Part shown: positions 1 to 64,000 of the stretch, piece by piece
How the letters are laid out: every line of letters starts with the position of its first letter
Position numbering within the stretch: position 1 is the stretch's first letter
From: Escherichia coli
GTDB taxonomy: Bacteria > Pseudomonadota > Gammaproteobacteria > Enterobacterales > Enterobacteriaceae
Assembly (NCBI RefSeq): GCF_003018235.1
Contig: NZ_CP027437.1
DNA: 64,000 bases
Direction: 5' to 3' (one strand)
Made by a program: the position numbers and the translations under genes
Notes under the pieces: generated by a model
Seen by the model: only the letters and a program-made list of their open reading frames with translations
Told to the model about the DNA's origin: nothing
Database searches by the model: none

Positions 1-17
1 GGGGTAAGATTTCCGGC

Positions 18-521
18 TCATGATTCGATGATTTTCAGAAACGGGTTAGTGGCTTTCTTCTGCCCCGCCAGGCCAATCAGACGCTGGCGGCTGCTGGGGT
101 CGAGTCCGAGCATTGCCCCCGTGCTGCTCATCTCGGACTCCTGTTCTTTTTTGGCGGTCAGCTCCGGGTTTTTGACCATACCGCCCATTGCACCGGTGAT
201 GGTGTTGCCCTGGCTGGCAATATTCTTCACGGCACGTCGCCAGAACTCATAGGCCACGCACCACCGCTCAAGTACCGCCAGGTCAGTCACGCACAACAGG
301 CCCTGACCGCAGAGTTCTTTGGTTGTCAGTTGCCACATGATCGTGGCGAGAGGGAGATCTTCTTCAGCGAACCACTCCGGTGGCTCAACACCTTTGATGG
401 GCGTAAAAACAGGTTCATCTTTGTTCAGGGCTCGCTTGCCGGGGTTTCCGGCCAGCGCCTTGCGCGCCGTTGGCTTGGGGCGACGCCCGGAACGCCCCGC
501 CGTTCCAGCCATATGCGGCAC
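18..521 (-). CDS. phage terminase small subunit (P27-type, by recall)
   Basis: 167-aa ORF immediately downstream of an HNH endonuclease gene in the late operon; family assignment from memory of similar proteins. Confidence 0.5.
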   Translation of the reverse strand: MPHMAGTAGRSGRRPKPTARKALAGNPGKRALNKDEPVFTPIKGVEPPEWFAEEDLPLATIMWQLTTKELCGQGLLCVTDLAVLERWCVAYEFWRRAVKNIASQGNTITGAMGGMVKNPELTAKKEQESEMSSTGAMLGLDPSSRQRLIGLAGQKKATNPFLKIIES

Positions 522-637
522 TCCTGGTTAAATTTCATTTTTCGCGGGTATAAAAAAACGATGGGGCGGGCAGTCCGGAAGACATCAGGTCACAGGGATT
601 TGACCCGCCCCTCCCCTCTGGCAGTGGGAACTGGTTC

Positions 638-988
638 TTACTTCAGCCATTCACGGGCCGTCTTCGCCTTGTGGCACGGCCAGCACAGACTCTGCAGATT
701 ACTGTCGGCATCAGTGCCGCCATGTGCTTTAGGGATGATGTGGTCAACGGTTTTCGCCTCACGCACCACACCGGCACGCAGACATAACTGACACAGGCCT
801 TTGTCACGCTTCAGGACACGCACGCGGATAACATCCCACTTCGAACCATAACCGCGCTGATGACGAGATTGTCCTGGCTTGTATTGCTTCCAGCCTTCGC
901 TTTTATGGCTTTCACAATAGCCTGACGGGTCAGTAGTGGTATTGCGGCAACCGCGAACGCGGCAGGCTTTTGGTGTTCGTGGCGGCAT
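638..988 (-). CDS. phage HNH endonuclease
   Basis: 116-aa product with CxxC ... DHIIP ... N ... CxxCH pattern typical of HNH nucleases; usual position next to terminase. Confidence 0.7.
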   Translation of the reverse strand: MPPRTPKACRVRGCRNTTTDPSGYCESHKSEGWKQYKPGQSRHQRGYGSKWDVIRVRVLKRDKGLCQLCLRAGVVREAKTVDHIIPKAHGGTDADSNLQSLCWPCHKAKTAREWLK

Positions 989-1040
989 ATCTACTCCAAT
1001 GAAAAAGCTACCGGTTGATAACCGATGGCTTTGATTGTTC

Positions 1041-1235
1041 TTACCTGTTTTGAAGAATCTCCCGCTTTCTTACAATACATTCCGTCGTTTCTCTATAGCT
1101 GCACACGTGCTCCCGTGAACATTGGTATGTGTGCAATTCGCCGATGGCATCACCGATACCAGTCAGCACATCTTTTTCATGCAGAATGGTCACCTGCAGA
1201 CGGTTGGTTGGGCAGATAATGTTTGAATAGTTCAT
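1041..1235 (-). CDS. hypothetical phage protein (64 aa)
   Basis: ATG at internal Met of track ORF 1041..1412, preceded by AAGGAG about 8 nt upstream; no recognisable family. Confidence 0.3.
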   Translation of the reverse strand: MNYSNIICPTNRLQVTILHEKDVLTGIGDAIGELHTYQCSREHVCSYRETTECIVRKREILQNR

Positions 1236-1605
1236 TTTGGTGTCTCCTTTGCTTTCGAGACACCAAAATCCCATCACGACACGTTTACCGCCACAAACAT
1301 TATTGCAGGCACCCATTGAATACCTGCGGGACTGATAAACACAGCCTCCTCCATACGTAGTGAAACCATTTTCATATCTCCAGTAATGAATTCTTTGAAG
1401 AGTCGCAATCAATACGACTCACTAATGGGGAGGCATGTCCAACGCGTTGGACGAGTTGCCTACTTGATTTAGATGACACTTTAGAAGGACAGAATGCCTT
1501 CCTCACTCAAATAACATCAATTAAGGAGGTTCAACATGCTTCGTTCCAAAAGTCAGTTGACTGTAATTATTACTACGTCACCTTATGCCGAAGACCTTTT
1601 CCGCT

Positions 1606-1881
1606 TCACTTTGAGCCTGATTCACTTCTACCTGACCGGCTCGCCTCTATCCTTCTGATCCCCGCTTTATCCAGATTGCACTGCCCTAGCGCCGACAACA
1701 GACTGACATTCAAATCTAGACTACCCGCATAAGTCAGCGGTTCAGAAATGGCTGGTTGCGGGGTTTCAGCGGTCAGACTCGCCGGTAACGGTATAGCCGG
1801 AACTGGCACGTAAACTGTCCGCGAACTTTCGCAACCGGTCAGCAGCGGCAGCAGGCACAGGGCGTACAGCACAATCATCAT
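1606..1881 (-). CDS. Rz1-like outer-membrane spanin lipoprotein (overlapping Rz in another frame)
   Basis: Internal start MMIVLYALCLLPLLTGC gives signal peptide plus lipobox LTGC, followed by a proline-rich segment; overlaps 3' end of the Rz-like gene out of frame. Confidence 0.55.
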   Translation of the reverse strand: MMIVLYALCLLPLLTGCESSRTVYVPVPAIPLPASLTAETPQPAISEPLTYAGSLDLNVSLLSALGQCNLDKAGIRRIEASRSGRSESGSK

Positions 1882-2158
1882 CCGCAACAGCCACTTTGAT
1901 ATCAGCCTGGGTTCTCTGTGACTCCAGTGCGATCTGCTGTTTTGCATGCTGGTTAGCCTCCAGAACTGTATTGACGATTTGCAGTGATTGCAGGACGTTA
2001 TTGGTAATAGCGGTTGCCGATTCGGCATTTTGTACAGCCTCATCAGCACGTTTCTTTTCGCGCTGGTATTTGCTGTGGTAGTGGTTAGCTGACCAGACGA
2101 GAGAACCGAATAAAGTCAGGAGGAAAGCAGAAATAACCAGCTTATAGCGAAGTTTCAT
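1766..2158 (-). CDS. Rz-like inner-membrane spanin
   Basis: N-terminal TM segment followed by predicted coiled coil, directly downstream of the endolysin; track ORF starts at TTG 2191, ATG at 2158 preferred. Confidence 0.6.
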   Translation of the reverse strand: MKLRYKLVISAFLLTLFGSLVWSANHYHSKYQREKKRADEAVQNAESATAITNNVLQSLQIVNTVLEANQHAKQQIALESQRTQADIKVAVADDDCAVRPVPAAAADRLRKFADSLRASSGYTVTGESDR

Positions 2159-2618
2159 TAACCACCCCGCCAGCTTCTTTGAATTTGGCAATCAGACTAT
2201 CGATCTTGTGTTCATACTGACCGTAGCCAGCACCGGGCAATGAGGCCCAAATATTGCTGCAACGATCAATAGCCTGACGAATATCACCCCGATCAATCAG
2301 CGGCAGCGCGCCGCGTTCTTTAATCTGCTGTAACGCCACCGCATCCTGGCTTTTCGGGGAGAAATCTTTCAGTCCAAGCTGTTTACGGTAGGCGTCCCAC
2401 CATTTCGACAGCAGTTGATAACGCCCGGCGGCGGTGGATTTCAGTTTCGGGTTAAGCGTAACCAGCTTACGTGGATGATCGGAGTAATCAGTAAGCAGTT
2501 CGCCACCAACGATAACGTCATAACCATGATTTCTGGTCTTCTGCCATCCGTTATCAGTTCCTTCTGACCACGCCAGCATATCGAGGAAGGCTTTACGCTG
2601 AGGATTAAGGTTTTGCAT
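2142..2618 (-). CDS. R: endolysin, lambda R-type lytic transglycosylase
   Basis: 158-aa product near-identical over most of its length to recalled lambda R (QRKAFLDMLAWSEGTDNG...GDIRQAIDRCSNIWASLPGAGYGQ). Confidence 0.9.
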   Translation of the reverse strand: MQNLNPQRKAFLDMLAWSEGTDNGWQKTRNHGYDVIVGGELLTDYSDHPRKLVTLNPKLKSTAAGRYQLLSKWWDAYRKQLGLKDFSPKSQDAVALQQIKERGALPLIDRGDIRQAIDRCSNIWASLPGAGYGQYEHKIDSLIAKFKEAGGVVNETSL

Positions 2619-2922
2619 TTTTCACCCCTGTCAGTCGTTCCCAGAAGTAAGTCAGCGCAACTGAACCCATTGCACCGCTGATCCCTGCTGTGGCGAGAAT
2701 CATGTAAATGCTAAATCCGCTTTCGATACTTATCAGGCCACCAATAACACCGGTAAAACCCGATACCACTATCTGAGCCAGAGCATTAATCCAGCTCCAT
2801 GTTGCTTTGCTCTGCTTCACATCAATCAGGTAACGGACAAGCCCGCCCCAGCACGCGAAGATCAGCAGAACGAGCCAGGACATCCCGGCAATGCTCTCTT
2901 TTTCGTGCATATGAATAGCCAT
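2605..2922 (-). CDS. holin (not lambda S family)
   Basis: About 105 aa with hydrophobic TM segments, dual-Met N-terminus MAIHMHEK, immediately upstream of and overlapping the endolysin gene. Confidence 0.55.
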   Translation of the reverse strand: MAIHMHEKESIAGMSWLVLLIFACWGGLVRYLIDVKQSKATWSWINALAQIVVSGFTGVIGGLISIESGFSIYMILATAGISGAMGSVALTYFWERLTGVKNAKP

Positions 2923-2951
2923 GATTTTGCCGCCGACGGATGATCGGGACT

Positions 2952-3449
2952 CTAAATGATAGGGAACAGACTCACGGGGTAATTTAACGACAAAGCACGG
3001 AGTTGAAGATCCCCACAAGCCTGGAATAAAAAAGCCAGCGACAGGCTGGCAATGTGAGGGTAACGCAAAGTGCTTAGAAACAAAAAAAGGCCGCCATCGG
3101 CGACCTTCGAGGTATCTAGCGTGCTGGATACTTTCAGCTTCGCCTTCAATTCAGCGTTGATTTCTTTCAGGCGATCAACATCGTTTTTAAGTTTTTCAAT
3201 GTCTTGCCCTTTATTATCAAGGTCGCGCTGAAGACCTTTAATAATTTCTGTTTGGGCCGCCTGTACTTCTCGTGTCGTCTGGAGAGACTTATCAATATCA
3301 TCAACTTGGTTAATCAAGCGTGTACCGAAAAAGCCTACAACTAACATAGTTATCCCAACCATAAAGTTGAGAACCCAGACTTTTGTTCCGGAAGCAGTGT
3401 TTGGAGTTTCGTCGATAAAGTGCACCTTATGCCAGTTAAAGTTACCCAA
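2952..3449 (-). CDS. hypothetical membrane/coiled-coil protein; 3' part of ORF probably non-coding
   Basis: TTG-initiated track ORF; internal ATG precedes a TM segment and coiled coil; C-terminal about 45 codons overlie two hairpin+T-tract terminators. Confidence 0.25.
   Translation of the reverse strand: MGNFNWHKVHFIDETPNTASGTKVWVLNFMVGITMLVVGFFGTRLINQVDDIDKSLQTTREVQAAQTEIIKGLQRDLDNKGQDIEKLKNDVDRLKEINAELKAKLKVSSTLDTSKVADGGLFLFLSTLRYPHIASLSLAFLFQACGDLQLRALSLNYPVSLFPII
3030..3107 (-). terminator. two tandem rho-independent terminators in the Q-to-holin interval (tR'-like)
   Basis: On minus strand: hairpin GCCAGCCTGTCGCTGGC followed by TTTTTTATT, and hairpin GGTCGCCGATGGCGGCC followed by TTTTTTTGTTT. 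Confidence 0.45.
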
Positions 3450-3908
3450 CGTCTGCGCAGATCGTTAGATTCGGCAACATTGTAACTGGATAAGGAATAG
3501 AAAACCTTGGAATTTTAAGAAGAAACTGATTGATCGATTATTTAACGAGCGAACACATCCATACACCCCAGACGGGTACTACGACAAAGGCCATGAAATA
3601 AGTAACTTTTGCTTGAATGTTTTGCATTTCGCTTCCTTAGCAGTCCGATAAGTACTGTCTGCTCATCCAACCTAACGAATGTAGATCAGAATGACAAGTC
3701 TTTCGCGCTAATTTCAATTTGATATCTGTTCGTAAACATGATGGCGCGAAATATTACGCATGAAGTGCTTCTACATCAACATAAAAGTTACTTTTTTTGT
3801 GTTCACAGCATGTAAAGTAAAAGCCCCGCACGATGGCGAGGCTGTTAATTCTTTGTCGACCAACAAAGCTATGGCGACGATATCAGATTTACATGAAATA
3901 TAAGCGTT

Positions 3909-4598
3909 TCAGTTCGGTTTTGCAAGACTTACGTGCAAACTTGTCGCCTTTTGTTGTGAACGTGATCGCGTTACTGAGATAAGCGCACCGCTATCGAGTC
4001 GCATAAAGCAGCTACGCATTGCCAACCAGTGAGGCAGGTATGTCTCTGTCCAGGTGGATTTCGCCACGCCAACCAGTTCCGCCAGCTTCTGGTATTCGTA
4101 GGCATCTTTCCCGACCAACCCTGCTTTGACATCCTGCGCTGCCAGCCATATCAGCTTCTTCAGGCGCTCCATGGTCTTGCCTGCCACCCTCTTCGCGCCG
4201 AGATACCCCCTGAATTCAGACCACGCCCACTGGGTGATCGCCACCTGGTATTCAAAGCTGATGTTTTCACTGTAACTCCACAGCAACCACGCTTTCTGAT
4301 GTTCTTCGAGAGACAGAACCGCGCGGCGCCATGAAGATGTTGAGAACTCAACCTGGCTGACCAGTGCAATGGATGAACCTTTTGCGTACGACTGCTTACC
4401 GGAAATCGGCGGATTATCCAGCGTAATCATCTTGCCCGTTACCTCATCCAGAATGCGCGGCTTCTTTCGTTTATATGTACCAGTATCAAATTGTGCATGC
4501 TCCAGCCAGGCTTCAAGCTGGCCTTTCGTTGCTCCGCTCAAATCAGCAGTAGCCACAATGAGTTGCTCGCGGACATACTGTAAATATTGGGTATTCAT
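3909..4598 (-). CDS. putative late-gene antiterminator Q-like protein
   Basis: 229-aa ORF occupying the Q position (downstream of rusA-ylcG, upstream of lysis genes); start overlaps ylcG stop (ATGA); family assignment tentative. Confidence 0.45.
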   Translation of the reverse strand: MNTQYLQYVREQLIVATADLSGATKGQLEAWLEHAQFDTGTYKRKKPRILDEVTGKMITLDNPPISGKQSYAKGSSIALVSQVEFSTSSWRRAVLSLEEHQKAWLLWSYSENISFEYQVAITQWAWSEFRGYLGAKRVAGKTMERLKKLIWLAAQDVKAGLVGKDAYEYQKLAELVGVAKSTWTETYLPHWLAMRSCFMRLDSGALISVTRSRSQQKATSLHVSLAKPN

Positions 4599-4735
4599 GC
4601 GGCAGCTCCTTTCAGTGTTTTGGCGTAATTCTTCAGTATCCGGTAATCGGTCAAAACAGAACCGGGGAAACGATATAAGCGCAGGCGCATCCAGCGGTGG
4701 CGAAGACGTTCTGCCATATAAGACTCAAACATCAT
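4595..4735 (-). CDS. ylcG: small DUF3950-type protein YlcG
   Basis: 46-codon ORF ([46 protein letters not shown]) coupled by ATGA overlaps to rusA and Q; matches recalled K-12 YlcG. Confidence 0.6.
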
Positions 4736-5094
4736 TCATTCCCCAGTTCGGTGATGGTCAGCTCCAGCTTCCCACCTTTGGTAACGGGCATCTTCACAAC
4801 ACGGTAATCAACGACCTGAACATCATCCAGCCAGAAACCTGCTTTGGTGAGTGCGTCAAAAGCGGCTTTTTGCAGATTATCCAGGTCACGGCGACGGCGA
4901 TCCGGCATGTGGCACTCAATACGGATTTTCACAGGCATAGCCAGGCCGATATCCAGCATTGCGTTTTTAATGATTTGGGCGACGTTATCGCGGTATGCCT
5001 GCCCCTCTGCGCTGACGTGCGTGCGCCCGCGATTATGGCGGTAATAGCGATTATTGCTCGGAGGCCAGGGTAATGTGATGCTGTAGGTATTCAC
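4732..5094 (-). CDS. rusA: RusA Holliday junction resolvase
   Basis: 120-aa product near-identical to recalled K-12 RusA ([38 protein letters not shown]...). Confidence 0.9.
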
Positions 5095-5381
5095 GCCTTA
5101 ATAACCCCCTCTTTCAGCCAGATAACCTGTGTTCTCGCCATACCTTCCAGCGCGCATTCTTTTGCATATCCAGCGTCAACAAAATGCGTGCGACGGTCGA
5201 TCTCATCGTGACAGGCAGAACATGCAATGGTGGCAATCAGGTCTGGCGGTTTGGTACCGGTGCCACACAATCCAGCCAGCCGGATATGTGCCAGTACAGA
5301 CGTTTCAGGGTTGCCATTACATATGCCAGGGATTCTTACCTGGCATTCCCGACCACGCGCTGCTTTTCTCAAATCAGCCAT
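5091..5381 (-). CDS. ybcO: DUF1364 prophage protein YbcO
   Basis: Internal ATG ([19 protein letters not shown]...) gives 96-aa product matching recalled K-12 YbcO. Confidence 0.8.
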
Positions 5382-5544
5382 GATTCCTCCTTGCTGCCAG
5401 TCGCAACCATTTTTTATCAACCAGGCTGGCGGTATACCCTAGCAGCGTTGGTATTTCGGATGGCTTCAGCTCAGGCTTACGCTTACGACGATTTGGTACT
5501 CTGTAGATGTGTCCGTTCATGACCCGAATAAGCGGTGTAGTCAT
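5374..5544 (-). CDS. ninE: NinE
   Basis: 56-aa product [28 protein letters not shown]... matches recalled K-12 NinE; TAATG overlap with ybcN. Confidence 0.8.
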   Translation of the reverse strand: MTTPLIRVMNGHIYRVPNRRKRKPELKPSEIPTLLGYTASLVDKKWLRLAARRNHG

Positions 5545-5999
5545 TACGCCTCCTGCTTGTCGCGCAGCAGCTGGAACTCGCAGCTCTGTGGAATAGTCAG
5601 GTGGCAACCAATATTCATCGCCCAGGCTTCAACCTTACACAGGAAGACATACATCTCTCCGGTATCAAGATCGGAGGTATGGCGTAACGACTGGATAGTG
5701 GTGATATCACCGGTTACGACATCAACCAGGTCTTTGGTTTCATAACCGAGATATGTGTGTTTGAGAGCATCTTTTACCCAAGCTGGAGTGGCGAACGTTT
5801 TACCCCTGCTGATGAGGTATTCACTGATTTCGCTGTACCACATGTGGCTGAGTGCATTCTGGGAAAGACTGCGTCTCTCGCGCCACGGTTTAAGCACCAT
5901 GCGAAAGCATTTGCCGTCCTCCAGATAAGGCTGGATCTGCCGACCGATAGCGGTGAAGTTACCGCGATGCAATTTGATACCATCTTGTGGGAGGTTCAC
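5544..5999 (-). CDS. ybcN: DUF1367 prophage protein YbcN
   Basis: 151-aa product matches recalled K-12 YbcN over full length. Confidence 0.85.
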
Positions 6000-6191
6000 G
6001 CTTCACCTCCGCAGAGATCAAACGCTGGATGCAAAATATCGCAGGTGCATTTCTGCATCTGTGAATGGAGAAGAGAGGTTGGATTGTATGTGCGCATAAA
6101 CGTCCCCGTTTAGCGCAGAAGTCACCGGAGGAGTTCAAACTCTGGTGACTTAATTATGGCAAGTTGATTGTTGAAAATCAATTTAGTGGAT

Positions 6192-6974
6192 TTAGGCGCA
6201 ATACAAAGGATCATTAGCAGCTCTAATACCGCCCTGAATCGCAAGCCCTGTATGGCAATTTGACATTGAGCATGATTGCCATCTGTGCAAGGGACCTCCA
6301 TTAATCGAAACTTCCAGCAGATCTTTATCTCCTTTCATCCTGACCCCTTCATACAACATATCAAGACGCTCAACAATCAATCCTGTTGGAGGTTCCATTT
6401 TTAGAACGAGGGCAAACTCTCCTGGCCCACGTCGTATTGTTATACGCGGGCCGGTACACTCCACATCCCAATTGTCTGATTTAGCTTTCCATTCATTTTC
6501 ATCTATCAGTAAAGTCTCCTTACCAATAGAATTACAGAAAATTCCTGATAAAAGCATCGGTCCATGTGGTATGGGTGAAGGTTTCACAGAAAGAATGGGT
6601 TGTTCGTTGACTACAATCAAATTTTGACAGTTATGAAACGTCACTCCTGCAAATTTTACTGTTATAGGCTCATTATGAAAATCAAACATTTCATTTGCAA
6701 AACCAGCCTGTAAGCACTTGGGATTTCTGTCAGCTATTTCCACTGTCTGTGCTGAAAGTCTACCACGAGCTCTTTTTTGATTGCATTGGGAGCAAAGAAG
6801 TGTCATTCCATTCGGATCATGTACTTTGGCATCAACGAAGTCAGGTTTAAAATGCTCATAATCATAAAATCCAAATCCACAAATTACACAGCCAAAGCCG
6901 CACCTTTGCCTTATCTGACGTTTTATTGTCTCAGGTATTCTTCTTGAGAGCCCGTGTTTATTAATATTGTCCAT
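6192..6974 (-). CDS. HNH-domain protein with uncharacterised C-terminal domain (prophage cargo)
   Basis: 260 aa; N-terminal CGFGCVICG...YEHFKP...NGMTLLCSQCNQK fits HNH nuclease motif; about 160-aa C-terminal region unrecognised; AT-rich codon usage. Confidence 0.5.
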   Translation of the reverse strand: MDNINKHGLSRRIPETIKRQIRQRCGFGCVICGFGFYDYEHFKPDFVDAKVHDPNGMTLLCSQCNQKRARGRLSAQTVEIADRNPKCLQAGFANEMFDFHNEPITVKFAGVTFHNCQNLIVVNEQPILSVKPSPIPHGPMLLSGIFCNSIGKETLLIDENEWKAKSDNWDVECTGPRITIRRGPGEFALVLKMEPPTGLIVERLDMLYEGVRMKGDKDLLEVSINGGPLHRWQSCSMSNCHTGLAIQGGIRAANDPLYCA

Positions 6975-7148
6975 ATGGTTAGTACGCTATAAGTTTGTTT
7001 CTATAATTTTACCACAATAGATAAGTTTGTATCAGAAATCGCTATATGGAGTGAGCGGAATATTTATATTATTCATGCAATTGCTCTCCCGTACGCAGCC
7101 CGCACTTCCGTCATCGCAGAATGACGGAAGCCTTACTAACTAGCGCCT

Positions 7149-7472
7149 TTATTGAAACAGATTCTGAGGTAAATGCGGCAATACTCGACTCCACTTATCA
7201 TCCTGCCACGGCTGAAGTTTTACATGTGCCGTTTCTCGGACGAGGATTGCTCGCGCTCTGTTGAGTATCTGGGGATATTCTTGCTCGATGGAAGTGAAGT
7301 GACCAGCTTCACCATGCTCCGCATCCTGAAGAAGATGAGTAACGTTCTGGTAGGCAATTAACATCACATTCCCTGCTCGCCATAACCAGGCGAGTGTGCA
7401 AAGTTCGTTATCAGTGAATTGTTTTGTGATTGGGGATTGTTGAACTGCTAGAACGAGAACGCCAGCATCCAT
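7149..7472 (-). CDS. hypothetical protein (uncertain coding status)
   Basis: 107-aa ORF between ybcK and the HNH gene; no recognisable motif; overlapped by a 62-aa plus-strand ORF. Confidence 0.2.
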   Translation of the reverse strand: MDAGVLVLAVQQSPITKQFTDNELCTLAWLWRAGNVMLIAYQNVTHLLQDAEHGEAGHFTSIEQEYPQILNRARAILVRETAHVKLQPWQDDKWSRVLPHLPQNLFQ

Positions 7473-7583
7473 TGGCAGTCCCTATAGTAAAACCATAGCT
7501 CAGGACGCTTCGTTCAGGATAGATAATTTTATTGTACTTACCTAACTTTCTTACTATAGCACGGTTGAAAAAGTGATTATTAC

Positions 7584-9110
7584 TCAAAAATAAACCTCAC
7601 CATCAACCATATATTTGAGAGTACTTATCGCCTGCCGGGCGGATATTGTTTTCATTAAAGGATAGTGTTTAAAAACAATGCCATTCATAAAATAGATATC
7701 ACAGGTTTTATTATCTGTATTGATTATGATTTTTTCGAATGTTTTATAGGCAAGTGTACGACATAGCTCTCGCCCATTTTTACTGGTTAAGTCAATAGCA
7801 TGAAAATCACCAAGTGAGCTCACCGCTTTACTCTTCAAAGTTTTTAATGATACAGAAGCCCTTCGTAATTCCTTATCTAATACTCTGATTTTTTCTGCTA
7901 TAGCGGTAACTTCAGGCGCAACAGATAATGCAGCAATTAAATTATTAATTTTCATATGGAGCTCAATAATTCTCAACTCTAAAGTTTCATTAGCATCTTT
8001 CTTGTTTTCAACTGGTTGGATTTTACTACAATTAAAAAGCAACTCATTAATGATATTATAATCAACCAAATCTCTCTTTATTGATGGCCTGCCACATCGA
8101 TGCAGTCTTCTCATCGGACAAACATAATAGCCATGCAAACTTCCAGATACCGCATGAACAATCATGGTATTACCACAAGCCTCGCACTTCATAACTGTTC
8201 GAAGTAGATTTATCAACATAGGATTTTTGCTACTATTGCTAATACCAAAAGGTGCCAACCGAATTTCCTGCACAGCGTAAAACAAATCATCTGATATGAC
8301 TCTGGGATAATAGCCAGCGATTTCACTTATTCCTTTACCTCTTGCACGATATGAAGGTACGCATATACCTATCAGAGCTTTATTCGCTAATAATTTTTCA
8401 ATTACAGAAGGCCCCCATGCACTTTCTTTTCCTGAGAAATTCTTTACAGCATGATCATTTAAATACTTGGCTATTGCATTCAATGAGCGCCTTTCCATCC
8501 TGAGTTTAAAAATTAGCTCAATAGTTTTCACCCTGTCGGGGTCTGGAACAAAAGCCGTTCTTTTGTCATCTAAGGAGAGCCATCTCGGACAAGACGCCGT
8601 CATAATCGTACCTGATTCCAGTGCATCCTGCCGTTTTTTCTTCCATGATAATTTAACCCGACTTGACTTTATCTCGCTTTCTTCATTTGCCCTTTGTGCT
8701 ATAAGTATGGCTTTTATTAATGAATATGGCTCATTCAAAGAGTCAATATTATAGACTGTATTGTCGCAAAGAGTTATAACATCAATACCGTGATTCAAAA
8801 TCAATTTCAGACGTTCAATCGCTTCACCGACTTTTTCTCTTGAAAGTCTGTCCAGACTTTCAACTAACAATGTAGTTCCTGGCAATATATAACCATGCTC
8901 TATAGCATCTAAAAATTCCGAAAAAGCTCCTGATTGTGCATGCTTTCCTTTGAATGCACTTAATCCTAAATCTTCATATGTTATGGTATCAAGATAATAA
9001 TCACTATTTACCTTTAACCATTCAGCAATAAGTCTTCTCTGTCGGTTTAATGAGTCGCCAGACATCTGACCTGGTGATGAAAATCGCATATATGCTATGG
9101 CTTTTTTCAT
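7584..9110 (-). CDS. ybcK: large serine recombinase YbcK
   Basis: 508 aa; N-terminal resolvase-type catalytic domain (YMRFSSPGQ...SLNRQ), recombinase domain and Cys-rich zinc ribbon; length and position match K-12 DLP12 ybcK. Confidence 0.85.
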   Translation of the reverse strand: MKKAIAYMRFSSPGQMSGDSLNRQRRLIAEWLKVNSDYYLDTITYEDLGLSAFKGKHAQSGAFSEFLDAIEHGYILPGTTLLVESLDRLSREKVGEAIERLKLILNHGIDVITLCDNTVYNIDSLNEPYSLIKAILIAQRANEESEIKSSRVKLSWKKKRQDALESGTIMTASCPRWLSLDDKRTAFVPDPDRVKTIELIFKLRMERRSLNAIAKYLNDHAVKNFSGKESAWGPSVIEKLLANKALIGICVPSYRARGKGISEIAGYYPRVISDDLFYAVQEIRLAPFGISNSSKNPMLINLLRTVMKCEACGNTMIVHAVSGSLHGYYVCPMRRLHRCGRPSIKRDLVDYNIINELLFNCSKIQPVENKKDANETLELRIIELHMKINNLIAALSVAPEVTAIAEKIRVLDKELRRASVSLKTLKSKAVSSLGDFHAIDLTSKNGRELCRTLAYKTFEKIIINTDNKTCDIYFMNGIVFKHYPLMKTISARQAISTLKYMVDGEVYF

Positions 9111-9364
9111 GGTGACACCTGCTAACGTATGCTTTTATAAACCTTAGTGGCGAGATATAATTTTTGTTTAATTTTTATTTAAAAAGACAATTAAGGTCAC
9201 ATTATCTTGAATATACAACAATAATCGTATTGCAATTTTCTTACGCCATAATCTTGAAAGCACAAAAGAATACATAAAAAATAAAGACATTAACAAAAAG
9301 CATAAAACGAGGCTCATATAAATATAAGAGCCTCCATATTTTAGTCGTTTAGAAACAAATTATT

Positions 9365-9697
9365 TTAATGTGGTGTGCTTCGTGACAATAAATTAATAAC
9401 CAACACACCGGCACAAATCAACATCATGCCTATAATGGCTGGCAGGTCCAGCCGTTGGCCGAAAAATCCCCATGACAGTAAGCTAATCAGGACAATACCG
9501 ACTCCTGACCAGATAGCATAAGCAATCCCTGTAGGAATATAAGCCAGCGTCTGAGCTAATAACCAGAATGATGCACAATAACAAATAATTGTACCAACAG
9601 ATGGCCATAACCGTGTAAAACCTTCTGAAAACTTCATTAAGGTTGTACCAATGACCTCTGCAAGTATTGCACCACCAAGATAAATATAAGGATTCAT
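9365..9697 (-). CDS. emrE: small multidrug resistance efflux transporter EmrE
   Basis: 110-aa product from internal ATG (MNPYIYLGGAILAEVIGTTLMKFSEGF...) matches recalled EmrE; four TM segments. Confidence 0.9.
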   Translation of the reverse strand: MNPYIYLGGAILAEVIGTTLMKFSEGFTRLWPSVGTIICYCASFWLLAQTLAYIPTGIAYAIWSGVGIVLISLLSWGFFGQRLDLPAIIGMMLICAGVLVINLLSRSTPH

Positions 9698-9764
9698 AGC
9701 ATATTCTTTCCTGTTCAAACTGGAGAGAATTGTACTACAGTTTGAACTCAACTCACCTGTTTCA

Positions 9765-10067
9765 TCATTGTGTACCCATTGATGTTCTTTTATATACCCT
9801 CAATACCCGTTTCATCGCGGCACTCTGGCGACACTCCTTAAAAATCAGATTCGTGCTCACCTTTCCTTCCCGTTCTTCTCTGGTAGCGAACCGGTAATAC
9901 ACCGTTCGCCAGACCTTACCATCAACGACCAGGATTCCTGCCCGCGCCATTTTAGCCGCAGCCTGATTTATGCTGGTTACGGTTGCGCCTGTTACCGCGG
10001 CAACGTCCTGTGCACAGAAGCTCTTATGCGTCCCCAGGTAATGAATAATTGCCTCTTTGCCCGTCAT
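9765..10067 (-). CDS. ren: Ren (Rex-exclusion relief protein)
   Basis: 100-aa product closely matches recalled lambda Ren (MTGKEAIIHYLGTH...FATREEREGK). Confidence 0.8.
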   Translation of the reverse strand: MTGKEAIIHYLGTHKSFCAQDVAAVTGATVTSINQAAAKMARAGILVVDGKVWRTVYYRFATREEREGKVSTNLIFKECRQSAAMKRVLRVYKRTSMGTQ

Positions 10068-10765
10068 ACACTTGCTCCTTTCAGTCCGAACTTAGCTTTG
10101 ATTTCTGCGATCTTCGCCAGAGCCTGTGCACGATTTAGAGGTCTACCGCCCATGACAGGAAGTTGTTTTACTGGTTCAGGTATCGCCTCACCACGGTTAA
10201 TTCGCGCGGTCATACAGGACAGTTCATCGGCAGCCTTGCGCCGTAATTCCGCGTCAGTCAACGCATTGGCCCGCATGTTCTGATACAGGTTGGTAACCAG
10301 CCAGTAGTGCGCGTTTGATTTCCACGGATAAGACTCTGCATCCGGATACAGACCACGCTTCCGGCAATACTCGTAAACCATATCAACCAGCTCGCTGACG
10401 TTTGGCAGCCCGGCGGTAACGGATGCTTCTTCCCGGCACCATGCAACAAACTGCCCGGGTGATGGCAGAAATGGTCTATTCTGCCGACGGGCAACACGCA
10501 TTCCGGCGCTCACCTGTTCCATCGTGGTGATCCCGTTTTCCCGGAAAGCCAGAACCCACTGGCGGCGGATTTCGTTCAGTTCGTTCTGGTCACGATTAGC
10601 CAGGCTCGCCGGGAAAGTTGCCAGTAACTGGCTGAATACACCGTTGATTATCTGCGCTACCTGCTGTACCTGCGGCTTTTCGTCGTACTGTTCCGGCATG
10701 TTGTTGGCGATCCGACGCATCTGCTCACGGTCAAAGTTAATCATCTGTGCGGCGATGTTTTTCAT
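10064..10765 (-). CDS. P: replication protein P (DnaB loader)
   Basis: 233-aa product near-identical to recalled lambda P. Confidence 0.9.
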   Translation of the reverse strand: MKNIAAQMINFDREQMRRIANNMPEQYDEKPQVQQVAQIINGVFSQLLATFPASLANRDQNELNEIRRQWVLAFRENGITTMEQVSAGMRVARRQNRPFLPSPGQFVAWCREEASVTAGLPNVSELVDMVYEYCRKRGLYPDAESYPWKSNAHYWLVTNLYQNMRANALTDAELRRKAADELSCMTARINRGEAIPEPVKQLPVMGGRPLNRAQALAKIAEIKAKFGLKGASV

Positions 10766-11781
10766 AGATCCACCCCGTAAATCCAGTCTGTGTTTGTCAG
10801 GTCGAGTTTTGGTTTGCTAGCTGTCACGCCTGCCTGTTGCTTGTTACGGTTGATTTCGAGTTGGGTCCACTTGTCGCGGAGTTTGGCCGGACTTAGCACG
10901 TTACCGGACCAGAAGTTGTCCTGGCATGCCCAGCGGAACAGCACGCACATGTCGCGGTGGTTACGTCCGTCACGTTCACGCATCAGGCGGATATCGTTAG
11001 CCCACCCTGCAAAATTCGGTTTTCTGGCTGATGGCGCGATGGTCTTCACCATGTCAAACATCCACTCTGCGGCGGTCAGGTCTTCTGCTGTCCCCCACTT
11101 GCTGCCGCTCTGAATTGCAGCATCCGGTTTCACCACAGGAAGATCGTTTTCTGGTTGGTCAGAGGATTCGCCAGAATTCTCGGACGAAAAAGGTTTTATA
11201 TTGTCTTTTGTTAGTTTGTCTTTTGTGTTTACCTGATTCGGGTAAACGCCTTTACCTGATTTGGGTAAACTTTTTTTACCTGATTCAGGTAAATTTACCT
11301 CTTTCAGGTAAACTTTATTTTTCTTACCTGATTCGGGTAATGTTGACCATTCACTGACCACATTATTAATGCCGGTATTCCGCCCGCTCTGAATAAAAAT
11401 CCCACGCTTTACCAGAACACTTTTTGCAGCAGAACACTTGTGCGGCAATATCCCGGTTAATTCGGAAAGTTGCTCGTTGCTAACCCAATCCAGTTTTTTA
11501 TTAAAGCCATATGTTTTGCGCATGACAGCCAGAAAGACCAGAAGCTGGTGCTGTGTTAATCCGGCCAGCATCACAGCTTCCAGCAACTCATTTGCAATGC
11601 GCGTATAACCATCATCGAGATCTGCCACGCGCGGCTCCTTTTGTGCCGCATCCGGCACTGGAAAATTGAATATCTCAGCAGTGTTTGCCATAATTCCTCC
11701 CGCAATGAGTGTGTTACGATTTGCACCTGAAAGTCGGTTCTGTTCCAGCAGACCGGCTTTCGCCATTTCTGAACCTGTCAT
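10762..11781 (-). CDS. O: replication initiator O-like protein (iteron-binding)
   Basis: 339-aa ORF upstream of P containing an internal array of 17-bp iterons; N-terminal region resembles lambda O (ADLDDGY...); C-terminal acidic linker. Confidence 0.8.
   Translation of the reverse strand: MTGSEMAKAGLLEQNRLSGANRNTLIAGGIMANTAEIFNFPVPDAAQKEPRVADLDDGYTRIANELLEAVMLAGLTQHQLLVFLAVMRKTYGFNKKLDWVSNEQLSELTGILPHKCSAAKSVLVKRGIFIQSGRNTGINNVVSEWSTLPESGKKNKVYLKEVNLPESGKKSLPKSGKGVYPNQVNTKDKLTKDNIKPFSSENSGESSDQPENDLPVVKPDAAIQSGSKWGTAEDLTAAEWMFDMVKTIAPSARKPNFAGWANDIRLMRERDGRNHRDMCVLFRWACQDNFWSGNVLSPAKLRDKWTQLEINRNKQQAGVTASKPKLDLTNTDWIYGVDL
11180..11340. repeat. phage replication origin: five 17-bp iterons (TTACC-N7-GGTAA) plus adjacent AT-rich tract, inside O
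   Basis: Repeats TTACCTGATTCGGGTAA (x2), TTACCTGATTTGGGTAA, TTACCTGATTCAGGTAA, TTACCTCTTTCAGGTAA at roughly 18-29 bp spacing; AT-rich block on the O-downstream side. Confidence 0.75.
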
Positions 11782-12317
11782 ATTGCCCCCAGCATGGTGG
11801 TGACCATTGCCATCAGTGGACCAGCCAGATCCGGGTCCACTCGAAACATCGACACAATGCCTTCACTCATCTCCTTCAGTTTCTGGTGGCGTGGTGCGTT
11901 GAGAATGACCGCCTGCTTTGCCTCACTGAGTTCCTTTTCCATTTCAGCCAGCCGAGCCATGAAGCTATCCTGCTCAACTAGGTAACCGCGATATTCCAGC
12001 GGTAGTACCGCCAGAATTGCCGGGGTCAGTTCACGCACGTTATTTCTGTATTTTTCAGAATCGAATTTGTTATCGAGGAAGCGGAACAGCTTCTGGCGTG
12101 CACGGCTGACATCATCAGGGAAATCGATGGTGCCGCCGCCCTGCTCCCGATACTCATTCACAATGAGTGCGGCAACGACATCCTGATTATCTACAGCCGA
12201 CCAGGCGCGGACGGCATCACGGATTTTTTCGTGGCCTGGAGCTTGTTTTGTTTGAGAACGATTTATCACCGCAGTCGGGCTAAATCCGCTAGTCTGTTGG
12301 TATGTAAGTGGTTGCAT
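11778..12317 (-). CDS. cII-position regulatory protein (possibly YdaT-like)
   Basis: 179-aa ORF between cro-like gene and O, ATGA overlap with O start; family not recognised with confidence. Confidence 0.35.
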   Translation of the reverse strand: MQPLTYQQTSGFSPTAVINRSQTKQAPGHEKIRDAVRAWSAVDNQDVVAALIVNEYREQGGGTIDFPDDVSRARQKLFRFLDNKFDSEKYRNNVRELTPAILAVLPLEYRGYLVEQDSFMARLAEMEKELSEAKQAVILNAPRHQKLKEMSEGIVSMFRVDPDLAGPLMAMVTTMLGAI

Positions 12318-12386
12318 AATTGACTCCTTTAGTTTGAATTGACTGTTAAGTTGATTGCTTATTGTTAAAGAGCGTGAAATGGAAAT

Positions 12387-12617
12387 TTAAGCTGCGTTCT
12401 TTTCAGTGTGTGGAAACAACTTCGGAAGATCCGGGCGAATCTGGTATGCCTTCACTACTCCACCAGTAGCCGTAACAATGCTGCCGACATGTTCAGGGGA
12501 TACCTTTGCTTTGTTGTGAAGCCACTTATAGACGGCCTGCTGTGAAACTTCGCAGGCAGCGCCTAGTTTCTTTTGTGAACCAACGATATTGATCGCTGTT
12601 TTGATGGCTGGGTTCAT
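12387..12617 (-). CDS. cro: Cro-like HTH regulator
   Basis: 76-aa protein with HTH (LGAACEVSQQAVYKWL), divergent from cI, GGAGG 5 nt upstream of ATG. Confidence 0.6.
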   Translation of the reverse strand: MNPAIKTAINIVGSQKKLGAACEVSQQAVYKWLHNKAKVSPEHVGSIVTATGGVVKAYQIRPDLPKLFPHTEKNAA

Positions 12618-12721
12618 AACAACCTCCGTGGTTAATTTGAATCAAGATTAAAACCATGGTTGTTTTTAGTCAACAACCATTTTCGTTTGATGAAATAAAA
12701 CCTTGGTTGTACATTTGGACT
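12618..12721. promoter_or_regulatory. OR-like operator/promoter region between cro and cI
   Basis: Three palindromic sites built on AACCA/TGGTT half-sites (AACCATGGTT; ACAACCATT; AACCTTGGTTGT) in a 100-bp divergent intergenic region. Confidence 0.45.
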
Positions 12722-13411
12722 ATGAAAACAACACTCTCAGAAAGACTTAAAGAAGCCAGATTAGCGCGAGGCCTTACACAAAAGGCGCTTGGGGATTTGG
12801 TCGGGGTTAGCCAAGCAGCTATTCAGAAAATCGAAACAGGGAAAGCTAACCAAACAACTAAAATCGTGGAGATCGCGAACGCTTTGGGTGTGCGCGCAGA
12901 ATGGTTATCTTCTGGCGTTGGAAATATGTCAGACAGTACAGTGCAACCAATACAAACAACTGTCAGCCATTCCAAATACTTTAAGATTGACGTTCTTGAT
13001 ATCGAAGTGAGTGCCGGGCCGGGAGTCATCAACCGTGAGTTTGTAGAAGTTCTACGCTCGGTTGAGTACTCGTTTGACGATGCTCGTCACATGTTCGATG
13101 GTAGGAAGGCAGAAAATATCCGCATCATTAACGTACGCGGTGACAGCATGTCAGGAACGATTGAACCTGGTGATCTTCTATTCGTTGATATCACGGTTAA
13201 ATCTTTCGACGGTGATGGTATCTATGCGTTTCTGTACGACGACACAGCCCATGTAAAGCGCCTGCAAATGATGAAGGATAAGCTGCTGGTTATCTCTGAT
13301 AACAAAAGCTACTCACCGTGGGACCCGATCGAGAAAGATGAGATGAACCGGGTATTTATCTTCGGGAAAGTTATTGGGAGCATGCCGCAGACGTATAGGA
13401 AGCATGGATAG
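12722..13411 (+). CDS. cI: CI-type prophage repressor (HTH plus S24 LexA-like peptidase domain)
   Basis: N-terminal HTH (LTQKALGDLVGVSQAAIQKIE), Ala-Gly cleavage site, GDSM serine motif and downstream Lys; ATG with almost no leader. Confidence 0.8.
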   Translation: MKTTLSERLKEARLARGLTQKALGDLVGVSQAAIQKIETGKANQTTKIVEIANALGVRAEWLSSGVGNMSDSTVQPIQTTVSHSKYFKIDVLDIEVSAGPGVINREFVEVLRSVEYSFDDARHMFDGRKAENIRIINVRGDSMSGTIEPGDLLFVDITVKSFDGDGIYAFLYDDTAHVKRLQMMKDKLLVISDNKSYSPWDPIEKDEMNRVFIFGKVIGSMPQTYRKHG

Positions 13412-13491
13412 TACCAATTAAAAATTATCAACCGGGCATTGTGCTCATTCAGTAAAACAACTTAATTATTCATTTTAGAATGGAGAACTTA

Positions 13492-14553
13492 ATGGATACT
13501 TTAAAATATGAGAAATTCTCTGATTTTGATCACAATGACCCATTTTTTGACTCTTTAAAAAAAGATTATAAAGAGTTTCCTCTTTGGTTAGAAAAAAAAG
13601 CCAGAGAAGGAGAATCAGCTTATGTGCTCTATGATGACAAGCATAAAATCGAAGGTTTTATGTATCTAAAAGAAAATGATGATGCAAATGACATTAATCC
13701 AGCGCTCCCACCAGGACGTCATCTAAAGATAGGAACATTCAAATTTGAATCTAAAGGCACCCTTCGCGGACAACGATTTCTAAAAAAAGCGTTTGACCAT
13801 GCATTTTCATCAAAATCTGATGATATTTATGTTACTGTTTTCGACAAACACGTCCATCTAATAAAACTTTTCCAAACGTACGGATTTTACATTCATGGTG
13901 AAAAAGAAACACATAACGGGAAAGAGTTTGTATATGCGAGGTCTTTGCATGAGCCTTATGGTGATATTTTATTAGATTACCCTCGAATAATGACATCAAG
14001 GGCCAACAAATATTTACTGGCGATTTATCCCGAATATCACACTAGACTATTCCCTGATTCAAAACTTGTAAATGAATCACCAGATATTGTCAAAGATATA
14101 TCCCATGCTAACAGCATTCATAAAATTTACATATGTGGAATGCGTTCTGTGATGGGAATGAAAAGAGGAGATATCATTGTCATCTATAGAACCGGAGACA
14201 AAAAAGGGCCAGCTCGCTATCGTTCTGTAGCCAGTACATTATGTGTAGTTGAGAGCGTAAAAAATATTTCTGAATTTTTAAGCGAAGATAGTTTTGTAGA
14301 CTATTGTATTCGTTTTAGCGTATTTTCTGAAGATGAACTCAGAAAAATCTATAAAGAACGTCGATACCCTTTCATTATAAGATTCACATACAATCTGTCT
14401 TTGCCAAAGAGACCCAATCGTGCTATTTTAATAGATCATGTGGGGCTAAATGGTTCGCGTGCATTCCGATGGAGTCACTTTAAACTCACAAATGAGCAGT
14501 TCTTAAAGATCATCGAGTTAGGCAAGATAAATGAAAGTTTTATTATCCATTAA
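13492..14553 (+). CDS. hypothetical protein, first gene of rexAB-position operon
   Basis: 353 aa from ATG with GGAG 6 nt upstream (track ORF starts 13480); AT-rich; no family recognised; C-terminal half has PUA-like-looking motifs (GDIIVIY). Confidence 0.4.
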   Translation: MDTLKYEKFSDFDHNDPFFDSLKKDYKEFPLWLEKKAREGESAYVLYDDKHKIEGFMYLKENDDANDINPALPPGRHLKIGTFKFESKGTLRGQRFLKKAFDHAFSSKSDDIYVTVFDKHVHLIKLFQTYGFYIHGEKETHNGKEFVYARSLHEPYGDILLDYPRIMTSRANKYLLAIYPEYHTRLFPDSKLVNESPDIVKDISHANSIHKIYICGMRSVMGMKRGDIIVIYRTGDKKGPARYRSVASTLCVVESVKNISEFLSEDSFVDYCIRFSVFSEDELRKIYKERRYPFIIRFTYNLSLPKRPNRAILIDHVGLNGSRAFRWSHFKLTNEQFLKIIELGKINESFIIH

Positions 14554-14908
14554 GCCTGAGTTTGCAGAAAAAATATTGAACGGAACAAAGCGGTTCGAGT
14601 TTCGTAAAGGTATATTCAAAAATCCGCAAATTAGCACCGTTGTTATTTATGCCACGATGCCATTAGGTAAAGTTGTTGGTCAATTCCGTATTGAATCAAT
14701 ACTAAGTGACGAACCGGAATCTCTTTGGAAAAAGACGGAAAAACACGCAGGTATTTCTAAGCAATTTTATGACTCATATTATTCAGGTAGAGAAAAGGCC
14801 TACGCAATAAAAATTGGTGAAGTGGAAAGATATAAAGAACCAATTCCTATCTCTGCTCTAGGTAGTAATATTAAGCCACCACAATCATATCTTTACCTAC
14901 CTGCGTAA
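14531..14908 (+). CDS. ASCH/PUA-like domain protein
   Basis: 125 aa; MKVLLSIKPEFAEKILNGTKRFEFRK N-terminus resembles ASCH-domain consensus; overlaps upstream gene by 23 nt (translational coupling). Confidence 0.5.
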   Translation: MKVLLSIKPEFAEKILNGTKRFEFRKGIFKNPQISTVVIYATMPLGKVVGQFRIESILSDEPESLWKKTEKHAGISKQFYDSYYSGREKAYAIKIGEVERYKEPIPISALGSNIKPPQSYLYLPA

Positions 14909-14912
14909 GAAT

Positions 14913-14939
14913 CCCGGCCACCGTGCCGGGTTTTCTTTT
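14913..14939 (+). terminator. rho-independent terminator ending the cI operon
   Basis: Hairpin CCCGGCCACCGTGCCGGG followed by TTTTCTTTT, 5 nt after the ASCH gene stop. Confidence 0.7.
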
Positions 14940-15049
14940 ATCCCCTCCCCTCATCACATATACCGTTCAAAAAACCACCACAATCTCCCTTCAGTTATCG
15001 CTATGCGATGCAAGTCACAAAATAAACCCATCCTAAATACAACCAGTTA

Positions 15050-15112
15050 CATCTAAAACAACCAATAAAACAACTTTTGTTGTTGACGATAAAACAACTA
15101 TAGTTTTAAATA
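15050..15112 (+). promoter_or_regulatory. pL/OL-like promoter with operator repeats
   Basis: TTGACG-N17-TTAAAT overlapped by ACAACCA and AACAACTTTTGTTGTT palindromes sharing half-sites with the OR region. Confidence 0.45.
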
Positions 15113-15184
15113 AATTCATCGCAACAACACAACGATACGGCAACCACCTGATTCACCGTTGCGATGACCGCTTAGATCCGCAGC

Positions 15185-15595
15185 TTGAATTTCAGCAGGC
15201 TCCGGGGAGTGCGAGGGGTGAAGCGGACGCGTGAACGTCGGTGTGACCAGCTGAAATCAACTCAACACTTCATACCTCAGTCGCTTCAACGAGGCGGCTT
15301 AGTTATGACAACCGGCGGCCATCCACCGCCTGAATACGCGCAGAAGTCTCCATATGTTCAGCAGCCCAGCTTACGGGCAGGAGTTTTTATGGTTCATCAA
15401 CATTATGGAACGCAGACCGTTAATCGAGGTGCGGTCATGCCAGGAATGCTGGTCAAACACAAAGATGGTACCTGGACTGCATCAGCTAATTTACGCGGAC
15501 GGCTTTATCTGCATCGCGGCATCGAGCGCACTTATACCCGTGATTTGCTCGTGGAAGTTTTTCTCGACGGACGCGGTAACGGCCTGAATCACTAA
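15185..15595 (+). CDS. hypothetical early-left protein (Arg-rich N-terminus; true start uncertain)
   Basis: 136-aa ORF between pL-like promoter and gam; Arg-rich N-terminus reminiscent of N-type ARM but no boxA/boxB nut site found. Confidence 0.25.
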
Positions 15596-15670
15596 TCCCC
15601 TTTCCTGTTTTCCTAATCAGCCTGGCATTTCGCGGGCGATATTTTCACAGCCATTTTCAGGAGGTCAGCC

Positions 15671-15967
15671 ATGAACGCTTATTACATTCAGGATCGTCTT
15701 GAGGCTCAGAGCTGGGCGCGTCACTACCAGCAGATCGCCCGTGAAGAGAAAGAGGCAGAACTGGCAGACGACATGGAAAAAGGCCTGCCCCAGCACCTGT
15801 TTGAATCGCTATGCATCGATCATTTGCAACGCCACGGGGCCAGCAAAAAAGCCATTACCCGTGCGTTTGATGACGATGTTGAGTTTCAGGAGCGCATGGC
15901 AGAACACATCCAGTACATGGTTGAAACCATTGCTCACCACCAGGTTGATATTGATTCAGAGGTATAA
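15671..15967 (+). CDS. gam: Gam (RecBCD inhibitor), short form
   Basis: 98-aa product near-identical to recalled lambda GamS ([21 protein letters not shown]...). Confidence 0.85.
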
Positions 15968-15972
15968 AACGG

Positions 15973-16758
15973 ATGAGTACAGCACTCGCAACGCTGGCAG
16001 GGAAGCTGGCTGAACGTGTCGGCATGGATTCTGTCGACCCACAGGAACTGATCACCACTCTTCGCCAGACGGCATTTAAAGGTGATGCCAGCGATGCGCA
16101 GTTCATCGCATTACTGATCGTTGCCAACCAGTACGGCCTTAATCCATGGACGAAAGAAATTTACGCCTTTCCTGATAAGCAGAATGGCATCGTTCCGGTG
16201 GTGGGCGTTGATGGCTGGTCCCGCATCATCAATGAAAACCAGCAGTTTGATGGCATGGACTTTGAGCAGGACAACGAATCCTGTACATGCCGGATTTACC
16301 GCAAGGACCGCAATCATCCGATCTGCGTTACCGAGTGGATGGATGAATGCCGCCGCGAACCATTCAAAACCCGCGAAGGCAGAGAAATTACGGGGCCGTG
16401 GCAGTCGCATCCCAAACGGATGTTACGGCATAAAGCCATGATTCAGTGTGCCCGTCTGGCCTTCGGATTTGCTGGTATCTATGACAAGGATGAAGCCGAG
16501 CGCATTGTCGAAAATACTGCATACACTGCAGAACGTCAGCCGGAACGCGACATCACTCCGGTTAACGATGAAACCATGCAGGAGATTAACACTCTGCTGA
16601 TCGCCCTGGATAAAACATGGGATGACGACTTATTGCCGCTCTGTTCCCAGATATTTCGCCGCGACATTCGTGCATCGTCAGAACTGACACAGGCCGAAGC
16701 AGTGAAAGCTCTTGGATTCCTGAAACAGAAAGCCACTGAGCAGAAGGTGGCAGCATGA
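15973..16758 (+). CDS. bet: Bet (Red-beta single-strand annealing protein)
   Basis: 261-aa product essentially identical to recalled lambda Bet. Confidence 0.95.
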
Positions 16759-17435
16759 CACCGTACATTATCCTGCAGCGTACCGGGATCGACGTGAGAG
16801 CTGTCGAACAGGGGGATGATGCATGGCACAAATTACGGCTCGGCGTCATCACCGCTTCAGAAGTTCACAACGTGATAGCAAAGCCCCGCTCAGGAAAGAA
16901 GTGGCCTGACATGAAAATGTCCTACTTCCACACCCTGCTGGCTGAGGTTTGCACCGGTGTGGCTCCGGAAGTTAATGCTAAGGCGCTGGCCTGGGGAAAA
17001 CAGTACGAGAACGACGCCAGAACCCTGTTTGAATTCACTTCCGGCGTGAATGTTACTGAATCCCCGATCATCTATCGCGACGAAAGTATGCGCACCGCCT
17101 GCTCTCCAGATGGTTTATGCAGTGACGGCAACGGCCTTGAACTGAAATGCCCGTTTACCTCCCGGGATTTCATGAAATTCCGGCTCGGTGGTTTTGAGGC
17201 AATAAAATCGGCTTACATGGCCCAGGTGCAGTACAGCATGTGGGTGACGCGAAAAGATGCCTGGTACTTTGCCAACTATGACCCGCGCATGAAGCGTGAA
17301 GGCCTGCATTATGTCGTGATTGAGCGGGATGAAAAGTACATAGCGAGTTTTGACGAGATGGTGCCGGAGTTCATCGAAAAAATGGACGAGGCACTGGCTG
17401 AAATTGGTTTTGTATTTGGGGAGCAATGGCGATGA
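16755..17435 (+). CDS. exo: Exo (Red-alpha 5'-3' exonuclease)
   Basis: 226-aa product near-identical to recalled lambda Exo. Confidence 0.95.
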
Positions 17436-17614
17436 CGCATCCTCACGATAATATCCGGGTAGGCGCGATCGCTTTCGTCTACTCCGTTACAAAGCGAGGC
17501 TGGGTATTTCCCGGCCTTTCTGTTATCAGAAATCCACTGAAAGCACAGCGGCTGGCTGAGAAGATAAATAATAAACGGGAGGCGGTATGCACAAAGCATC
17601 TCCTGTTGAGTTAA
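17426..17614 (+). CDS. lambda orf60a-like small protein
   Basis: 62-aa ORF directly after exo, position and size as in lambda. Confidence 0.35.
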
Positions 17615-17778
17615 GAACGAGTATTGAGATGGCACATAGCCTTGCTCAAATTGGAGTCAGGTTTGTGCCAATACCAGTAGAAACAGACGAAGAATTTCAT
17701 ACGTTAGCCACATCCCTTTCACAAAAGCTGGAAATGATGGTGGCGAAAGCAGAAGCAGATGAGAGAGACCAGGTATGA
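17587..17778 (+). CDS. lambda orf63-like protein
   Basis: 63-aa product [23 protein letters not shown]... matches recalled lambda Orf63. Confidence 0.5.
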   Translation: MHKASPVELRTSIEMAHSLAQIGVRFVPIPVETDEEFHTLATSLSQKLEMMVAKAEADERDQV

Positions 17779-17858
17779 CAACCACTGAATGCATTTTTCT
17801 GGCAGCGGGCTTCATATTCTGTGTGCTTATGCTTGCCGACATGGGGCTTGTTCAATGA
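17775..17858 (+). CDS. 27-aa hydrophobic micro-ORF (MTTTECIFLAAGFIFCVLMLADMGLVQ)
   Basis: ATGA-coupled to orf63 stop and to the following ORF start; single TM-like segment. Confidence 0.3.
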   Translation: MTTTECIFLAAGFIFCVLMLADMGLVQ

Positions 17859-18070
17859 CACCTCAGCAAGAAAACGCCCTTCGCAGCATTGCCCGTCAGG
17901 CTAATTCTGAAATCAAAAAAGCCAGACAGCATTTTCCGGATAAAAACGTCGATGACATTTGCCGTAGCGTACTAAAGAAGCACCGCGAAACGGTAACGCT
18001 GATGGGATTCACACCGACTCATTTAAGCCTGGCGATCGGCATGTTGAACGGCGTCTTTAAGGAACGGTGA
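17855..18070 (+). CDS. lambda orf61-like protein
   Basis: 71-aa product from ATG coupled to upstream micro-ORF (track ORF starts 17789). Confidence 0.35.
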   Translation: MTPQQENALRSIARQANSEIKKARQHFPDKNVDDICRSVLKKHRETVTLMGFTPTHLSLAIGMLNGVFKER

Positions 18071-18168
18071 ACATGAAAAGCAAAATCATCAGGGAGCTAC
18101 AGGCTCCTTTTTTATTATTCGCATTTACCCTCAAGCGTATTAACCAACAATTCAGGGATTAATGAAAG

Positions 18169-18387
18169 ATGGCAGACATCATTGATTCAGCATCAGAAAT
18201 CGAAGAATTACAGCGCAATACAGCAATAAAAATGCGTCGTCTGAACTACCAGACTGTATCCGCAACTCATTGTTGTGAGTGTGGCGATCCGATAGATGAG
18301 CGAAGACGCCTGGCTGTTCAGGGTTGTCGGACTTGTGCTAGTTGCCAGGAGGAGATCGAACTTAAGAACAAACAATGGGGACTGTGA
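18169..18387 (+). CDS. TraR/DksA-family C4 zinc-finger protein (lambda Orf73-like)
   Basis: 72 aa with CCECGDPIDERRRLAVQGCRTCASCQ (C4 finger typical of TraR/DksA family). Confidence 0.7.
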   Translation: MADIIDSASEIEELQRNTAIKMRRLNYQTVSATHCCECGDPIDERRRLAVQGCRTCASCQEEIELKNKQWGL

Positions 18388-18434
18388 TGGCCTCAAAGCA
18401 GCAAATTTCAACATCGTCCAACTGAGGTGTAAAA

Positions 18435-18713
18435 ATGTTCAGAATCATTTTTCCTAACACCTGGTACGTCGACCACCACGGCACTCCCTGCAAAATCCTG
18501 CGTTCTACCCACAACAAAGTTCACTACATCCGAAAAGGCAGAACATGTATCGCCAGCATGTTCCGCTTTAATCATGACTTTGAACCTGTGAATAAAGCTG
18601 ATGCAGATCGGATAGCAGAAGAGATCGAAACGGCAGAACACATTAAGAAGTTACGTGACATGCGTTCAAAAAGCAGAGGTAACCATGGAATCATACAGCC
18701 TCACACTCGATGA
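18435..18713 (+). CDS. hypothetical protein (Ea8.5 position)
   Basis: 92-aa ORF between orf73-like gene and xis; no motif recognised. Confidence 0.3.
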   Translation: MFRIIFPNTWYVDHHGTPCKILRSTHNKVHYIRKGRTCIASMFRFNHDFEPVNKADADRIAEEIETAEHIKKLRDMRSKSRGNHGIIQPHTR

Positions 18714-19056
18714 GGCCTGTCAGTTTCTTAAGATATCCAGACCAACCGCCACCAACTGGATACGAACAGGCCGCCTACAGGCAACACGTAAAGATCCAAC
18801 CAAGTCAAAATCTCCTTACCTCACAACACGGCAAGCCTGCATTGCGGCGCTTCAGTCTCCGCTGCATACTGTCCAGGTGAGCGCGGGTGATGGCATAACA
18901 GAGGAAAGAAAATGTCACTCTTCCGCAGAAATGAAATATGGTATGCCTCGTATTCGCTCCCGGGCGGGAAACGAATTAAGGAATCTCTTGGCACAAAGGA
19001 CAAGCGGCAAGCTCAGGAGTTGCACGACAAGCGAAAAGCAGAACTCTGGCGAGTAG
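18685..19056 (+). CDS. xis: putative excisionase
   Basis: ATG with GAGGT RBS within GTG-initiated track ORF 18655..19056; winged-helix-like N-terminus ([26 protein letters not shown]); 3' end overlaps int in another frame. Confidence 0.4.
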
Positions 19057-20075
19057 AAAAGCTAGGGGATTTACCTGATGTCACTTTTGAAGAGGCCTGC
19101 CTAAGATGGCTTGAGGAAAAAGCTGATAAAAAATCTCTCGATTCAGATAAAAGCCGGATTGAGTTCTGGCTTGAACATTTTGAGGGTATAAGGCTTAAAG
19201 ATATCTCGGAGGCAAAGATTTACTCTGCTGTAAGCAGAATGCATAACAGAAAGACGAAAGAAATATGGAAACAGAAAGTTCAGGCCGCCATCAGGAAAGG
19301 TAAAGAACCGCCTGTTTATGAACCAAAGCCAGTATCAACTCAGACAAAGGCAAAGCATCTTGCCATGATAAAGGCCATTCTCCGTGCTGCAGAACGCGAC
19401 TGGAAGTGGCTGGAAAAAGCGCCTGTCATCAAGATACCAGCGGTCAGAAACAAGCGAGTCAGATGGCTGGAAAAGGAGGAAGCAAAACGCCTTATTGATG
19501 AGTGCCCCGAACCACTGAAATCTGTCGTCAAGTTTGCGCTGGCAACTGGTCTGAGAAAGTCGAACATCATAAATCTGGAATGGCAACAAATCGACATGCA
19601 GCGACGAGTTGCCTGGGTGAATCCAGAAGAGAGCAAATCAAACCGCGCCATTGGTGTGGCGCTGAACGATACCGCCTGTAAAGTGTTGCGTGATCAAATA
19701 GGCAAGCATCACAAATGGGTGTTTGTACATACCAAGGCGGCTAAGCGAGCAGATGGAACATCAACGCCTGCGGTCAGGAAGATGCGCATCGACAGCAAGA
19801 CATCATGGCTATCAGCTTGTCGTCGTGCAGGAATTGAAGATTTCCGTTTCCATGACCTCAGACACACCTGGGCAAGCTGGCTGATTCAGTCAGGCGTCCC
19901 ATTATCAGTGCTTCAGGAAATGGGCGGATGGGAGTCCATAGAAATGGTTCGTAGGTATGCTCACCTTGCGCCTAATCATTTGACAGAGCATGCGAGGAAA
20001 ATAGACGACATTTTTGGTGATAATGTCCCAAATATGTCCCACTCTGGAATTATGGAGGATATAAAGAAGGCGTAA
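18912..20075 (+). CDS. intD: tyrosine integrase IntD
   Basis: 387-aa product with C-terminal catalytic R...HDLRHT...Y motifs; matches K-12 DLP12 IntD length and position next to argU. Confidence 0.9.
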
Positions 20076-20090
20076 CTGATTGAATTGTAA

Positions 20091-20167
20091 TGGCGCGCCC
20101 TGCAGGATTCGAACCTGCGGCCCACGACTTAGAAGGTCGTTGCTCTATCCAACTGAGCTAAGGGCGC
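20091..20167 (-). tRNA. argU: tRNA-Arg (anticodon UCU), argU; prophage attachment site
   Basis: Reverse complement reads GCGCCCTTAGCTCAGTTGGATAGAGCAACGACCTTCTAAGTCGTGGGCCGCAGGTTCGAATCCTGCAGGGCGCGCCA, a cloverleaf with UCU anticodon. Confidence 0.9.
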
Positions 20168-20198
20168 GTTGATACCGCAATGCGGTGTAATCGCGTGA

Positions 20199-20226
20199 AT
20201 TATACGGTCAACCCTTGCTGAGTCAA
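20199..20226 (-). promoter_or_regulatory. argU promoter
   Basis: On minus strand TTGACT-N16-TATAAT about 30 nt upstream of the tRNA 5' end. Confidence 0.55.
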
Positions 20227-20409
20227 TGGCTTTTGATCTGGTTGCTGAACAAGTGAACGACCGCGTCTGATTTTCTGATTTATTTCGCTATAGCGGCAAA
20301 CAAACGTACACCGCTGCGCGTCTGAATCAAGAAAACCCGTATTTTCATGTATCAAAGTACAATTTCCCGCCCTAACGGAAAATTGTCCGATCCTATGAGA
20401 CTGGTAACT

Positions 20410-21042
20410 ATGAAACCAACGTCGGTGATCATTATGGATACTCATCCTATCATCAGAATGTCTATTGAAGTTCTGTTGCAAAAAAACAGTGAATTGCAAA
20501 TTGTCCTGAAAACGGATGATTATCGCATAACCATCGATTATCTCCGAACCCGTCCTGTTGATTTAATCATTATGGATATAGACTTGCCCGGAACAGACGG
20601 TTTTACCTTCCTGAAAAGGATCAAACAAATCCAGAGCACAGTGAAAGTATTATTTTTATCATCGAAATCAGAATGCTTTTATGCTGGCAGAGCGATACAA
20701 GCTGGTGCTAACGGTTTTGTCAGTAAATGCAATGATCAGAATGATATTTTTCATGCCGTTCAGATGATCCTCTCCGGATACACTTTTTTTCCCAGCGAAA
20801 CGCTCAACTATATAAAAAGCAATAAATGTAGCACGAATAGTTCAACGATCACTGTGCTATCTAATCGTGAAGTGACCATATTACGTTATCTGGTCAGCGG
20901 ATTATCTAATAAAGAAATTGCCGATAAGTTATTACTTAGCAATAAAACAGTTAGTGCGCATAAATCTAATATTTATGGCAAGCTAGGATTGCATTCAATT
21001 GTAGAGCTTATCGACTACGCCAAATTATATGAATTAATATAA
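20410..21042 (+). CDS. fimZ: FimZ response-regulator (LuxR-type) fimbrial regulator
   Basis: 210 aa from internal ATG (MKPTSVIIMDTHPIIRM...); receiver domain plus LuxR HTH; matches recalled FimZ. Confidence 0.9.
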   Translation: MKPTSVIIMDTHPIIRMSIEVLLQKNSELQIVLKTDDYRITIDYLRTRPVDLIIMDIDLPGTDGFTFLKRIKQIQSTVKVLFLSSKSECFYAGRAIQAGANGFVSKCNDQNDIFHAVQMILSGYTFFPSETLNYIKSNKCSTNSSTITVLSNREVTILRYLVSGLSNKEIADKLLLSNKTVSAHKSNIYGKLGLHSIVELIDYAKLYELI

Positions 21043-21044
21043 TA

Positions 21045-21560
21045 TTAATTATAATTGATCATAAATATCGCATCCGCTTTCGCCACACCTGGCTGAACAC
21101 CGCTGGCTAACGCTCGATAATTGGCAAAAAAGTTTAGTGTGACATTGCCATTTGCATCTACTTCCTCAGTCGGGCTCGCCTCCCCCAGTGCGAGCCGGGA
21201 GCGATCGCTATTACGTAATTCGATGGCGACGGTTTGTGCCATTGCGGGATCATCCAGAGCCAGCAGGTTGGCATCAGATGCCGGCGTTCCCGTAAATAAA
21301 ATCGCAACTGAACCCGGAGGACATCCCTCCAGCCGCAGGCTAAAAGGGACGAGTGCCGTGGTATCGCCAGCGCTCAGTAATTGTGTCGTAGGCCATCTGC
21401 CTAAATCTACCGTCTTATCCTTATCCGCTGTGTTTACGGTACAGGAGAAATCAACAACGTTACCGTGCAAATTGATATTAATCGTTCCTAAAGGGTCAAC
21501 TGCCCATCCACTGGAACTCCACAGTAGCCCGCAGAAACAGCTAAAGAGTACTCTTCTCAT
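21045..21560 (-). CDS. sfmF: fimbrial minor subunit SfmF
   Basis: 171 aa from internal ATG (MRRVLFSCFCGLLWSSSGWA...), signal peptide plus fimbrial pilin domain. Confidence 0.8.
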   Translation of the reverse strand: MRRVLFSCFCGLLWSSSGWAVDPLGTININLHGNVVDFSCTVNTADKDKTVDLGRWPTTQLLSAGDTTALVPFSLRLEGCPPGSVAILFTGTPASDANLLALDDPAMAQTVAIELRNSDRSRLALGEASPTEEVDANGNVTLNFFANYRALASGVQPGVAKADAIFMINYN

Positions 21561-21570
21561 TCTCCGTACC

Positions 21571-22578
21571 TCATTGATAATCGACGCGTAAATACCCCAG
21601 CGCGCTAAACGGCCCTTCGGTCGGTTTTTGACCGGTAATACTGATAGGCCAGGCGCGAAGTGTGACATTGGCTGCCGCAGCTGCATCCAGACGGAAAGGA
21701 ATAACGCTATTGAGATCGTTAGGCGTGATCGGCGTATCGTTCTGATCGGCCACAATAAAACCTAAATCCTGATTGTCCGACACCATCGCCTGACCAGAAA
21801 CGGCACTGGCTTCCAGACGCATTGTTAAATAAGCCTGCGCAGCAACATTCGTACATTTGATCGCAATGCTCTTGGTTTGCGGCATGACACCAGCTGGTCG
21901 ATTCCCCGGCCCTGCCGCACTAAATAACGATGCGCCGATATCACCAAAATCAAATTCAACAATTTGCCCGGCATTTAATTCGCAGTTTTGCGGTACTTCA
22001 ACCCGGCCACCAAAACTAATGGTATAAACAGGTGTAACCAACGGATCGTTAGGCGTTGATGTCACATACACGGTAAACATCACCTGTCTGGGGATCTCCA
22101 CCATGTTAATAAAGGGACGAATAACCTTTAAACGAAATATCAAACGAGAATCCATCACCCCGAACGGAAGGTTTTGCGAAACGTTAGGATCTGTTCCCAT
22201 ACGGATATAATTTTGCGGGGGAAACTGAATATCCATCACGCTATCAACCAGACTCATCGCACCTAATAGATAATCATTTAATTTCATATATTTATAATTA
22301 TCGATAGTTTCCTGAACAATAAAGTTGGTGACATAACTACGGTATGTATAATTCACCAGCGTGCCGGGTGGACAAATTGCTGACACACCTACCCAGCCGG
22401 ATTTTTCCGGTAAAACAACAATCTGGCCTGGCTGGTTATTGGTGCTATTAAAGACATTTGAGAGATCATAGTGTTCATCTTCTGCTACGCCAGTACTATT
22501 TGCACAAACAGTAGCCCAGGATATGTTTGCCAGACACAAACATGCCATTGCCAATAATAATCTGCAGATTATCTTCAT
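21571..22578 (-). CDS. sfmH: fimbrial adhesin-like protein SfmH (start uncertain)
   Basis: About 330 aa, signal peptide, FimH-like position in the operon. Confidence 0.8.
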   Translation of the reverse strand: MKIICRLLLAMACLCLANISWATVCANSTGVAEDEHYDLSNVFNSTNNQPGQIVVLPEKSGWVGVSAICPPGTLVNYTYRSYVTNFIVQETIDNYKYMKLNDYLLGAMSLVDSVMDIQFPPQNYIRMGTDPNVSQNLPFGVMDSRLIFRLKVIRPFINMVEIPRQVMFTVYVTSTPNDPLVTPVYTISFGGRVEVPQNCELNAGQIVEFDFGDIGASLFSAAGPGNRPAGVMPQTKSIAIKCTNVAAQAYLTMRLEASAVSGQAMVSDNQDLGFIVADQNDTPITPNDLNSVIPFRLDAAAAANVTLRAWPISITGQKPTEGPFSALGYLRVDYQ

Positions 22579-22590
22579 TGATAATTTCCT

Positions 22591-25200
22591 TTATGAGCCA
22601 GAATGTGTGCAAACTGCCGAAATAACAGTGACGGCTTGCTGTAAGCTTTGCTTCGGCAATACATAGTGCGCAATGCAGCGTGAGTTCGCGCCGTCTCCCC
22701 ACTGAACCAGTAATTCACCAGACAATGGCGCACCACTTAAATAAACTTGCCCGTCATCACCCACCATACTGGTTATTCCGGTACTGTTTTCCCGTACCAG
22801 TGATCCAAACGGCACCGGTTTTCCGCCCTGGGTAACGGTAATGAGCGCCCGCACGCCTATGCGGGTATCAAAATTGGCACGAACCAACGCGCCTTGCGTC
22901 GGCACAACGCTGCTAATATTTTTTTCAACATCGATGGAATTCCCCATCGTATTGGTATCAAGCGCGATACGGTTATACCGATAAACCGTGGCATACGGCA
23001 TCACCGCATAGCCGCGCCAGTCGGTTAAAATTCCAGTTTGATTTTCAATGCGTACACCGCCTGCGCCTGGCGCTTTAATCAAAACATTGGTATCCCCTAA
23101 AGGCTGGCTCAGCGTTATACCATTTTCATGCCCGACCACACCGCCAGACAGCTGCCAGTTAACGTCATGTTGATCGCGGTCGTAGTTATACCCGACCCCC
23201 AGCGTACCGTAAGCGGCCTGCCAGTTTGCCGTGGCGCTGCCCGTATACCCATTATTCGAGGTATCGCCCTGGCTTACGTGATAACTCAGGTTGTGGCCTT
23301 CCAGTAAGGTCCCACCAACGCCTGCCAGCCAGCTATTTTGCCCGTTGCTGTTACGGTTGGCGTTAAAGGAGGCATAAGCGCGGTCGAGCGCATTTTCCCG
23401 GGTGTAGCGACGTTTGGTCAGAACATTGAAAGGCACTGAAACATTAAGTCCGACAATACGTTCGTTATCGGGGATCCCTACAGATTCATTCCACGAAAAT
23501 GAGAGTGAATAACTGATGCCAACCCAGCTGCTGGTATACCCCACCTGATACCAGGTATCTGAATCCGAAGTATTCCAGTATTTTTGATGGGTACCAGAGA
23601 TATAAAGCGAGCCAAAGTCATTAAGTGATTGTGAAATATTTAACTGCAAACGGTCTTTACGGCTAAAGCGTAAATTGTGGTAATTCACGATTATCGGTTC
23701 ATCGCGATGCTCACCGTCATAATCGTAATCATATTCGTACCCCTCCATTCGACGATACGCAACATCATCAAGGGTATAAAAACCTTGTGTCGAATAGCGG
23801 TAACCCATTAACTGAAAATTGGTGCCGAAAGTGTTCATTGATTTCGCATAGAGGAAGCGAATGGAATCCCCCTCATGACGACTGTCGTCGGCTAACTGAC
23901 TGCGCGCATGCGTTACATCCAGCGACACTGCGCCCCAGTTCCCGAGGTTGCGCCCCAGCCCTAACAAAAAGGCGGTGTAATTGGCAGATAATTGCGTCCC
24001 GCCGTAGGCAGTAAATTCCTGTGGTAAACCGCCGAGTGCCGTACCCTGAAAAAAGAAAGGCGATGATTGCTGACTATTACCGCTACGAAAATCGCCCGCC
24101 GTCAGGTCAAATTTGAAACGCCCTTCGCGTTGTAAAATTGGCACTGTTGAATACGGAATCGTGTAATTCTGCTGATTACCATCGCGCTCGTCGATGGTGA
24201 CGTCCAGATCGCCATTTGAAGATGTCGGGTGCAAATCTGTAATTTCAAAAGCGCCGGGGGAAACATAGCTTTGATAGATAATAAAACCATTTTGCCGAAT
24301 CGTTAGCTGGGCCGCCGTACGGGCAATCCCACGTACCGTTGGGGCAAACCCTTGCTGGCTATCAGGATACATATTATCGGAAGAGTAAAGCCGTACACCA
24401 CGAAATCCAACGCCATCGAAAATATCACTTCCTGTATTGCCGTCTCCCATTACCAGTTCACTTTTCAGCGGAATAATGGCGCGCTGTACCCAGGTGCCAA
24501 TATTATTCCACTGTTCTGAATGATATCCATTTCCGCGAAAATAGTTCCAGGAACCATTGTTGCGTAAACGCCACGGGCCAATATTAATCCCGCTGAGCTC
24601 ACTAAAAAAATAGCTATCGTTACCATTACCTCTGTTACCGGTGAAATTATAATTCAGGAGTAAAGCAGGAATACCTTCATCCCACTCTTCAGGCGGAATG
24701 TAACCGTGAGCGCTACTCAACAACGCTATCTGAGGAATAGTGATGTTCAGGCGCATCGCTGCAAAATCAAAGTTAATTGTGGCATCAGGTACAGCTTTCA
24801 GTAAATTAATGCATTTATTATTTTGCTGCTGGGCTAACTCGGGGAATGCACTGCTATTAAGGCCAATTCGTTCAAGGAGTGCCTGATTAAAACAAGGCAT
24901 TAACCCACCTGATTTATCACCTGTATTTACTGTCGTCGATTCAAATACGATATCCTGTGAACCAATGAACTCATCATTACGCCAGAGATCCACCCGATAC
25001 ACGCCTGCAGGTTGATGATTACCTCTCTCAAAGCGCGATAAATCAGCAACGGATGTGCCATTCTCTAATAAAAATGCCGGGTTGAAATAACTTTCCGCAT
25101 AGCTTAAAAAGGAGGGTAAAATGGCAAGAGATGAATAACAAATTCCGGCCAGACACCAGGTATACCTCTGCGGAATATCCGTAGTAGTGGGTATTTTCAT
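22591..25200 (-). CDS. sfmD: fimbrial outer-membrane usher SfmD
   Basis: 869 aa usher-family protein between chaperone and adhesin genes. Confidence 0.9.
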
Positions 25201-25230
25201 AATTAGCTCTGATATTGTCAGATGATTCGG

Positions 25231-25923
25231 TTAGTTTAAGTTCACTTCTCTGACCGGGGTTACTGAACCATAATCATTAACGGTCTGAAATTTCAGCTTT
25301 CCCTGCACTCCTGAGGGTAAGGGAATTTGTGAATTAACTCTGGGTGCAGCCATAGCATTCCCCAGTTTTTGGCTGCCCACTTGCAAGTTAACCAGGGTGA
25401 CATAAAAAGGTGATGGATTATGAACATTGATATAGTTACCGGATCGCGAAAACTTGAGTGTGTCCGGCGCTTCTGCGGGTAATTCTTGTAATTGAATTGG
25501 ACGGAGAAATAATTTCATGCGCGATAAAATCGCCAGTTGCAAAACATTCCTGCCGTTCAATGCATTTTTATCTACCGAAGGGATCGTCTTAACATTCATC
25601 CAGAACAGAGACTCACGATCTGCCGCCAGCGGTGGACCGGTGTAAATAATACGCAAAGTATTTTCGCTTTTGGGTTCACTAACAAACAGTGGCGGTGTAA
25701 TGATGAATGACTTTTCTTTTACACCGCTGCTGTTTTCAATCCACGAATTGACCAGAAAGCGCTCATTGGTATGGCTATTTCTAATCCATACTGCAGTCTG
25801 TTTAGCATCAGCGGGATAAATAATACGCGTGGCACCTAATGCGATCCCTCCGGCAGCATGGGCGCTGGCCGAAATGATTAAATAAAATATAATGAGCATC
25901 AATAACTTTATTTTAGTCATCAT
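25231..25923 (-). CDS. sfmC: periplasmic fimbrial chaperone SfmC
   Basis: 230 aa, signal peptide, PapD-like chaperone motifs. Confidence 0.9.
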
Positions 25924-26142
25924 AGTTAATACGCCTTGTGTATTCCTGACGGCAAAAATAAGAATTATAAAGAAATGATTGCTTTGGTTTCTTACAACAC
26001 ATCATTCCCTTTTCATTTAATAAAGCGGCATGATACAAAGTGAACATGATTTCGATTTACATTGCCACCATACCGCTTCTGACAACCGGTACATTACTTT
26101 GTTATAAGACGTGATATATAATTCAAAACAACGTGGTTTTGA

Positions 26143-26685
26143 TTATTCGTATCTCATAATAAAAGTCGCGTCAGCATTTGCTTGCCCTGCTGATGCACTT
26201 GTACCGGTGCCTTTATAACGTGCAGAAAAATGAAGAACGTTGGTCCCGGGGATCAAGTTCTGGTTGGTTGAGAAGCTATTCCCATCAGGTTTGAGAATTG
26301 CGGATGTATTATCAAGTATTTCAATACCGACACCCGTTGCTGTTGTTGTATTAGTACTGGATGCAATGGCCAATAAATTATCATTGATTGCATCCGCCTG
26401 ACCAGAAAATGCAACGGCAGCATTAGCGGCAACGACAGGATCGCAGTCGTTCAACTGTATAGTGAATGGAATTAATGCAGAGGTATTACCAACAGCATTG
26501 AAAATATCGGTACGATATTGACCGAGTGTGACAACCTGGTCTGCCGAGTCAGTATTCACTGAACAGGCAGCATTCACCAGTTCGCCCTCAAAGTGAATTG
26601 TACCGCCATCTACAACGGCAGCATAACTACCCGTAGCGGCGAATAGTGCGGCGGCCAGCGCAGACGAAATAAATCTTAATTTCAT
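26143..26685 (-). CDS. sfmA: type 1-like fimbrial major subunit SfmA
   Basis: 180 aa from internal ATG ([22 protein letters not shown]...), pilin fold with conserved C-terminal strand. Confidence 0.85.
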
Positions 26686-27155
26686 ATATATTCCTTCAAT
26701 CTCATTTATCGACTCCACATCCGTATATAACCGATTACTTTATTTAAGACACTGATAGTAGTAAATTCCTTTTTATCCTCTAAGAATGTCTTAATTGAAA
26801 ATATGCACTCTATTCTAAAAAATAGAGAGCCCCGTTAGATGAATACTTCCGCGCAAAATATATTCAACACAAATATAGACCTGAAGCGGTAAATTACCAG
26901 GCTGAAAATTCTTTTTATATTGTCAGGTATTTCTTAAATTATCTTAATCCTTTGACAAGGAAATAAGTCAGTTCCAGATTTACAACGCCATCATGGACGA
27001 AAAATGAAGCTTTCAATCTCAGCGACAGTACGCCTCACCTTCGCACGAGGTCGCTTCACGCGATAAATCTGAAACGAAACCTGACAGCGCGTCCCGCTTC
27101 TGACAAAATAGGCGCATCCCCTTCGACCTACGTAACAGATGGAATCCTCTCTCTG

Positions 27156-28022
27156 ATGGCAGCAAAGATTATTGACGGTAAAACGATTGCGCAGCAGGTG
27201 CGCTCTGAAGTTGCTCAAAAAGTTCAGGCGCGTATTGAAGCCGGACTGCGGGCACCAGGACTGGCCGTTGTGCTGGTGGGTAGTAACCCTGCATCGCAAA
27301 TTTATGTCGCAAGCAAACGCAAGGCTTGTGAAGAAGTCGGGTTCGTCTCCCGCTCTTACGACCTCCCGGAAACCACCAGCGAAGCGGAGCTGCTGGAGCT
27401 TATCGATACGCTGAATGCCGACAACACCATCGATGGCATTCTGGTTCAACTGCCGTTACCGGCGGGTATTGATAACGTCAAAGTGCTGGAACGTATACAC
27501 CCGGACAAAGACGTAGACGGTTTCCATCCTTATAACGTCGGTCGCCTGTGCCAGCGCGCGCCGCGTCTGCGTCCCTGCACCCCGCGCGGTATTGTCACGC
27601 TGCTTGAGCGTTACAACATTGATACCTTCGGCCTCAACGCCGTGGTGATTGGCGCATCGAATATCGTTGGCCGCCCGATGAGCATGGAACTGCTACTGGC
27701 AGGTTGCACCACCACCGTGACTCACCGTTTCACTAAAAATCTGCGTCACCACGTAGAAAATGCCGATCTATTGATCGTTGCCGTCGGTAAGCCAAGCTTT
27801 ATTCCCGGTGACTGGATCAAAGAAGGCGCAATTGTGATTGATGTCGGCATCAACCGTCTGGAAAATGGCAAAGTTGTGGGCGACGTCGTGTTTGAAGACG
27901 CGGCTAAACGCGCCTCATACATTACGCCTGTTCCCGGCGGCGTTGGCCCGATGACGGTTGCCACGCTGATTGAAAACACGCTACAGGCGTGCGTTGAATA
28001 TCATGATCCACAGGGTGAGTAA
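27156..28022 (+). CDS. folD: bifunctional methylenetetrahydrofolate dehydrogenase/cyclohydrolase FolD
   Basis: 288 aa, matches recalled FolD. Confidence 0.95.
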
Positions 28023-28023
28023 C

Positions 28024-28236
28024 ATGGCGACATTTTCTTTAGGTAAACATCCGCACGTTGAGCTGTGCGACTTGCTGAAACTGGAAGGCTGGAGCGAAAG
28101 CGGCGCGCAGGCGAAAATCGCGATTGCCGAAGGCCAGGTGAAAGTCGACGGTGCGGTTGAAACGCGCAAACGCTGCAAAATCGTTGCCGGGCAGACAGTG
28201 AGTTTTGCAGGTCACAGCGTACAGGTTGTTGCCTGA
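28024..28236 (+). CDS. ybcJ: S4-domain RNA-binding protein YbcJ
   Basis: 70 aa from ATG one nt after folD stop (MATFSLGKHPHVELCDLLK...). Confidence 0.85.
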   Translation: MATFSLGKHPHVELCDLLKLEGWSESGAQAKIAIAEGQVKVDGAVETRKRCKIVAGQTVSFAGHSVQVVA

Positions 28237-28343
28237 TCCCTTTCCCGGCCTGTAACAACAGGCCGGTTCTCTTTTCAGACTTTTGCCCTCTACGCCCCGT
28301 TCATCCATGCTGATAGCATCGACATTTTGCCGAAGTGACCATC

Positions 28344-28865
28344 ATGCCAACCGTTATTACGCACGCCGCCGTTCCCCTTTGCATTGGTTTAGGGTTGGGT
28401 TCGAAAGTCATCCCTCCGCGCCTGTTATTTGCCGGAATCATCCTGGCGATGCTGCCCGATGCCGACGTCTTGTCGTTTAAATTTGGCGTTGCTTACGGCA
28501 ATGTTTTTGGTCATCGCGGGTTTACCCATTCGCTGGTGTTTGCGTTTGTTGTCCCGCTGTTATGTGTGCTGATTGGGCGTCGATGGTTCAGGGCTGGGCT
28601 GATTCGCTGCTGGCTGTTTTTAACCGTCTCGTTGCTATCGCACAGCTTGCTGGATTCGGTAACCACTGGCGGTAAAGGGGTTGGCTGGCTGTGGCCGTGG
28701 TCAGATGAACGCTTTTTCGCTCCCTGGCAGGTGATTAAAGTCGCGCCGTTTGCATTGTCTCGTTACACCACGCCGTACGGGCATCAGGTGATTATTTCTG
28801 AATTGATGTGGGTGTGGTTGCCGGGGATGCTACTGATGGGAATGTTGTGGTGGCGCAGACGATAA
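28344..28865 (+). CDS. ybcI: inner-membrane DUF457 metal-dependent hydrolase-like protein YbcI
   Basis: 173 aa polytopic membrane protein (MPTVITHAAVPLCIGLGL...). Confidence 0.8.
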   Translation: MPTVITHAAVPLCIGLGLGSKVIPPRLLFAGIILAMLPDADVLSFKFGVAYGNVFGHRGFTHSLVFAFVVPLLCVLIGRRWFRAGLIRCWLFLTVSLLSHSLLDSVTTGGKGVGWLWPWSDERFFAPWQVIKVAPFALSRYTTPYGHQVIISELMWVWLPGMLLMGMLWWRRR

Positions 28866-28900
28866 CCGGATGCGAAAACTCGCATCCGGTAATAGCGCAA

Positions 28901-30286
28901 TTACTTACGACGCCAGGTGGTCCCTTGCGGGCCATCTTCCAGCACGATCCCCATCTCGTTAAGACGGTCACGCGCCGCATCTGCCGCCGCCCAGTCTTTC
29001 GCTTTACGGGCATCCAGACGCTGTTGAATTAACGCTTCAATCTCAGCCACTTCACTGTCGTCTGCCTGCGCACCGCTTTGCAGGAACGCTTCCGGTTCTT
29101 GCTCCAGCAGGCCCAATACAGCGGAAAGTTTACGCAGATGAGACGCCATTGCATTCGCCGCTGCCATATCTTCTGCTTTCAGACGGTTCACTTCACGGGC
29201 CATATCAAACAGCACGGAATAGGCTTCCGGGGTGTTGAAATCGTCATCCATCGCTTCAATAAAGCGCGCTTCAAACGCTTCGCCACCGGCAGGCGCAACG
29301 GTTTTATCTGTGCCGCGCAGCGCAGTGTAGAGGCGCTCCAGCGCCGCACGCGCCTGCTTCAGGTTCTCTTCGCTGTAGTTCAACTGGCTGCGATAGTGGC
29401 CCGACATCAGGAAGTAACGCACGGTTTCAGCATCGTAGTATTTCAGCACATCGCGCACGGTAAAGAAGTTACCCAGCGATTTGGACATCTTCTCGCGGTC
29501 AACCATTACCATCCCGGAGTGCATCCAGTAGTTCACATACTGACCATCATGTGCACAGGTGGACTGCGCGATTTCGTTTTCGTGGTGTGGGAACATCAGG
29601 TCTGAACCACCGCCGTGGATATCAAAGTGGTTACCCAACTGCTTGCAGTTCATTGCCGAACATTCAATGTGCCAGCCTGGACGGCCCGCGCCCCACGGAG
29701 ACGGCCAGCTCGGTTCGCCCTCTTTCGACATCTTCCACAGAACGAAGTCCATCGGGTTGCGTTTGTCGTCGACCACGTCAACGCGCGCGCCTGCCTGCAG
29801 CTGGTCGAGATCCTGACGCGACAGCACGCCATAAGTCGGATCGGTCGGGACGTCGAACATCACGTCGCCGTTGTCCGCCACATAAGCGTGACCTTTGGCG
29901 ATCAGTTGTTCAGTGAGTTCAATAATTTCTGCGATATGGTGCGTCGCGCGCGGCTCCATATCCGGGCGCAGAATGTTCAACGCATCAAAATCTTTGTGCA
30001 TTTCGGCGATCATGCGATCCACCAGCGCCACAAAGCTTTCGCCATTTTCATTGGCGCGTTTGATGATTTTGTCGTCGATATCGGTAATGTTGCGCACATA
30101 CTTCAGCTTATAGCCGAGGAAACGCAGATAGCGCGCAACCACGTCAAAGGCAACAAAGGTACGCCCGTGACCGATATGACAGAGATCGTAAACGGTGATT
30201 CCACACACGTACATGCCGACTTCCCCGGCGTGAATAGGCTTAAATTCCTCTTTTTGGCGTGTCAGAGTATTGAAGATTTTTAGCAT
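28901..30286 (-). CDS. cysS: cysteinyl-tRNA synthetase
   Basis: 461 aa with HIGH (CHIGHGRT) and KMSKS motifs. Confidence 0.95.
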
Positions 30287-30459
30287 CGAAGATTCCGTTT
30301 AGACATGTGTGGGTAATTGAGTTGCGTATAATACCCATATTTCCCGCGCGAATCAGCATACATTGCGTGATGATCCGATCGTGCGGTTATGCTATAACAC
30401 CACCCTATATATGACCCGAACCGGGTTGAAGCACCAATCAAACGGAACAGGATGCAAAA

Positions 30460-30954
30460 ATGGTTACTTTCCACACCAATCACGGCGATATTGTCATCAA
30501 AACTTTTGACGATAAAGCACCTGAAACAGTTAAAAACTTCCTGGACTACTGCCGCGAAGGTTTTTACAACAACACCATTTTCCACCGTGTTATCAACGGC
30601 TTTATGATTCAGGGCGGCGGTTTTGAACCGGGCATGAAGCAAAAAGCCACCAAAGAACCGATCAAAAACGAAGCCAACAACGGTCTGAAAAATACCCGTG
30701 GTACGCTGGCAATGGCCCGTACTCAGGCACCGCACTCTGCAACTGCACAGTTCTTCATCAACGTGGTTGATAACGACTTCCTGAACTTCTCTGGCGAAAG
30801 CCTGCAAGGTTGGGGCTACTGCGTGTTTGCTGAAGTGGTTGAAGGCATGGACGTGGTAGACAAAATCAAAGGTGTGGCAACCGGTCGTAGCGGTATGCAC
30901 CAGGACGTGCCAAAAGAAGACGTTATCATTGAAAGCGTGACCGTTAGCGAGTAA
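30460..30954 (+). CDS. ppiB: peptidyl-prolyl cis-trans isomerase B (cyclophilin)
   Basis: 164 aa cyclophilin, matches recalled PpiB. Confidence 0.95.
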
Positions 30955-30956
30955 TC

Positions 30957-31679
30957 GTGGCGACACTCTTTATTGCAGATCTTCATCTCTGCGCGGAAGA
31001 ACCGGCGATCACCGCCGGTTTTCTGCGTTTTTTAGCGGGGGAAGCCCGCAAGGCCGACGCGCTGTATATTCTTGGCGATCTGTTTGAAGCATGGATTGGC
31101 GACGACGATCCCAACCCACTCCATCGCCAGATGGCGGCAGCGATCAAAGCGGTGTCCGATTCCGGCGTTCCCTGTTATTTCATTCATGGCAACCGTGATT
31201 TTCTGCTCGGCAAACGCTTTGCCCGTGAAAGCGGCATGACGTTATTGCCGGAAGAAAAGGTGCTCGAACTGTATGGTCGTCGGGTGTTGATTATGCATGG
31301 CGACACGCTGTGCACCGATGACGCGGGTTATCAGGCTTTTCGCGCCAAAGTCCACAAGCCGTGGCTGCAGACGCTATTCCTCGCCCTGCCGTTGTTTGTG
31401 CGCAAACGCATTGCCGCGCGAATGCGAGCGAACAGCAAAGAAGCCAACAGCAGTAAATCGCTGGCGATCATGGACGTTAACCAAAACGCGGTGGTCAGTG
31501 CGATGGAAAAACATCAGGTGCAATGGCTGATTCACGGGCATACCCATCGCCCGGCAGTACATGAACTTATCGCCAATCAGCAACCTGCTTTCCGCGTCGT
31601 GCTGGGTGCCTGGCATACGGAAGGTTCAATGGTGAAAGTCACGGCGGATGACGTTGAGCTAATTCATTTCCCGTTTTAA
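30957..31679 (+). CDS. lpxH: UDP-2,3-diacylglucosamine hydrolase LpxH
   Basis: 240 aa calcineurin-like phosphoesterase ([11 protein letters not shown]...), directly after ppiB. Confidence 0.9.
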
Positions 31680-31709
31680 AAAACCCGCAACTTTGCTGAT
31701 TTCACAGCC

Positions 31710-31725
31710 ACGCAACCGTTTTCCT
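31710..31725. promoter_or_regulatory. PurR operator upstream of purEK
   Basis: ACGCAACCGTTTTCCT resembles the PurR box consensus (ACGCAAACGTTTTCNT). Confidence 0.55.
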
Positions 31726-31796
31726 TGCTCTCTTTCCGTGCTATTCTCTGTGCCCTCTAAAGCCGAGAGTTGTGCACCACAGGAGTTTTAAGACGC

Positions 31797-32306
31797 ATGT
31801 CTTCCCGCAATAATCCGGCGCGTGTCGCCATCGTGATGGGGTCCAAAAGCGACTGGGCTACCATGCAGTTCGCCGCCGAAATCTTCGAAATCCTGAATGT
31901 CCCACACCACGTTGAAGTGGTTTCTGCTCACCGCACCCCCGATAAACTGTTCAGCTTCGCCGAAAGTGCCGAAGAGAACGGTTATCAGGTGATTATTGCG
32001 GGCGCAGGCGGCGCAGCGCACCTGCCTGGCATGATTGCCGCCAAAACGCTGGTGCCAGTGCTGGGCGTGCCAGTACAGAGCGCCGCACTGAGCGGTGTCG
32101 ATAGTCTCTACTCCATCGTACAAATGCCGCGCGGCATTCCGGTGGGTACACTGGCGATTGGTAAAGCTGGCGCGGCAAACGCGGCATTACTGGCAGCACA
32201 AATTCTCGCGACTCACGATAAAGAGCTACACCAGCGTCTGAATGACTGGCGCAAAGCCCAGACTGACGAAGTGCTGGAAAACCCGGACCCGCGAGGTGCG
32301 GCATGA
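31797..32306 (+). CDS. purE: N5-carboxyaminoimidazole ribonucleotide mutase PurE
   Basis: 169 aa from ATG with AGGAG RBS ([20 protein letters not shown]...). Confidence 0.9.
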
Positions 32307-33370
32307 AACAGGTTTGCGTCCTCGGTAACGGGCAGTTAGGCCGTATGCTGCGTCAGGCAGGCGAACCGTTAGGCATTGCTGTCTGGCCGGTCGGGCTGGA
32401 CGCTGAACCGGCGGCAGTGCCTTTTCAACAAAGCGTGATTACCGCTGAGATCGAACGCTGGCCGGAAACCGCATTAACCCGCGAGCTGGCGCGCCATCCG
32501 GCATTTGTGAACCGCGATGTGTTCCCGATTATTGCCGACCGTCTGACTCAGAAGCAGCTTTTCGACAAGCTTCACCTGCCGACCGCACCGTGGCAGTTAC
32601 TTGCCGATCGCAGCGAGTGGCCTGCGGTGTTTGATCGTTTAGGTGAGCTGGCGATTGTTAAGCGTCGCACTGGTGGCTATGACGGACGCGGTCAATGGCG
32701 TTTACGCGCCGATGAAACCGAACAGTTACCGGCTGAATGCTACGGCGAATGTATTGTCGAGCAGGGCATAAACTTCTCTGGCGAAGTGTCGCTGGTTGGC
32801 GCGCGCGGCTTTGATGGTAGCACCGTGTTTTATCCGCTGACGCATAACCTGCATCAGGACGGTATTTTGCGTACCAGCGTCGCTTTCCCGCAGGCCAATG
32901 CGCAGCAGCAAGCGCAAGCCGAAGAGATGCTGTCGGCGATTATGCAGGAGCTGGGCTATGTGGGCGTGATGGCGATGGAGTGTTTTGTCACCCCGCAAGG
33001 TCTGCTGATCAACGAACTGGCTCCGCGTGTGCATAACAGTGGTCACTGGACGCAAAACGGTGCCAGCATCAGCCAGTTTGAGCTGCATCTGCGGGCGATT
33101 ACCGATCTGCCGTTACCGCAACCGGTAGTGAATAGTCCGTCGGTGATGATCAACCTGATTGGTAGCGATGTGAATTATGACTGGCTGAAACTGCCGCTGG
33201 TACATCTGCACTGGTACGACAAAGAAGTCCGTCCGGGGCGTAAAGTGGGGCATCTGAATTTAACCGACAGCGACACATCGCGTCTGACCGCGACGCTGGA
33301 AGCCTTAATCCCGCTGCTGCCGCCGGAGTATGCCAGCGGCGTGATGTGGGCGCAGAGTAAGTTCAATTAA
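32303..33370 (+). CDS. purK: N5-carboxyaminoimidazole ribonucleotide synthetase PurK
   Basis: 355 aa ATP-grasp enzyme overlapping purE stop. Confidence 0.9.
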
Positions 33371-33384
33371 CCTGGTGCTCATAT

Positions 33385-33500
33385 TCTTGCCGGATTCGGC
33401 GTGAACGCCTTATCCGGCTTACCACTCCGGTACCCATTGTAGACCTGATAAGACGCGTCAAGCGTCGCATCAGGCATGGTGCGCCGATTGCCGGATGCTC
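33385..33500. repeat. REP/BIME element cluster
   Basis: GCCGGATTCGGCGTGAACGCCTTATCCGGC and TGATAAGACGCGTCAAGCGTCGCATCAGGC palindromic units after purK. Confidence 0.55.
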
Positions 33501-33506
33501 TCATCA

Positions 33507-34400
33507 CTACAGCGAAATACAGGTCCCCGCTTCGCCCGCCAGCGTCTCTTCAATCCGCGATAACGCCCCAATCCACGCAGGTTTGCCACGGCTTCTGACA
33601 TAGCCACTCACCGCCATTACCTTCGGCCCCATCGAACCATCGGCTTTGGCAAATGGCGCTAACTCATCCGGTGTGGCATGGCGAATGGCACGTTGCTGCG
33701 GGGTTCCCCAGTTTTCATATACCGCATCAGCATCGGTGAGGATCACCAGTCCATCGGCATTAATCTGCTCGGCGAGCAACGCAGCGGCGAGATCTTTATC
33801 AATCACCGCTTCACTCCCTGCCCCATCATCCGTCACAGGCACACCGCCGCCGCCGCTGCAAATCACCACATGCCCTTCTTTGAGCAACAACTCAATAGCT
33901 TCGCTGTCGAGAATTTTACGCGGTTGCGGAGACGCCACCACCCGGCGCAAGTATTTACCATCACGTTTCATCTGCCAGCCGTAAGCTGCTTCTAGTGCCT
34001 CTTGTTCTTCTGGCTGATAAACCGGACCAATAAACTTCTCTGGCTGCAAAAACGCCGGATCATCAGGCGAAACCTCAATGCGCGTCAGCACCGTCGTCAC
34101 GGGCGGCATCTGCGGCTGTGCGCTCAAGCTCTGCGCCAGCATATAGCCAATCATCCCCTAGCTTTCCGCCACCAGCACATCCAGCGGATACGGTTCTACC
34201 TCTTTCCACGCCAGATTCTGTAACGCCAGCAGCCCCACCTGCGGCCCGTTGCCGTGAACAATCGCCAGCCGATAAGAACGGGCCAGGCGCGCCAGCGCAG
34301 GTACAGCGCTGGCGATATTGCGATATTGATTTTCTGCCGTCAGCGCCTCACCGCGCTGAAGCAAGGCATTGCCCCCAAGAGCTACAACCAGTGTTTTCAT
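33507..34400 (-). pseudogene. ybcF: carbamate kinase-like YbcF interrupted by an in-frame amber (TAG) codon
   Basis: 80-aa ORF (34158..34400) and 215-aa ORF (33507..34154) are in the same frame, separated by TAG-GGG; read together they reconstitute the roughly 297-aa carbamate kinase (...VLVAES*GMIGYML...). Confidence 0.7.
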
Positions 34401-35212
34401 GGTTTTCCTTGTAATAATTGTTGACCAAGCCAGAACCCCAGCAGCGTATCTGCCCCTGACGTATGCCCCAGCGCCAGCAGCGAATCAATCGCAACAGCGG
34501 TACGTTTCGGGCAACTCAGAGCATGAACAAAGTGCAGGAGTGGCGAGGCGAAATATCCTTGCGCGGCATAACGTAAATAACTGACGCTCACCGCTGTGGT
34601 AACGAGTTGAAGATGGTCGGAACAGGCAAAAAACGGGCGACCGGAGCGCGCATCTAAAGCGCCATAATACCAGGCTGCCAGCAGCATTCCCGTCAGCGTG
34701 TCATCATGACTCGGCGTTAATCCCGGCCCTTTACCCAGCCAGTGCCGCCAGTCGGTCTTAACGCCATTGAGCGCGGCCTGAAAACAGTGACGAAACTGGC
34801 GTAATTCAGCAGGCAGCGGATCGCTTGTCGCCATCGCCAGTGGCCCGAAAAGCCCGGTTTCCTCCGCGCGTTGCATCCATGCAGCTGCAAGCGGTTGAGG
34901 ATGCGCAGGCGGCGTAATACGCAGCAAACAATAACGCTGTGGCTGTTTAACCGTGAAACGCCCGAGGCGAATCCCTTGTGCCACAACCTGCGGTCGTTCA
35001 TTGCCGCATAATCCACCACATAACGCATCGAATTGCGCGCGGCGAAGCACCCATCCTCCGGGGCCGAAACCACTACCCTGACGATGCAGCGTTAACAGTT
35101 CGCCGCTTTCCGTCATCAGGTTAATCGCCCGTCGCCACACTCCCGCTAACCGCCAGGACTGGCAATAATTCGGTGCGCTACGGCTGGCAAGCAGAGGATG
35201 GATGATCGTCAT
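34397..35212 (-). CDS. ylbF: YlbF (DUF2877 family, allantoin-associated)
   Basis: 271 aa from internal ATG ([18 protein letters not shown]...). Confidence 0.8.
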
Positions 35213-35222
35213 TGCGCGATCC

Positions 35223-36482
35223 TCAACCAATCCCCATGCTTTCAGCCAGTGCTTCCAGCGCCTGTTCAAAGCACGCCAGCGGTGCCCGCACAGTGCCTGC
35301 GCCAATCTGCCCGATCCCCGCCTCTTTATGGGCGATACCGGTATTGATGAGTGGCGTAATGCCGGTTTCTACCACGCGACGAATGTCCAGTCCCAGGCAC
35401 GCGCCCTGAAAATCCCAGCTTGGGATCTGCAACTGCATATTGCGTTCAAGGAAGATTTCCGCCATCTCTTCAGATACAGCTCTGGCCGCTTCCATGCCAC
35501 CCGCACCGACAAAGCGCGTTACGCCAGGCGCTGCGATCATTGCCGCTCCGCCAATACCAAAGGTTTCGGTAATTGCGCTATCGCCCATATCCGGGTTCGC
35601 CTGCTCCTGCGAGAAGCCGGTGAAAAACAGACCTTGCGGAGTGTTTACAGGCGCAGTAAACCAGCGTTCACCCAGCCCGCTTACCCGAATCCCGAACATA
35701 TTGCCGTTGCGGGTCATAGCCGTAACGATGCTGCCTGCGCGGATCATCGCGCCAGCATCCATCGCCGCCTTGCAGTAGGCCATCGCGAGGTTGAGGAAGA
35801 ACTGATCGGTCACGTTGAGGAAATCCATCACTTCCGCAATGTGCTGTTTATCATGATCGAGGCGAGCAATTTGTGGGGCCAGCGCACGCATTAACAGTGC
35901 AGAGGAAGCAATGTTGCGTTGATGGAACTCATCGCCCATGGTAATGCCCTGCGCCATCATCGCCGTGAGATCGATACCGCGCTCCATGCGCCCCAGCGCC
36001 GCGCTTAATACTGGCATTAACACATCGCGCATCCAGCGATGGCGAGTCAGGACATCTTCGCCGTAAGCGCCAAAACGCATCACTTTGCCGATACCTTCGT
36101 TGAGGTTGCAGTACGCCCGGTTGCCGTCGGTCACGTTCTCGACCACCAGCATCGGCATACTGGCAGAAGTAATGCCGCCCATTGGCCCGACGGCATTCAC
36201 ATGGTGACAAGGAATGAAGTTCACTTCCCCCTGATCCAGCATTGCCAGCGCCTGCGCTTCATCTTTCGCCCAGCCTTCAAACAGACATGCGCCCACACAT
36301 GCCCCTTTCATGGGTCCGGTCATCTCCTGCCAGCGCATTGGCGGCCCGGCGTGAAGCAGTGTTTTGCCCTCGTTTAGTTCGCTGATAAGTGAAGAAGCCG
36401 GTTGCACATCCAGCCAGTGTGGACGAGCACGACGAATTTGTTCGATAACCGCAGCATTGGCTTGCGCCACTGATGTAAACAT
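35223..36482 (-). CDS. ylbE: YlbE (DUF1116 family), intact
   Basis: 419-aa uninterrupted ORF. Confidence 0.85.
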
Positions 36483-36491
36483 GGGAACCCC

Positions 36492-38159
36492 TTATTGCAA
36501 ACGTTCTAATAAACGAGCCAGTTTTTTATTGCCGCCGGCGACTGGCGACCATTGGTAATGCACAACCGGTTTGCTGGCGCTTTGTAGCGCCAGCGCAAAG
36601 CTGCGTAATCCGATGTTAATCACGGCGACGTTTTCCAGTAATGACGGTGTGTGTTGCTGTGTGGCAGGCGAGAGCGGATGAATTAACGCTGCCGCCAGCA
36701 AGGTGGCTTCCGGCAGCGAACTCACGACCGCGATCCCCGCATCTTCCAGCGTGGCGATTTGTTGCGAGCGGCATTGCGGGTCACGTTCGGTGCCTGTCAC
36801 CGTGGCAATGGCATACAGTGGTTGATTGTCTGGACGCGCGGCACAGGCTTTTTGCCAGGCGCTCACCAGCGAGGCGGCAGGATCGGCAGTCGCACCGAAG
36901 CCAATCACGACATCAAGCAGCAACACGCGCACTTGCGGTTTAGCGCCGAGATCGGCAATTAACAGGTTGCGTAAGGTCGGGTCGATCATCGGATGGGGAC
37001 GCCCGACGGTGTAAAAATCATCGCCCAGGTCGAGGATCTGATGTCCGTCGGCGTCGAGCATCATGCCATGTTGATGGGTATCGTCGGCTTCCACGCCAAG
37101 GTGTCCGGCAAGTAATCCCGCCGCTTCAGCAGCCAGCGTACCGCCGGTATACAAACCGCAAATAAATCCGCTGCTGACAGGTGCTATTGCGTTACGTCGC
37201 GCCGTGACGCGTGAAAGCAGGCAAGCCAGGCGTGCGGCCTCATCAAGCGAGGAGGCAAACCAGACATTCTCGTCGCGGGCCACCGCCGGGGTATAACCTA
37301 AAAACAGCGCCACCGTCGGTTTGCCAGTTGCTTTCATGGCATTAACAATTTTCAGACGCACAGCTTCGGCAGGTGGTTTTGAAACAAATGCCAGCACTTC
37401 GCTTTTCTCGTCGGCGCTTAACATTTCCAGCGCCGTTAGCGCACTGATGCCGCCCACTTCAAGGCTGAGGTCGCGCCCGCCAAGACCAATCGCGTGGGTA
37501 ATTCCCTCACCTGCCAGCGCAATCTGTGAGCACAGCTCCTGAATCCCGGTACCGGAAGCGCCAATGACGCCAATGTTGCCTTCCGGCATCACGTTAGCAA
37601 AAGCCAGCGGCGTGCCGGCAATCATCGACGTACCGCAGTCCGGCCCCATCACCAGCAAGCCTTTTTCCCGCGCGCGGGTTTTAAGTTGGATTTCATCTTC
37701 CAGCGTGACGTTATCGGAGAACATCATCACGTTGAGGTTGCGATCCAGCGCCTGATTCGCCAGCTCCGCCGCATACTCGCCAGCCACTGAAATCAGCGCC
37801 AGACTGGCGTCGGGTAATTTCTGACAGGCACTGTCCCAGCGACGCACCTGCGTCAACGCCTGGCTGCTGCCTGACCCCTGCGCCAGTTGTTTTAGCGCCT
37901 CTTCAAGCTGCTGCATAATCGCCTGCGCGATCCCCGCATCCGCCGCTTCGCTACGAATTGCCACGCAAATATCGTTCGGCGTGGCGTTATTAAAATCGTC
38001 ATGCCAGAAACCTGTGGTATCTAATAACGCTTTATTGGCGGGCGTACCCATCATTACGGAAACATCATCAACATTTTCTGATTCGCTGAGTTTTCGTGAA
38101 ATAATCATTAAACTGACCGAATCCTGAAAACACCCTTTTTTAATAAAGGCGTGGATCAT
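36492..38159 (-). CDS. fdrA: FdrA (acyl-CoA synthetase/succinyl-CoA ligase alpha-like)
   Basis: 555 aa CoA-binding/ligase-like protein. Confidence 0.85.
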   Translation of the reverse strand: MIHAFIKKGCFQDSVSLMIISRKLSESENVDDVSVMMGTPANKALLDTTGFWHDDFNNATPNDICVAIRSEAADAGIAQAIMQQLEEALKQLAQGSGSSQALTQVRRWDSACQKLPDASLALISVAGEYAAELANQALDRNLNVMMFSDNVTLEDEIQLKTRAREKGLLVMGPDCGTSMIAGTPLAFANVMPEGNIGVIGASGTGIQELCSQIALAGEGITHAIGLGGRDLSLEVGGISALTALEMLSADEKSEVLAFVSKPPAEAVRLKIVNAMKATGKPTVALFLGYTPAVARDENVWFASSLDEAARLACLLSRVTARRNAIAPVSSGFICGLYTGGTLAAEAAGLLAGHLGVEADDTHQHGMMLDADGHQILDLGDDFYTVGRPHPMIDPTLRNLLIADLGAKPQVRVLLLDVVIGFGATADPAASLVSAWQKACAARPDNQPLYAIATVTGTERDPQCRSQQIATLEDAGIAVVSSLPEATLLAAALIHPLSPATQQHTPSLLENVAVINIGLRSFALALQSASKPVVHYQWSPVAGGNKKLARLLERLQ

Positions 38160-38475
38160 AACAACTCCTTAAAAATTGCACCCATGGCAATTGCACGAGC
38201 AGTGTTAATGTGGCGATTACGGTATCGATGACAACGAGTAAATAAGGTGATGAATATCACACAGGGATTATTAACAAAAGAATTCAAATAACCGCCAGGC
38301 TATTACGTGTTATTTTTTAATAAGCGTGGTTGTTTTAAAAACCAGGTTAAAAGCGAGCGGATTATCAAATAAATTCTAACTATATTTTTTTGCCTGTCTG
38401 GATCACATAATCCAGATATTTTCCCTGTATGTTAATTGCAGTCATGCTTCACACCGTCGTTAAAAAGGAAGACAG

Positions 38476-39525
38476 ATGAAAATCAGTCGGGAAACACTCC
38501 ACCAGCTAATCGAGAATAAACTCTGCCAGGCTGGGTTAAAACGTGAGCACGCTGCAACCGTGGCTGAAGTATTGGTTTACGCCGATGCCAGAGGGATCCA
38601 CTCTCATGGCGCGGTGCGCGTGGAATACTACGCGGAACGCATTTCAAAAGGCGGCACCAACCGCGAACCGGAGTTTCGTCTTGAGGAAACCGGGCCGTGT
38701 TCGGCAATTTTACATGCCGACAATGCTGCCGGACAGGTCGCGGCGAAAATGGGTATGGAACATGCCATCAAAACCGCCCAGCAAAAAGGCGTTGCGGTGG
38801 TCGGTATCAGCCGGATGGGTCACAGCGGCGCAATCTCTTATTTTGTACAGCAGGCAGCTCGCGCCGGGTTAATTGGCATTTCGATGTGCCAGTCCGATCC
38901 AATGGTGGTGCCGTTTGGCGGCGCGGAAATTTACTACGGTACTAACCCACTGGCCTTTGCCGCGCCGGGAGAGGGCGACGAGATCCTTACCTTTGATATG
39001 GCGACTACCGTACAGGCATGGGGAAAAGTGCTCGACGCCCGCTCGCGTAATATGTCTATCCCGGATACCTGGGCGGTCGATAAAAACGGTGCACCAACAA
39101 CCGATCCATTTGCAGTTAACGCCCTGCTCCCTGCCGCCGGACCGAAAGGGTATGGCCTGATGATGATGATTGACGTCCTCTCAGGCGTCTTACTCGGCTT
39201 ACCGTTCGGGCGACAGGTTAGTTCGATGTATGACGATTTACACGCCGGGCGTAATTTGGGGCAATTACATATCGTTATTAACCCGAACTTTTTCTCCTCC
39301 AGCGAATTATTCCGTCAACATCTTAGCCAGACCATGCGCGAATTAAATGCCATTACCCCCGCGCCCGGTTTTAATCAGGTTTATTATCCCGGACAGGATC
39401 AGGATATTAAACAACGCAAAGCCGCCGTCGAAGGCATCGAAATTGTTGATGATATTTACCAGTATTTAATTTCCGACGCGCTTTATAACACGTCATACGA
39501 AACGAAAAATCCCTTTGCGCAATAA
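38476..39525 (+). CDS. allD: ureidoglycolate dehydrogenase AllD
   Basis: 349 aa Ldh_2-family oxidoreductase at head of allDCE. Confidence 0.9.
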   Translation: MKISRETLHQLIENKLCQAGLKREHAATVAEVLVYADARGIHSHGAVRVEYYAERISKGGTNREPEFRLEETGPCSAILHADNAAGQVAAKMGMEHAIKTAQQKGVAVVGISRMGHSGAISYFVQQAARAGLIGISMCQSDPMVVPFGGAEIYYGTNPLAFAAPGEGDEILTFDMATTVQAWGKVLDARSRNMSIPDTWAVDKNGAPTTDPFAVNALLPAAGPKGYGLMMMIDVLSGVLLGLPFGRQVSSMYDDLHAGRNLGQLHIVINPNFFSSSELFRQHLSQTMRELNAITPAPGFNQVYYPGQDQDIKQRKAAVEGIEIVDDIYQYLISDALYNTSYETKNPFAQ

Positions 39526-39546
39526 TTATTGAGACAGGACTTTCTT

Positions 39547-40782
39547 ATGATTACACATTTCCGTCAAGCCATAGAAGAAACGCTGCCCTGGCTTTCCTCT
39601 TTTGGCGCTGACCCAACGGGTGGGATGACCCGTTTACTTTATTCGCCGGAATGGCTGGAAACCCAGCAGCAATTTAAAAAAAGAATGGCAGCAAGCGGGC
39701 TGGAAACACGTTTCGATGAAGTGGGGAATTTATACGGTCGCCTGAGTGGCACCGAATATCCACAGGAAGTGGTTCTGAGCGGTTCGCATATCGATACCGT
39801 GGTTAACGGCGGTAACCTCGACGGGCAATTCGGCGCGCTGGCGGCGTGGCTGGCAATTGACTGGTTGAAAACGCAATACGGCGCGCCGTTACGTACGGTC
39901 GAAGTGGTGGCGATGGCAGAAGAAGAAGGCAGCCGCTTCCCGTATGTCTTCTGGGGCAGTAAAAATATCTTTGGGCTGGCGAATCCTGACGACGTGCGGA
40001 ATATCTGTGATGCCAAAGGAAATAGTTTTGTCGATGCGATGAAGGCTTGCGGATTTACTCTGCCGAACGCCCCACTAACTCCGCGTCAGGATATTAAAGC
40101 CTTTGTCGAACTGCATATCGAACAGGGCTGTGTGCTGGAAAGTAATGGGCAGTCAATTGGCGTGGTGAATGCAATTGTCGGGCAGCGTCGTTATACGGTG
40201 ACGCTGAATGGCGAATCAAACCATGCAGGCACCACGCCGATGGGTTATCGTCGTGATACGGTTTACGCTTTCAGTCGCATATGCCATCAGTCGATCGAAA
40301 AAGCGAAAAAGATGGGCGACCCGCTGGTGCTGACCTTTGGCAAGGTGGAGCCGCGCCCGAATACGGTGAATGTGGTGCCGGGTAAAACCACGTTCACCAT
40401 TGATTGTCGCCATACCGATGCTGCCGTGCTGCGCGATTTCACCCAACAGTTAGAAAACGACATGCGGGCGATTTGCGATGAAATGGACATTGGTATTGAT
40501 ATCGATTTATGGATGGACGAAGAACCCGTGCCGATGAATAAGGAGCTGGTCGCCACCCTGACAGAATTGTGTGAAAGTGAAAAACTGAATTACCGGGTGA
40601 TGCACAGTGGTGCCGGGCACGACGCACAAATTTTCGCGCCGCGCGTGCCGACCTGCATGATTTTTATCCCCAGCATCAACGGGATCAGCCATAACCCGGC
40701 AGAACGCACCAATATTACCGACCTTGCCGAAGGGGTCAAAACGTTGGCACTCATGCTTTATCAACTTGCCTGGCAGAAATAA
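39547..40782 (+). CDS. allC: allantoate amidohydrolase AllC
   Basis: 411 aa M20-family amidohydrolase from ATG MITHFRQAIEETLPW. Confidence 0.9.
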   Translation: MITHFRQAIEETLPWLSSFGADPTGGMTRLLYSPEWLETQQQFKKRMAASGLETRFDEVGNLYGRLSGTEYPQEVVLSGSHIDTVVNGGNLDGQFGALAAWLAIDWLKTQYGAPLRTVEVVAMAEEEGSRFPYVFWGSKNIFGLANPDDVRNICDAKGNSFVDAMKACGFTLPNAPLTPRQDIKAFVELHIEQGCVLESNGQSIGVVNAIVGQRRYTVTLNGESNHAGTTPMGYRRDTVYAFSRICHQSIEKAKKMGDPLVLTFGKVEPRPNTVNVVPGKTTFTIDCRHTDAAVLRDFTQQLENDMRAICDEMDIGIDIDLWMDEEPVPMNKELVATLTELCESEKLNYRVMHSGAGHDAQIFAPRVPTCMIFIPSINGISHNPAERTNITDLAEGVKTLALMLYQLAWQK

Positions 40783-40792
40783 GGAGTCATAA

Positions 40793-41578
40793 ATGGGATA
40801 TTTAAATAACGTCACCGGTTACCGCGATGATTTACTGGCTAACCGTGCAATTGTTAAACACGGTAATTTCGCGCTGTTAACCCCGGATGGTCTGGTAAAA
40901 AATATTATTCCTGGCTTTGAAAATTGTGACGCGACAATCCTCTCCACGCCAAAGCTGGGTGCCTCTTTTGTTGATTATCTGGTCACACTGCATCAAAACG
41001 GTGGCAACCAACAGGGCTTCGGGGGTGAAGGAATTGAAACGTTCCTGTATGTGATCTCTGGAAATATCACTGCCAAAGCCGAAGGGAAAACATTTGCCTT
41101 AAGCGAAGGTGGCTATCTTTATTGCCCACCAGGCTCCTTAATGACGTTTGTTAACGCCCAGGCCGAAGACAGCCAAATCTTTTTATATAAGCGCCGCTAT
41201 GTTCCGGTAGAAGGCCATGCACCGTGGCTGGTTTCTGGCAATGCCAGCGAACTGGAACGCATTCATTATGAAGGCATGGACGATGTTATTCTGCTGGATT
41301 TTCTGCCCAAAGAGTTAGGTTTTGATATGAACATGCATATCCTCTCTTTTGCGCCAGGTGCCAGCCACGGTTATATCGAAACACATGTTCAGGAACACGG
41401 TGCCTATATTCTTTCCGGTCAGGGGGTTTATAACCTCGACAATAACTGGATCCCGGTGAAAAAAGGCGATTACATCTTTATGGGCGCTTATTCCTTACAG
41501 GCCGGTTATGGCGTAGGGCGTGGTGAAGCGTTCAGCTATATTTACTCGAAAGATTGCAACCGCGACGTAGAGATTTAA
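40793..41578 (+). CDS. allE: (S)-ureidoglycine aminohydrolase AllE (YlbA)
   Basis: 261 aa bicupin protein. Confidence 0.85.
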   Translation: MGYLNNVTGYRDDLLANRAIVKHGNFALLTPDGLVKNIIPGFENCDATILSTPKLGASFVDYLVTLHQNGGNQQGFGGEGIETFLYVISGNITAKAEGKTFALSEGGYLYCPPGSLMTFVNAQAEDSQIFLYKRRYVPVEGHAPWLVSGNASELERIHYEGMDDVILLDFLPKELGFDMNMHILSFAPGASHGYIETHVQEHGAYILSGQGVYNLDNNWIPVKKGDYIFMGAYSLQAGYGVGRGEAFSYIYSKDCNRDVEI

Positions 41579-41620
41579 GTCATACCACTCGCCTGATTAT
41601 TTTTAGCTATGTTGGATTTT

Positions 41621-41689
41621 GCCACGGTTTATACCGTGGCTTTTTTTGTAGTCAATTCAGGTAAAAAAAGATGCGATATAAATCGCATC
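41621..41689. terminator. convergent terminator pair between allE and glxK
   Basis: GCCACGGTTTATACCGTGGC+TTTTTTT (plus) and GATGCGATTTATATCGCATC+TTTTTTT (minus). Confidence 0.6.
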
Positions 41690-41706
41690 CGCTTTAAAGG
41701 TAATAG

Positions 41707-42852
41707 TCAATTTTTAATTCCCTGACCTATTTTAATGGCGCAGGCAATATTTCGTGCGCTGTTGAAGAGATTGGTTTCACCGCTGGCGAGCACTTCGGCT
41801 AAAGGTGCCAGACGTGGCAAAATGCTGAACACCGCGTCAATGCCGTACTGGTGCACCACTTCCACGCCATCACCCAATACGCCAGCAATCCCAATCACCG
41901 GGACATTAAACTGCTTCGCCACCGACGCCACGCCCAGCGGCGCTTTACCACCTGCCGTTTGCGAATCGATGCGCCCTTCCCCGGTGATCACCAGCGCTGC
42001 GCCCTGCACCGCCTGCTCCAGGTTGACCGCCCGCAGTACAATCTCAATACCCGGTTTAATATCCGCATTGAGGAATACCGCCGCCGCAATACCCATCCCG
42101 CCCGCCGCGCCGCCGCCCGCCATCTGGCAGACATTAATTTCAGTTTGCTGTTGTAAAACACGGGCGTAATTTTGCAGCCCCTGCTCCAGCTCTTCGACCA
42201 TTTCCGGCGTTGCCCCTTTTTGCGGGCCAAACACCGCCGCCGCGCCGCGTGCCCCTACCAGCGGGTTATCAACGTCACATGCGACTTCAATATGGCAGTT
42301 CGCCAGACGCGGATCGCATTCCTCCATCTCAATGCTTGCCACGCGCGCTAAATTGCCGCCGTTAGCCGCCAGCACCTGACCGTCGGCATCAAAGAAACGC
42401 ACACCGAGCGCCTGCGCCATGCCCATACCGCCGTCGACCGTCGCGCTACCACCAATGCCGAGAATAATATGGCGAATGCCGTTATCCAGCGCATGGCGAA
42501 TTAACTCCCCCGTACCAAAACTGGAGGCCAGCAACGGATTACGCTTTTCAGGCGCGACCAGCATCAGACCACTTGCTGCCGCCATCTCAATCACCGCTGT
42601 TTTCCCGTCGCCGGTAAGGCCATAAAAAGCATTCACTTTTTCGCCCATCGGCCCGCAGACTTCAAGCGTCACGATGTTGCCGCCCGTCGCGGCGACCATC
42701 GCATCCACCGTCCCTTCGCCGCCATCCGCTATCGGCAAACAGATATAGTTCGCATCGGGAAAGAGGGTCGAAAACCCGGCTTTAATTGCCTGACAACATT
42801 TTTCTGCACTTAAGCTCTCTTTAAAAGAGTCTGGCGCAATGACAATCTTCAT
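41707..42852 (-). CDS. glxK: glycerate 2-kinase GlxK
   Basis: 381 aa glycerate kinase ([20 protein letters not shown]...). Confidence 0.9.
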
Positions 42853-42873
42853 TATCAATCCTTTTTCAACAAA

Positions 42874-44175
42874 TTATTCGATGCGTTCCCACGGAATAAG
42901 ATTATCCATAAGAACAGCCAGTAAAATTCCGACCAGTAAGCCGTTACTGAGCAGAGGACGAAGCGTTAATGGAAGGTCTTGCAGATACACAGGCGGTAAT
43001 GCCATTAAAAATATGCCGACAAATAACGGCAATGCGAGTCGATAAATATTGCGAGCGGTAAACGTGATTTGCTGGCTAAACACCAGCGCGGAAAAGAGTA
43101 AAGGCAGATAAGAAACCAGCATGACCGCGCTACTCACTGGTAAGGGGATACTGCAAAACAGACGCGTGAGTGCCGGAACCAGCGCCACCAGCAGGCAAAT
43201 AACGCTGCCATAAATAAACGAACGCCGCGTGTAATCGCCAGTCTGGGTTAATAAACCAATGGATGAAACAAACGGTGAAAATGGAATTACCGCCAGCGGC
43301 ACGGTTATCAGCGTCATAAATCCGGTCGCCACAAAGCTGCGACGATAACGCGTATTCCCCGCGCCCTGTTGCGGATAAAAAACATCCGTGCCACGAATCG
43401 CACCGTAGGTATTGCTGATATTTACCAGACCTGTAATCACCGCCGTCAGAATAATCCCCGGCGACAAAGCACCGCCACTGCCGAGCGGGAACCACTGCCA
43501 GTGCAACTCACCGGAGAGCGAATGCGAAGAAGGAAAGCAAAAGTACCACAACAACCAGCCGGTTATCGTACCGACCAGCAGGCCATAACGGGCAAAACGT
43601 TGCGGCAGAAAGATAATCATCGCCAGTACCAGGCACATCACCGCCACCGAGAGCGCGAACGGTGGTAACTGAATTTTAAAATTTGGGTCGGCTATGCCAA
43701 ACGGCAGCCCGAGCATACCTTTGAAAAAGATAGTGGTCAGCTGCGCGCCCAGCATCAACATAAACAAGACCATCACCGACGGCGTAAATAACCGCGCCAG
43801 ACGATGACCTAATCCGCTAAAACCAATCAACATCGTCAACACGCCAGAGAGCGCAATCCCCACCGCCAGGCTGGTAGCGATATCGTTGATCGGTGTCCCG
43901 CGCGATGCTTCGCCAAGGGTGATAGTAAGGATGGTTCCCCACCACAGGCCACCCGGCCCTTCCATAATAGCGCGACGATGACCGCAGAACGCCTGAGCGA
44001 AGCAGGCCAGTGCGGTAGCAAGAAAAGCATATTGCGTGAGCGTAAGCAGGCTGCTTTGCGGCAACTGAAAAGCAGAAAGTAGCGTAGGAGGAACCACAAC
44101 AGTGTTGCAAAAAATAAAGAAAAACCACTGAAATCCTGATAACAGGCTTTCGCGGCTGACTGCAAAATTGAACAT
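42874..44175 (-). CDS. ybbY: putative purine/uracil permease YbbY
   Basis: 433 aa polytopic NCS2-family membrane protein. Confidence 0.8.
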   Translation of the reverse strand: MFNFAVSRESLLSGFQWFFFIFCNTVVVPPTLLSAFQLPQSSLLTLTQYAFLATALACFAQAFCGHRRAIMEGPGGLWWGTILTITLGEASRGTPINDIATSLAVGIALSGVLTMLIGFSGLGHRLARLFTPSVMVLFMLMLGAQLTTIFFKGMLGLPFGIADPNFKIQLPPFALSVAVMCLVLAMIIFLPQRFARYGLLVGTITGWLLWYFCFPSSHSLSGELHWQWFPLGSGGALSPGIILTAVITGLVNISNTYGAIRGTDVFYPQQGAGNTRYRRSFVATGFMTLITVPLAVIPFSPFVSSIGLLTQTGDYTRRSFIYGSVICLLVALVPALTRLFCSIPLPVSSAVMLVSYLPLLFSALVFSQQITFTARNIYRLALPLFVGIFLMALPPVYLQDLPLTLRPLLSNGLLVGILLAVLMDNLIPWERIE

Positions 44176-44231
44176 AAACACACCTTAACCGGAGAATGCC
44201 CGCCGCAAGGACGGGCATTGCAGGGGCCAGA

Positions 44232-45593
44232 TTACTGCTGATGTTTAAGGATAAATTGACCTTTCGGCGCAACAGGGAAGCCCTGTTCAATGTCGTAAAT
44301 CACATCACCACGTAAGATGGTTTTCGTGATACGCGCGCCAATGGTACGGCCAACATACGGGCTGACTTTGTGGCGATATTCCAGATCGTCATTGGTAAGA
44401 ACATAGCTGCTATTCGGCTGAATGAAGACGAAGTCGGCATCTTTTCCTGGGGCGATACGGCCTTTTTGCTGCAGACCGAAAATATCTGCTGCGTTAGTCG
44501 CCATTAATTTGCCGAACATTGGCAGAGACATTCCGCGTTTCTGTACCGCTTCATCGAACATCACGTCCATACAGTTTTGCAGACCGGCAATACCGCCCCA
44601 TGCTTCCATGATGTTGCCGGCTTTCATTTCCGGAGGGCATGGTGAGTGGTCGGAAACCAGGCAGTCGATTTCACCGTTAAATAGTTTTTCCCACATGCCT
44701 TTCTGGTTTTCCAGATCGCGGATCGGCGGAGAACACTTCGCCAGAGTACCGATTTCTTCGAACTGATCGGTATCCAGTACAAAGTAATGCGGGCAGGATT
44801 CACAGGTAACATCCTGACCTTCCTGACGTGCACGAGTCACTTCCTCAACGCCTTCCGGGCTGCTGATATGGCAAACGTGCAGACGGCAACCAGCAACTTT
44901 CGCCAGATACAGCACGCGGCGAATCGCTTCCACTTCGGTAAATACCGGACGCGAAGCCACATAGTCATGTGCGGTTACGCGACCTTCACGTTTCGCTTCT
45001 TCGCCAAGTTCGTCACAGATCAGCGCGTTTTCGCAGTGCACCAGCACCGGCTGTCCCAGTTCGCCCAGCTTCTGCGCACCTTTGAAGAACTGCCAGTCAT
45101 TGACGTCACGGAAGTCGTTGTCGATACCGCGATCGCCACAGGTCGCAACGAAGCATTTGAAGCCGACAACGCCCACTTCATCCAGCTCATGCAGACGGTC
45201 GATGTTGTAAGACACCAGGCCACCGAGTTGTGCCGCATCGATAGTCAGCTTGCCTTTAGCGGCATCGAACTTCAGTTCAATCGATGCGCGGTCAACCGTT
45301 GCAGGCAGCTGGTTGAGCGGCATTTCGATCATGGTGGTGATACCACCTTTTGCCGCTGCGCGAGTACCGGTTTCATAACCTTCCCAGTGGCTACGACCCG
45401 GCTCAGAAATATGGGTGTGCGCATCAACCATGCCTGGAGAAACCACCAGACCAGACGCATCCATAACTTCTTTTGCATCGCCCAGATCCTGACCGATAGC
45501 AGCAATTTTTCCGCCTTTAACGGCGATATCTACAACGCGAGCTTCGTTTTCTAAAATAACGGTGCCGTTTTTAATGATTAAATCAAAAGACAT
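44232..45593 (-). CDS. allB: allantoinase AllB
   Basis: 453 aa amidohydrolase from [15 protein letters not shown]; metal-binding HxH. Confidence 0.9.
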
Positions 45594-45653
45594 AACAAAC
45601 TCCTTGTAAAATACAGATTGGTTTTTTAACTCAATGTTCAATATCGGGATTAA

Positions 45654-47108
45654 TTAACCTGTGACTTTTTGTTCTCCTGTTTTTTCTGCTGTAGTACGTT
45701 TCTTTAATAAGGCGTAGGCCGCAAAGGCGACGATGACGCCGACAAACCATGAAACACGAGATAACGGTTCCATAAAGGGAATAAACTTACCGCCAAGAGA
45801 TAAAATAACGGCCACCAGAGTTACTGAAAACGCAGTGAGGTTAAAACCGTTATCGTAATATTTATAATCGCCAGGTGCGGTGTACAGTTCATCAAGATTA
45901 ATTTGCCCACGCATCACTACAAAATAATGCGCCATCATGACACCAATTACCGGGCCAAGCATTCCGCCGATAATATCGAGGAACAGATAAATACTGTCCT
46001 GATTTTCCATTAATTTCCACGGGCAGATCAGCAGGCTGATAATACTGGCAATCAGTACGCCGTTTTTATAGGTCAGTTTCGTCGGTGCAATAGCGGCAAT
46101 CTGATAACCGGCCGGAATAATATTACCGGTGGCGTTAGTGGAGATAGTTGTCATCAGAATAACCAGTACCGCAAAGAACGAGGCGAACAGGCTGTCCCAA
46201 CGCTGAACAATATCCAGCACGTTCCAGGTATCAGCGCCGTAGTGAATACTGGCTCCGGCAATAATACATACCCCGGCGACCGCAAACAGAATATAGGCCA
46301 CAACTAAACCCAGCGTTTGCCCCAGCGCTTGCTCACGAAACGAGTGGGCGTTTTGCGTAAAGTCGGATGCGCTCACCGCCGGTGCCGCCCAGACCGCAAC
46401 TACCGCGTTAATCACCACCAGGAACAGGAAGCCACTGTTTTCTGCTTTCTGAATACCGCTCGGAATGTAGTCAAAGATTGGACCGAGCCCGACCAGCGAA
46501 ATCGCCCAAATCGCCATACCGCCGAAAACGATATAGATGCACGGGTTAAGAATGGCAGTGAATTTATTTAAAACTTTGCCACCGCCAAAACCTATACCAA
46601 CGTTGACCAGCCAGAAGAGTAAGAAAGTAATTAAGCCCGGTAGAGAAAGGCCTAACAGAGTGAAATCATCACCGAGAGTTAAAAATCCCGGCCAGATTTT
46701 GCCAATCAGGATCAAGCAGGCCAGCGATCCAGCGTAACATTGCAGGCCAAACCACATAATGGCAGCAATCCCGCCTCTTAATAATCCGGGAAACAGTGCA
46801 CCACGTACGCCGTAAGAAGCACGCAGGATCATGGCAAAAGGCACACCGTATTTACTGCCCGCAGCACCGTTTAATACCATTACCGCGGCAATGAAAAAGG
46901 CGCTGAGGATAATTGCCAGCATAATACTAAAGGTAGACAAGCCGAGAATAAAAAAGCCGCCGACCATCACATAATTGGGAACGTTATGAACCGAACCCAT
47001 CCATAAGGTAAAATAGTTAAATGTTTTCCAGGTCCGCTGGCTTTGCGTTTTCGGCAATAGATCTTCGCTATAGCCGCGTTGCTGGAATAGTTTTCTCTGA
47101 TGTTCCAT
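45654..47108 (-). CDS. ybbW: allantoin permease YbbW
   Basis: 484 aa NCS1-family transporter. Confidence 0.85.
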   Translation of the reverse strand: MEHQRKLFQQRGYSEDLLPKTQSQRTWKTFNYFTLWMGSVHNVPNYVMVGGFFILGLSTFSIMLAIILSAFFIAAVMVLNGAAGSKYGVPFAMILRASYGVRGALFPGLLRGGIAAIMWFGLQCYAGSLACLILIGKIWPGFLTLGDDFTLLGLSLPGLITFLLFWLVNVGIGFGGGKVLNKFTAILNPCIYIVFGGMAIWAISLVGLGPIFDYIPSGIQKAENSGFLFLVVINAVVAVWAAPAVSASDFTQNAHSFREQALGQTLGLVVAYILFAVAGVCIIAGASIHYGADTWNVLDIVQRWDSLFASFFAVLVILMTTISTNATGNIIPAGYQIAAIAPTKLTYKNGVLIASIISLLICPWKLMENQDSIYLFLDIIGGMLGPVIGVMMAHYFVVMRGQINLDELYTAPGDYKYYDNGFNLTAFSVTLVAVILSLGGKFIPFMEPLSRVSWFVGVIVAFAAYALLKKRTTAEKTGEQKVTG

Positions 47109-47277
47109 AAATCCCTCTTAATTTCACGTATCGAATAACGTCTTTTTAATCTAGCTATGAGGAACAAATAAAATAAAAATATTATTTTTAATACTGAAGC
47201 AACATCTTTGGCTGCTTTCTTTTTTTAATATTGCTGGCCGATTCATTTTCTGATATCGGCCATTTTTATTGCGGGTA

Positions 47278-48156
47278 TCAGGCCAGTTTATGGTTAGCCA
47301 TTAATTCCAGCGCCTGCACTAACGCAGAGTGATCCAACTGGCTGCCACCGTTTGCCGCACAGGTATTAAACAATTCCTGGCAGGTCGCGGTGTTTGGCAG
47401 GTTCAGCGCCAGTGCTTTCGCACTTTGCAGTGCCAGGTTGAGATCTTTCTGGTGCAGCGCAATTTTAAAACCTGGATTAAAGGTGCGTTTAATCATGCGC
47501 TCACCGTGAACTTCCAGAATACGTGAGGAAGCAAAGCCGCCCATCAGCGCCTGGCGCACACGTACCGGATCTGCACCGGCTTTTGAAGCAAACAGCAGGG
47601 CTTCAGAAACCGCTTCAATATTGAGCGCCACGATAATCTGATTTGCCACTTTGCAGGTTTGACCGTCGCCGTTACCGCCCACGAGGGTGATATTTTTACC
47701 GAGCAGTTCAAACAGCGGTTTAACACGTTCAAATACCGCTTCGTCACCGCCAACCATAATCGACAACGTCCCTTCACGCGCGCCGATTTCACCGCCGGAG
47801 ACTGGCGCATCGAGATAATCGCCGCCCAGTTCATTCACCTGACGAGCGAAACGCTTAGTTTCAATCGGGGAAATGGAGCTCATATCAACAATGGTTTTGC
47901 CCTTCAGCGAGGCTTTGGTACAACCATTTTCACCGAACAGAACTTCTTCAACCTGTGGCGTATCCGGCACCATAATAAAAATGATGTCCGATGCTTCCGT
48001 TACCTGGCGCGCAGTTTCAACACTGACGGCACCCAGTGACAGTAATTCATCAGCAACCGGACCAATGGTTGTGACATGCAGTTGATGACCGGCACGCGAC
48101 AGATTAATGGCCATCGGTGTACCCATAATGCCTAAGCCAATAAATCCCAGTTTCAT
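47278..48156 (-). CDS. glxR: tartronate semialdehyde reductase GlxR
   Basis: 292 aa, NAD-binding GLGIMG motif at N-terminus. Confidence 0.9.
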   Translation of the reverse strand: MKLGFIGLGIMGTPMAINLSRAGHQLHVTTIGPVADELLSLGAVSVETARQVTEASDIIFIMVPDTPQVEEVLFGENGCTKASLKGKTIVDMSSISPIETKRFARQVNELGGDYLDAPVSGGEIGAREGTLSIMVGGDEAVFERVKPLFELLGKNITLVGGNGDGQTCKVANQIIVALNIEAVSEALLFASKAGADPVRVRQALMGGFASSRILEVHGERMIKRTFNPGFKIALHQKDLNLALQSAKALALNLPNTATCQELFNTCAANGGSQLDHSALVQALELMANHKLA

Positions 48157-48255
48157 AATTAACCTCTTTTAAATTTCGCTTTTCCTGAATTCAGACAACA
48201 CGATCCCCTGCCAACTTAGCGGCCTAAAAAAGCATTGTCTGAATAGCGTTACGTT

Positions 48256-49032
48256 TTAACGGTACGGATCCATCCAGCGTAAACCGGCTTCCGTGGTGGT
48301 TTGGGGTTTATATTCACACCCAACCCAACCGTTGTAGTCAGAATTTTCGATTACCTTAAAGAGATAATCATAATTAATTTCTCCGGTTCCCGGTTCGCCG
48401 CGATGCGGATTATCAGCAATTTGCAGGTGACCAATTTTATCGGCCCACTGAGTCATGGTATTAGTTAATTCACCTTCCATCCGCTGCATGTGATAAATGT
48501 CATACTGAATTTTCAAATTGCAGCAACCAACATCGTCAATCAGTTTCAGTGCCTGCCGAGTTCCGGTGAGATGGAAACCAGGAATATCAAAATGGTTAAT
48601 AGGTTCAATCAGTAATAAAATATCTTCTTTCATCAGCATATTCGCGGCATAACGCAGGTTTTCTACAAGCGTTGTGTGAATCTGTTCACTGCTGAAACCA
48701 GCCGGCGTTTTACCGACCAGACAGTTAATTTTTTTATTACCCAGCGCACGAGCATAACGAATCGCTGCTGCTACGCCATCCCGAAACTCTTCTTCACGAC
48801 CAGGAATACAAGCAATACCCCGCTCGCCCGCCGCCCAGTCACCTGCCGGTAAATTGTGCAACGTATGTTCGAGTTTATTACTCGCCAGCACCTGTTTTAA
48901 TTCTTCAATGTCATAGTCATAAGGGAACATAAATTCAACGCCGCGAAAACCACACTGCGCAGCTTTCTCAAAACGGGCGAGAAAATCATATTCACCAAAT
49001 AACATCGATAAATTAGCAGAGAAACGTAACAT
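48256..49032 (-). CDS. hyi: hydroxypyruvate isomerase Hyi
   Basis: 258 aa TIM-barrel isomerase. Confidence 0.9.
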   Translation of the reverse strand: MLRFSANLSMLFGEYDFLARFEKAAQCGFRGVEFMFPYDYDIEELKQVLASNKLEHTLHNLPAGDWAAGERGIACIPGREEEFRDGVAAAIRYARALGNKKINCLVGKTPAGFSSEQIHTTLVENLRYAANMLMKEDILLLIEPINHFDIPGFHLTGTRQALKLIDDVGCCNLKIQYDIYHMQRMEGELTNTMTQWADKIGHLQIADNPHRGEPGTGEINYDYLFKVIENSDYNGWVGCEYKPQTTTEAGLRWMDPYR

Positions 49033-49044
49033 TATTTATCTCCC

Positions 49045-50826
49045 TTATTCATAGTGCATGAAGCAGGTTTCAGTCGGTGCATCCACTGCGTTATCGGCGA
49101 TATCTTCAAATTCCATGACATTATCCAGTTCGCTGCCCATCGAAATATTGGTCACACGCTCGAGAATAACTTCCACGACTACCGGTACCCGATATTGCGC
49201 CATTAAGGCTTTCGCCTGTTCAAAGGCTGGTGCTATATCTTCCGGTTTGAAAACGCGAATCGCTTTACAACCTAAACCTTCCGCTACTTTTACGTGGTCG
49301 ACGCCGTAACCGTTCACTTCGCTGGAGTTAATATTTTCGAACGCGAGCTGTACGCAGTAATCCATATCAAACGCGCGCTGCGACTGGCGAATCAGACCCA
49401 GATAGGCGTTATTGACCAGTACATGGATGTACGGAATGTTGAACTGTGCGCCAACGGCTAATTCTTCAATCAGGAACTGGAAGTCGAAGTCACCGGAAAT
49501 CGCCACCACATTGCGCTCTGGATCAGCGGCACACACGCCCAGCGCCGCCGGAATGGTCCAGCCCAACGGGCCTGCCTGCCCACAGTTGATCCAGTGGCGG
49601 TCTTTAAAGACATGCAGCATTTGTGCCGCAGCGATTTGTGACAGACCAATGGTGGTGACATAACAAACATCGCGACCAAAGGCTTTGTTCATCTCTTCAT
49701 ACACGCGCTGCGGTTTCACCGGCACGTTGTCGAAGTGGGTTTTGCGCAGCAAAGTGCGTTTGCGCTGCTGGCAGTCGGCGACCCATTCTTTACGACACGG
49801 CAGACGACCCGCTTTTTGCATCTCCTGCGCCACTTCAACCAGCAGTGTCAGCGCCGCTTTAGCATCAGAGACAATGCCGAGATCCGGACACAGCACGCGG
49901 CCAATTTGCGTCGGCTCAATATCGATATGAACGATTTTGCGCCCTTCGGTGTATTTCTCTACCGAACCGGTATGACGGTTAGCAAAACGGTTACCGATAC
50001 CAAACACCATGTCGGACGCCAGCAACGTTGCGTTACCGTAACGATGCGCGGTTTGCAGACCCACCATCCCGGCCATCAGTTCATGATCGTCCGGGATACA
50101 GCCCCAGCCCATCAGCGTTGGGATCACCGGAACGCTGGTAAGTTCAGCAAACTGTTGTAACAGTGCAGCTGCGTCAGCATTAATTACCCCGCCCCCGGCA
50201 ACAATCACCGGACGTTCGGCCTGGATTAACATTTCTACCGCTTTTTCGATCTGCATACGGCTGGCAGCAGGTTTGTAGACCGGCAGCGGTTCGTACATGT
50301 CAGGATCAAACTCGATTTCCGCAACCTGAACGTCGAACGGTAAATCCACCAGTACCGGCCCCGGACGACCAGAACGCATCAGGTGAAATGCCTGTTGCAG
50401 CACGCGAGGCACCAGCGCCGCTTCACGAACTGTAACCGCCATTTTGCTGACCGGTTTAGCAATTGCTTCAATATCAACGGCCTGGAAATCTTCTTTATGC
50501 AGACGGGCGCGCGGAGCCTGGCCGGTAATACACAGAATAGGAATGGAATCAGCAGAAGCGGAATAGAGCGCGGTGATCATGTCCGTGCCTGCAGGACCGG
50601 AAGTCCCCAGACATACGCCGATATTCCCTGCCGTTGCGCGGGTATAACCTTCCGCCATGTGCGAAGCACCTTCCACATGACGCGCCAGAATGTGACGAAT
50701 ACCGCCGTGCTTACGCATCGCTGAGTAGAACGGATTGATTGCAGCTCCCGGAACGCCGAAGGCGGTGGTGATACCTTCTTTCTCCAGCACATACATTGCC
50801 GCGTCAACGGCTCTCATTTTTGCCAT
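49045..50826 (-). CDS. gcl: glyoxylate carboligase Gcl
   Basis: 593 aa ThDP enzyme from [21 protein letters not shown] (track ORF extends upstream). Confidence 0.95.
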
Positions 50827-50847
50827 TTTATTCCTACCTCTATTAAT

Positions 50848-50864
50848 TGGAAAAATTTTCCAAC
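50848..50864. promoter_or_regulatory. AllR operator in gcl promoter
   Basis: Perfect palindrome TTGGAAAAATTTTCCAA about 25 nt upstream of gcl start. Confidence 0.6.
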
Positions 50865-50878
50865 TTTCAAATTTTGTC

Positions 50879-50905
50879 AAAAAAACCCGCTCCGCAGAGC
50901 GGGAT
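50879..50905 (-). terminator. rho-independent terminator after allR
   Basis: Minus strand hairpin CCCGCTCTGCGGAGCGGG followed by TTTTTTT. Confidence 0.6.
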
Positions 50906-50915
50906 GCGACAGACA

Positions 50916-51731
50916 CTATGGATGTGCTTTCAGTCCCAACGCCGTGCTGATATCGCGGGCGGTGTCTCTGACCAGCTCACCCTGACTGACAAAACGATCT
51001 TCTGTCAGTCTTGATGAAGGCCCGGAGATGGAGATAGCGGCAACAACACTACCTACATCATCGTAAATTGCTGAAGCTATACAATTCAGGCCTACAACAT
51101 GCTCTTCTTTATCTACGGTATAGCCCAGTTCACGCGCTTGTTCCAGGTCCTTCAGCAAGGTGGGCATATCCACAAGCGTCGTTGGCGTAAACTGCTGCAA
51201 ACCGGTTTGCAGAATGATGCTCATCAACTCCTCTTCCGCCAGCGGATAAAGCAGCGCCTTGCCCGCACCAGAAGCATGCAGCGGCAGACGACTGCCCAGC
51301 GGCGCACACATCCTGACCATCGATTTACACTCTAACTGACCAATTAATACTGCTTCATTGCCGTTACGAATCGCGACATTGACCGTTTCGCCGGAAAGTA
51401 ACATCAGGCGGCGCATAAACGGCCCGGCTACGGAGAGGACATCGCGGTTATGGATGTACGCCGCACCGACGTTAAAGACACCTAATCCTATATGCCACCA
51501 GCCTAACTGACTGTCCTGATAGACAAAATCCGCTGCCTGTAAAACCTTCAGCAAGCGAAAGGTCGTGGAGAGCGGCAAATCCAGATTGAGAGAAATATCG
51601 CTAACCGATGAACTTCCCCCACTTTTTTCCAGATATTGCAGAATCGCAATTCCCCGCTCTAACGCCTGTGCGCCCTTCTGTGCCACAGGCTCCGCCTGTC
51701 CTGGCCTGCCGCGCCGTCTAACTTCCGTCAT
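50916..51731 (-). CDS. allR: allantoin regulon repressor AllR (IclR family)
   Basis: 271 aa IclR-family regulator. Confidence 0.9.
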
Positions 51732-51808
51732 ACCTACGTTAACTCCGACCTACAAGTGAGCATAAACAATGAACAATTAGTTTATCTTATGCAAGTCGGT
51801 TGCAGGCG

Positions 51809-52291
51809 TCACGCAAAACAGAGTTCCTGTTCAGGAATACTTTCAACATCACAGTTGTCACTGCCGCCGCGATCGATGGTCAGAAAATCGGTGACGCGCT
51901 GCCAGGCGAAAAGTGGGTGATGCCAGACGTTACGATGGTAATTCACCCCCTGTTCACCGTTGGTGATAAACGCCCGCAGCGTTGACAGGTCTGGTTTGTC
52001 GTCACCTAACGCCACGACCACCACAAACACTTCACCTTTCATCGGGATAAAGGCCTGAGTGCCCAGCGGATGACGTTCGAGTTCGTGAATGGTCAGCGGC
52101 AGATTCGCCGGTTGCGCGCGGTTAATGCTGATGAGCGTACGGTCTTGCTCAAGAATCTCAACCAGCGCCAAATCGTGGTAACGCTCTACCAGACCATTGT
52201 TAATATGGAAAAAATCCCGTTGCTGCGTTTCGATTACATCGCCATAAGCACTAAAGGCTTCCTGACTTAACGGTAATACCTGAAGTTTCAT
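51809..52291 (-). CDS. allA: ureidoglycolate lyase AllA
   Basis: 160 aa cupin. Confidence 0.9.
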
Positions 52292-52397
52292 CTTTTTGTC
52301 CTTGTAACATAATTCCGTTCAACCACCGCCGACCGGTCAGCTTGGTTTCAATAACAGGCAATCTAAAACCTTAAGAGAACAACATCAACACAAAAGT

Positions 52398-52414
52398 TGG
52401 AATATTTTTCCAAA
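52398..52414. promoter_or_regulatory. AllR operator in allA-allS intergenic region
   Basis: Inverted repeat TTGGAATATTTTTCCAA. Confidence 0.55.
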
Positions 52415-52520
52415 ACTAGATTTAGTCCACAAATTGAACAGGGTTATCATGTAAAAATACTGATAAATCAGAGGATAAGAAAATCACGCAACTTGCGGAT
52501 TTAAAAGGGGATACCTGAAG

Positions 52521-53447
52521 ATGTTCGATCCAGAAACCTTGCGGACTTTCATTGCGGTTGCTGAAACAGGAAGTTTTTCAAAAGCGGCAGAACGATTATG
52601 TAAAACCACGGCGACAATCAGTTATCGCATTAAACTTCTGGAAGAGAATACCGGAGTAGCGCTGTTTTTCCGCACGACTCGCAGCGTGACATTGACAGCG
52701 GCTGGCGAGCATCTACTTTCCCAGGCCAGAGACTGGCTGAGCTGGCTGGAAAGTATGCCCAGCGAGCTGCAACAGGTGAATGATGGCGTGGAACGCCAGG
52801 TGAATATTGTCATCAACAACCTGCTCTACAACCCCCAGGCCGTCGCCCAGTTGCTGGCGTGGCTGAATGAACGTTACCCCTTTACCCAGTTTCACATCTC
52901 CCGACAAATCTATATGGGCGTCTGGGATTCGCTATTATACGAAGGTTTTTCACTGGCTATCGGCGTCACGGGAACCGAGGCGCTGGCAAATACCTTTAGT
53001 CTTGATCCCTTAGGATCGGTGCAATGGCGCTTTGTCATGGCGGCGGATCATCCGCTGGCGAACGTTGAAGAGCCGCTAACAGAAGCGCAGTTGCGGCGCT
53101 TTCCGGCGGTCAATATTGAAGACAGCGCCCGCACACTAACCAAACGCGTCGCCTGGCGATTGCCGGGGCAAAAAGAGATTATTGTTCCCGATATGGAAAC
53201 GAAAATCGCCGCCCATCTGGCGGGCGTTGGCATTGGTTTTTTGCCAAAATCACTTTGCCAGTCAATGATCGATAATCAACAACTGGTCAGCCGGGTAATC
53301 CCAACGATGCGCCCTCCTTCGCCATTGAGTCTGGCATGGCGCAAATTTGGCAGCGGCAAAGCGGTAGAAGATATTGTGACCTTGTTTACCCAGCGCAGGC
53401 CAGAAATCAGCGGATTTTTAGAAATTTTCGGCAACCCACGCAGTTAA
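52521..53447 (+). CDS. allS: LysR-type activator AllS
   Basis: 308 aa LysR family regulator. Confidence 0.9.
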
Positions 53448-53500
53448 AAATCAAGTTTCCTTGCGCGTTGGCGCGTAAAATAGCGCGCAAGCTGATTTGA

Positions 53501-54610
<1,110 letters not shown>

Positions 54611-54677
54611 TGGGCGGTATTCTGAAACGGCGATTGTCGTGAGAACAGAATGGTTGCACCAGAATACAGATATAAAA

Positions 54678-54710
54678 AAACCGACATGACAGTCGGTTTT
54701 TTTATTTTTT
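54678..54710 (+). terminator. selU terminator
   Basis: AAAAAAACCGACATGACAGTCGG followed by TTTTTTTATTTTTT. Confidence 0.55.
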
Positions 54711-55021
54711 CCGCCCAAGACTTGGTGGTTCCGGGCAGAAATGAAACAGTCCTCATCTAGCAAGTGAATTATAAGTCAGGATGCCTACATATTCAAACAG
54801 CTATGTTGGCGATACAATCCCGACGCTAGTAGTGATACTGCCTCAAGGGATTACCGCAGTGCGGAAAAGTACTTTTAAGTCCTGGTCAGGATACAGGTGG
54901 TGCTGATTCTGGTGCTCTAATTTGGAGAGAGGCAGTCCTCATCTAGCACATGAAGAAAATCATAGTTACAGGCAACGTAAGGGTAAGCTGTGATTGTCTT
55001 TCTCCCTTAAGGGAGCAACGG

Positions 55022-55105
55022 ATGAAAACTTTTCTCGATAAAGTTCTCATCGTTCTTAAGGCGCTAATCGCGCTGCTGGAACTGATTCGTCAGTTTATTG
55101 AATAA
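55022..55105 (+). CDS. DinQ/TisB-like small hydrophobic peptide (candidate type I toxin), 27 aa
   Basis: MKTFLDKVLIVLKALIALLELIRQFIE; single amphipathic TM helix; start codon preceded by hairpin CTCCCTTAAGGGAG; resembles recalled DinQ (ALIALLELIR core). Confidence 0.35.
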   Translation: MKTFLDKVLIVLKALIALLELIRQFIE

Positions 55106-55203
55106 CTGAGGAAACGTAGCTAAGGCCGAAGGTTTACCACCTTCGGCCTTTAAAAAAACCGACATGACAGTTGGTTTCATATTTATTGCCAAAATGCATA
55201 CTG

Positions 55204-55240
55204 TTCATGCCAGATGCGGCGTAAACGCCTTATCCGGCCT
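55204..55240. repeat. REP element
   Basis: GATGCGGCGTAAACGCCTTATCCGGCCTAC palindromic unit. Confidence 0.55.
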
Positions 55241-55277
55241 ACACAATCTTGCAAAATCAATATATTGCACGCTCTTC

Positions 55278-56571
<1,294 letters not shown>

Positions 56572-56602
56572 CGTAGCGCATCAGGCAATCTAACACCTGT
56601 CA

Positions 56603-59017
56603 TCATCCCGCAAACTGCCTGAACAGCGCCTTACCCTTAACCAGTCGCGCACCCAGCCAGCCGCCGAAAAGCGACAGCAGCAGCGCACCGCTGCACGGCA
56701 GAACAATCCACAATCGCCAGTCTGGCTCCCACGGGAAATCAAACACTTTCGCCTGCAACACTGCCAGCGCCGTTTCCGCACCAATTGCGGCCACCAGGCC
56801 AGAAACAAACCCGAGCATGGCGAATTCACACCACAACGTGGTGTGCAGCAGTTTTTTCCCCGCACCGAGTGTGCGCCACACCACCAGCTCCTGATGACGC
56901 TGACGCATTCCCACCTGCACCTGTGCCAGCAACAGCAACATACCGCAGGCAGTGACCAGCACCACCATCACCTCCAGCGCCCGACTTACCTGCTCCAGCA
57001 CCTGACCGACCTGTTTTAAAATCGCGCCAATGTCTAACAGGCTAATGGTCGGGAACTGGCGGTTGAGTTGCGTCAACATGCCATTGCCATTCTCCCAGCG
57101 GAAACTGGTAAGCCAGCTCTGCGGTTGCCCGTCTAATGCCCCTTCCGGGAAAATAAAATAGAAATTAGGCCGCAGACTTTCCCAGTCCACTTTGCGCAGG
57201 CTGGTCACTTTAGCGCGGAACTCCTGGGTATCGCCCATAAAGGTGACTGTATCGCCGAGGCCAACGTTTAAGCGTTTCGCCAGCCCCTCTTCCATCGACA
57301 CTTCATCGGCTTTTGGCGGCCAGTTACCGGCGACAATCGGATTATGATCGGGCCGCGTATTTTGCCAGGTAAGATTAAGTTCGCGATTGAGCGCCTCATC
57401 TTCATTGCCTTCTGTCGGCTTGCCGTTAATCGCCGTCAGTCTCGCCCGCACCACCGGATAAAATGATTCCGGGACTATCTGATGTTCCGCGAGGAACGCT
57501 TTTAGCGGTGCTACCTGTTCTGTGGCGATGTTGATTAAAAAGTAGTTCGGGCTTTCTGGCGGTAGCTGCTGTTGCCAGCGGTCGAGCAGATCGCCACGCA
57601 ATACCAGCAACAGCGCCAGCAGCATAAAGGAGAGCGAAAATGCCGAAAGCTGGCTTAACGTTGACCACGGCTGACGTAACAGGCGGCTAACCGCCAGGCG
57701 CAGAGGCAGCGATTTCAGCGTCATGCGGCGAAGTACATTCAGCAGCATCCAGCCCAGCACACCGCACAGCAAAGCCAGTACTACCGCGCCCGCCAGCACC
57801 GCCCAAAGCAGCATGCTGCCACCCATTAATCCGGCGAGCAGCACCACAACCACCACACTGACAATCGGCAGATAAAACTTCAGCGGCCAGACGTTCGCTA
57901 CCACATCATTACGTAATACGCGTAAAGGCTGCGTTGCCAGCAACAAGCGGTATGGTCGTAGCCCCACCAGCAGCGAGATAACCGTCATGGTGCCCAGCGC
58001 CCATAGCCACGGCCAGAGGCTGGCTGGCGGTAGTGCAGCAGGCAGAACGGGCTTGAGCAGCACCATCAACACGTTTTCGAACAACAGGCCTATCGCCCCG
58101 CCGGTAACGGCTGAAAGCGCCAGCACCATCAACCACTGACCGACGATTAGCTTACGCAGTTGCGCTCGCCCTGCCCCCAGCGTTTTGAGGATCGCCACCA
58201 GATCGTAGCGACTGCGACAGTAATGATTCATCGCCACCGCCACCGCTGCCACTGCCAGCAGCAAGGTCAGAAGCGCCGAAAGCAGCAGGAACTGTTGCGA
58301 GCGTTCCATCGAGCGCCCCAGCGCGCCTTCGTCCTGTTCCAGACCGTACCAGCGTTGTTCGGGTTTAAGCTGGGGTAACAACCATTTCTCATAGCCGTCG
58401 AGCTGGTTCTCGTTGCCGCCGAATTTATAGCGCCAGGTGACCCGACTTCCCGGCTGCACGGCTCCGGTTTTATCGACATCCGCCAGATTCATCATCAGAC
58501 GCGGAGCCATCTGGAAGGGGTTAAAACCGGAATCCGGTTCCTGAATCACTTCTCCGGCAATCCGCAAGGTGGCATCACCCACGTCGATGGTGTCGCCTGT
58601 TTTCAGGTTAAGCAGTGCCATCAGGCGTGGGGCCAGCAATACGCTGCCCGCCTGCGGTTTCAGGCCAGGGGGATTAGTTTGCAGATCGCCATACATCGGG
58701 TAGATATCATCCACCGCTTTGACGTTCGCCAGCTGCGGTGTGTCGCCTGCAAATGTCATGGTGGCGAAAGTCAGCTGCTTGCCGACTTTCAGGCCGCGCT
58801 TTTGCGCTTCCTCCAGCCACGCTTGCGGCACTTCGCGCGAACTGCGCAACGCCCGATCGCCCGCCATAAACTCCCGGCTTTGCTGGCTTAAGCCCTTCTC
58901 CATGCGATCGCTGATATTGCCCAGCGCCAGCACGCAGGCCACCGCCAGGCTTAGCGCCAGCCAGACAATTAATAGCGACGGCGAGCGCCATTCGCGCCAG
59001 AACCAACGTGCAATCAT
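56603..59017 (-). CDS. ybbP: ABC transporter permease YbbP (FtsX-like)
   Basis: 804 aa with two FtsX-type permease modules. Confidence 0.9.
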   Translation of the reverse strand: MIARWFWREWRSPSLLIVWLALSLAVACVLALGNISDRMEKGLSQQSREFMAGDRALRSSREVPQAWLEEAQKRGLKVGKQLTFATMTFAGDTPQLANVKAVDDIYPMYGDLQTNPPGLKPQAGSVLLAPRLMALLNLKTGDTIDVGDATLRIAGEVIQEPDSGFNPFQMAPRLMMNLADVDKTGAVQPGSRVTWRYKFGGNENQLDGYEKWLLPQLKPEQRWYGLEQDEGALGRSMERSQQFLLLSALLTLLLAVAAVAVAMNHYCRSRYDLVAILKTLGAGRAQLRKLIVGQWLMVLALSAVTGGAIGLLFENVLMVLLKPVLPAALPPASLWPWLWALGTMTVISLLVGLRPYRLLLATQPLRVLRNDVVANVWPLKFYLPIVSVVVVVLLAGLMGGSMLLWAVLAGAVVLALLCGVLGWMLLNVLRRMTLKSLPLRLAVSRLLRQPWSTLSQLSAFSLSFMLLALLLVLRGDLLDRWQQQLPPESPNYFLINIATEQVAPLKAFLAEHQIVPESFYPVVRARLTAINGKPTEGNEDEALNRELNLTWQNTRPDHNPIVAGNWPPKADEVSMEEGLAKRLNVGLGDTVTFMGDTQEFRAKVTSLRKVDWESLRPNFYFIFPEGALDGQPQSWLTSFRWENGNGMLTQLNRQFPTISLLDIGAILKQVGQVLEQVSRALEVMVVLVTACGMLLLLAQVQVGMRQRHQELVVWRTLGAGKKLLHTTLWCEFAMLGFVSGLVAAIGAETALAVLQAKVFDFPWEPDWRLWIVLPCSGALLLSLFGGWLGARLVKGKALFRQFAG

Positions 59018-59700
59018 GCTTCCTCCTGCAACTGCCCGTTCATCAGCCGTAAGCAGCGGTCGCAGCGTGCCGCCAGTTGCAGGTCGTGGGTCACCATAAT
59101 CAACGTGGTGCCATGTTCACGGTTGAGGGAAAACAGCAGGTCGGCAATTTTATCGCCCGTCTGGCGGTCAAGGTTGCCGGTGGGTTCGTCGGCAAACAGC
59201 ACATCAGGCCGACCATTAAAGGCTCGCGCCAGCGCCACTCGTTGCTGTTCGCCGCCGGAAAGCTGTGCCGGAAGATGATCAAGACGTTTACCCAGCCCTA
59301 ACTGTTCGAGCAACGCTTTCGCTCCGTTACGACTTTCCGCGCTACTCTCACCGCGCAGCAGCGCCGGAAGCTCGACGTTTTCCAGCGCGTTAAGGGTAGG
59401 AATTAACATAAATGACTGAAAAACAAAGCCGACGTGCTTCGCGCGCAACTTTGCCCGCGCTTCTTCGTCCATATTATGTAGCGGTTGTCCCACCAGACTC
59501 ACTTCGCCACTGCTGCCGTCATCCAGCCCGGCGAGGATCGCCAGCAAGGTTGACTTACCCGATCCCGACTCGCCCACCAGTGCGATGGTCTCGCCACGTT
59601 TGACAACCAGCTCAACTCCGGTGAGGATGGAGAGTTCATGCTCCCCCTGACCGACGGACTTCTTAAGATGATGAACTTCAACAATGTTTTCCGCTGGCAT
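59014..59700 (-). CDS. ybbA: ABC transporter ATP-binding protein YbbA
   Basis: 228 aa, Walker A GESGSGKST, signature LSGGEQQR. Confidence 0.9.
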   Translation of the reverse strand: MPAENIVEVHHLKKSVGQGEHELSILTGVELVVKRGETIALVGESGSGKSTLLAILAGLDDGSSGEVSLVGQPLHNMDEEARAKLRAKHVGFVFQSFMLIPTLNALENVELPALLRGESSAESRNGAKALLEQLGLGKRLDHLPAQLSGGEQQRVALARAFNGRPDVLFADEPTGNLDRQTGDKIADLLFSLNREHGTTLIMVTHDLQLAARCDRCLRLMNGQLQEEA

Positions 59701-60294
59701 TTGCCCTTCCTGTTCCTGGTCCTGTTAACCTTCCGTGCCGCCGCAGCGGACACGTTATTGATTCTGGGTGATAGCCTGAGCGCCGGGTATCGAATGTCTG
59801 CCAGCGCGGCCTGGCCTGCCTTGTTGAATGATAAGTGGCAGAGTAAAACGTCGGTAGTCAATGCCAGCATCAGCGGCGACACCTCGCAACAAGGGCTGGC
59901 GCGCCTTCCGGCTCTGCTGAAACAGCATCAGCCGCGTTGGGTGCTGGTTGAACTGGGCGGCAATGACGGTTTGCGTGGTTTTCAGCCACAGCAAACCGAG
60001 CAAACGCTGCGCCAGATTTTGCAGGATGTCAAAGCCGCCAACGCTGAACCATTGTTAATGCAAATACGTCTGCCTGCAAACTATGGTCGCCGTTATAATG
60101 AAGCCTTTAGCGCCATTTACCCCAAACTCGCCAAAGAGTTTGATGTTCCGCTGCTGCCCTTTTTTATGGAAGAGGTCTACCTCAAGCCACAATGGATGCA
60201 GGATGACGGTATTCATCCCAACCGCGACGCCCAGCCGTTTATTGCCGACTGGATGGCGAAGCAGTTGCAGCCTTTAGTAAATCATGACTCATAA
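59668..60294 (+). CDS. tesA: acyl-CoA thioesterase I / lysophospholipase L1 TesA
   Basis: 208 aa SGNH hydrolase with GDSLSAG motif; start MMNFNNVFRWHL. Confidence 0.9.
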   Translation: MMNFNNVFRWHLPFLFLVLLTFRAAAADTLLILGDSLSAGYRMSASAAWPALLNDKWQSKTSVVNASISGDTSQQGLARLPALLKQHQPRWVLVELGGNDGLRGFQPQQTEQTLRQILQDVKAANAEPLLMQIRLPANYGRRYNEAFSAIYPKLAKEFDVPLLPFFMEEVYLKPQWMQDDGIHPNRDAQPFIADWMAKQLQPLVNHDS

Positions 60295-61093
60295 AGCAAC
60301 GGAGATCCTGACAGGTAAAGTTATGCAAAAATCGGTCTTAATTACCGGATGTTCCAGTGGAATTGGCCTGGAAAGCGCGCTCGAATTAAAACGCCAGGGT
60401 TTTCATGTGCTGGCAGGTTGCCGGAAACAGGATGATGTTGAGCGCATGAACAGCATGGGATTTACCGGCGTGTTGATCGATCTGGATTCACCAGAAAGTG
60501 TTGATCGCGCAGCCGACGAAGTGATCGCCCTGACCGATAATTGTCTGTATGGGATCTTTAACAATGCCGGATTCGGCATGTATGGCCCCCTTTCCACCAT
60601 CAGCCGTGCGCAGATGGAACAGCAGTTTTCCGCCAACTTTTTCGGCGCACACCAGCTCACCATGCGCCTGTTACCCGCGATGTTACCGCACGGTGAAGGA
60701 CGTATTGTGATGACCTCATCGGTGATGGGATTAATCTCCACGCCGGGTCGTGGCGCTTACGCGGCCAGTAAATATGCGCTGGAGGCGTGGTCAGACGCGC
60801 TGCGCATGGAGCTGCGCCACAGCGGAATAAAAGTCAGCCTGATCGAACCCGGTCCCATTCGTACTCGCTTCACCGACAACGTCAACCAGACGCAAAGTGA
60901 TAAACCAGTCGAAAATCCCGGCATCGCCGCTCGCTTTACGTTGGGGCCGGAAGCGGTGGTGGACAAAGTACGCCATGCTTTTATTAGCGAGAAGCCGAAG
61001 ATGCGCTATCCGGTAACGCTGGTGACCTGGGCAGTAATGGTGCTTAAGCGCCTGCTGCCGGGGCGCGTGATGGACAAAATATTGCAGGGGTGA
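60284..61093 (+). CDS. ybbO: short-chain dehydrogenase/reductase YbbO
   Basis: 269 aa SDR (TGCSSGIG ... YxxxK). Confidence 0.85.
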   Translation: MTHKATEILTGKVMQKSVLITGCSSGIGLESALELKRQGFHVLAGCRKQDDVERMNSMGFTGVLIDLDSPESVDRAADEVIALTDNCLYGIFNNAGFGMYGPLSTISRAQMEQQFSANFFGAHQLTMRLLPAMLPHGEGRIVMTSSVMGLISTPGRGAYAASKYALEAWSDALRMELRHSGIKVSLIEPGPIRTRFTDNVNQTQSDKPVENPGIAARFTLGPEAVVDKVRHAFISEKPKMRYPVTLVTWAVMVLKRLLPGRVMDKILQG

Positions 61094-61111
61094 GTTGAAG
61101 CGCGCGCTTAA

Positions 61112-62008
<897 letters not shown>

Positions 62009-62070
62009 TTTTCCGTTGATCGGCACATGAACCACAACGCCGGATGCGATGCTGCGCATCCGGCATCGCA

Positions 62071-62850
62071 TCATTTCTTCTTCAATTGCGTCACCACCAA
62101 CTGGTGGCGCGAATTATAAAACTTACGATAGGTTAAATAGCAGGCAATAATGGTCGACAAGCTGGCGGTTGAGAGCAGCATAAAGGTCACCATAATCTGA
62201 TATTTAATCGCCTTCACCGGATCAATCCCGGCAAATATCAGCCCGGACATCATTCCTGGTAAACTCACTAAGCCAACCGTTTTTGCTGAATCGACCGTCG
62301 GAATTAAAGCCGCGCGAATACTGTCGCGAATCAATATCGCTGAAGCCTGTTTCGGCGTCGCGCCAAGACTCAGTTTCTCCTGAATCTGTTGCTGTTCGCT
62401 AATCACCCGTTGCCCTAAATTGTTGTAACACAACCCCACCGCTACCATGGCGTTACCGGCTATCATCCCGGCGATAGGGATCACCTGCATCGGGATAAAT
62501 TCAATCGACCCTGAGAGAATCAGCACCGCCAGGGTAATTCCCGCCCCGACCGTAATGGCAATAAACGATGAGATAAAAGCTTTAGCAATATATTTACTGC
62601 GTTTTTGCGCGTTCCACGCCGCATTAAAGCAGATAAATAACACCATCAATAATGTCAGGCTGGCATCATCCACGCTGAAAATATACTTCAGCACATAGCC
62701 GACAATAATCAGCTGAATTATCGCGCGCCCGACGCTCCAGAGAATATCTTTCTCCAGCGCCAGTTTTTCTTTATGGCTAATTAAGATTGCCACCACCACC
62801 AGCATTAATGCCAGTGCCAATGATTCGTTAGTAATATTATGCGAGTTCAT
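62071..62850 (-). CDS. fetB: iron export ABC permease FetB (YbbM)
   Basis: 259 aa polytopic membrane protein overlapping fetA stop. Confidence 0.85.
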   Translation of the reverse strand: MNSHNITNESLALALMLVVVAILISHKEKLALEKDILWSVGRAIIQLIIVGYVLKYIFSVDDASLTLLMVLFICFNAAWNAQKRSKYIAKAFISSFIAITVGAGITLAVLILSGSIEFIPMQVIPIAGMIAGNAMVAVGLCYNNLGQRVISEQQQIQEKLSLGATPKQASAILIRDSIRAALIPTVDSAKTVGLVSLPGMMSGLIFAGIDPVKAIKYQIMVTFMLLSTASLSTIIACYLTYRKFYNSRHQLVVTQLKKK

Positions 62851-63514
62851 AGCGTGCTTCCTGCATTTCTCCGGCATGCGGTTGCAGTGTAATCACTTTA
62901 TCCGCATGATTAATTTCGTCTTTATCGTGTGTCACCCACAGCACGGCAATATTTTGCTCGCGCACATAGCGATGGATCATCTCATTAACGTTATGTTTAT
63001 TACTTTCATCCAGCGCACTGGTGATTTCATCCAGCAATAAAACCTTCGGCATAAATTGCAGGTTACGAATCAATGAGATGCGTTGTTTTTCACCACCAGA
63101 TAGCTCGGCGATATTCTTCGTCAAAATGGTGTCCGGTAAGGCGAAGCGTTCGAGAAAATCGAGAAAAATGGCTGGGTCAGGCTGCTGGTTACGGATCTGC
63201 CAGGGAAAAATCAGGTTATCGTATACCGTATCGCCAAACAGCGTCGGCGTCTGGGCGCAGTAAGAAACTTGCTGGCGGTAGATTTCTGGCTTTAGTGTGC
63301 TGACATCCTCACCTTCAAACAGTAACGTTCCGCTGGTTGGGCTGATCAATGAAGCAACTATTTTTAGCAGCGTACTTTTGCCACAACCAGAAGGACCAGT
63401 AATTAACTTAAATTCGCCAGCACGCAGCGAAAAATTGATGTTATTAAGAATCTTCGCATCACCCACCAGATATCCTACGTTTTGTAGCTGAACCAAAGGA
63501 CTATTTTCCTGCAT
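62837..63514 (-). CDS. fetA: iron export ABC ATPase FetA (YbbL)
   Basis: 225 aa, Walker A GPSGCGKST, signature LSGGEKQR. Confidence 0.85.
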   Translation of the reverse strand: MQENSPLVQLQNVGYLVGDAKILNNINFSLRAGEFKLITGPSGCGKSTLLKIVASLISPTSGTLLFEGEDVSTLKPEIYRQQVSYCAQTPTLFGDTVYDNLIFPWQIRNQQPDPAIFLDFLERFALPDTILTKNIAELSGGEKQRISLIRNLQFMPKVLLLDEITSALDESNKHNVNEMIHRYVREQNIAVLWVTHDKDEINHADKVITLQPHAGEMQEARYELA

Positions 63515-63659
63515 CGCTGTTCCCTTTTTCTGATTTTTACTAAAAACAGTTTATCCTTCGCAGGAATAAGGGGGAACTCTCTTTCAGTAATCAGGTATAA
63601 TTTGTTTAATCAAGCAGCAATTTTGCTGATTATGGACGGTACAACAGGAGGTTTTTCCG

Positions 63660-64000
63660 ATGCTTATCTTTATCCCGATTCTCATTTTTGTCGCGCTGGT
63701 CATTGTTGGCGCGGGCGTCAAAATCGTGCCGCAGGGCTACCAGTGGACAGTAGAACGTTTTGGTCGCTATACCAAAACGTTACAGCCAGGTCTAAGCCTG
63801 GTGGTGCCGTTTATGGATCGCATTGGTCGCAAGATCAATATGATGGAGCAAGTGCTCGACATCCCTTCCCAGGAAGTTATCTCGAAAGATAACGCCAACG
63901 TTACTATCGACGCCGTGTGCTTTATTCAGGTGATTGACGCGCCGCGCGCGGCTTATGAAGTCAGCAATCTGGAGCTGGCGATCATCAACCTGACCATGAC
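63660..64000 (+). CDS. qmcA: SPFH/band-7 protein QmcA (YbbK), 5' part; continues beyond window
   Basis: ATG at about 63660 opens [37 protein letters not shown]..., no stop before the window end; not in ORF track because it is truncated. Confidence 0.8.

Follow-up and report, generated by a model that had tools for sequence, protein, structure and literature searches.

The window analyzed here, a stretch of 64,000 nucleotides of Escherichia coli DNA, ends inside a prophage whose replication genes O and P lie next to each other. The features of this region are collected in Table 1. The start codon of P, which encodes a protein of 233 aa, overlaps the stop codon of O (ATGA). Upstream of O are genes for a YdaT-type “cII” protein (179 aa), a YdaS-type Cro and an S24 repressor, and downstream of O and P follow a ren-like gene, emrE, a gene for a YbcK-type serine recombinase, and a Q gene. 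The integrase gene (18912–20075) abuts tRNA-Arg(tct) (20091–20167, argU). The element is therefore a DLP12-like prophage at argU, and it has the gene layout of phage Perceval of the genus Bievrevirus. The cryptic prophage DLP12 of K-12, which sits at argU as well, also carries emrE and ybcK. The same immunity/replication module was found in another prophage, located at icd.

At the O start codon there is a pO-like promoter (TTGAAT-17-CATAAT, with an extended TG), together with an oop-like hairpin RNA that is antisense to the 3′ end of the cII-like gene (fold energy −24.1 kcal/mol, z = −2.8). Conserved counterparts of the promoter block are present in the annotated oop region of phage 434, in SEN34, and in the Klebsiella phage GZ7. 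The oop-like element belongs to the same replication/immunity module; its function there is presumed.

Table 1. Features of the O and P region, with positions in the window. Iterons are numbered in O-sense order.
Feature	Position	Strand or O-sense sequence	Remarks
P gene, helicase loader, putative partner of the O C-terminal domain	10064..10765	minus	Pfam PF06992 Phage_lambda_P, E 1.1e-61
O gene, replication initiator	10762..11691	minus	309 aa from ATG 11691; Pfam PF04492, phrog_277
Coding region of the C-terminal, presumably P-interacting half of O	10765..11158	minus	shared with lambda, 434, 933W
Imperfect palindrome TCCGAGAATTC-TGGC-GAATCCTCTGA	11159..11184		right of the A+T tract; common to lambda-type origins
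A+T-rich tract, presumed unwinding element	11185..11228	ACACAAAAGACAAACTAACAAAAGACAATATAAAACCTTTTTCG	73% A+T
Iteron 5 (adjoins the A+T-rich tract)	11229..11245	TTACCCGAATCAGGTAA	second frame, encodes V-Y-P-N-Q-V
Iteron 4	11252..11268	TTACCCAAATCAGGTAA	encodes L-P-K-S-G-K
Iteron 3	11276..11292	TTACCTGAATCAGGTAA	perfect 19-bp palindrome including flanking T/A; encodes L-P-E-S-G-K
Iteron 2	11295..11311	TTACCTGAAAGAGGTAA	different frame, encodes V-Y-L-K-E-V
Iteron 1 (distal, extra)	11324..11340	TTACCCGAATCAGGTAA	encodes L-P-E-S-G-K
Coding region of the predicted N-terminal winged-helix origin-binding domain (aa 21–115)	11347..11631	minus	Pfam match and AlphaFold2
pO-like promoter and hairpin RNA, oop-like	11666..11765	plus	promoter scan, RNA fold

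The open frame of O runs upstream to an ATG at 11781, and public records annotate the corresponding 339-aa form. The O homologues all begin M-x-N-T-A at the position equivalent to 11691, and GGAGG precedes ATG 11691; the annotated form is thus probably 30 residues too long. The protein matches Pfam PF04492 (Phage_rep_O) over aa 21–115 (E 9.9e-34) and phrog_277, “replication initiation O-like” (E 1e-163), while phrog_2357 covers aa 187–308. An AlphaFold2 model of residues 1–125, of moderate overall confidence (mean pLDDT 76; 89–95 over aa 71–110; low past aa 115), has helices at 28–42, 47–59, 72–79 and 83–95 and a beta hairpin at 99–108, the fold of a predicted winged helix. Foldseek matched this model best to winged helices of the CRP/FNR, MarR-type and DnaD-N kinds in the PDB, at E-values that were weak (3e-3 or higher) and probabilities near 1; searching the PDB with the O sequence gave no match. 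The putative recognition helix is aa 83–95, HKCSAAKSVLVKR.

A pattern scan located five exact copies of TTACC-N7-GGTAA at 11229–11340 on the plus strand, a cluster of 112 bp, and no other exact copy in the whole 64-kb window. The repeat finder placed them in one direct-repeat family with start-to-start intervals of 23, 24, 19, and 29 bp and detected dyad symmetry in every unit; the unit at 11275–11293 is a perfect 9+1+9 palindrome, TTTACCTGA-A-TCAGGTAAA. With at most one mismatch allowed, the window contains nine matches, four of them scattered one-mismatch sites elsewhere in the window, compared with 1.24 ± 1.14 expected from dinucleotide-preserving shuffles (n = 100). As 0 of the 100 shuffles reached nine matches, a chance origin of the repeats was rejected. 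An Rfam scan of 9000–14000 returned sub-threshold noise only, including a match to rliD over the iteron block (15.9 bits vs. a gathering score of 50) that we dismissed as an artefact of composition or palindromy.

Read in the sense of O, the iterons occupy nt 352–463 of the 930-nt gene, with the N-terminal DNA-binding domain encoded before them and the C-terminal domain after them. The four nearest the A+T-rich tract have center spacings of 19, 24, and 23 bp, and iteron 1 lies 29 bp further out. This distal iteron is also the most variable copy among relatives: it reads GGTAC in Klebsiella phages and is missing from four-iteron variants. The A+T-rich tract adjoins the last iteron on its promoter-distal side, begins with a ACACAAAAGAC motif, and is richer in A+T than either the iteron block (65%) or the whole O gene (52%). 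To its right is an imperfect palindrome, which is a part of ori-lambda as well; the equivalent in lambda and 434 is TCAGAGAATTCTGGCGAATCCTCTGA.

A preliminary description of this DNA had listed five palindromic 17-bp TTACC-N7-GGTAA iterons spaced at about 18–29 bp, with an adjacent AT-rich tract, inside the O coding sequence at 11180–11340. This is confirmed: there are five exact dyad sites, the tract at 11185–11228 adjoins them, and the minus-strand open reading frame (10762–11781) that contains them matches Phage_rep_O. The upper end of the spacing is right, but the true minimum is 19 bp. The span fits the iterons and the A+T tract, but its left limit needs to be moved to about 11159 to take in the conserved imperfect palindrome.

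What the iteron block encodes is a linker of low complexity, rich in Lys, Pro and Gly, that joins two folded domains of O. The repeats might be nothing but a tandem peptide repeat (LPESGK-like) that arose by slippage in this flexible linker and has no function as a DNA site. The low complexity, the low model confidence past aa 115, and a copy number that varies from 3 to 9 among relatives are what such a repeat would lead one to expect, but we give this explanation next to no chance. The five iterons are translated in two frames, as LPESGK, VYLKEV, LPESGK, LPKSGK, and VYPNQV, and the peptides from the two frames are unrelated, which makes the iterons a repeat of DNA rather than of peptide. Every unit is also palindromic, a property without meaning at the protein level. 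Within the half-sites, positions where a change would be silent (A in TTA, T in GGT) do not vary, whereas the third position of the spacer Pro codon does and the background synonymous identity is ~50%. At the equivalent position in lambda, moreover, are sites for which O binding has been proven biochemically (PMC7466680).

How far the DNA itself is conserved can be quantified with Klebsiella phages whose O N-terminal domains are 79–84% identical to that of the window. In amino acid-identical codons, their third positions are 47–57% identical to the window. The half-sites, by comparison, are identical at 48–49 of 50 positions, the intra-iteron spacers at 28–29 of 35, and the inter-iteron DNA at 15–18 of 27, and all five sites are found at the same O-gene coordinates. 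These phages, which comprise four distinct sequences only, were retrieved purely by protein similarity and hence without site-search bias. When IMG/VR was searched for pairs of adjacent sites, 120 loci came up, about 100 of them O genes with N-terminal domains 68–100% identical; nearly all have the spacing 29, 19, 24, 23, with a C-terminal domain that is either of the lambda-P type or unrelated. Since those loci were selected for two exact sites, their half-site conservation is partly ascertainment, and because the search pattern biases this sample our conservation argument rests on the protein-retrieved Klebsiella set. The preliminary description had made its assignment depend on the repeats being conserved in homologous O genes, and homologues with N-terminal domains 68–100% identical do keep both half-sites and spacing. 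Three independent lines (the two reading frames, the palindromy, and the half-site conservation in Klebsiella phages) thus indicate that the iterons act as a DNA-level signal.

Such a signal could in principle serve something other than replication. Tandem palindromes of 17–19 bp are also typical of operators, and the module carries an unusual YdaS/YdaT-type cro/cII pair, so that the sites might be bound by a repressor, a CII/YdaT-like regulator or a host factor, or might serve in packaging or recombination and be located in O by coincidence. We consider this highly improbable, as the presence of the iterons goes together with that of the O N-terminal domain rather than with the immunity genes. 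The Klebsiella phages GZ7, 6 LV-2017 and ST11-VIM1phi8.2 keep the same five sites at identical O coordinates, yet they carry a CII-annotated gene of ~66–73 aa rather than the 179-aa YdaT-type gene, along with a DnaC-type loader. There is no other exact site in the 64-kb window, near promoters for example, and the geometry of the cluster is superimposable on that of ori-lambda.

The region from about 11159 to 11340 is, with high probability, the replication origin of this lambdoid, DLP12-like prophage, embedded in O as in lambda. Its tandem repeats have dyad symmetry, lie mid-gene in O, are conserved as DNA, show a lambda-like geometry, and co-vary with the O N-terminal domain. O binding, unwinding, and helicase loading at this origin are proposed by homology with lambda, whose replication biology was taken from the literature for comparison (PMC7466680; PMC4488673). 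O dimers would bind the five TTACC-N7-GGTAA iterons through the N-terminal winged helix, with one half-site per monomer, and an O-some would form on the four iterons that lie closest to the A+T tract at regular spacing, with iteron 1, the distal copy, serving as a further binding site. The strained O-some would then open the adjacent A+T-rich tract, and the lambda-type C-terminal half of O would recruit P bound to the host DnaB, at which point replication would start. The link from O to P would accordingly be of the lambda type.

An origin of this form may of course have lost its function in a cryptic prophage, and the location at argU together with emrE and ybcK, as in DLP12, is in keeping with decay. 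We regard this as unlikely, with a slim chance of being correct: neither O (309 aa) nor P (233 aa) is truncated, the five iterons are exact, and O is 100% identical to that of PhiR34_1 and PhiR68_2 and 97–98% identical to those of about a dozen sequenced phages. The hosts on record are E. coli K-12 MG1655 and ECOR13 for PhiR34_1 and PhiR68_2, and E. coli for the others.

An origin of the type found in the window is widespread. Of 5426 complete E. coli genomes, 2296 (42%) hold at least 80% of the segment comprising the N-terminal domain and the iterons, nearly all at ≥95% identity, and the O protein cluster has 7825 members. The origin is 98–100% identical in 15 phage records and 81–84% identical in six Klebsiella phage records; none of these 21 records has a rep_origin annotation at the iterons, and a full-text search found no paper in which the exact iteron sequence is printed. 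We therefore see it as an ordinary lambdoid origin of a non-lambda class that is very common, much sequenced and, as far as we found, functionally uncharacterized. As an element it is of a known kind; this example is at most new and possibly has already been described as that of phage 82. In any case, the iterons and origin boundaries are now defined for an O allele that is common in E. coli genomes and phages.

To place the window among known origins, we compared the O-sense origin regions of 434, a 933W-type Stx phage, ES18, P22, HK97, SEN34, phi80, PhiR12_2, mEp043, four Klebsiella phages, and a Providencia phage; the iterons are annotated in 434, six iterons are annotated in the 933W-type phage, and P22 has an annotated rep_origin. 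All of them carry tandem repeats with dyad symmetry at the equivalent location in O, with half-sites of six types: TCCCTC-N5-GAGGGA (lambda, 434, 21, ES18, and 933W), TTCCCG-N4-CGGGAA (phi80), GTCAC-N7-GTGAC (PhiR12_2 and mEp043), TTAGC-N7-GCTAA (HK97 and SEN34), TTACC-N5-GGTAA (P22 and the Providencia phage), and TTACC-N7-GGTAA (the window and the Klebsiella phages). Of the phages that the preliminary description had named for comparison of iterons and O, phi80 is different, and 21 is lambda-type, the same as lambda itself.

Thirteen O genes fall into seven iteron classes, and class membership tracks the N-terminal domain rather than the C-terminal domain or the helicase-loader partner. In ES18, an N-terminal domain of lambda type is joined to a different C-terminus and goes with lambda iterons; mEp043 and PhiR12_2 agree in their N-terminal domain and their GTCAC iterons but not in their C-termini; and GZ7 has the N-terminal domain and iterons of the window type together with a DnaC-type partner. 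The decamer LPHKCSAAKS, the stretch of the presumed recognition helix, is invariant in all sampled homologues with TTACC-N7-GGTAA iterons except L047 (LSHKCSAAKS), and it differs in the other iteron classes.

The O gene of the window is itself split along this line. Its first 170 residues are 41.5% identical to lambda O, whereas the DNA from the last iteron onward is 94–96% identical to lambda, 434, and 933W (query 541/554–1020, megablast). The megablast homology to lambda-type O genes begins at query 541–554, equivalent to window positions 11228–11241, which is where the last iteron meets the A+T tract. The window thus provides a clean natural example of modular exchange, with the recombination joint exactly at that junction. 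It has neither the TCCCTC-N5-GAGGGA iterons nor the lambda-type O N-terminus of the lambda specificity group, but it does have the lambda-type O C-terminal half followed by a Phage_lambda_P gene that define a lambda-type O–P module.

An O specificity distinct from that of lambda, as the preliminary description had proposed, is well supported by inference from these comparisons, in that half-sites and N-terminal domain are both non-lambda and co-vary across the 13 O genes. Because the iterons and the N-terminal domain form a matched non-lambda pair, the origin should fire with its own O and not with lambda O. A stronger proposal, for which we judge the chances to be evenly balanced, is that TTACC-N7-GGTAA iterons and the LPHKCSAAKS winged helix represent an experimentally uncharacterized specificity group that is orthogonal to lambda and is the commonest O/ori type of E. 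coli prophages. If this were true, the module would offer a ready-made orthogonal replicon of the lambda-dv type, and it could play a part when lambdoid prophages in one host interfere with each other at the level of replication.

Whether this type corresponds to that of a classical phage was pursued through phage 82, whose origin is said to have been the subject of work by Moore, Denniston and Blattner in 1981 (Gene 14:91). DNA and protein searches of the phage collection listed no ori record for phage 82, and the one phage 82 record present there was the nin-Q region, X92588. X92588 is 96.2% identical to window positions 4265–6169, and the records that it matches best are precisely the 15 from phages with the O allele of the window. 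The O/ori of the window may therefore be of the classical phage-82 type, although linkage to nin-Q is only suggestive because lambdoid genomes are mosaic. A literature search on phage 82, ori, and iterons found no description of the TTACC-N7-GGTAA class. The GTCAC-type origin of PhiR12_2 and mEp043 was also followed as a route to a named classical phage and led to none.

Ori-lambda, which consists of four 19-bp iterons and an A+T-rich region inside gene O, is among the known systems closest to the window. Ori-lambda is also annotated in phages 434 and 21. Both origins have dyad iterons in the middle of O, an A+T tract with ACACAAAAGA, an imperfect palindrome to the right, a P gene, and a pO/oop-like antisense promoter. 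The “lambda arrangement” of the preliminary description is borne out in the same respects: iterons mid-O, the A+T tract on the promoter-distal side, P as the next gene, and near-identical spacing. The differences are that the window has TTACC/GGTAA half-sites with a 7-bp center where lambda has TCCCTC/GAGGGA with a 5-bp center, that it has five iterons rather than four, and that its first interval is 19 bp as opposed to 20 bp.

The model for the fifth iteron may plausibly be found in the Stx phages 933W and P27, whose six lambda-type iterons include extra copies distal to the A+T tract, as in the window, and whose four proximal iterons likewise keep the lambda spacing. The extra iterons of Stx phages bind O weakly yet are needed for plasmid replication (PMC7466680). 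Unlike the window, which has one extra copy at 29 bp, these phages have iterons of the lambda sequence class and an O close to that of lambda.

For the O DNA-binding domain, the closest classical relative is P22, with gp18 65% identical over aa 19–115. The gene 18 origin of P22 and that of the Providencia phage PSTNGR2lys share the TTACC/GGTAA half-sites and the A+T tract with the window, with iterons spaced at 20, 24, and 23 bp. In contrast to the window, P22 has four copies with half-sites 5 bp apart (6 in some copies), its C-terminal domain differs, and a DnaB-type helicase (gene 12) takes the place of P as partner. With a spacer of 7 and not 5 bp, the window falls outside the P22 gene 18/ori specificity group: its half-sites are 2 bp further apart than in this nearest relative, and its O-some geometry would be lambda-like. 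HK97 and SEN34 share the 17-bp, 5+7+5 layout, the spacing, and the A+T tract, with half-sites that are one base off (TTAGC vs. TTACC). Their N-terminal domains are 41–61% identical, and the putative recognition helix begins T-H-(C/V) rather than H-K-C, a substitution that, speculatively, may account for the G/C difference between the half-sites.

What many of these origins have in common is a scaffold. The proximal four iterons have center spacings of 20, 24, and 23 bp in lambda/434, 933W, ES18, HK97, P22, and the Providencia phage, and in these same phages and the window the center of the last iteron is 8.5 bp before ACACAAAAGA. The ACACAAAAGAC...ACAAAAGA motif after the last iteron is kept in lambda/434, 933W, ES18, HK97, P22, GZ7, PhiR12_2, and mEp043, the exceptions being SEN34, with the one-base variant CCACAAAAGACAAAC, and the divergent phi80 (ACACCCAATACAAGAACAAGAA). 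The scaffold (19 or 20, 24, and 23 bp, then 8.5 bp) is therefore constant while the half-sites and their N5 or N7 separation change, which makes it a useful constraint for modeling how O dimers read DNA.

All homologues of O begin at the equivalent of ATG 11691 (M-x-N-T-A), a codon preceded here by a GGAGG Shine-Dalgarno sequence. The 339-aa form given in public records starts at ATG 11781 and overlaps the cII-like gene's stop codon; this annotation is probably wrong, i.e., too long. The protein collection contains both long and short O forms. Coordinates of the features discussed here are listed in the table.

Coordinates of features in the window and in related loci.
Feature	Location	Strand	Remarks
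nin region, ybcN-ninE-ybcO-rusA-ylcG, and start of Q	4265-6169		
ren-like gene, emrE, YbcK-type large serine recombinase	7584-10067		between P and nin region
Promoter-like site and hairpin	11666-11765	+	TTGAAT-17-CATAAT with extended TG
Extra stretch of 339-aa O	11692-11781	-	
YdaS-family (PF15943) and YdaT-family (PF06254) proteins	11778-12617	-	at cro and cII positions
357-aa ORF	13480-14553	+	directly after CI repressor gene, rexAB-like position
Integrase and tRNA-Arg(tct)	18912-20167		adjacent to each other
Iteron array, L047 (IMGVR_UViG_2910596823_000013)	2535-2713		nine iterons
Chimeric O gene, L138 (phage D2, OM475427)	811-1832		
Repressor/YdaS/YdaT/O/P module, L139 (E. coli 4/1-1, NZ_CP023844)	10281-19223		integrated beside icd

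The promoter-like site is located at the O start codon and directed antisense into the cII-like gene, and the hairpin that follows it has a predicted energy of -24.1 kcal/mol (z -2.8). The promoter block can be aligned to the oop region annotated in phage 434, and SEN34 and GZ7 also conserve it; the element is probably an oop-like antisense RNA.

One relative (L047) carries a two-iteron unit (29 + 19 bp) three times, followed by the usual 24- and 23-bp intervals, which is a natural iteron amplification. The O of phage D2 is of the window-type allele over residues 1-82, followed by lambda-type O sequence with lambda iterons; in-frame stop codons interrupt the gene, which carries two CDS annotations. 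This represents either recombination that left the N-terminal domain and origin mismatched, or a fault in the assembly. Initiator-like proteins of the IMG/VR loci L030, L035, L083/L089, and L105 have two to five tandem TTACC-N7-GGTAA sites within their genes, translating as LPxxG(K/N) repeats, and showed no BLAST similarity to the window O N-terminal domain. These sites represent either a far wider family with the same half-site, or convergence.

The proteins at the cro and cII positions belong to families that Pfam names "toxins"; in the window they are placed as lytic repressor and CII-like activator (phrog_163). The 357-aa ORF had no Pfam match, and matches PDC-M11A, a candidate defence protein in PADLOC (E 2e-133), as well as phrog_6345, a family labelled as of unknown function. 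It is likely an anti-phage gene carried by the prophage.

An identical repressor-to-P module occurs in a different prophage of E. coli 4/1-1 (L139), where ren-emrE-ybcK is replaced, downstream of P, by genes for an inverse autotransporter (4.3 kb) and an alpha/beta hydrolase. In the window prophage, emrE encodes an SMR efflux pump and the recombinase is 508 aa long. The nin region and start of Q share 96.2% identity with X92588, a phage 82 record whose best database matches are exactly the phages having this O allele. The window prophage looks intact and is related to the cryptic prophage DLP12; its layout is the same as that of phage Perceval.

Follow-up and report, generated by a model that had tools for sequence, protein, structure and literature searches.

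Which sequences does the repressor of this prophage recognise, and how far does the immunity region defined by these sequences extend? The window, that is, the whole stretch of 64,000 nucleotides (64 kb) that was analysed, takes in the early region of a lambdoid prophage that resembles DLP12 and is located at a tRNA-Arg gene (argU), with the prophage portion amounting to roughly 20 kb. An earlier note on this DNA had proposed that a half-site, ACAACCA/TGGTTGT, shared by two operator clusters marks the boundaries of the immunity region, and that a single repressor acts on both. The present analysis indicates that positions 12387-15112 are very probably a lambdoid immunity region, that of a prophage with a repressor carrying a DNA-binding domain of the 434 type, with cI dimers proposed to occupy dyads of the form ACAAC-N4-GTTGT. 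The features of the region are listed in Table 1. A literature search found no paper on this immunity type.

Table 1. Genes, operator sites and predicted signals between cro and pL, with positions in the window.
Feature	Position	Strand	Basis and remarks
cro (76 aa, YdaS / P22-Cro-like HTH)	12387..12617	-	Pfam YdaS_toxin 4e-17, P22_Cro; annotated Cro in PV340567
Candidate fourth operator "OR0", ACAACCTCCGTGGT	12619..12632		over cro Shine-Dalgarno, about +6 to +20 of pR
Predicted pR	12645..12673	-	TTGACT 12673->12668, 17-nt spacer, TAATCT 12650->12645; read from sequence
OR1, AAAACCATGGTTGT, in pR spacer	12650..12663		21.0 bits, rank 2 of 64 kb; position kept in all five phages
OR2, ACAACCATTTTCGT, weak dyad	12673..12686		13.1 bits, rank 6
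Predicted pRM	12687..12715	+	TTGATG 12687-12692, 17-nt spacer, TACATT 12710-12715; read from sequence
OR3, AAAACCTTGGTTGT, in pRM spacer	12697..12710		19.0 bits, rank 3; position conserved
cI repressor (229 aa), 434-type HTH + S24 domain	12722..13411	+	Pfam HTH_3 5.5e-13, Peptidase_S24 1.2e-18
Cargo gene A (357 aa; second ATG 13492)	13480..14553	+	PADLOC PDC-M11A 2e-133; phrog_6345
Cargo gene B (125 aa, ASCH domain)	14531..14908	+	Pfam ASCH 2.5e-8; PADLOC PDC-M11B 7e-52
Intrinsic terminator of cI-cargo operon	14913..14940	+	stem of six G-C pairs (14913-14930), then T-run TTTTCTTTT
Two orphan ACAACCA half-sites, possible degenerate OL3	15039-15045, 15058-15064	+	upstream of OL2
OL2, ACAACTTTTGTTGT, perfect dyad	15070..15083		no mismatches; 18.1 bits, rank 4
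Predicted pL	15083..15112	+	TTGACG 15083-15088, 17-nt spacer, TTAAAT 15106-15111; or 18-nt spacer, TAAATA 15107-15112
OL1, ACAACTATAGTTTT, in pL spacer	15094..15107		21.5 bits, rank 1 of 64 kb; position conserved

The half-site occurs exactly three times between cro and cI, as had been reported, at 12657-12663 (minus strand), 12673-12679 (plus strand) and 12704-12710 (minus strand). The promoter TTGACG-N17-TTAAAT noted past the cI-operon terminator was likewise recovered, 150 bp beyond it. The statement that the motif overlaps this promoter holds for two dyads, OL2 and OL1, but not for the exact heptamers, both of which lie upstream of it. The OL2 and OL1 dyads have in common only the 5-bp core ACAAC/GTTGT, and the functional unit is better regarded, as a refinement of the earlier claim, as the 14-bp dyad ACAAC-N4-GTTGT rather than the heptamer, ACAACCA representing one version of the half-site. 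For comparison, four other phages were considered, namely Klebsiella ST101-KPC2phi6.1, Providencia PSTCR7lys, Erwinia phiEt88 and Salmonella UPF_BP1, which together with the window prophage make up five phages from five genera.

On the rightward side, the organisation is that of a lambdoid switch, in which divergent cI and cro genes flank a 104-bp interval (12618-12721) with OR1, OR2 and OR3 lying over predicted pR and pRM; the cro start codon occupies 12615-12617 on the minus strand. The centres of OR1 and OR2 are 23 bp apart, and those of OR2 and OR3, like those of OL2 and OL1, 24 bp. OR2 overlaps the -35 hexamer of pR by 1 nt, abuts that of pRM and is centred at about -42 from the cI ATG. 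It is a poor dyad, with two mismatches and a score of 13 bits that is about the chance maximum; its sequence is the same in the Klebsiella phage, and the phages of Providencia and Erwinia have ACAACTAT(A/C)TTCGT.

A consensus sigma-70 scan calls none of pR, pRM and pL, all three of which have weak -10 hexamers, so the prediction of these promoters rests on comparative conservation; pR is left uncalled because its -10 hexamer matches at only three of six positions. In the four other phages the pR -10 hexamer stands in the same register, as TATTCT, TATTAT, TATAAT or TATATT, and at pRM all five phages have a TTG abutting OR2, a 17-nt spacer, a TA-N3-T element and 6-7 nt to the ATG. Transcripts are predicted to start near 12638 (minus strand) for pR, 12722 (plus strand) for pRM and 15118 (plus strand) for pL. 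The pRM start would lie approximately at the A of the cI ATG, which points to a leaderless cI mRNA; leaderless repressor genes have been described for lambda cI and CP-933P paaR2 (PMC8630535). A longer cI reading frame starting at 12656, as given in some GenBank records, was rejected because this start lies inside OR1, the five homologues begin with MKTT or MKMT, and the upstream sequence is not conserved as coding.

The repressor combines an N-terminal HTH domain with a C-terminal LexA-like S24 domain that is predicted to be self-cleaving, and its translation contains an Ala-Gly pair (VSAGPG), the GDSM serine and the VKRL lysine. In a phmmer search against the PDB, cI residues 5-68 align without gaps to the 434 repressor (1per/2or1; E 4.5e-9), the nearest solved relative of its DNA-binding domain. 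The operators of 434 are 14 bp in length and follow ACAA-N6-TTGT. The present dyads agree with this established pattern in length, in the conserved outer ACAA/TTGT and in the variable central bases. Further likenesses to 434 are the tripartite OR, the second operator set on pL, and a Cro and a repressor with matching recognition helices and common sites, although the use of common sites by Cro and cI is predicted here. The differences concern specificity: the recognition helix reads SQAAIQK in the present repressor and TQQSIEQ in that of 434, the present sites specify a fifth base (ACAAC), the present Cro is of the YdaS / P22-Cro type and not a paralogue of the 434 repressor, and the 434 immunity region has OL1-3, whereas the present prophage has only two OL dyads. 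The DNA-binding domains are ~36% identical, and hence a different immunity specificity is expected; as judged from sequence, the present immunity type is a relative of imm434, not a member.

Across immunity types, the sites exist as specific elements that are conserved in position and covary with the recognition helices of cI and Cro. The five phages have in common the dyads, their layout and a cI helix of the form GVSQA(A/N)IQK, together with the Cro helix (I/V)(S/T)Q(Q/A)AV.KW, which reads VSQQAVYKW in the window prophage and parallels the recognition helix of cI; the DNA of the Klebsiella phage can be aligned with the window here only at 12421-13410 and 15034-15130. Sister types belong to the same cI family (44-82% identity) and have the same 14-bp geometry, OR/OL layout and 24-25 bp spacing as the present prophage, but they have other recognition helices and other operator bases, with no cross-matching sites. 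Thus, HK639 and the Stx1 phage PA28 (helix SQPAIQK) carry ATAAC-N4-GTTAT at OR and OL, and the type-B phages 4A7, PhiR30_1 and BTP1 (helix GVAQPTIWR) lack ACAAC dyads and carry ATA-N8-TAT dyads at both places. The helices of cI and Cro shift in parallel, SQAAIQK being found with SQQAVYK, AQPTIWR with AQPTVWR, and SQPAIQK with SQPAVHK.

A natural exchange is seen in phage 4A7, which is ~97% identical to the window except at 12319-12854 (cro, OR and cI residues 1-44) and ~15026-15120 (a 95-bp OL/pL cassette), where the replacement OR and OL share dyads of their own. In this alignment, the block formed by cro, OR and the cI N-terminal part and the OL/pL cassette are exchanged together, and the limits of the exchanged segments agree with the earlier proposal that the half-site marks the boundaries of the immunity region. 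Joint replacement of operators and repressor specificity is also apparent from genome co-occurrence, compared by genome totals plus six sampled genomes: of 5426 complete E. coli genomes, 1520 carry the OR module and 1485 the OL cassette, and in each of the six sampled genomes that have the OR module, OL2 and OL1 follow downstream irrespective of the cargo. Roughly 28% of complete E. coli genomes carry this immunity type, in prophages of the DLP12 kind at argU.

Since cro and the N-terminal part of cI are exchanged as one unit in every comparison, these comparisons cannot separate cI binding from Cro binding. The dyads might therefore be targets of Cro only, or of some other factor (for instance the YdaT-like cII), with cI recognising other sequences there, and in CP-933P the footprints of PaaR2 and YdaS indeed contain two overlapping kinds of repeat (PMC8630535). 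Such a division of labour is nevertheless improbable, given that OR and OL have no other evident motif in common, that the helices of cI and Cro change in parallel in each immunity type, and that the cI domain is 434-like, a kind of domain established as reading the 14-bp ACAA..TTGT geometry. As for cII, the target of the CP-933P YdaT is TTGATT-N6-AATCAA, located close to the ydaS/ydaT junction and not at OR (PMC9986795); when considered as a source of the repeats, this motif was rejected, with no good match in OR or OL and the best one nearby, at 12628-12645, having 2 mismatches. The preferred reading is that cI binds the dyads and that Cro almost certainly reads the same sites. The earlier view of one repressor over pR/pRM and pL is thus retained with respect to the shared sites on predicted pR/pRM and the pR-like pL, but the locus is not a single-repressor system.

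Beyond the terminator, which is kept in relatives irrespective of cargo, a second operator set consisting of OL2 and OL1 lies on the leftward early promoter (15070-15111). The last T of OL2 is the first T of the pL -35 hexamer, and the position of OL2 is the same in all five phages and in six sampled E. coli genomes. At both pR and pL, O2 overlaps the TTGAC of the -35 hexamer by one T and O1 fills the spacer, so that the architecture of pL, conserved in five genera, is near-identical to that of pR (GTTGTTGAC..AAAACAAC.AT.GTTTTAA). The pL -10 hexamer lacks the A at position 2 when read with the 17-nt spacer, and the T at position 6 with the 18-nt spacer. Upstream of OL2, each of the five phages has a AAAACAACCA element, which stands at a distance that varies and lacks a recognisable second half. 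A dyad OL3 was rejected, as none of the five phages offers a second half to match the half-sites at 15039 and 15058; these orphan half-sites fall inside the cassette exchanged in 4A7. The genes following pL are kil, gam, bet and exo, with kil directly after a 190-nt leader. A search of 12000-16000 against Rfam at permissive thresholds returned only chance-level snoRNA and miRNA matches and no known RNA family in the leader, the fold of which is no better than that of shuffles (z = -1.2) and of which the window holds no second copy. The idea of a put-like antiterminator in the leader is unsupported, there being no alignment with the annotated putL of HK639.

That pL is almost a copy of pR with an atypical -10 hexamer, followed by no N gene and by a leader without an Rfam match, would also suit a non-functional relic, a recombinational pR copy, with the leftward early genes driven from elsewhere. 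This is very unlikely, as in five genera the element precedes the leftward early genes at the same place, a cognate cassette replaces it when immunity changes, and OL1, OL2 and both hexamers show no variation in close relatives, in which the flanking bases vary; among 17 variable positions in OR and OL of these relatives, none falls on the 50 specified operator bases or the promoter hexamers. Moreover, CP-933P has a pL with the same -35 and -10 hexamers as its pR, and PaaR2 and YdaS repress this pL (PMC8630535). The OL cassette is best read as the second operator set of the switch.

The specificity of the motif was assessed over all 64 kb. The heptamer is found 17 times, against 8.1 +/- 2.8 expected, with 5 of the 17 in the two control regions. 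A similar density elsewhere, which would have spoken for a nonspecific motif, was not seen: only two further heptamers occur in the ~20 kb of prophage, which is background density. With at most one mismatch, ACAAC-N4-GTTGT occurs seven times in 64 kb, five of them in OR and OL. A weight matrix was trained solely on the sites of the other phages (20 sites, four phages), giving frequencies of 0.96 for A1, 0.65 for C2 (A 0.30), 0.87 for A3, 0.96 for A4 and 0.89 for C5, with four degenerate central positions; it places OL1, OR1, OR3 and OL2, in this order, at ranks 1-4, compared with a mean maximum of 13.5 +/- 2.2 bits in 200 shuffles. A chance feature of A/T-rich intergenic DNA without regulatory role, compatible with control regions of about 40% GC, with a two-mismatch dyad no commoner in the window than in shuffles (26 vs 27) and with heptamers at 12 places outside these regions, is scarcely credible and already refuted, as far as comparison of sequences goes, by site positions kept across five genera and by an independent matrix ranking four sites first to fourth at 5-8 bits over the mean shuffle maximum, with the sites missing from sister immunity types besides.

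A working model of the switch can be outlined on this basis. In the prophage state, cI dimers would occupy the 14-bp dyads; OR1 in the pR spacer and OR2 on the pR -35 would keep cro and the replication genes off, and OL2 and OL1, in equivalent positions on the pR-like pL, would silence kil-gam-bet-exo. OR2 beside the pRM -35, at about -42, would stand in the arrangement used by lambda cI to activate its own leaderless transcript, and OR3 in the pRM spacer would allow negative autoregulation as well as cI shut-off by Cro, which, with its matching recognition helix, is expected on the same sites. The S24 domain would provide for RecA-stimulated self-cleavage on induction. We infer cI binding, an order of occupancy, activation, looping and co-transcription of the operon; for cooperativity, looping between OL and OR, and activation of pRM, lambda serves as the assumed model. 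The scheme makes no conceptual addition to the lambda / 434 paradigm, and yields a testable operator map (consensus, five to six sites, three promoters and exchange boundaries) for an immunity type apparently without published characterisation.

The likeness to lambda comprises divergent pR/pRM with three operators, an OR2 centre about -42 from a leaderless cI start (here predicted), a cI with an S24 self-cleavage domain (here from sequence), accessory defence genes in the cI operon followed by a terminator and OL/pL, and an OR-OL distance of 2.4 kb. Unlike the present phage, lambda has 17-bp operators, a cI N-terminal domain of another type, RexAB in place of PDC-M11, and N after pL where kil follows the 190-nt leader here; the present cII is YdaT-like. 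CP-933P of E. coli O157:H7 (paaR2-paaA2-parE2/ydaS/ydaT; PMC8630535, PMC9986795) resembles the prophage in its YdaS-type Cro and YdaT-type cII, in a toxin-antitoxin-like pair in the rex position, in a leaderless repressor gene (here predicted), in pL hexamers matching those of pR and in OL sites resembling OR sites. It differs in having PaaR2 instead of an HTH-S24 cI, in being cryptic, and in its 18-bp repeats (GTTTAGTAA), of which four are reported.

Two further proposals, that OR is four-part by virtue of 12619-12632 and that the residue after the invariant recognition-helix Gln sets operator base 2, are tentative when taken jointly, the balance leaning against the pair. OR0 has one mismatch to the dyad but scores only 9.3 bits; its distance to OR1 is 31 bp, or three helical turns. 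Four of the five genera retain it: the Klebsiella, Providencia and Salmonella phages have a site with no more than one mismatch at this position, as does a divergent E. coli prophage, whereas Erwinia phiEt88 lacks it. A fourth operator over the cro Shine-Dalgarno is thus possible, not established; it would give a four-part OR as reported for CP-933P, plus a roadblock or an extra cooperative contact. With regard to base 2, in both cI and Cro the residue after the invariant Gln is Ala or Gln where the base is C (ACAAC; 434 ACAA), and Pro where it is T (ATAAC in HK639 and PA28; ATA.. in 4A7 and BTP1), which, if borne out, would represent a simple, naturally occurring code of specificity in a repressor family that about 28% of complete E. 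coli genomes carry.

Finally, the two-gene cargo, as claimed, lies inside the immunity region, between cI and OL in the position of lambda rexAB. Its GC content is 31-37%, against about 50% in the flanks. The adjacent genes match the PDC-M11A and PDC-M11B profiles over their full length, indicating a candidate defence system; the N-terminal part of gene A resembles an acetyltransferase. PV340567 labels the products of genes A and B "GevT toxin" and "GevA antitoxin", GevT/GevA being the depositor's label, and a literature search on GevT/GevA, PDC-M11 and the ECOR PhiR phages found no paper on the cargo. Given its location between cI and the terminator before OL, the pair is probably co-transcribed with cI in the lysogen, as lambda rexAB is. 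Judging by the relatives, the cI-OL interval is a swappable cargo slot, the contents of which would for this reason probably be expressed from the repressor promoter in lysogens: its occupants are PDC-M11/GevTA, RexAB, a YafO toxin pair, a kinase of the HipA family with DUF3037, a kinase together with a PP2C phosphatase, a lipoprotein or two hypothetical proteins, some relatives having no gene there, and in BTP1 the BstA defence gene occupies the same place.

The heptamer ACAACCA/TGGTTGT, reported in the earlier note to occur three times between cro and cI, is found there as described, and two more copies lie on the OL side. Seventeen copies are present in the 64 kb, compared with 8.1 ± 2.8 expected, and the rest of the prophage within the window holds only two further heptamers, which corresponds to background density. 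The TTGACG-N17-TTAAAT promoter of the same note is present, with one correction on the overlap: the exact heptamers (15039, 15058) both lie upstream of it, and the elements that do overlap it are dyads having only the core ACAAC/GTTGT in common. The repeat unit is a 14-bp dyad, ACAAC-N4-GTTGT, which at no more than one mismatch occurs seven times in the window, with five of these at OR or OL (12619 and four sites in the table). A weight matrix was constructed from 20 sites of four other phages before the window was scanned, the window's own sites being kept out to avoid circularity. The best four sites of the 64 kb were OL1, OR1, OR3 and OL2 (18-21.5 bits), compared with a mean maximum of 13.5 ± 2.2 bits in 200 shuffles, and OR2 ranked sixth (13.1 bits). 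A candidate site at 12619-12632 (one mismatch, 9.3 bits by the matrix) covers the cro Shine-Dalgarno sequence and is seen in four of five genera, a recurrence that could partly be due to conservation of the ribosome-binding site. No OL3 dyad was found in the five phages compared, in which orphan AAAACAACCA half-sites alone are conserved.

Promoter hexamers were read off the sequence and their positions checked. None of the predicted promoters pR, pRM and pL is called by a generic consensus scan because their -10 hexamers are weak, and their prediction therefore rests on comparative evidence. The pL promoter is built like pR (GTTGTTGAC...AAAACAAC.AT.GTTTTAA), with a -10 readable in two registers, giving a spacer of either 17 or 18 nt. 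OR2 adjoins the pRM -35 and is centred at about -42 from the cI ATG; since 6 nt separate the pRM -10 from this ATG, a leaderless cI mRNA is predicted, as for lambda cI and CP-933P paaR2 (PMC8630535). In some GenBank records (PhiR34_1, PhiR5_1), cI is annotated as 251 aa from an ATG inside OR1 (12656), which is probably a mis-called start, as comparison with four other genera favours the 229-aa start at 12722.

Features of the immunity region and flanking genes (window positions unless a comparison locus is named)
Feature	Position	Strand	Remark
P	10064-10765	-	
O	10762-11781	-	
YdaT-like cII	11778-12317	-	
YdaS-like cro	12387-12617	-	
Predicted pR	TTGACT 12673->12668; TAATCT 12650->12645	-	17-nt spacer filled by OR1; OR2 overlaps -35 by one T
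OR1	12650		dyad, at most one mismatch
OR2	12673-12686		dyad, two mismatches
Predicted pRM	TTGATG 12687-12692; TACATT 12710-12715	+	17-nt spacer filled by OR3
OR3	12697		dyad, at most one mismatch
cI (HTH_3 + Peptidase_S24)	12722-13411	+	
Cargo gene A	13480-14553	+	
Cargo gene B	14531-14908	+	
Intrinsic terminator	14913-14940	+	
OL2	15070		perfect dyad
Predicted pL	15083-15111		TTGACG, 17-nt spacer, TTAAAT; OL2, OL1 placed as OR2, OR1 on pR
OL1	15094		dyad, at most one mismatch
kil	15305-15595	+	
gam	15671-15967	+	
bet	15973-16758	+	
exo	16755-17435	+	
Motif shared by pL leaders and HK639 putL-like RNA	L011 ~4890-4910; L012 ~4865-4900; L013 6160-6200		comparison loci

Five phages or prophages, one each from Escherichia, Klebsiella, Providencia, Erwinia and Salmonella, agree in the recognition helices of cI (GVSQA(A/N)IQK) and Cro ((I/V)(S/T)Q(Q/A)AV.KW) as well as in the dyads and their layout (23-24 bp OR1-OR2, 24 bp OR2-OR3, 24 bp OL2-OL1). 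In the immunity region, the only DNA of the Klebsiella phage alignable to the window is 12421-13410 and 15034-15130, exactly the immunity components, and its cargo slot carries RexA/RexB homologues. OR and OL together show 17 variable positions across five close relatives; one is a degenerate central position of OR1, and all 17 spare the 50 specified operator bases and the promoter hexamers.

Sister types of the same cI family differ in their helices and, at OR as well as OL, in their 14-bp dyads; ACAAC dyads are absent from 4A7, PhiR30_1, BTP1, HK639 and PA28. The helix AQPTIWR accompanies ATA-N8-TAT in the first three, and SQPAIQK accompanies ATAAC-N4-GTTAT in HK639 and PA28. Operator base 2 tracks the residue after the invariant Gln, Ala or Gln occurring with C (ACAAC) and Pro with T (ATAAC, ATA..), for both cI and Cro across immunity types, which suggests that this residue may act as a simple specificity determinant.

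From the P gene (10426, the start of the 4A7 stretch used) to past exo, 4A7 is approximately 97% identical to the window except in two segments, namely 12319-12854, covering cro, OR and the first 44 residues of cI, recognition helix included, and a 95-bp cassette (~15026-15120) comprising OL and pL. Both replacement cassettes carry 4A7's own dyads, while the cI C-terminal domain, cargo, terminator and pL leader are unchanged. This pattern agrees with the claim that shared operators define the immunity region boundaries. The earlier observation is real, and its interpretation is supported. An OR2-like ACAACTAAAATCGT (11 bits) is located within cI at the QTTKIV codons (12854-12867), where 4A7 homology resumes (12855); although probably coincidental, it falls at the recombination breakpoint, immediately past the recognition helix.

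The N-terminal domain of cI gives an ungapped alignment with the 434 repressor (E 4.5e-9). In 434, the operators are 14-bp dyads of the form ACAA-N6-TTGT whose central bases are not contacted, a geometry shared by the window's operators. The 434-like domain and this geometry together point to a lambda/434-type switch as the most likely mechanism, each binding step of which is predicted from sequence. Occupation of OR1/OR2 and OL1/OL2 by cI would repress pR and pL, and cI on OR2 would possibly activate pRM; OR3 would mediate autorepression and serve as the Cro target, and RecA-stimulated S24 self-cleavage would lead to prophage induction. Cro belongs to a different fold family (YdaS/P22-Cro) from cI, yet from one immunity type to the next its recognition helix varies together with the cI helix, so that Cro very probably reads the same half-sites. 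The system is a conventional lambdoid, 434-like immunity member that was apparently not previously characterised, and no paper describing operators of this type was found in the literature.

The lambdoid prophage occupies window 1 to ~20,090 with its early and late-regulatory part and ends at tRNA-Arg(TCT), argU (20091-20167). It is full-length and related to the cryptic DLP12 of E. coli K-12; past ~20.2 kb lies host chromosome (the fimZ/sfm region in strain R1). E. coli R1 carries an identical immunity module within a DLP12-like prophage with intD, emrE, ybcK, quuD, essD and nohD.

The two-gene cargo does lie inside the immunity region, as had been proposed, at 13480-14908 between cI (ending at 13411) and OL. 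Its genes match PDC-M11A/B, a candidate system of PADLOC (2e-133 and 7e-52), bear the labels GevT (toxin) and GevA (antitoxin) in PV340567, and have a GC content of 31-37% against ~50% in the surroundings. Since no predicted terminator separates the cargo from cI, co-transcription from pRM is plausible. Slot contents vary among same-immunity relatives: a HipA-family kinase with DUF3037, a kinase with a PP2C phosphatase, a YafO toxin pair, two hypothetical proteins, a lipoprotein, RexAB, or nothing. The cI-to-OL interval is a cargo hot spot with at least eight different contents under the same immunity (window and comparison loci L004-L006, L009, L014, L017-L021), mostly defence-like or toxin-antitoxin-like.

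Searches of complete E. coli genomes with 12560-12960 (OR module) and 15026-15125 (OL cassette) retrieved the former in 1520 and the latter in 1485 of 5426, each on plasmids twice. The immunity type is present in ~28% of these genomes, nearly always single and chromosomal. In all six sampled OR-module genomes (the best match and five at even steps down the ranking), OL2 and OL1 lie downstream at a distance set by the cargo.

No N-like antiterminator gene follows pL (15113-15304). The ~190-nt leader between pL and kil, kept even in heteroimmune 4A7, holds a 10-bp stem (15116-15125 paired with 15158-15167), and it gave no Rfam match and no alignment to the annotated putL-like RNA of HK639. A motif, GTCGAACGGCGCGACA(.)TAAACCATGCGTCGG, is common to the start of the HK639 RNA and the leaders that follow pL in Erwinia phiEt88 and Salmonella UPF_BP1, and is not seen in the window's phage; put-type RNA antitermination is probably used in phiEt88 and UPF_BP1. 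The only perfect TTGATTGTTGAAAATCAA in the 64 kb, at 6164-6181, matches the inverted repeat bound by YdaT, the cII equivalent of CP-933P (PMC9986795). By position it falls within a ybcM-like regulator gene, with the replication genes on one side and Q on the other, and could represent a paQ-type antisense promoter dependent on cII, or a chance occurrence.

What the first reader, a model, noticed from the sequence alone, without database searches (positions are those of the whole stretch)
13480..14940. AT-rich two-gene operon (353-aa protein plus ASCH/PUA-like protein) in the rexAB position of the immunity region
Directly downstream of cI, before a strong terminator and the pL/OL region, sit two translationally coupled genes with strikingly low GC content. 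This is the slot lambda uses for rexA-rexB and that lambdoid prophages commonly use for lysogen-expressed superinfection-exclusion or defence cargo. The second protein has an ASCH-like (PUA-fold) signature, a fold that binds modified or unusual nucleic acids; the first has no recognisable family. This is a plausible uncharacterised prophage-encoded anti-phage module.
Basis: partly seen in the sequence, partly recalled or inferred. Interest (0 to 1): 0.8.

Follow-up and report, generated by a model that had tools for sequence, protein, structure and literature searches.

The report
Prophage GNAT-EVE toxin plus ASCH antitoxin
The two AT-rich genes after the prophage repressor are an exact copy of an already catalogued pair (GevT/GevA, PADLOC candidate PDC-M11): an acetyltransferase fused to a nucleic-acid reader domain, followed by an ASCH protein, predicted to be a toxin-antitoxin or anti-phage module that no paper I could find has tested.

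Summary
Two overlapping + strand genes (13492-14553, 353 aa; 14531-14908, 125 aa; 23-nt overlap; GC 35% against about 49% in the flanks) lie between cI and a strong terminator that precedes OL/pL. This is the slot lambda uses for rexAB.

Protein 1 does have a recognisable family. It is an N-terminal GNAT acetyltransferase fused to a C-terminal PUA-superfamily (ASCH/EVE-like) domain. Protein 2 is a GKER-type ASCH protein homologous to Zymomonas ZmASCH.

The pair matches PADLOC candidate system PDC-M11 (E 2e-133 and 7e-52). It is the "GNAT-EVE + ASCH" operon predicted to be a toxin-antitoxin system by Iyer 2013 and Bell 2020. An identical copy is annotated "GevT toxin / GevA antitoxin" in GenBank PV340567.1.

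The pairing is conserved across phyla: 118 distinct pairs overlap by 23 or 29 nt. The pair often sits directly downstream of prophage repressors. Four loci carry a disrupted gevT next to an intact gevA, and none show the reverse, which fits a toxin/antitoxin asymmetry.

Anti-phage protection and the biochemical target remain untested in the literature I could search. The most interesting open reading is an acetyl writer/eraser pair acting on nucleic acid.

Verdict: a real feature that is already catalogued, with moderate interest.

The parts
12387..12617 (-). cro-like regulator, divergent from cI
   Evidence: ORF; annotated Cro in PV340567.1.
12619..12710 (.). OR region: three operator-like palindromes (ACAAC-N4-GTTGT type) between cro and cI. 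The promoter for cI and the cargo (a pRM equivalent) is presumed to lie here.
   Evidence: The promoter assignment is an inference from lambda.
12722..13411 (+). cI repressor (HTH + S24 peptidase, 229 aa)
   Evidence: ORF; annotated cI; 'S24 family peptidase' in RefSeq.
13412..13491 (+). 80-nt cI-gevT spacer with no predicted terminator. The Shine-Dalgarno sequence GGAGA lies at 13482-13486.
13492..14553 (+). gevT (PDC-M11A), 353 aa: a GNAT-PUA/EVE fusion and the predicted toxin
   Evidence: PADLOC PDLC04419, E 2e-133. phrog_6345, E 1e-186. Named 'N-acetyltransferase' by NCBI. Annotated GevT toxin. AlphaFold model with pLDDT 86.9.
13492..13956 (+). GNAT acetyltransferase domain of GevT (residues about 1-155)
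   Evidence: Foldseek against PDB: PaiA 1tiq 3e-7, Naa50, SpeG and others, probability 1.00. Family profile against PDB sequences: PaiA, E 2.7e-4. phrog_13728 acetyltransferase, residues 8-151.
13969..14550 (+). PUA-superfamily (ASCH/EVE-like) beta-barrel domain of GevT (residues about 160-353)
14531..14553 (+). 23-nt out-of-frame overlap of the gevT 3' end and the gevA 5' end (translational coupling)
   Evidence: The overlap is 23 nt in 99 and 29 nt in 19 of 118 distinct pairs across phyla.
14531..14908 (+). gevA (PDC-M11B), 125 aa: a stand-alone ASCH protein of the GKER type and the predicted antitoxin
   Evidence: PADLOC PDLC04425, E 7e-52. Pfam ASCH, E 3e-8. ZmASCH 5GUQ/5GUS, E 8e-16. K20, E23, R25, Y40, Q118 and S119 are invariant and G18 is nearly invariant. 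Annotated GevA antitoxin.
14913..14939 (+). Intrinsic terminator (CCCGGC-loop-GCCGGG followed by a T-run) that ends the cI-gevT-gevA unit
   Evidence: It is retained in the deletion variant PhiR34_1.
15070..15107 (.). OL operators, with a pL-like TTGACG at 15083-15088
   Evidence: The promoter assignment is an inference.

Best explanation
The locus is the two-gene GevT/GevA module, also known as the 'GNAT-EVE + ASCH' operon and as PADLOC candidate PDC-M11. It is carried as accessory cargo in the rexAB slot of a lambdoid E. coli prophage.

Shown here: GevT is a GNAT acetyltransferase fused to a PUA-superfamily reader domain. GevA is a GKER-type ASCH protein. The genes overlap by a conserved 23 nt. 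No terminator separates them from cI, and a strong terminator follows them.

Inferred: in the lysogen the pair is co-transcribed with cI from the maintenance promoter and is translated in a coupled way. GevT uses its PUA domain to dock on a nucleic-acid substrate, most likely tRNA or another RNA. It then transfers an acetyl group from acetyl-CoA to an amine. The acceptor would be either the alpha-amine of an aminoacyl-tRNA, as in the known GNAT toxins, or an exocyclic base amine such as N4 of cytidine. This would be toxic.

GevA keeps the toxin harmless either by removing the mark (ASCH proteins have been reported to deacetylate ac4C in tRNA) or by binding GevT or its substrate. When a superinfecting phage disturbs this balance, GevT activity arrests the cell and aborts the infection.
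For: Identity. PADLOC hits only the PDC-M11A/B families. An identical pair is annotated GevT toxin/GevA antitoxin in PV340567.1. Bell et al. 2020 (PMC7641849) describe GNAT-EVE fusions that are nearly always next to an ASCH gene, are common in prophages of beta- and gamma-proteobacteria, and are predicted to be toxin-antitoxin systems.

Folds. The GNAT fold is supported. The PUA/ASCH/EVE fold of the C-terminal half is supported. GevA is homologous to ZmASCH and conserves that protein's nucleic-acid-binding residues (Y47 corresponds to Y40, R32 to R25, Q127/S128 to Q118/S119).

Pairing. In the viral loci (L002-L081), every locus with enough downstream sequence has B directly after A. In the genome loci (80 different species, many phyla), 75 of 79 evaluable loci have B overlapping the end of A on the same strand, and the other four have an ASCH homologue elsewhere in the locus. 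Among 118 distinct pairs the overlap is 23 or 29 nt. Divergence of A and B from the window proteins is correlated (Spearman 0.83).

Lysogenic-operon context. The pair lies directly downstream of HTH or S24 repressors in lambdoid, P2/186-like and Pasteurellaceae prophages.

Toxin/antitoxin asymmetry. gevT is broken while gevA is intact in L020, L051 and L069 and by an IS5-family insertion in E. coli MSI001. No reverse case was seen.

Eraser idea. GevA carries the GxKxxExR motif. K20, E23 and R25 are invariant and G18 is nearly invariant. A 2026 preprint reports that ASCH proteins of the GKER type remove ac4C from tRNA and need the Lys and Glu of this motif.
Against: No experiment was available. 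I found no paper showing toxicity, neutralisation, acetylation or phage protection. The toxin/antitoxin labels rest on one GenBank annotation. PDC-M11 is a candidate system, not a validated one.

GevT shows no specific similarity to the known GNAT toxins TacT and AtaT. The position of the canonical GNAT general-acid Tyr aligns with a Phe or Leu in this family (alignment; inference), so its chemistry may be atypical.

ZmASCH was reported not to hydrolyse the free ac4C nucleoside (cited), and its published activity is a weak ssRNA nuclease activity. The Pfam EVE model does not match significantly.

Co-transcription with cI is inferred from layout only. A close relative, PhiR34_1, has deleted the module and is still a viable phage, so the module is dispensable for the phage itself.
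Confidence: 0.6

Rival explanations
1. The pair is a conventional type II toxin-antitoxin system. GevA binds and blocks GevT stoichiometrically and has no catalytic role. Its main job is to stabilise the prophage or mobile element by post-segregational killing, not to defend against phages.
For: The tight, conserved gene overlap and the co-divergence of the two genes suit a stoichiometric complex. The module occurs on many kinds of mobile element: prophages, filamentous-phage-like loci, and a Legionella locus that appears to be a conjugative element, a reading made only by eye from ORF N-termini and not run against any library. The hhalign result suggests that GevA and the GevT C-terminal domain are related folds that could pair with each other or compete (probability only 33%).
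Against: The gene order is toxin first and antitoxin second, and the antitoxin is a conserved globular domain with invariant catalytic-type residues. This is unlike the typical labile DNA-binding type II antitoxins. The module is enriched enough in defence contexts to have been made a PADLOC candidate. Whole-module deletions occur naturally, as expected for any toxin-antitoxin system, so they do not decide the question.
Confidence: 0.22
2. The pair is a nucleic-acid modification system rather than a toxin. GevT would acetylate a (modified) base in DNA, as Iyer et al. 2013 proposed. The purpose would be to mark or protect prophage or host DNA, or to neutralise hypermodified invading DNA. GevA would read, regulate or edit the mark.
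For: The closest structural relatives of the C-terminal domain include readers of modified DNA bases: THYN1 with 5mC DNA, the EVE domain of VcaM4I, and the McrB N-terminal domain. Bell et al. note fusions of ASCH to HsdS and to HTH domains, which suggests DNA binding. In one locus (L121) ORFs that look like type I restriction-modification genes flank the pair (read by eye from motifs, not searched).
Against: Repeated inactivation of gevT with gevA kept intact fits a harmful enzyme better than a protective one. The best match of both PUA-type domains is ZmASCH, which is RNA-active. The GenBank depositors call the first protein a toxin.
Confidence: 0.1
3. The pair is ordinary metabolic cargo: a small-molecule acetyltransferase (polyamine, antibiotic or amino-acid acetylation) that merely lies next to an unrelated ASCH gene.
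For: The best GNAT matches are PaiA and SpeG polyamine acetyltransferases and N-terminal acetyltransferases.
Against: Those matches are weak and generic for the fold. The fusion to a nucleic-acid reader domain is obligatory, and the linkage and overlap with ASCH are almost invariant across phyla. Neither feature is expected for a small-molecule enzyme.
Confidence: 0.03

Closest known systems
(PIN)-GNAT-EVE + ASCH operons (Iyer et al. 2013; Bell, Koonin et al. 2020, PMC7641849), equal to PADLOC PDC-M11 and to GevT/GevA of GenBank PV340567.1
   Same: The domain architecture, gene order, ASCH partner and prophage location in gamma-proteobacteria are the same. The PADLOC HMMs match at E 2e-133 and 7e-52, and the GenBank copy is identical in protein sequence.
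   Different: Nothing substantive differs. This copy is the short two-gene form, without the N-terminal PIN domain or the P-loop NTPase (AAA_17-like) third gene seen in some relatives. At the fold level the C-terminal domain scores slightly closer to ZmASCH than to canonical EVE proteins.
Lambda rexA-rexB
   Same: Same genomic slot (downstream of cI, same strand, before a terminator and OL/pL) and the same presumed expression logic as lysogen-expressed accessory cargo.
   Different: There is no homology. At E up to 1 the PADLOC search returned only PDC-M11 families. I did not check that the library holds RexA/RexB models, and I ran no transmembrane prediction. RexB is a membrane ion channel (from established knowledge), whereas GevA has a globular ASCH fold homologous to the crystallised protein ZmASCH.
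GNAT toxins of type II toxin-antitoxin systems (TacT, AtaT, ItaT, KacT)
   Same: GNAT fold; predicted toxicity through acetylation linked to translation.
   Different: No specific sequence or profile similarity, and none appear among the top 50 fold matches. GevT is twice as long and carries a PUA domain. The partner is an ASCH protein encoded downstream, not an RHH/DUF1778 antitoxin encoded upstream.
ZmASCH and other GKER-type ASCH proteins; YqfB ac4C amidohydrolase
   Same: GevA is homologous to ZmASCH (E 8e-16). It shares the GxKxxExR motif and the Tyr/Gln-Ser nucleic-acid-binding residues. ASCH proteins have been reported to erase ac4C from tRNA.
   Different: GevA lacks the Thr of the YqfB-type GK[T/S]R motif. 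No activity has been measured for GevA. The published activity of ZmASCH is a weak ssRNA nuclease activity.
DarT-DarG (an analogy for how it may work, not a membership claim)
   Same: A toxin that writes a covalent mark on nucleic acid, paired with an antitoxin that could enzymatically erase it. DarTG is used as an abortive-infection defence.
   Different: The chemistry differs (ADP-ribosylation of DNA against presumed acetylation) and the proteins are unrelated. The eraser role of GevA is a hypothesis.

Membership tests
GNAT-EVE + ASCH operon / PDC-M11 / GevTA | First protein has an N-terminal GNAT acetyltransferase domain | tested here: met
   Foldseek against PDB: top 50 shown all GNATs, probability 1.00. 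Family profile against PaiA: E 2.7e-4. phrog_13728 acetyltransferase.
GNAT-EVE + ASCH operon / PDC-M11 / GevTA | C-terminal domain is an EVE (PUA-superfamily) domain | tested here: met
GNAT-EVE + ASCH operon / PDC-M11 / GevTA | Adjacent gene encodes an ASCH protein | tested here: met
   Pfam ASCH, E 3e-8. ZmASCH, E 8e-16. The partner is present in essentially all evaluable related loci.
GNAT-EVE + ASCH operon / PDC-M11 / GevTA | Both proteins match the PADLOC PDC-M11A and PDC-M11B models | tested here: met
   E 2.1e-133 and 6.8e-52, with near full-length coverage.
GNAT-EVE + ASCH operon / PDC-M11 / GevTA | First protein is toxic and the second neutralises it | not testable with these tools
   Indirect evidence only. 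gevT is disrupted with gevA intact in L020, L051, L069 and E. coli MSI001, with no reverse cases. There is also the GenBank annotation.
GNAT-EVE + ASCH operon / PDC-M11 / GevTA | Protects against phage infection | not testable with these tools
   It has only PADLOC candidate status. No experimental report was found.
Type II GNAT toxins (TacT/AtaT/ItaT/KacT) | Homology to the TacT/AtaT GNAT clade, with an upstream RHH/DUF1778 antitoxin | tested here: not met
   These toxins are not among the PDB sequence or profile hits or the top 50 fold hits. The partner is a downstream ASCH protein.
Type II GNAT toxins (TacT/AtaT/ItaT/KacT) | Acetylates the alpha-amine of aminoacyl-tRNA | not testable with these tools
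   A biochemical assay is needed.
Lambda RexAB | Located between cI and the terminator/OL-pL, on the same strand as cI | tested here: met
Lambda RexAB | Homology to RexA/RexB, with RexB a polytopic membrane protein | tested here: not met
   At E up to 1 the PADLOC search returned only PDC-M11 families; whether the library holds Rex models was not checked. GevA is a globular ASCH-fold protein homologous to crystallised ZmASCH. No transmembrane prediction was run.
YqfB-type ac4C amidohydrolases | GK[T/S]R octapeptide (Thr24-type) in an ASCH protein of about 100 aa | tested here: not met
   GevA has G18-x-K20-x-x-E23-x-R25, the GKER type, with K20, E23 and R25 invariant and G18 nearly invariant in 27 homologues. 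The motif classes are as described in the paper read.
GKER-type ASCH proteins (ZmASCH-like) | GxKxxExR motif and homology to ZmASCH | tested here: met
   Residue mapping follows PMC5615036.

The most novel reading that the evidence does not exclude
GevT and GevA form a writer/eraser toxin-antitoxin pair for nucleic-acid acetylation. The GNAT-PUA toxin would install an N-acetyl mark (for example ac4C or an acetylated modified base) on tRNA, other RNA or DNA. The GKER-type ASCH antitoxin would remove it enzymatically. This would be an acetylation counterpart of DarTG, used by prophages as abortive-infection immunity. It would also give the widespread bacterial ASCH proteins a physiological role.
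Probability: 0.25. Interest if true: 0.8.

Novelty: already known. Interest (0 to 1): 0.4.

Why it matters
If GevTA is a lysogen-expressed abortive-infection module, it adds a new enzymatic logic (acetylation of a nucleic-acid-linked amine, possibly reversed by an ASCH hydrolase) to prophage-encoded immunity. It is carried by at least 274 of 5,426 complete E. coli genomes (those holding at least 80% of the cI-gevTA query), including O157:H7 lineages. It would also connect the recently reported ac4C-eraser activity of ASCH proteins to a natural antagonist enzyme. For the genome scan itself, the lesson is that this locus is already catalogued and named. The remaining value is mechanistic, not discovery of a new system.

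Tried and rejected
- Pfam on the full-length first protein returned nothing, even at E 10. Fold prediction was needed to see the domains.
- A sequence profile of the C-terminal domain found nothing in the PDB. Pfam EVE was only marginal.
- The 55-sequence alignment A2 was too diverse for the search for related loci, so A1 was used instead.
- Searches for 'GevT', 'GNAT-EVE', 'PDC-M11', and ASCH/GNAT/EVE with phage found no experimental study. The source of the GenBank naming could not be traced: the PhiR phages are used in a Laub-laboratory preprint that does not mention the module. The text of Iyer 2013 was not held.
- I considered and rejected GevA as a YqfB-type amidohydrolase because of the motif difference.
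- I considered and rejected membership of GevT in the TacT/AtaT clade.
- Promoter-like hexamers inside the 3' end of gevT, upstream of gevA (14401-14429 and 14519-14546), recall lambda pLIT. However, promoter-like sites in the region are not above chance (6 found against 7.9 expected), so no internal promoter is claimed.
- The sequence-based survey for repressors near the pair in the 80 species genomes was crude. It found a same-strand upstream repressor in 14 of 80 loci, which is a lower bound.
Full report
**1. The observation**

On the + strand there are two ORFs, 13480..14553 and 14531..14908. The first ATG at 13480 is probably not the start. GGAGA at 13482-13486 sits five bases ahead of the ATG at 13492. 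Starting there gives the 353-aa protein that the database clusters and PGAP also report. The genes overlap by 23 nt in different frames. GC of the pair is 0.352, against 0.487 and 0.495 in the flanking prophage DNA.

Upstream on the same strand is an HTH + S24 repressor, cI, at 12722-13411. A divergent cro follows at 12387-12617, then cII, O and P. The scan finds no terminator between cI and the pair. A six-GC-pair hairpin with a T-run lies at 14913-14939, immediately after the second stop codon. Operator-like palindromes of the ACAAC-N4-GTTGT type occur three times between cro and cI and twice at 15070-15107. These are 5 of 7 matches in the window, against 2.3 expected. That places OL/pL just beyond the terminator, and gam, bet and exo follow. 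The anatomy is that of lambda's cI-rexA-rexB-terminator-OL/pL.

**2. What the proteins are**

PADLOC-DB matches it end to end as PDC-M11A (E 2e-133) and matches protein 2 as PDC-M11B (E 7e-52). No other defence family matches at E up to 1. PHROGs places them in phrog_6345 and phrog_3136, both of unknown function, and the N-terminal 150 residues also match an acetyltransferase phrog. NCBI names the homologues 'N-acetyltransferase'.

An AlphaFold model built on 27 homologues is confident (pLDDT 86.9, pTM 0.84). Its first 155 or so residues are a GNAT fold: Foldseek against the PDB gives PaiA, Naa50, SpeG and others at probability 1.00. A family profile finds PaiA at E 2.7e-4 across the acetyl-CoA-binding motifs.

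Protein 2 is an ASCH protein (Pfam E 3e-8) homologous to ZmASCH (E 8e-16). In 27 diverse homologues K20, E23 and R25 of the motif G18-x-K20-x-x-E23-x-R25 are invariant and G18 is nearly invariant. Y40, Q118 and S119 are also invariant. These include the residues shown to bind nucleic acid in ZmASCH, and they form the 'GKER' octapeptide of the ASCH superfamily. A profile-profile comparison weakly links the C-terminal domain of the toxin to protein 2 (probability 33%, E 4e-4). The two may therefore be distantly related copies of one fold.

**3. Prior knowledge**

Bell, Koonin and colleagues (PMC7641849) describe exactly this architecture, following Iyer et al. 2013. They report a GNAT-EVE fusion, sometimes with an N-terminal PIN domain, almost always encoded next to an ASCH protein and often with an AAA_17 ATPase. 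[quoted passage not shown] They predict a toxin-antitoxin system and state that none of the modules had been characterised experimentally.

Eight phage records carry the module at 99.9-100% identity. In one of them, Escherichia phage PhiR47_2 (PV340567.1), the genes are annotated 'GevT toxin' and 'GevA antitoxin'. The protein sequences are identical to those in the window. Among complete E. coli genomes, 274 of 5,426 carry at least 80% of the cI-gevTA stretch, including O157:H7 strains EC4115 and TW14359.

I found no paper in the searchable library that reports toxicity, a substrate or phage protection. One preprint lists PDC-M11 only as a predicted system in an O157:H7 strain.

**4. Comparative evidence**

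Eighty viral contigs and 80 species-representative genomes encoding relatives of protein 1 were fetched. The genomes span Gamma-, Beta- and Alphaproteobacteria, Bacteroidota, Firmicutes, Verrucomicrobia, Campylobacterota and others.

- Every viral locus with enough downstream sequence has the ASCH gene immediately after the GNAT-PUA gene.
- Of 79 evaluable genome loci, 75 have the ASCH gene overlapping the end of the GNAT-PUA gene on the same strand. The four exceptions still have an ASCH homologue in the locus: inverted directly downstream in L093, 882 nt downstream in L143, and a longer (263-aa) ASCH homologue on the other strand in two Rhizobiaceae loci.
- Among 118 distinct adjacent pairs the overlap is 23 nt in 99 and 29 nt in 19. 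This conservation is striking for sequences only about 45% identical. It argues for obligatory translational coupling and a fixed stoichiometry.
- Divergence of the two proteins from the window copies is correlated (Spearman 0.83, n = 119), so they evolve as a unit.

The context also recurs. In lambdoid prophages the pair follows an S24-type or small HTH repressor opposite a cro-like gene. In P2/186-like prophages the order is repressor, one unknown gene, gevT, gevA, integrase. In Pasteurellaceae prophages the pair follows a cI-like repressor. In Vibrio it lies beside Zot-like genes of filamentous phages. Identical gevTA copies sit next to two different cI alleles, so the cassette moves between immunity types. 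A crude sequence screen finds a same-strand upstream repressor in 14 of the 80 species genomes. Other loci show ORFs that, read by eye from their N-termini, look like integrase, terminase, conjugation or type I restriction-modification genes.

**5. Evidence on the toxin/antitoxin reading**

Three loci carry a broken gevT next to an intact gevA. L020 has a premature stop near codon 297, L051 a frameshift, and L069 a stop at codon 34. In E. coli MSI001 an IS5-family element splits gevT and leaves gevA intact. No locus shows the reverse. This asymmetry is what is expected if protein 1 is harmful and protein 2 protective, although four cases are few.

Phage PhiR34_1 has the same cI and flanks. Its homology breaks at window 13456 and resumes at 14833, leaving the last 76 nt of gevA and the terminator. 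This is a deletion of a formerly present module, so the phage itself does not need the pair.

**6. Mechanism**

The domain composition and the operon layout are shown. The rest is inferred.

The PUA-type domain most plausibly targets the GNAT domain to a nucleic acid. The closest structural relatives of that domain bind RNA or modified bases in DNA. Conserved lysines on GNAT strand beta-4 (K79, K84), Y113 and T115 on beta-5, and E145 line the region where GNATs bind the acceptor. That assignment is an inference from the GNAT literature.

Two acceptor chemistries are plausible. One is the alpha-amine of aminoacyl-tRNA, as in TacT and AtaT. The other is an exocyclic base amine such as N4 of cytidine. 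GevT is not a member of the TacT/AtaT clade.

GevA carries the catalytic-type GKER motif. A 2026 preprint reports that ASCH proteins of this type lower ac4C in tRNA and need the Lys and Glu of the motif. A writer/eraser arrangement analogous to DarTG is therefore attractive, and I give it about 25%. A conventional sequestering antitoxin is the main rival. A DNA-modification role (Iyer 2013, as summarised) is less likely given the repeated loss of gevT. Defence against superinfecting phages is supported by the slot, the presumed lysogenic co-expression and the PADLOC candidate status, but it has not been demonstrated.

**7. Verdict**

The feature is real and correctly located. However, the locus is an exact member of a family that was described, catalogued and even named before, so the finding is 'already known'. 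Interest is moderate (0.4). No open experimental characterisation was found, and the possible acetyl writer/eraser mechanism would be notable if confirmed.

Noticed in passing
window 13456/14833; L162 (PV340559.1, phage PhiR34_1) 9300-9420: A close relative with the same cI and flanks lacks gevTA. Homology breaks at window 13456 and resumes at 14833, so the relative keeps the last 76 nt of gevA plus the terminator. This is a deletion scar, which shows that the module was lost rather than never present.
   Followed up: yes
L020 5001-6062; L051 4990-6064; L069 4990-6074; L163 (E. coli MSI001) 1193-3454: gevT is inactivated (premature stop, frameshift, early stop, IS5/ISKpn26 insertion) while the downstream gevA stays intact. 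No locus shows the opposite pattern.
   Followed up: yes
L081 6438-6953; L098 7431-7946; L145 7434-7961; L147 5433-5978: A P-loop NTPase of about 171-181 aa lies directly next to the pair in some distant relatives. It is probably the AAA_17 ATPase mentioned by Bell et al., and three of the four give only weak PADLOC 'VakA' hits (L145 none). The window copy lacks this third gene.
   Followed up: partly
L053 3835-4974; L056 4217-4999; L052 3628-4923; L069 3881-4969: In P2/186-like prophages, and in L052 (which has a cI/S24-like repressor), one further gene (260 aa, or 362-431 aa) sits between the repressor and gevT. PHROG hits are absent or of unknown function, and there are essentially no PADLOC hits. 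It may be additional cargo in the same lysogenic operon.
   Followed up: partly
window 14401-14429 and 14519-14546 (+ strand): Sigma-70-like hexamers lie inside the 3' end of gevT, upstream of gevA, and recall lambda's pLIT promoter ahead of rexB. Promoter-like sites in the region are not more frequent than chance, so this is only a lead.
   Followed up: no
window 6000-10000: A second low-GC stretch (0.37-0.41) lies to the right of the replication genes. In related phage records this region carries ren, a small multidrug-resistance (SMR) transporter gene, a YbcK-like recombinase-family gene and small unknown ORFs. It is another accessory-gene region of the prophage.
   Followed up: no
window 15185-15595 and 11778-12317: The first gene after OL/pL is annotated 'Kil' or 'phage encoded cell division inhibitor', and no N-like antiterminator gene is annotated there. 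The gene in the cII position is called 'cII' in the phage record but 'toxin YdaT domain-containing protein' by PGAP. The prophage end (integrase) appears to lie near window 20100, judged from the extent of phage matches, with non-phage sequence beyond it.
   Followed up: no
L093 7059-7457 (- strand); L143 7948-8322; L151 708-1499 and L160 3752-4543 (- strand): These are rare departures from the overlapping arrangement. In a Photobacterium locus the ASCH gene is inverted directly after gevT. In Psychromonas it lies 882 nt downstream. In two Rhizobiaceae loci a 263-aa ASCH homologue sits on the other strand, possibly the HTH-ASCH fusion that Bell et al. describe in alpha-proteobacteria; its domain composition was not checked here.
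   Followed up: no

Follow-up and report, generated by a model that had tools for sequence, protein, structure and literature searches.

The window analysed here, i.e. the whole stretch of 64,000 nt of Escherichia coli DNA, covers a lambda-like prophage with its early-left region, and the transcription called leftward in lambda runs here on the + strand. The features of the region relevant to this work are the following:

12362-12373, - strand: exact rrn-type boxA GCUCUUUAACAA of the pR transcript, in the nutR position (cro on one side, the YdaT-like cII gene on the other)
12617-12387, - strand: cro (ORF list and Pfam)
3′ end at 13411, + strand: cI repressor, HTH plus S24 peptidase (ORF list and Pfam)
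14913-14930, + strand: intrinsic-terminator-like hairpin of 6 G-C pairs followed by the T run TTTTCTTTTA
15060-15111, + strand: oL/pL with AACAAC...GTTGTT half-sites, -35 motif TTGACG (15083-15088), 17-nt spacer and -10 motif TTAAAT (15106-15111)
15116-15259, + strand: element X, conserved structured leader RNA and candidate put-like cis antiterminator (alignment, covariance model, covariation)
15185-15595, + strand: ORF of 136 aa with TTG start and Arg/Lys-rich N-terminus, a mechanical ORF made up of kil and an unselected in-frame run through X and Y
15268-15388, + strand: element Y, conserved three-hairpin unit (comparative alignment)
15389-15595, + strand: kil, encoding a 68-aa cell-division (FtsZ) inhibitor of the Kil/KilR family, the true pL-proximal gene (profiles, PGAP, alignment)
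15671-15967, + strand: gam (lambda Gam, Pfam PF06064, E 2e-64), with bet and exo next
18091-18109, + strand: intrinsic-terminator-like hairpin of 8 pairs followed by TTTTATTATT, within the pL operon and upstream of xis and int

The order on the + strand is cI, two moron genes, a terminator, oL/pL, an untranslated leader of 275 nt, kil, gam, bet, exo and, further downstream, xis and int; gam being followed by bet and exo, the gene order kil-gam-bet-exo is fixed, as in lambda. The counterparts of the two moron genes in PhiR47_2 are annotated as the GevT toxin and the GevA (ASCH) antitoxin, and the hairpin at 14913-14930 closes the lysogenic transcript cI/GevT-like/ASCH (GevA-like) just before oL/pL. 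A palindrome of the AACAAC/GTTGTT type of oL is also present at oR, between cro and cI (12656-12680). The pL promoter of the window was read by eye from the sequence and is missing from the output of a consensus promoter scan; transcription from it is predicted to start at about 15117-15118. Heteroimmune relatives of the prophage have a differing operator region and are then 97-99% identical to it from 15118-15119 onward, and this boundary corresponds to the point where the TTGACG-17-TTAAAT promoter would begin transcription. A parallel promoter, TTGACG-17-TAAAGT-5-CATCG, precedes the Edwardsiella copy of X. The transcript initiated at pL must pass the hairpin at 18091-18109 to reach xis and int.

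The pL-proximal gene and the long reading frame

The earlier note had described the first ORF after the pL-like promoter as a 136-aa frame at 15185-15595, which agrees with the ORF list (+ strand, TTG start), and had taken it for an unidentified gene in the position of N, proposing a profile search of the frame. The search revealed clear homology to the characterised protein Kil, with which the reading as an unknown gene in the N position fails. PHROG 294 ("Kil protein for bacterial septation inhibition") matches residues 60-136 of the ORF at profile positions 4-80 of 83 with an E value of 1.3e-38. The NCBIfam model NF008465 (KilR) aligns at positions 1-70 of 73 with residues 69-136, which are the whole length of Kil (residues 1-68; E 1.8e-17); since its score of 63.1 bits is below the curated cutoff of 92, Kil of the window should be considered a family relative and not the KilR equivalog. 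PGAP annotates at the equivalent place only a gene of 207 nt under the name "phage encoded cell division inhibitor protein". The precomputed Kil family assignment in Pfam is PF27398, an entry not contained in the local copy of Pfam, with which scans of the 136-, 96- and 77-aa frames gave no match.

Nine Kil homologues align from M1 and have an invariant HYGT motif in common. The ATG codon at 15389 is preceded by the Shine-Dalgarno sequence AGGAG at a spacing of 5 nt, and reading of the sequence revealed none before TTG 15185. In all eight diverged homologues compared (HK639, HK225, phi80, mEp237, SEN34, KO-TP1, Mulock and P13374) the upstream in-frame extension closes 9-54 nt before the kil start. 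The 34 distinct close variants of the window sequence all have an intact 68-aa kil, while a stop codon or a frameshift/indel interrupts the long ORF in 14 of them, and six of these also lose the alternative ATG at 15305. The conserved blocks of X and Y fall in different frames across lineages, the GAAGUCU motif of Y in as many as three, and the long ORF itself begins directly after a UAG within the conserved block GACCGCUUAGA. These independent comparisons show that coding selection does not act on the upstream 204 nt of the ORF. The Arg-rich N-terminus pointed out previously does exist in the translation, where it is Arg/Lys-rich, but it is not a selected protein sequence; it is a chance open frame over a G+C-rich structured RNA. 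The gene is almost certainly kil read too long, with a 68-aa Kil/KilR-family protein starting at 15389 (M69 of the ORF).

The opposite reading holds that the long ORF (136 aa, or 96 aa from ATG 15305) is real and encodes an N-like, Arg-rich RNA-binding peptide fused to Kil and acting as an antiterminator. Some gene callers and depositors do annotate products of 96, 128 or 139 aa at this place, and the translated N-terminus GVKRTRERR bears what we take to be a resemblance to the arginine-rich motifs of N proteins. It is contradicted by the missing Shine-Dalgarno sequence, by the frames closed in the diverged homologues and broken in the close variants (with ATG 15305 removed by some of the cuts), by the differing frames in which the X blocks and GAAGUCU are read, and by the finding of no N-family match in Pfam or PHROGs, the last of which confirms the earlier statement that the product has no clear similarity to lambda N. 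As far as sequence can refute such a reading it is already refuted, and we regard it as scarcely credible. The annotated "proteins" of 96-139 aa represent a systematic annotation trap, in which gene callers stretch kil through the G+C-rich leader.

The 68-aa Kil of the window can be aligned end to end with Kil of phi80, HK639, HK225 and mEp237, and it shares with the Kil/KilR family (Rac KilR, phi80 Kil) the small size of about 68-73 aa and the invariant motif M-x3-HYGT...PG...SA, but it is only 35-42% identical to Kil of phi80, HK639 and Stx phages (42% to the annotated phi80 Kil and 38% to HK639 Kil). Rac KilR is known to inhibit FtsZ ring formation or cell division on expression, and phi80 Kil is annotated as a cell-division inhibitor of the same kind; by analogy, Kil of the window, once made, would block division of the host cell. 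In its location immediately upstream of gam and the recombination genes of the pL operon the gene corresponds to lambda kil, and compared with other Kil systems it is distinguished by being the first gene after pL. To our knowledge no sequence relation to the short lambda Kil peptide is to be expected. Of the four lambda genes previously reported as missing before gam, cIII, ral and sieB are indeed absent from the ORF list for 14908-15671, whereas kil is present inside the long ORF. The kil gene itself is ordinary and already named by PGAP, and the value of the locus lies in what the false N-terminus covers.

A left operon without N and nut

The stretch between pL and kil contains no other ORF of at least 30 aa on the + strand besides a nested out-of-frame one. 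No boxA (CGCUCUUUA-like) was found within 2 mismatches in 15100-15400, in agreement with the earlier observation that nutL could not be recognised there. Two candidates for boxA in the leader were rejected: CGCUUAGA, the CGC of which is predicted to pair with GCG in all 23 aligned sequences, and CGCUUCAACGA, which is hairpin 1 of element Y and is not conserved in other Y types. The core of the HK022-type put sites, GGCGGGYUCAGGAWGARCGGCAAU, gave no match in the leader at up to 3 mismatches, and a BLAST comparison of the leader with HK022 showed no similarity. The Rfam 15 covariance models produced no match in 15100-15400 at E values up to 10; as they also miss HK639 putL, this outcome is of little weight for put-like RNAs.

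The leader occupies the place in the operon taken in lambda by nut (boxA and boxB), between pL and the first gene. Related phages sharing its first ~30 nt carry a hairpin and the boxA-like sequence GCUGCUCAUUAACAA, with a gene for an N-like protein in at least one case, whereas the pL leader of the window has no N gene, boxA or boxB. The boxA GCUCUUUAACAA in the nutR position of the pR transcript is the sole exact boxA match in the 64 kb, and no boxB-like hairpin was seen on reading the sequence after it. It is found only together with this particular cro module, and most X-carrying phages, Perceval among them, lack it, so this boxA is not part of the X system.

The same pL-leader-kil-gam arrangement has been found with 91-97% identity in at least 15 phage genome records, isolated phages propagated on named hosts among them; the records include PhiR47_2, Perceval (genus Bievrevirus), 4A7, Lambda_4C10, 1W, 3W, IdasGreatGrand and Turner. 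The segment 14900-15700 was found, over at least 80% of its length, in 2019 of 5426 complete E. coli genomes. The complete annotations of the viable relatives Perceval and PhiR47_2 list Q and no N. The absence of N and nut is therefore real, and this group of phages has neither on the left operon; the suggestion that early-left control in the prophage differs from that of lambda has proved right.

Two structured elements in the leader

The leader has been shown to consist of two RNA elements that are conserved in sequence and, by covariation, in secondary structure. The proximal one, X, begins at about +1 of pL and has the following parts, all on the + strand:

15116-15125 with 15158-15167, + strand: P0, a 10-bp helix enclosing the C/A-rich 5′ end
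15166-15176, + strand: invariant block GACCGCUUAGA (alignment)
15177-15206, + strand: variable stem P1 (alignment, covariation)
15190-15196 with 15251-15257, + strand: possible pseudoknot (complementarity)
15207-15219, + strand: invariant block GAGUGCGAGGGGU (alignment)
15220-15242, + strand: variable stem P2 (alignment, covariation)
15243-15250, + strand: invariant block GUGACCAG (alignment)

At least seven sequence types of X have the three invariant blocks in common, and their two stems differ in sequence and stay complementary. In an alignment of 23 sequences P1 is paired in 91% and P2 in 97%, with changes on both sides in 5 of the 6 pairs of each stem, counts that come from a covariance-model alignment and as such lean toward the model structure. 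The covariation score reached 0.395, compared with at most 0.10 in slid registers (pairing ~33%), and none of 500 shuffles attained the observed value. RNAalifold adds the pairs CGC-GCG and GGU-ACC within the blocks. Inspection of the aligned sequences by eye indicates that P2 has a purine-purine mismatch below a 4-bp stem and, in most types, a GUGAGAG-like loop. Three different sequence versions (AUUUCAG/CUGAAAU, UAUCAG/CUGAUA and AUCUCAA/UUGAGAU) maintain complementarity between the P1 apical loop and the 6-11 nt downstream of GUGACCAG, which suggests a pseudoknot; types D and E lack it, and in one type it is weak. A helix similar to P0 can be drawn for the copies of Edwardsiella and Trabulsiella. 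The inspection of the leader for RNA structure, advised in the earlier note, had a divided outcome: single-sequence folding of the window leader gave z values of -0.45 and -0.50 and did not stand out from shuffles, and comparative covariation shows a conserved structured RNA at the nut position, something the first reading was in no position to see.

A search with the gapped pattern of the X blocks identified 30 viral contigs and prophages of Trabulsiella odontotermitis, Edwardsiella piscicida, E. anguillarum and Pectobacterium fontis. X is located downstream of a cI-like gene in each representative and, in the four genome prophages, no more than ~30-60 nt after a promoter-like site; the heteroimmune E. 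coli phages have it in common from about +1. No differences in the invariant blocks occur from Escherichia to Pectobacterium. The window version of X was detected in 2209 of the 5426 complete E. coli genomes, where the leader is 95-100% identical, and no annotated feature lies under X at the eight E. coli genome matches listed. The covariance model of X finds one copy per locus, in the window a single match at 15152-15259 with 112.5 bits, and none in the HK022, HK639, phi80 and HK225 loci or in N-type leaders. No second, pR-side copy was found in the 12.6 kb of the pR operon in the window; a 15-nt match of 15179-15193 to 12396-12382 overlaps the cro stop codon, has an E value of 2 and was taken as chance. 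We consider it very probable that X is a functional structured RNA.

The distal element, Y, extends to the kil start and is composed of:

15276-15302, + strand: hairpin 1, preceded by CAUACC and followed by UUAUGA with AUG at 15305-15307 (alignment)
15314-15330, + strand: hairpin 2, GGCGGCCAUCCACCGCC (alignment)
15343-15349, + strand: GAAGUCU (alignment)
15364-15378, + strand: hairpin 3 (alignment)
15379-15383, + strand: the kil Shine-Dalgarno sequence AGGAG (alignment)

Its consensus reads CAUACC, hairpin 1, UUAUGA, a linker of 3-9 nt, hairpin 2 of the form GGCGGC(C/U)AUCCACCGC(C/U), a variable stretch, GAAGUCU, GUUC, hairpin 3, and the Shine-Dalgarno sequence with the next gene. Phage HK225 shares the 42 nt at 15269-15310 with 97.6% identity, and phi80, HK639 and KO-TP1 have similar sequences. 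Hairpin 1 is represented by 49 distinct sequences belonging to at least 10 stem families, all of which fold, mostly with 8-10 bp and a UUy-N3-GAG apex. Hairpin 2 is nearly invariant, and its sequence is kept despite frame shifts in the linker and in lineages that have no AUG.

Of 188 distinct contexts of Y, 137 have an intrinsic terminator directly before it, and a kil homologue follows within 2.5 kb (median 434 nt) in 104 of the 149 contexts with enough flank; the gene upstream of Y is variable and is N only in phi80-like loci. In the window Y has no upstream terminator and starts 10 nt after X. Y is a separate module that normally heads the kil gene block after a terminator; here recombination would have joined it to X, with neither genes nor a terminator in between.

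The homologue of Y in phi80 is the sequence that directly follows N and tL1A (M11919, "t-L1 regulatory signal terminator"; JX871397, tL1A/tL1B), hairpin 2 starts where the tL1 feature of the 1980s record starts, and some phages have seven U in a row after hairpin 2, in the manner of an intrinsic terminator. However, hairpin 2 lacks the U run in the window and in most variants, the window has no terminator upstream, and a plain terminator would leave the conserved loop CCAUCCA and hairpin 1 unexplained. Y may control translation or stability of the next gene or may be a terminator-related signal. A leader peptide MTTGGHPPP with a polyproline stall was rejected as the main constraint on Y, since hairpin 2 is in frame in only about 7 of 14 linker length classes and two lineages have no AUG, which most others do possess; the mini-ORF may be a contributing constraint. 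No convincing signals of a promoter, a Chi site or an antisense-RNA gene were seen on reading Y, and prophage small RNAs of the AgvB/AsxR type were dismissed as the identity of the leader because they lie at PR′, not at pL.

Neither X nor Y was found described in the literature searched, in which work on put-like RNAs concerns HK022 and HK639 only and the invariant strings turn up as unrelated primers; X may have been listed earlier among new put-like RNAs. The literature on Perceval and GevT/GevA yielded nothing relevant.

X as a candidate antiterminator and the alternatives

Position and analogy make X a candidate for an N-independent, put-like cis antiterminator, a reading for and against which the scales seem to us almost evenly loaded. 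X would fold at the extreme 5′ end of the pL transcript and act in cis on the transcribing RNA polymerase, like put of HK022 and HK639. The polymerase would be enabled to pass Rho-dependent termination in the long untranslated C/A-rich leader as well as intrinsic terminators downstream, i.e. the one at 18091 in the window and the strong one before Y in other X phages, so that kil, gam, red, xis and int would be expressed in the absence of N protein.

In HK022, putL is situated shortly after pL and needs no protein factors to act (PMC9378689). Like the put RNAs (HK022 putL/putR and HK639 putL), X lies at the 5′ end of the transcript made from pL in N-less lambdoid phages and is built of two adjacent stem-loop domains with conserved internal loops, in X supported by covariation; as in HK639, by its annotation, there is a single copy in the left operon. 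X differs from put in having no sequence similarity to it, other conserved blocks, a length of ~95-145 nt compared with ~70 nt, and possibly a pseudoknot and the enclosing helix P0. The most direct link between them is provided by one locus (L114), in which the leader closely matches the HK639 pL leader over its first ~59 nt and its last ~55 nt and has in the centre a homologue of 15163-15256 of the window. It fills exactly the slot of the HK639 put core, the counterpart segment in HK639 being the core of the annotated "putL-like antiterminator RNA". Functional equivalence is the simplest explanation of such a swap in an HK639-type leader, and blocks that are identical across genera fit a highly conserved host partner such as RNA polymerase.

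In ten loci, representing eight distinct sequences, pL and X are followed by intervening DNA and then by a strong intrinsic terminator and Y. The intervening DNA contains ORFs of at least 38 aa in all of them, in two (L156 and L288) only two short doubtful ones, and by eye no N-like ORF was seen between X and the terminator. In both loci checked, L114 and L288, kil is downstream of Y; the Trabulsiella prophage has an antisense gene between its X and kil. A trans-acting factor may be encoded elsewhere in the X-carrying phages.

Antitermination has to be weighed against other roles for a conserved leader RNA. X might be a 5′ stabiliser, a riboswitch or attenuator, or might bind a host or phage protein (Nus factors, Hfq, ProQ) or sequester a host small RNA such as GcvB, the last by way of the C/A-rich stretch 15122-15148. 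Structure and conservation show that X has a function and not which one, and invariant single-stranded blocks would suit any conserved ligand; CAACA repeats are abundant in the 5′ region, and the dissimilarity of X and put is also in keeping with a role of this kind. The downstream genes, however, vary among X types, which ties X to pL and to no gene in particular, and both the exact replacement of the put core and the combination of terminators to be passed with the lack of N in X phages speak against such a role, which we judge unlikely while taking it seriously. It is improbable that the leader is a functionless deletion scar, left when an ancestor lost nutL, N and tL1, with a pL operon that is poorly expressed or needs no antitermination. 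Lambda can grow lytically without red and gam, Y is preceded by N or other genes and a terminator in phi80 and other phages, and the X-Y junction of the window at TTCATACC looks like a recombination or deletion joint. A scar does not account for the conservation of X across four genera with compensatory pair changes and invariant blocks, nor for a leader maintained in 2209 E. coli genomes and at least 15 phage genome records; moreover, other phages have X upstream of genes and a strong terminator, again without N, and in the window an intrinsic terminator precedes xis and int.

We attach still less weight to an rrn-like antitermination depending on Nus factors only and nucleated by boxA, to which X would be unrelated, and hold it to be very improbable. 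BoxA alone supports anti-Rho activity in rrn operons, in agreement with published work, and an exact rrn-type boxA does occupy the nutR position of the pR transcript. Against it, the pL leader is devoid of boxA within 2 mismatches, the boxA-like CGCUUAGA has its CGC engaged in predicted pairing in 23 of 23 sequences, and the pR-side boxA accompanies only this cro module and is missing from most X phages, Perceval included. Taking all this into account, we favour, as probable rather than firm, the combination of an over-called kil, X as a cis antiterminator and Y as a separate module.

Protein-free, RNA-mediated processive antitermination is known from one sequence family, put of HK022 and HK639, and is explained by one cryo-EM structure. 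Mutations in the zinc-binding domain of beta' (rpoC), for instance Y75N, block put. More tentatively, and with rather less confidence than we would need to call it probable, we propose that X represents a second, sequence-unrelated class of nascent-RNA antiterminators that would act directly on E. coli RNA polymerase and replace N/nut in very common lambda-like prophages (~41% of complete E. coli genomes), and that Y is a further undescribed regulatory RNA gating the toxic kil module. A second class with a different fold, if true, would mean that phages reached this solution more than once. X as an antiterminator would likewise offer a second RNA-polymerase complex for comparison with put and would explain the early-left expression of kil, gam, red, xis and int in very common N-less lambda-like prophages.

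Apart from the left operon, relatives in the N-less X prophage group carry cargo such as sitABCD.

Leaders and non-coding elements of the early-left region

The first ~30 nt of the pL leader in the window are common to the pL leaders of other phages, at loci L118, L163, L176 and L223 (e.g. L223:6974-7060), in which they are followed by a short hairpin, in which GAC and GUC flank a tetraloop or pentaloop, and then by a boxA-like sequence, GCUGCUCAUUAACAA. The hairpin and the boxA-like sequence of these four leaders probably constitute nutL, with the hairpin preceding boxA. L176 encodes an N-like protein whose C-terminal end reads ...LYAAGYRNSKDSVTAR.

Downstream of the leader element a conserved stretch of ~300 nt, located between element X (the structured leader RNA just after pL) or nutL and the next gene, has been found in L273, L277, L283, L287 and L118. 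Its translation yields recurring pseudo-peptides (MAKCFGLADGYQLVGEVMAHQGDDGLPCFIVGSQ...), and the stretch may represent an additional conserved non-coding RNA. A recurring cassette composed of a small hairpin and a Shine-Dalgarno sequence is often present 5′ of early-left genes in many loci (e.g. L223:7270-7305; window 15356-15388); one example is uuucuCCCGCaucaGCGGGcaacgacagaggg-AUG, which in translation appears as 'KAFLPHQRVTTEGKAM'. In element Y, the conserved three-hairpin leader unit upstream of kil, hairpin 3 looks like a cassette of this type.

In phi80 element Y is directly followed by an open reading frame:

L007 (phi80) about 3580-3790 and L135:1503-1712: unannotated ORF of ~70 aa, directly 3′ of element Y

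Its product (MSDLELGLKIYALWFVGTFLL...) is likely a membrane protein; the sole annotation across this stretch of phi80 is the terminator tL1B.

The pR side and the genes around cI

Three features were recorded in this part of the window:

12362-12373, - strand: exact rrn-type boxA (GCUCUUUAACAA) in the nutR position, flanked by cro and the YdaT-like cII gene
12656-13411, + strand: mechanically called cI ORF of 251 aa, with its start inside the oR palindrome ATGGTTGTT...AACAACCAT
13480-14908, + strand: two genes 3′ of cI

The boxA was found together with this cro module only, and no boxB hairpin was seen after it. An rrn-type boxA at the nutR position belongs here to a phage without N. The repressor annotated in relatives comprises 229 aa and begins at a later start, MKTTLSERL.

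The product of the first gene 3′ of cI is 357 aa long, and its N-terminal part is acetyltransferase-like (PHROG 6345); the second gene, which overlaps the first, encodes a 125-aa ASCH-domain protein. The counterpart pair in phage PhiR47_2 is annotated as GevT toxin and GevA antitoxin; a literature search on GevT/GevA found no paper. The same slot is occupied in other relatives by a Ser/Thr kinase and a PP2C phosphatase, or by different cargo.

Cargo of PhiR47_2 and Perceval

The relatives PhiR47_2 (L137) and Perceval (L004) carry the iron/manganese transporter sitABCD adjoining the tail-fibre genes, as well as DLP12-like cargo in the nin region (emrE and the recombinase ybcK).

What the first reader, a model, noticed from the sequence alone, without database searches (positions are those of the whole stretch)
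17775..17858. ATGA-coupled 27-codon hydrophobic micro-ORF between orf63 and orf61
A 27-aa single-helix peptide is coupled at both ends by overlapping ATGA stop-start junctions, suggesting it is translated as part of the early-left operon. Small membrane peptides in this region of lambdoid phages include host-killing and exclusion factors.
Basis: seen in the sequence. Interest (0 to 1): 0.2.

Follow-up and report, generated by a model that had tools for sequence, protein, structure and literature searches.

The report
Hidden 27-codon membrane-peptide gene in lambdoid phages
Between two early genes of a lambda-like prophage sits a 27-codon gene for a very greasy mini-protein that evolves like a real gene; it is intact in phage lambda itself, where the old 'orf61' annotation reads the same DNA in the wrong frame and hides it.

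Summary
ORF 17775-17858 (+) has 27 codons (MTTTECIFLAAGFIFCVLMLADMGLVQ). Its ATG overlaps the TGA of orf63, and its TGA overlaps the ATG of a 71-codon gene.

It looks like a real coding gene rather than a chance ORF:
- In 145 haplotypes from 365 loci, 130 of about 134 that carry this DNA keep the ORF.
- piN/piS is 0.07 in its frame, against 0.09 for the neighbouring 71-aa gene and 2.57 for the rival 93-aa frame.
- Variants shared by 3 or more haplotypes are 9 synonymous to 2 non-synonymous (p=2.4e-4).
- The identical peptide sits ATGA-coupled behind a different upstream gene, a Dam-like methylase, with a strong GGGAGG ribosome-binding site.
- Its hydrophobic core ranks first among 257 small ORFs in the window.

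It is intact in lambda. There, annotated 'orf61' is a chimera: the micro-ORF DNA read out of frame, then 22 codons of the 71-aa gene, then a frameshifted tail. The published lambda 'orf61' frameshift allele is a 1-bp deletion in micro-ORF codon 18.

No curated family contains the peptide, and RefSeq does not annotate it. The module was found only in Escherichia. Translation, membrane location and function are inferred, not shown.

Best reading: an early pL-operon membrane micropeptide that also relays ribosomes to the next gene. It is a new member of a known kind, of moderate interest.

The parts
17775..17858 (+). Micro-ORF: 27 codons plus TGA, peptide MTTTECIFLAAGFIFCVLMLADMGLVQ. Hydrophobic core is C6-A21; acidic E5 and D22; no basic residue.
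   Evidence: piN/piS 0.07. S16:N16 against an expected synonymous fraction of 0.27, p=0.0044; 9S:2N for variants in 3 or more haplotypes. Hydrophobicity rank 1/257.
17775..17778 (+). First ATGA junction: micro-ORF ATG overlaps the orf63 TGA stop.
   Evidence: Kept in all but one of the listed upstream-context variants; the exception is ATAA, which loses the start. The same ATGA follows the methylase stop in L054.
17855..17858 (+). Second ATGA junction: micro-ORF TGA overlaps the ATG of the 71-aa gene. A common variant is GTGA, which is CAA>CAG (silent) in the micro-ORF and gives a GTG start for the 71-aa gene.
   Evidence: (17855 A>G in 21 of 89 haplotypes).
17587..17778 (+). orf63 (DUF1382 family), the upstream partner in this window.
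   Evidence: PGAP: DUF1382 family protein.
17855..18070 (+). 71-aa gene. This is the intact form of what lambda annotates as the middle of orf61 and what 933W/Phi24B annotate as the last 71 residues of a 93-aa Orf61.
   Evidence: PGAP calls exactly this ORF; phrog_303. piN/piS 0.09.
17789..17854 (+). 22-codon N-terminal extension of the alternative 93-aa reading (MHFSGSGLHILCAYACRHGACS). It overlaps the micro-ORF in another frame and is judged not to be the selected frame.
   Evidence: piN/piS 2.57; 0S:11N for variants in 3 or more haplotypes. No SD. The TGA just upstream (17786-17788) is polymorphic.
17844..17846 (+). Weak SD-like GGG(G) for the 71-aa gene, lying inside micro-ORF codons 23-24.
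   Evidence: Annotated as an RBS in phage 434 (L002 1045-1047, which maps to window 17844-17846). Duplex energy only -4.7 kcal/mol.
17826..17826 (+). Base deleted in the published lambda 'orf61' frameshift allele (pGAWorf61_mut). It is the first base of micro-ORF codon 18 (CTT, Leu).
   Evidence: PMC4195576 Table 1. The primer maps to 17810-17842.
18091..18117 (+). Terminator-like hairpin plus T-run after the 71-aa gene (t2 of Bloch et al. 2014). It marks the likely end of the tightly packed exo-to-71-aa gene string.
   Evidence: PMC4195576 Table 4.

Best explanation
The micro-ORF is a genuine small gene of the N-antiterminated leftward early (pL) operon. It encodes a 27-residue peptide with one hydrophobic helix, which most likely inserts into the inner membrane.

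Initiation. In the orf63 context the peptide has only a weak SD, so ribosomes finishing orf63 at TGA 17776-17778 are proposed to restart on the overlapping ATG (termination-reinitiation). In the methylase context it has its own strong GGGAGG site.

Termination. Its own stop at TGA 17856-17858 sits on the ATG of the 71-aa gene, whose SD is weak. The micro-ORF would therefore also hand ribosomes on to that gene.

Shown here: the ORF and both junctions; frame-specific purifying selection as strong as in the neighbouring gene; retention of the peptide and the coupling behind two unrelated upstream genes; extreme hydrophobicity.

Inferred: translation itself, membrane insertion, the relay role, and any effect on host or phage. 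My guess at the effect is a small-xxx-small (G12xxxC16) helix that binds a host or phage membrane protein and contributes to the lysis/lysogeny-timing phenotypes so far credited to 'orf61'.
For: (1) Searches show the ORF and both ATGA overlaps.

(2): 365 loci were anchored only on the 71-aa gene, giving 145 haplotypes. 128 have an intact 27-codon ORF and 2 have a TAA one codon early. Only 3 are damaged point variants (ATG>ATA, a 1-nt deletion, a stop/start T>G).

(3): S=16, N=16 against an expected synonymous fraction of 0.27 (p=0.0044). None of the other five frames is significant; variants in 3 or more haplotypes are 9S:2N (p=2.4e-4); piN/piS is 0.07 for the micro-ORF and 0.09 for the 71-aa gene.

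(4): in 9 loci orf63 is replaced by a 185-aa Dam-like methylase. Homology resumes exactly at the micro-ORF ATG, the ATGA overlap with the methylase stop is present, and GGGAGG lies 4 nt upstream (-10.3 kcal/mol).

(5): the most hydrophobic 16-residue stretch of 257 small ORFs in the window.

(6): same strand as gam, bet, exo, orf60a and orf63. The bet/exo and exo/orf60a junctions are also 4-nt overlaps, so this junction type is used repeatedly in the operon.

(7) Literature. mRNA across this spot is as abundant as N mRNA after lambda infection; the qPCR primer maps to 17836-17854 (PMC4195576). A 1-bp deletion at micro-ORF codon 18 delayed phage development after induction (PMC4195576). In lambda the downstream 71-aa gene is already frameshifted, while the micro-ORF is intact.
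Against: - No direct evidence of translation or of the peptide was available. The lambda ribosome-profiling paper could not be read.
- The peptide has no basic residue, which is unusual for a membrane-anchored small protein, and its uninterrupted core is only 16 residues.
- All sequences are 95% or more identical and confined to Escherichia, so the selection test rests on 32 variant alleles.
- Singletons are near-neutral (5S:12N).
- One antisense frame shares the wobble positions and shows an echo (piN/piS 0.12).
- The gene is dispensable for the 71-aa gene. In L166-type phages it is absent and the 71-aa gene has its own start region. In Escherichia sp. E1V33 a 14-nt deletion fuses its ATG to the 93-aa frame.
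- The published frameshift allele also changes lambda's annotated orf61 frame, so it does not separate the two readings.
Confidence: 0.65

Rival explanations
1. Relay-only upstream ORF. The micro-ORF is translated only to carry ribosomes from orf63 to the weak-SD start of the 71-aa gene, and the peptide itself has no function.
For: ATGA overlaps at both ends. Weak SD for both the micro-ORF (-5.3) and the 71-aa gene (-4.7). Where the micro-ORF is absent (L166), the 71-aa gene has a different start region with its own GAGG.
Against: A relay needs only an open frame, yet amino-acid changes are selected against: piN/piS 0.07 and 9S:2N for shared variants. The identical peptide is kept in the methylase context, where it has its own strong SD. 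Extreme hydrophobicity is not needed for a relay.
Confidence: 0.12
2. The real product is the 93-aa Orf61, as annotated in 933W/Phi24B, or lambda's 61-aa orf61. The DNA encodes its N-terminal extension in another frame, and the micro-ORF is an accidental overlapping ORF.
For: 933W L0070 and phrog_303 use the 93-aa reading. A protein cluster of 1695 members was called this way. In Escherichia sp. E1V33 a 14-nt deletion places a well-positioned ATG with an SD in this frame.
Against: In this frame piN/piS is 2.57 and shared variants are 0S:11N. The stop just upstream of its ATG is polymorphic (TGA, GGA, AGA, CGA), so the N-terminus varies. There is no SD before ATG 17789. PGAP and the phage 434 annotation start the gene at 17855. 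The published models disagree on residues 1-23 (PMC8614690). The E1V33 junction is absent from 5426 complete E. coli genomes.
Confidence: 0.07
3. Non-coding spacer. The 77 nt between orf63 and the 71-aa gene merely carries the latter's ribosome-binding site and is open by chance.
For: A 27-codon open frame is not rare, ATGA...ATGA ORFs occur 20 times in the window, and RefSeq leaves it unannotated.
Against: Substitutions concentrate at third codon positions of one frame: 13 of 27 variable sites, and all the commonest ones. There are no indels in 128 haplotypes, while the adjacent gene and the downstream spacer do have indels. The RNA fold is unremarkable (z=+0.84) and there is no Rfam hit, so no RNA-level constraint explains the pattern.
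Confidence: 0.04
4. An antisense gene (61-aa ORF 17842..17657 on the minus strand) is the selected frame, and the sense micro-ORF shows only its echo.
For: Its wobble positions coincide with those of the micro-ORF, giving piN/piS 0.12 and 7S:4N for shared variants.
Against: The signal is weaker than in the sense frame (S11:N21, p=0.12). Its ATG is lost in 3 haplotypes (17840 C>T). Two thirds of it lies antisense to orf63 and is replaced by unrelated sequence in the methylase context. No promoter-like site was found on that strand nearby.
Confidence: 0.03

Closest known systems
Annotated orf61 of lambda (J02459 30839..31024; phrog_26061) and the 93-aa Orf61 of 933W/Phi24B (L0070, vb_24B_7c; phrog_303)
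   Same: They occupy the same DNA. All published 'orf61' deletions, the frameshift allele and the qPCR amplicon include the micro-ORF.
   Different: The reading frame differs. Lambda orf61 is MRETRYDNHGMHFSGSGLHILCAYACRHGTCS (micro-ORF DNA out of frame), then MTPQQENALRSIARQANSEIKK (the 71-aa gene), then SQTAVSG (the tail after a +1 A in the A-run at 17915-20). Selection acts on the micro-ORF frame, not on this one.
Small single-helix inner-membrane proteins of enterobacteria (for example AcrZ, MgtS, KdpF, YohP; from general knowledge, not tested here)
   Same: Fewer than 50 residues, one hydrophobic helix, overlooked by annotation pipelines, and typically acting by binding larger membrane proteins.
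   Different: There is no sequence similarity to any family. There are no basic flanking residues. It is phage-borne and embedded in a translationally coupled gene string.
Type I toxin peptides (Ibs, ShoB, DinQ, TisB, Hok; from general knowledge)
   Same: Size of 19-50 aa and strong hydrophobicity; several are prophage-associated.
   Different: No antisense RNA gene, promoter or special RNA fold is evident. It is an internal cistron of a long operon rather than a stand-alone locus. Toxicity is untested.
Translationally coupled overlapping cistrons (ATGA/TGATG junctions), for example bet/exo and exo/orf60a in this same operon
   Same: 4-nt stop-start overlaps on both sides.
   Different: Here the coupled cistron is only 27 codons and is itself under amino-acid-level selection.

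Membership tests
lambda orf61 / Orf61 (phrog_26061, phrog_303) | Translated in the reading frame of the annotated orf61/93-aa ORF | tested here: not met
   The micro-ORF is in a different frame. The peptide does not hit either PHROG. The annotated frame shows piN/piS 2.57 over this stretch.
Any curated protein family (Pfam-A, NCBIfam, PHROGs, PDB chains) | Significant profile or sequence match | tested here: not met
   Pfam has 0 hits. The best NCBIfam hit is E=0.034 and below cut-off. The best PHROG hit is E=0.68. PDB has 0 hits. tblastn finds only the same module in phages and plasmids.
Small single-pass membrane proteins | Hydrophobic stretch long enough to span or anchor in a membrane | tested here: inconclusive
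   The 16-residue core CIFLAAGFIFCVLMLA has a KD mean of 2.81, and a 21-residue window has 2.42 with the summed Hessa scale about -0.1. It ranks 1/257. The core is short and is interrupted by D22.
Small single-pass membrane proteins | Basic residues flanking the helix (positive-inside rule) | tested here: not met
   The sequence has no K, R or H. Its only charges are E5 and D22.
Small single-pass membrane proteins | Membrane localisation of the product | not testable with these tools
   Needs fractionation or PhoA/GFP fusions.
Type I toxin-antitoxin loci | Cis- or trans-encoded antisense RNA with its own promoter, and a structured toxin mRNA | tested here: not met
   There is no minus-strand promoter-like site within or next to the ORF. 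The fold z-score is +0.84. There is no Rfam match.
Type I toxin-antitoxin loci | Toxicity on expression | not testable with these tools
   Requires an expression experiment.
Translationally coupled cistrons | Stop codon of the upstream cistron overlapping or abutting the start codon of the next | tested here: met
   ATGA at 17775-17778 and 17855-17858. It is kept in the methylase context and in nearly all haplotypes.
Translationally coupled cistrons | Downstream translation depends on upstream translation | not testable with these tools
   Only weak SDs (-5.3 and -4.7 kcal/mol) hint at this dependence.
Protein-coding gene (generic) | Excess of synonymous over non-synonymous change in one frame only | tested here: met
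   The micro-ORF frame is the best of six and comparable with the adjacent accepted gene.

The most novel reading that the evidence does not exclude
The 27-residue peptide, not 'Orf61', is the active product behind the lambda 'orf61' phenotypes (delayed development after induction, shifted lysis/lysogeny decision). Three points lead here. In lambda the annotated Orf61 is a frameshifted chimera with no predicted fold. The 71-aa gene is broken there. The published frameshift allele and the deletions all destroy the intact micro-ORF. Lambda would then carry a previously unrecognised early gene for a membrane micropeptide that tunes the developmental decision.
Probability: 0.3. Interest if true: 0.55.

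Novelty: new member of a known kind. Interest (0 to 1): 0.4.

Why it matters
Lambda and the Shiga-toxin phages are model and clinical systems, and their exo-xis region is being dissected gene by gene.

If the micro-ORF is real, three things follow:
1. The reference annotation of lambda orf61 and the 93-aa Orf61 used for structure modelling are wrong at their 5' ends.
2. Every published orf61 deletion or frameshift is a double lesion, so the assigned 'pro-lytic' role needs re-testing with separable alleles.
3. A peptide present in most complete E. coli genomes is missing from RefSeq. The surrounding 801-nt module was found in 3630 of 5426 genomes.

It is also a clear example of how a lab-strain frameshift plus a long-ORF bias can hide a conserved micro-gene.

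Tried and rejected
- RNA element: the fold of 17745-17885 is no better than shuffles (z=+0.84) and there is no Rfam hit. Rejected.
- Distant homologues of the peptide: the query is too short for the large protein searches. tblastn against phages and plasmids found only the same 92%-or-more identical module.
- Divergent orf63 homologues (PA2, Salmonella phage) have a different gene order and no micro-ORF, so they gave no deep comparison.
- 'Divergent' relatives of the 71-aa protein were mostly frameshifted or mosaic copies.
- A scan of one genome per species found the module only in Escherichia, plus mis-binned MAG contigs, so cross-genus conservation cannot be tested.
- The lambda ribosome-profiling paper and the Casjens-Hendrix review are not held.
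- A search for the peptide string in the literature gave no paper.
- An mBio paper with many 'Orf61' mentions concerns an unrelated Vibrio phage protein.
- The neighbouring 29/31-aa ORF (18067/18073-18162) was tested the same way and shows no coding signature.
- In one search, two of the three minus frames tested were the same frame; this was corrected.

Full report
**1. The observation**

The + strand of the window here corresponds to lambda's leftward (pL) strand. The genes in order are gam (15671-15967), bet (15973-16758), exo (16755-17435), an orf60a homologue (17426/17432-17614), orf63 (17587-17778), the micro-ORF (17775-17858) and a 71-codon ORF (17855-18070). Then come a terminator-like hairpin (18091-18109 plus a T-run), a TraR/Orf73-like gene (18169-18387), and further on an excisionase and a P22-type integrase. 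A near-identical E. coli prophage has cIII-kil-gam-bet-exo-DUF1317-DUF1382-[unannotated gap]-hypothetical(71 aa)-TraR in the same order.

The micro-ORF is as described: 27 codons, MTTTECIFLAAGFIFCVLMLADMGLVQ. One ATGA is shared with the orf63 stop and a second with the start of the 71-aa ORF. The bet/exo and exo/orf60a junctions are also 4-nt overlaps, so this junction type is used repeatedly in the operon.

**2. How it relates to 'orf61'**

The 801-nt neighbourhood is 95-99.9% identical in 181 phage records and in 3630 of 5426 complete E. coli genomes. Lambda itself (J02459) differs from the window in two ways that created its annotated orf61 (30839..31024):
- T>G at window 17786 removes a TGA in the second + frame.
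- An extra A in the A-run at 17915-17920 frameshifts the 71-aa ORF.

Lambda's orf61 therefore translates as MRETRYDNHGMHFSGSGLHILCAYACRHGTCS + MTPQQENALRSIARQANSEIKK + SQTAVSG. That is the micro-ORF DNA read out of frame, then 22 residues of the 71-aa gene, then a frameshifted tail. The micro-ORF itself is intact and identical in lambda, while the 71-aa gene is broken.

933W annotates a 93-aa ORF from ATG 17789 (L0070). The published Phi24B Orf61 models use that 93-aa form and note that residues 1-23 are modelled inconsistently, and that lambda Orf61 looks truncated and unfolded (PMC8614690). PGAP and the CPT annotation of phage 434 start the gene at 17855 and leave the 77-nt gap unannotated.

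**3. Is the micro-ORF more than chance?**

The bare pattern is not rare: the window has 20 ATGA...ATGA ORFs of 15-50 codons. I therefore collected 388 loci from IMG/VR, metagenomes, species-representative genomes and phage records. I anchored them only on the 71-aa gene and read whatever lay upstream.

365 loci gave 145 haplotypes:
- 128 carry an intact 27-codon ORF.
- 2 end one codon early (TAATG).
- 3 are damaged point variants: ATG>ATA, a 1-nt deletion, and a T>G that kills both the stop and the next start.
- About 9 are a mosaic type in which a 250-aa gene replaces orf63, the micro-ORF and the first 7 codons of the 71-aa gene (L166).
- 1 is a 14-nt deletion variant (L293).
- 1 has a junction inside the ORF (L193).
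- 1 has an IS insertion in the 71-aa gene.

The frame-specific substitution test on 128 alignable haplotypes counts each variant allele once. The micro-ORF frame gives S=16, N=16 against an expected synonymous fraction of 0.27 (p=0.0044). The other five frames give p from 0.12 to 0.92. Variants present in 3 or more haplotypes split 9S:2N (p=2.4e-4). The same split is 0S:11N in the 93-aa frame and 16S:5N in the accepted 71-aa gene.

| Frame or gene | Nei-Gojobori piN/piS |
|---|---|
| Micro-ORF | 0.07 |
| 71-aa gene | 0.09 |
| 93-aa frame extension | 2.57 |
| Third + frame | 2.12 |
| Antisense frame sharing wobble positions (expected echo) | 0.12 |

No indel occurs in the ORF among these haplotypes, whereas the 71-aa gene and the downstream spacer do have indels. 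Applied to the neighbouring 29/31-aa ORF (18067/18073-18162), the same test shows no coding signal, so the method does not simply favour any open frame.

**4. Mosaic contexts**

In 9 loci orf63 is replaced by a 185-aa Dam-like methyltransferase. Homology to the window resumes exactly at the micro-ORF ATG, which overlaps the methylase TGA (again ATGA) and follows GGGAGG by 4 nt (-10.3 kcal/mol). In the orf63 context the SD is weak (-5.3). The 71-aa gene's SD is also weak (-4.7). The ATG of the 93-aa reading has none.

The other mosaic breakpoint lies after codon 7 of the 71-aa gene. So the micro-ORF and the overlapping start of the 71-aa gene travel as one roughly 100-nt unit.

In Escherichia sp. 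E1V33 a 355-aa DGQHR-domain gene lies upstream and the same SD and ATG are present. There a 14-nt deletion puts the ATG in the 93-aa frame. This junction is absent from 5426 complete E. coli genomes. It shows that the micro-ORF is not indispensable and is the main point in favour of the 93-aa rival.

**5. Properties of the peptide**

GRAVY is 1.62. The core CIFLAAGFIFCVLMLA has a Kyte-Doolittle mean of 2.81, the highest of 257 ATG-ORFs of 20-40 aa in the window. It has two Cys, a G12xxxC16 small-xxx-small spacing, acidic E5 and D22, and no basic residue.

Most non-synonymous variants in the core are conservative (F8L, A10V, I14V, F15L, A21V). The radical ones (G12D, I14K, I7T) are singletons.

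No Pfam, NCBIfam, PHROG or PDB relative exists. The exact sequence does exist in public protein collections as 'hypothetical protein' (UniRef A0A0A2SGE8_ECOLX; seen on 981 contigs). No paper containing the sequence was found.

**6. Expression and genetics from the literature**

The exo-xis genes are transcribed from pL. After lambda infection, orf60a, orf63 and 'orf61' mRNA are as abundant as N mRNA (PMC4195576). The 'orf61' qPCR primer maps to 17836-17854, inside the micro-ORF.

The lambda 'orf61' frameshift allele of that study deletes the C at window 17826, the first base of micro-ORF codon 18. With that allele the exo-xis plasmid delayed phage development after mitomycin C or H2O2 induction.

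The later delta-orf61 phages replace the annotated ORF with an 87-nt scar (PMC6213356), which removes the micro-ORF in lambda. They show altered lysis/lysogeny and induction, more strongly in Phi24B than in lambda.

These lesions hit both readings, so they do not discriminate between them. They do show that the locus has a phenotype in lambda, where the only intact product on this DNA is the micro-ORF.

Ribosome profiling is reported to confirm expression of the annotated exo-xis ORFs and to add a 7-aa and a 31-aa ORF (PMC8614690). I could not read the primary paper. Footprints on 'orf61' would be equally explained by the micro-ORF; this last point is my inference.

**7. Mechanism**

Most likely (about 0.65): an early membrane micropeptide gene. 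It would be translated by termination-reinitiation after orf63, or from its own SD after the methylase. Its termination on the next ATG would relay ribosomes to the 71-aa gene.

Rivals: relay-only uORF (0.12), N-terminal extension of a 93-aa Orf61 (0.07), chance spacer (0.04), antisense gene (0.03).

The coding-selection step is shown. Translation, membrane insertion, relay and biological role are inferred.

**8. Novelty and score**

This is a new, unannotated member of a known kind: small hydrophobic phage or prophage peptides, and coupled micro-cistrons. It belongs to no known family. Its interest is moderate. It revises the gene map of lambda's exo-xis region and complicates published orf61 genetics. 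It is confined to a highly similar Escherichia module, and its function remains open.

Noticed in passing
window 17759-17944 equivalent; L001 960-1145: Lambda's reference orf61 is a chimeric ORF. It was created by a T>G change at window 17786 and a +1 A in the A-run at 17915-17920. Most wild lambdoid haplotypes lack the +1 A (3 of 116 have it).
   Followed up: yes
window 18067/18073-18162: A 29/31-aa ORF (MKSKIIRELQAPFLLFAFTLKRINQQFRD) spans the terminator-like hairpin. It is annotated in some phage records and may be the 31-aa 'orf2313' from lambda ribosome profiling. It shows no synonymous excess (omega-like 0.77).
   Followed up: partly
window 17496-17518 and 18091-18109: Two terminator-like hairpins with T-runs on the operon strand, one inside orf60a and one after the 71-aa gene. 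They match t1 and t2 predicted by Bloch et al. 2014. From memory, t1 may be lambda tL3; this was not verified.
   Followed up: partly
L054 867-1424 (and 8 similar loci): A 185-aa Dam-like N6-adenine methyltransferase replaces orf63 in a mosaic variant. The recombination joint falls exactly at the micro-ORF ATG. The sequence GGGAGGC(N)G(N)ATG recurs before orf63, before the micro-ORF in this context, and in L293. It may be a shared boundary sequence for module exchange.
   Followed up: partly
L293 371-1438 and 1435-1716 (Escherichia sp. E1V33): A 355-aa DGQHR-domain (DndB-like) gene sits in the exo-xis position. A 14-nt deletion fuses the micro-ORF start to the 93-aa frame.
   Followed up: partly
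L166 1241-1993: A 250-aa gene with no Pfam hit replaces orf63, the micro-ORF and the first 7 codons of the 71-aa gene. That variant protein, P0025, has 344 member sequences.
   Followed up: no
L158 1797-2566 (also L206); L295 689-1386: IS insertions in this module. One is a 768-bp insertion with a 9-bp duplication inside the 71-aa gene (IS1-like by size). The other is an annotated IS1 splitting orf63.
   Followed up: no
window 17855-18070: RefSeq often names the 71-aa protein 'cell division protein ZapA', but the Pfam ZapA match is sub-threshold (E=0.038, 14.7 bits against a cut-off of 23.8). The name looks unreliable.
   Followed up: partly
L290, L292; H40, H198: Near-identical copies of this lambda module appear in records labelled Segatella copri MAG, Candidatus Nanosynbacter MAG, Campylobacter phage CJLB-4 and a Paenibacillus sonchi 'plasmid' of 48.5 kb. 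These are probably mis-binning or lambda contamination.
   Followed up: no
window 13480-14908: Two co-directional ORFs (357 aa and 125 aa) lie upstream of gam in the early-left region. They are not lambda genes and were not examined.
   Followed up: no
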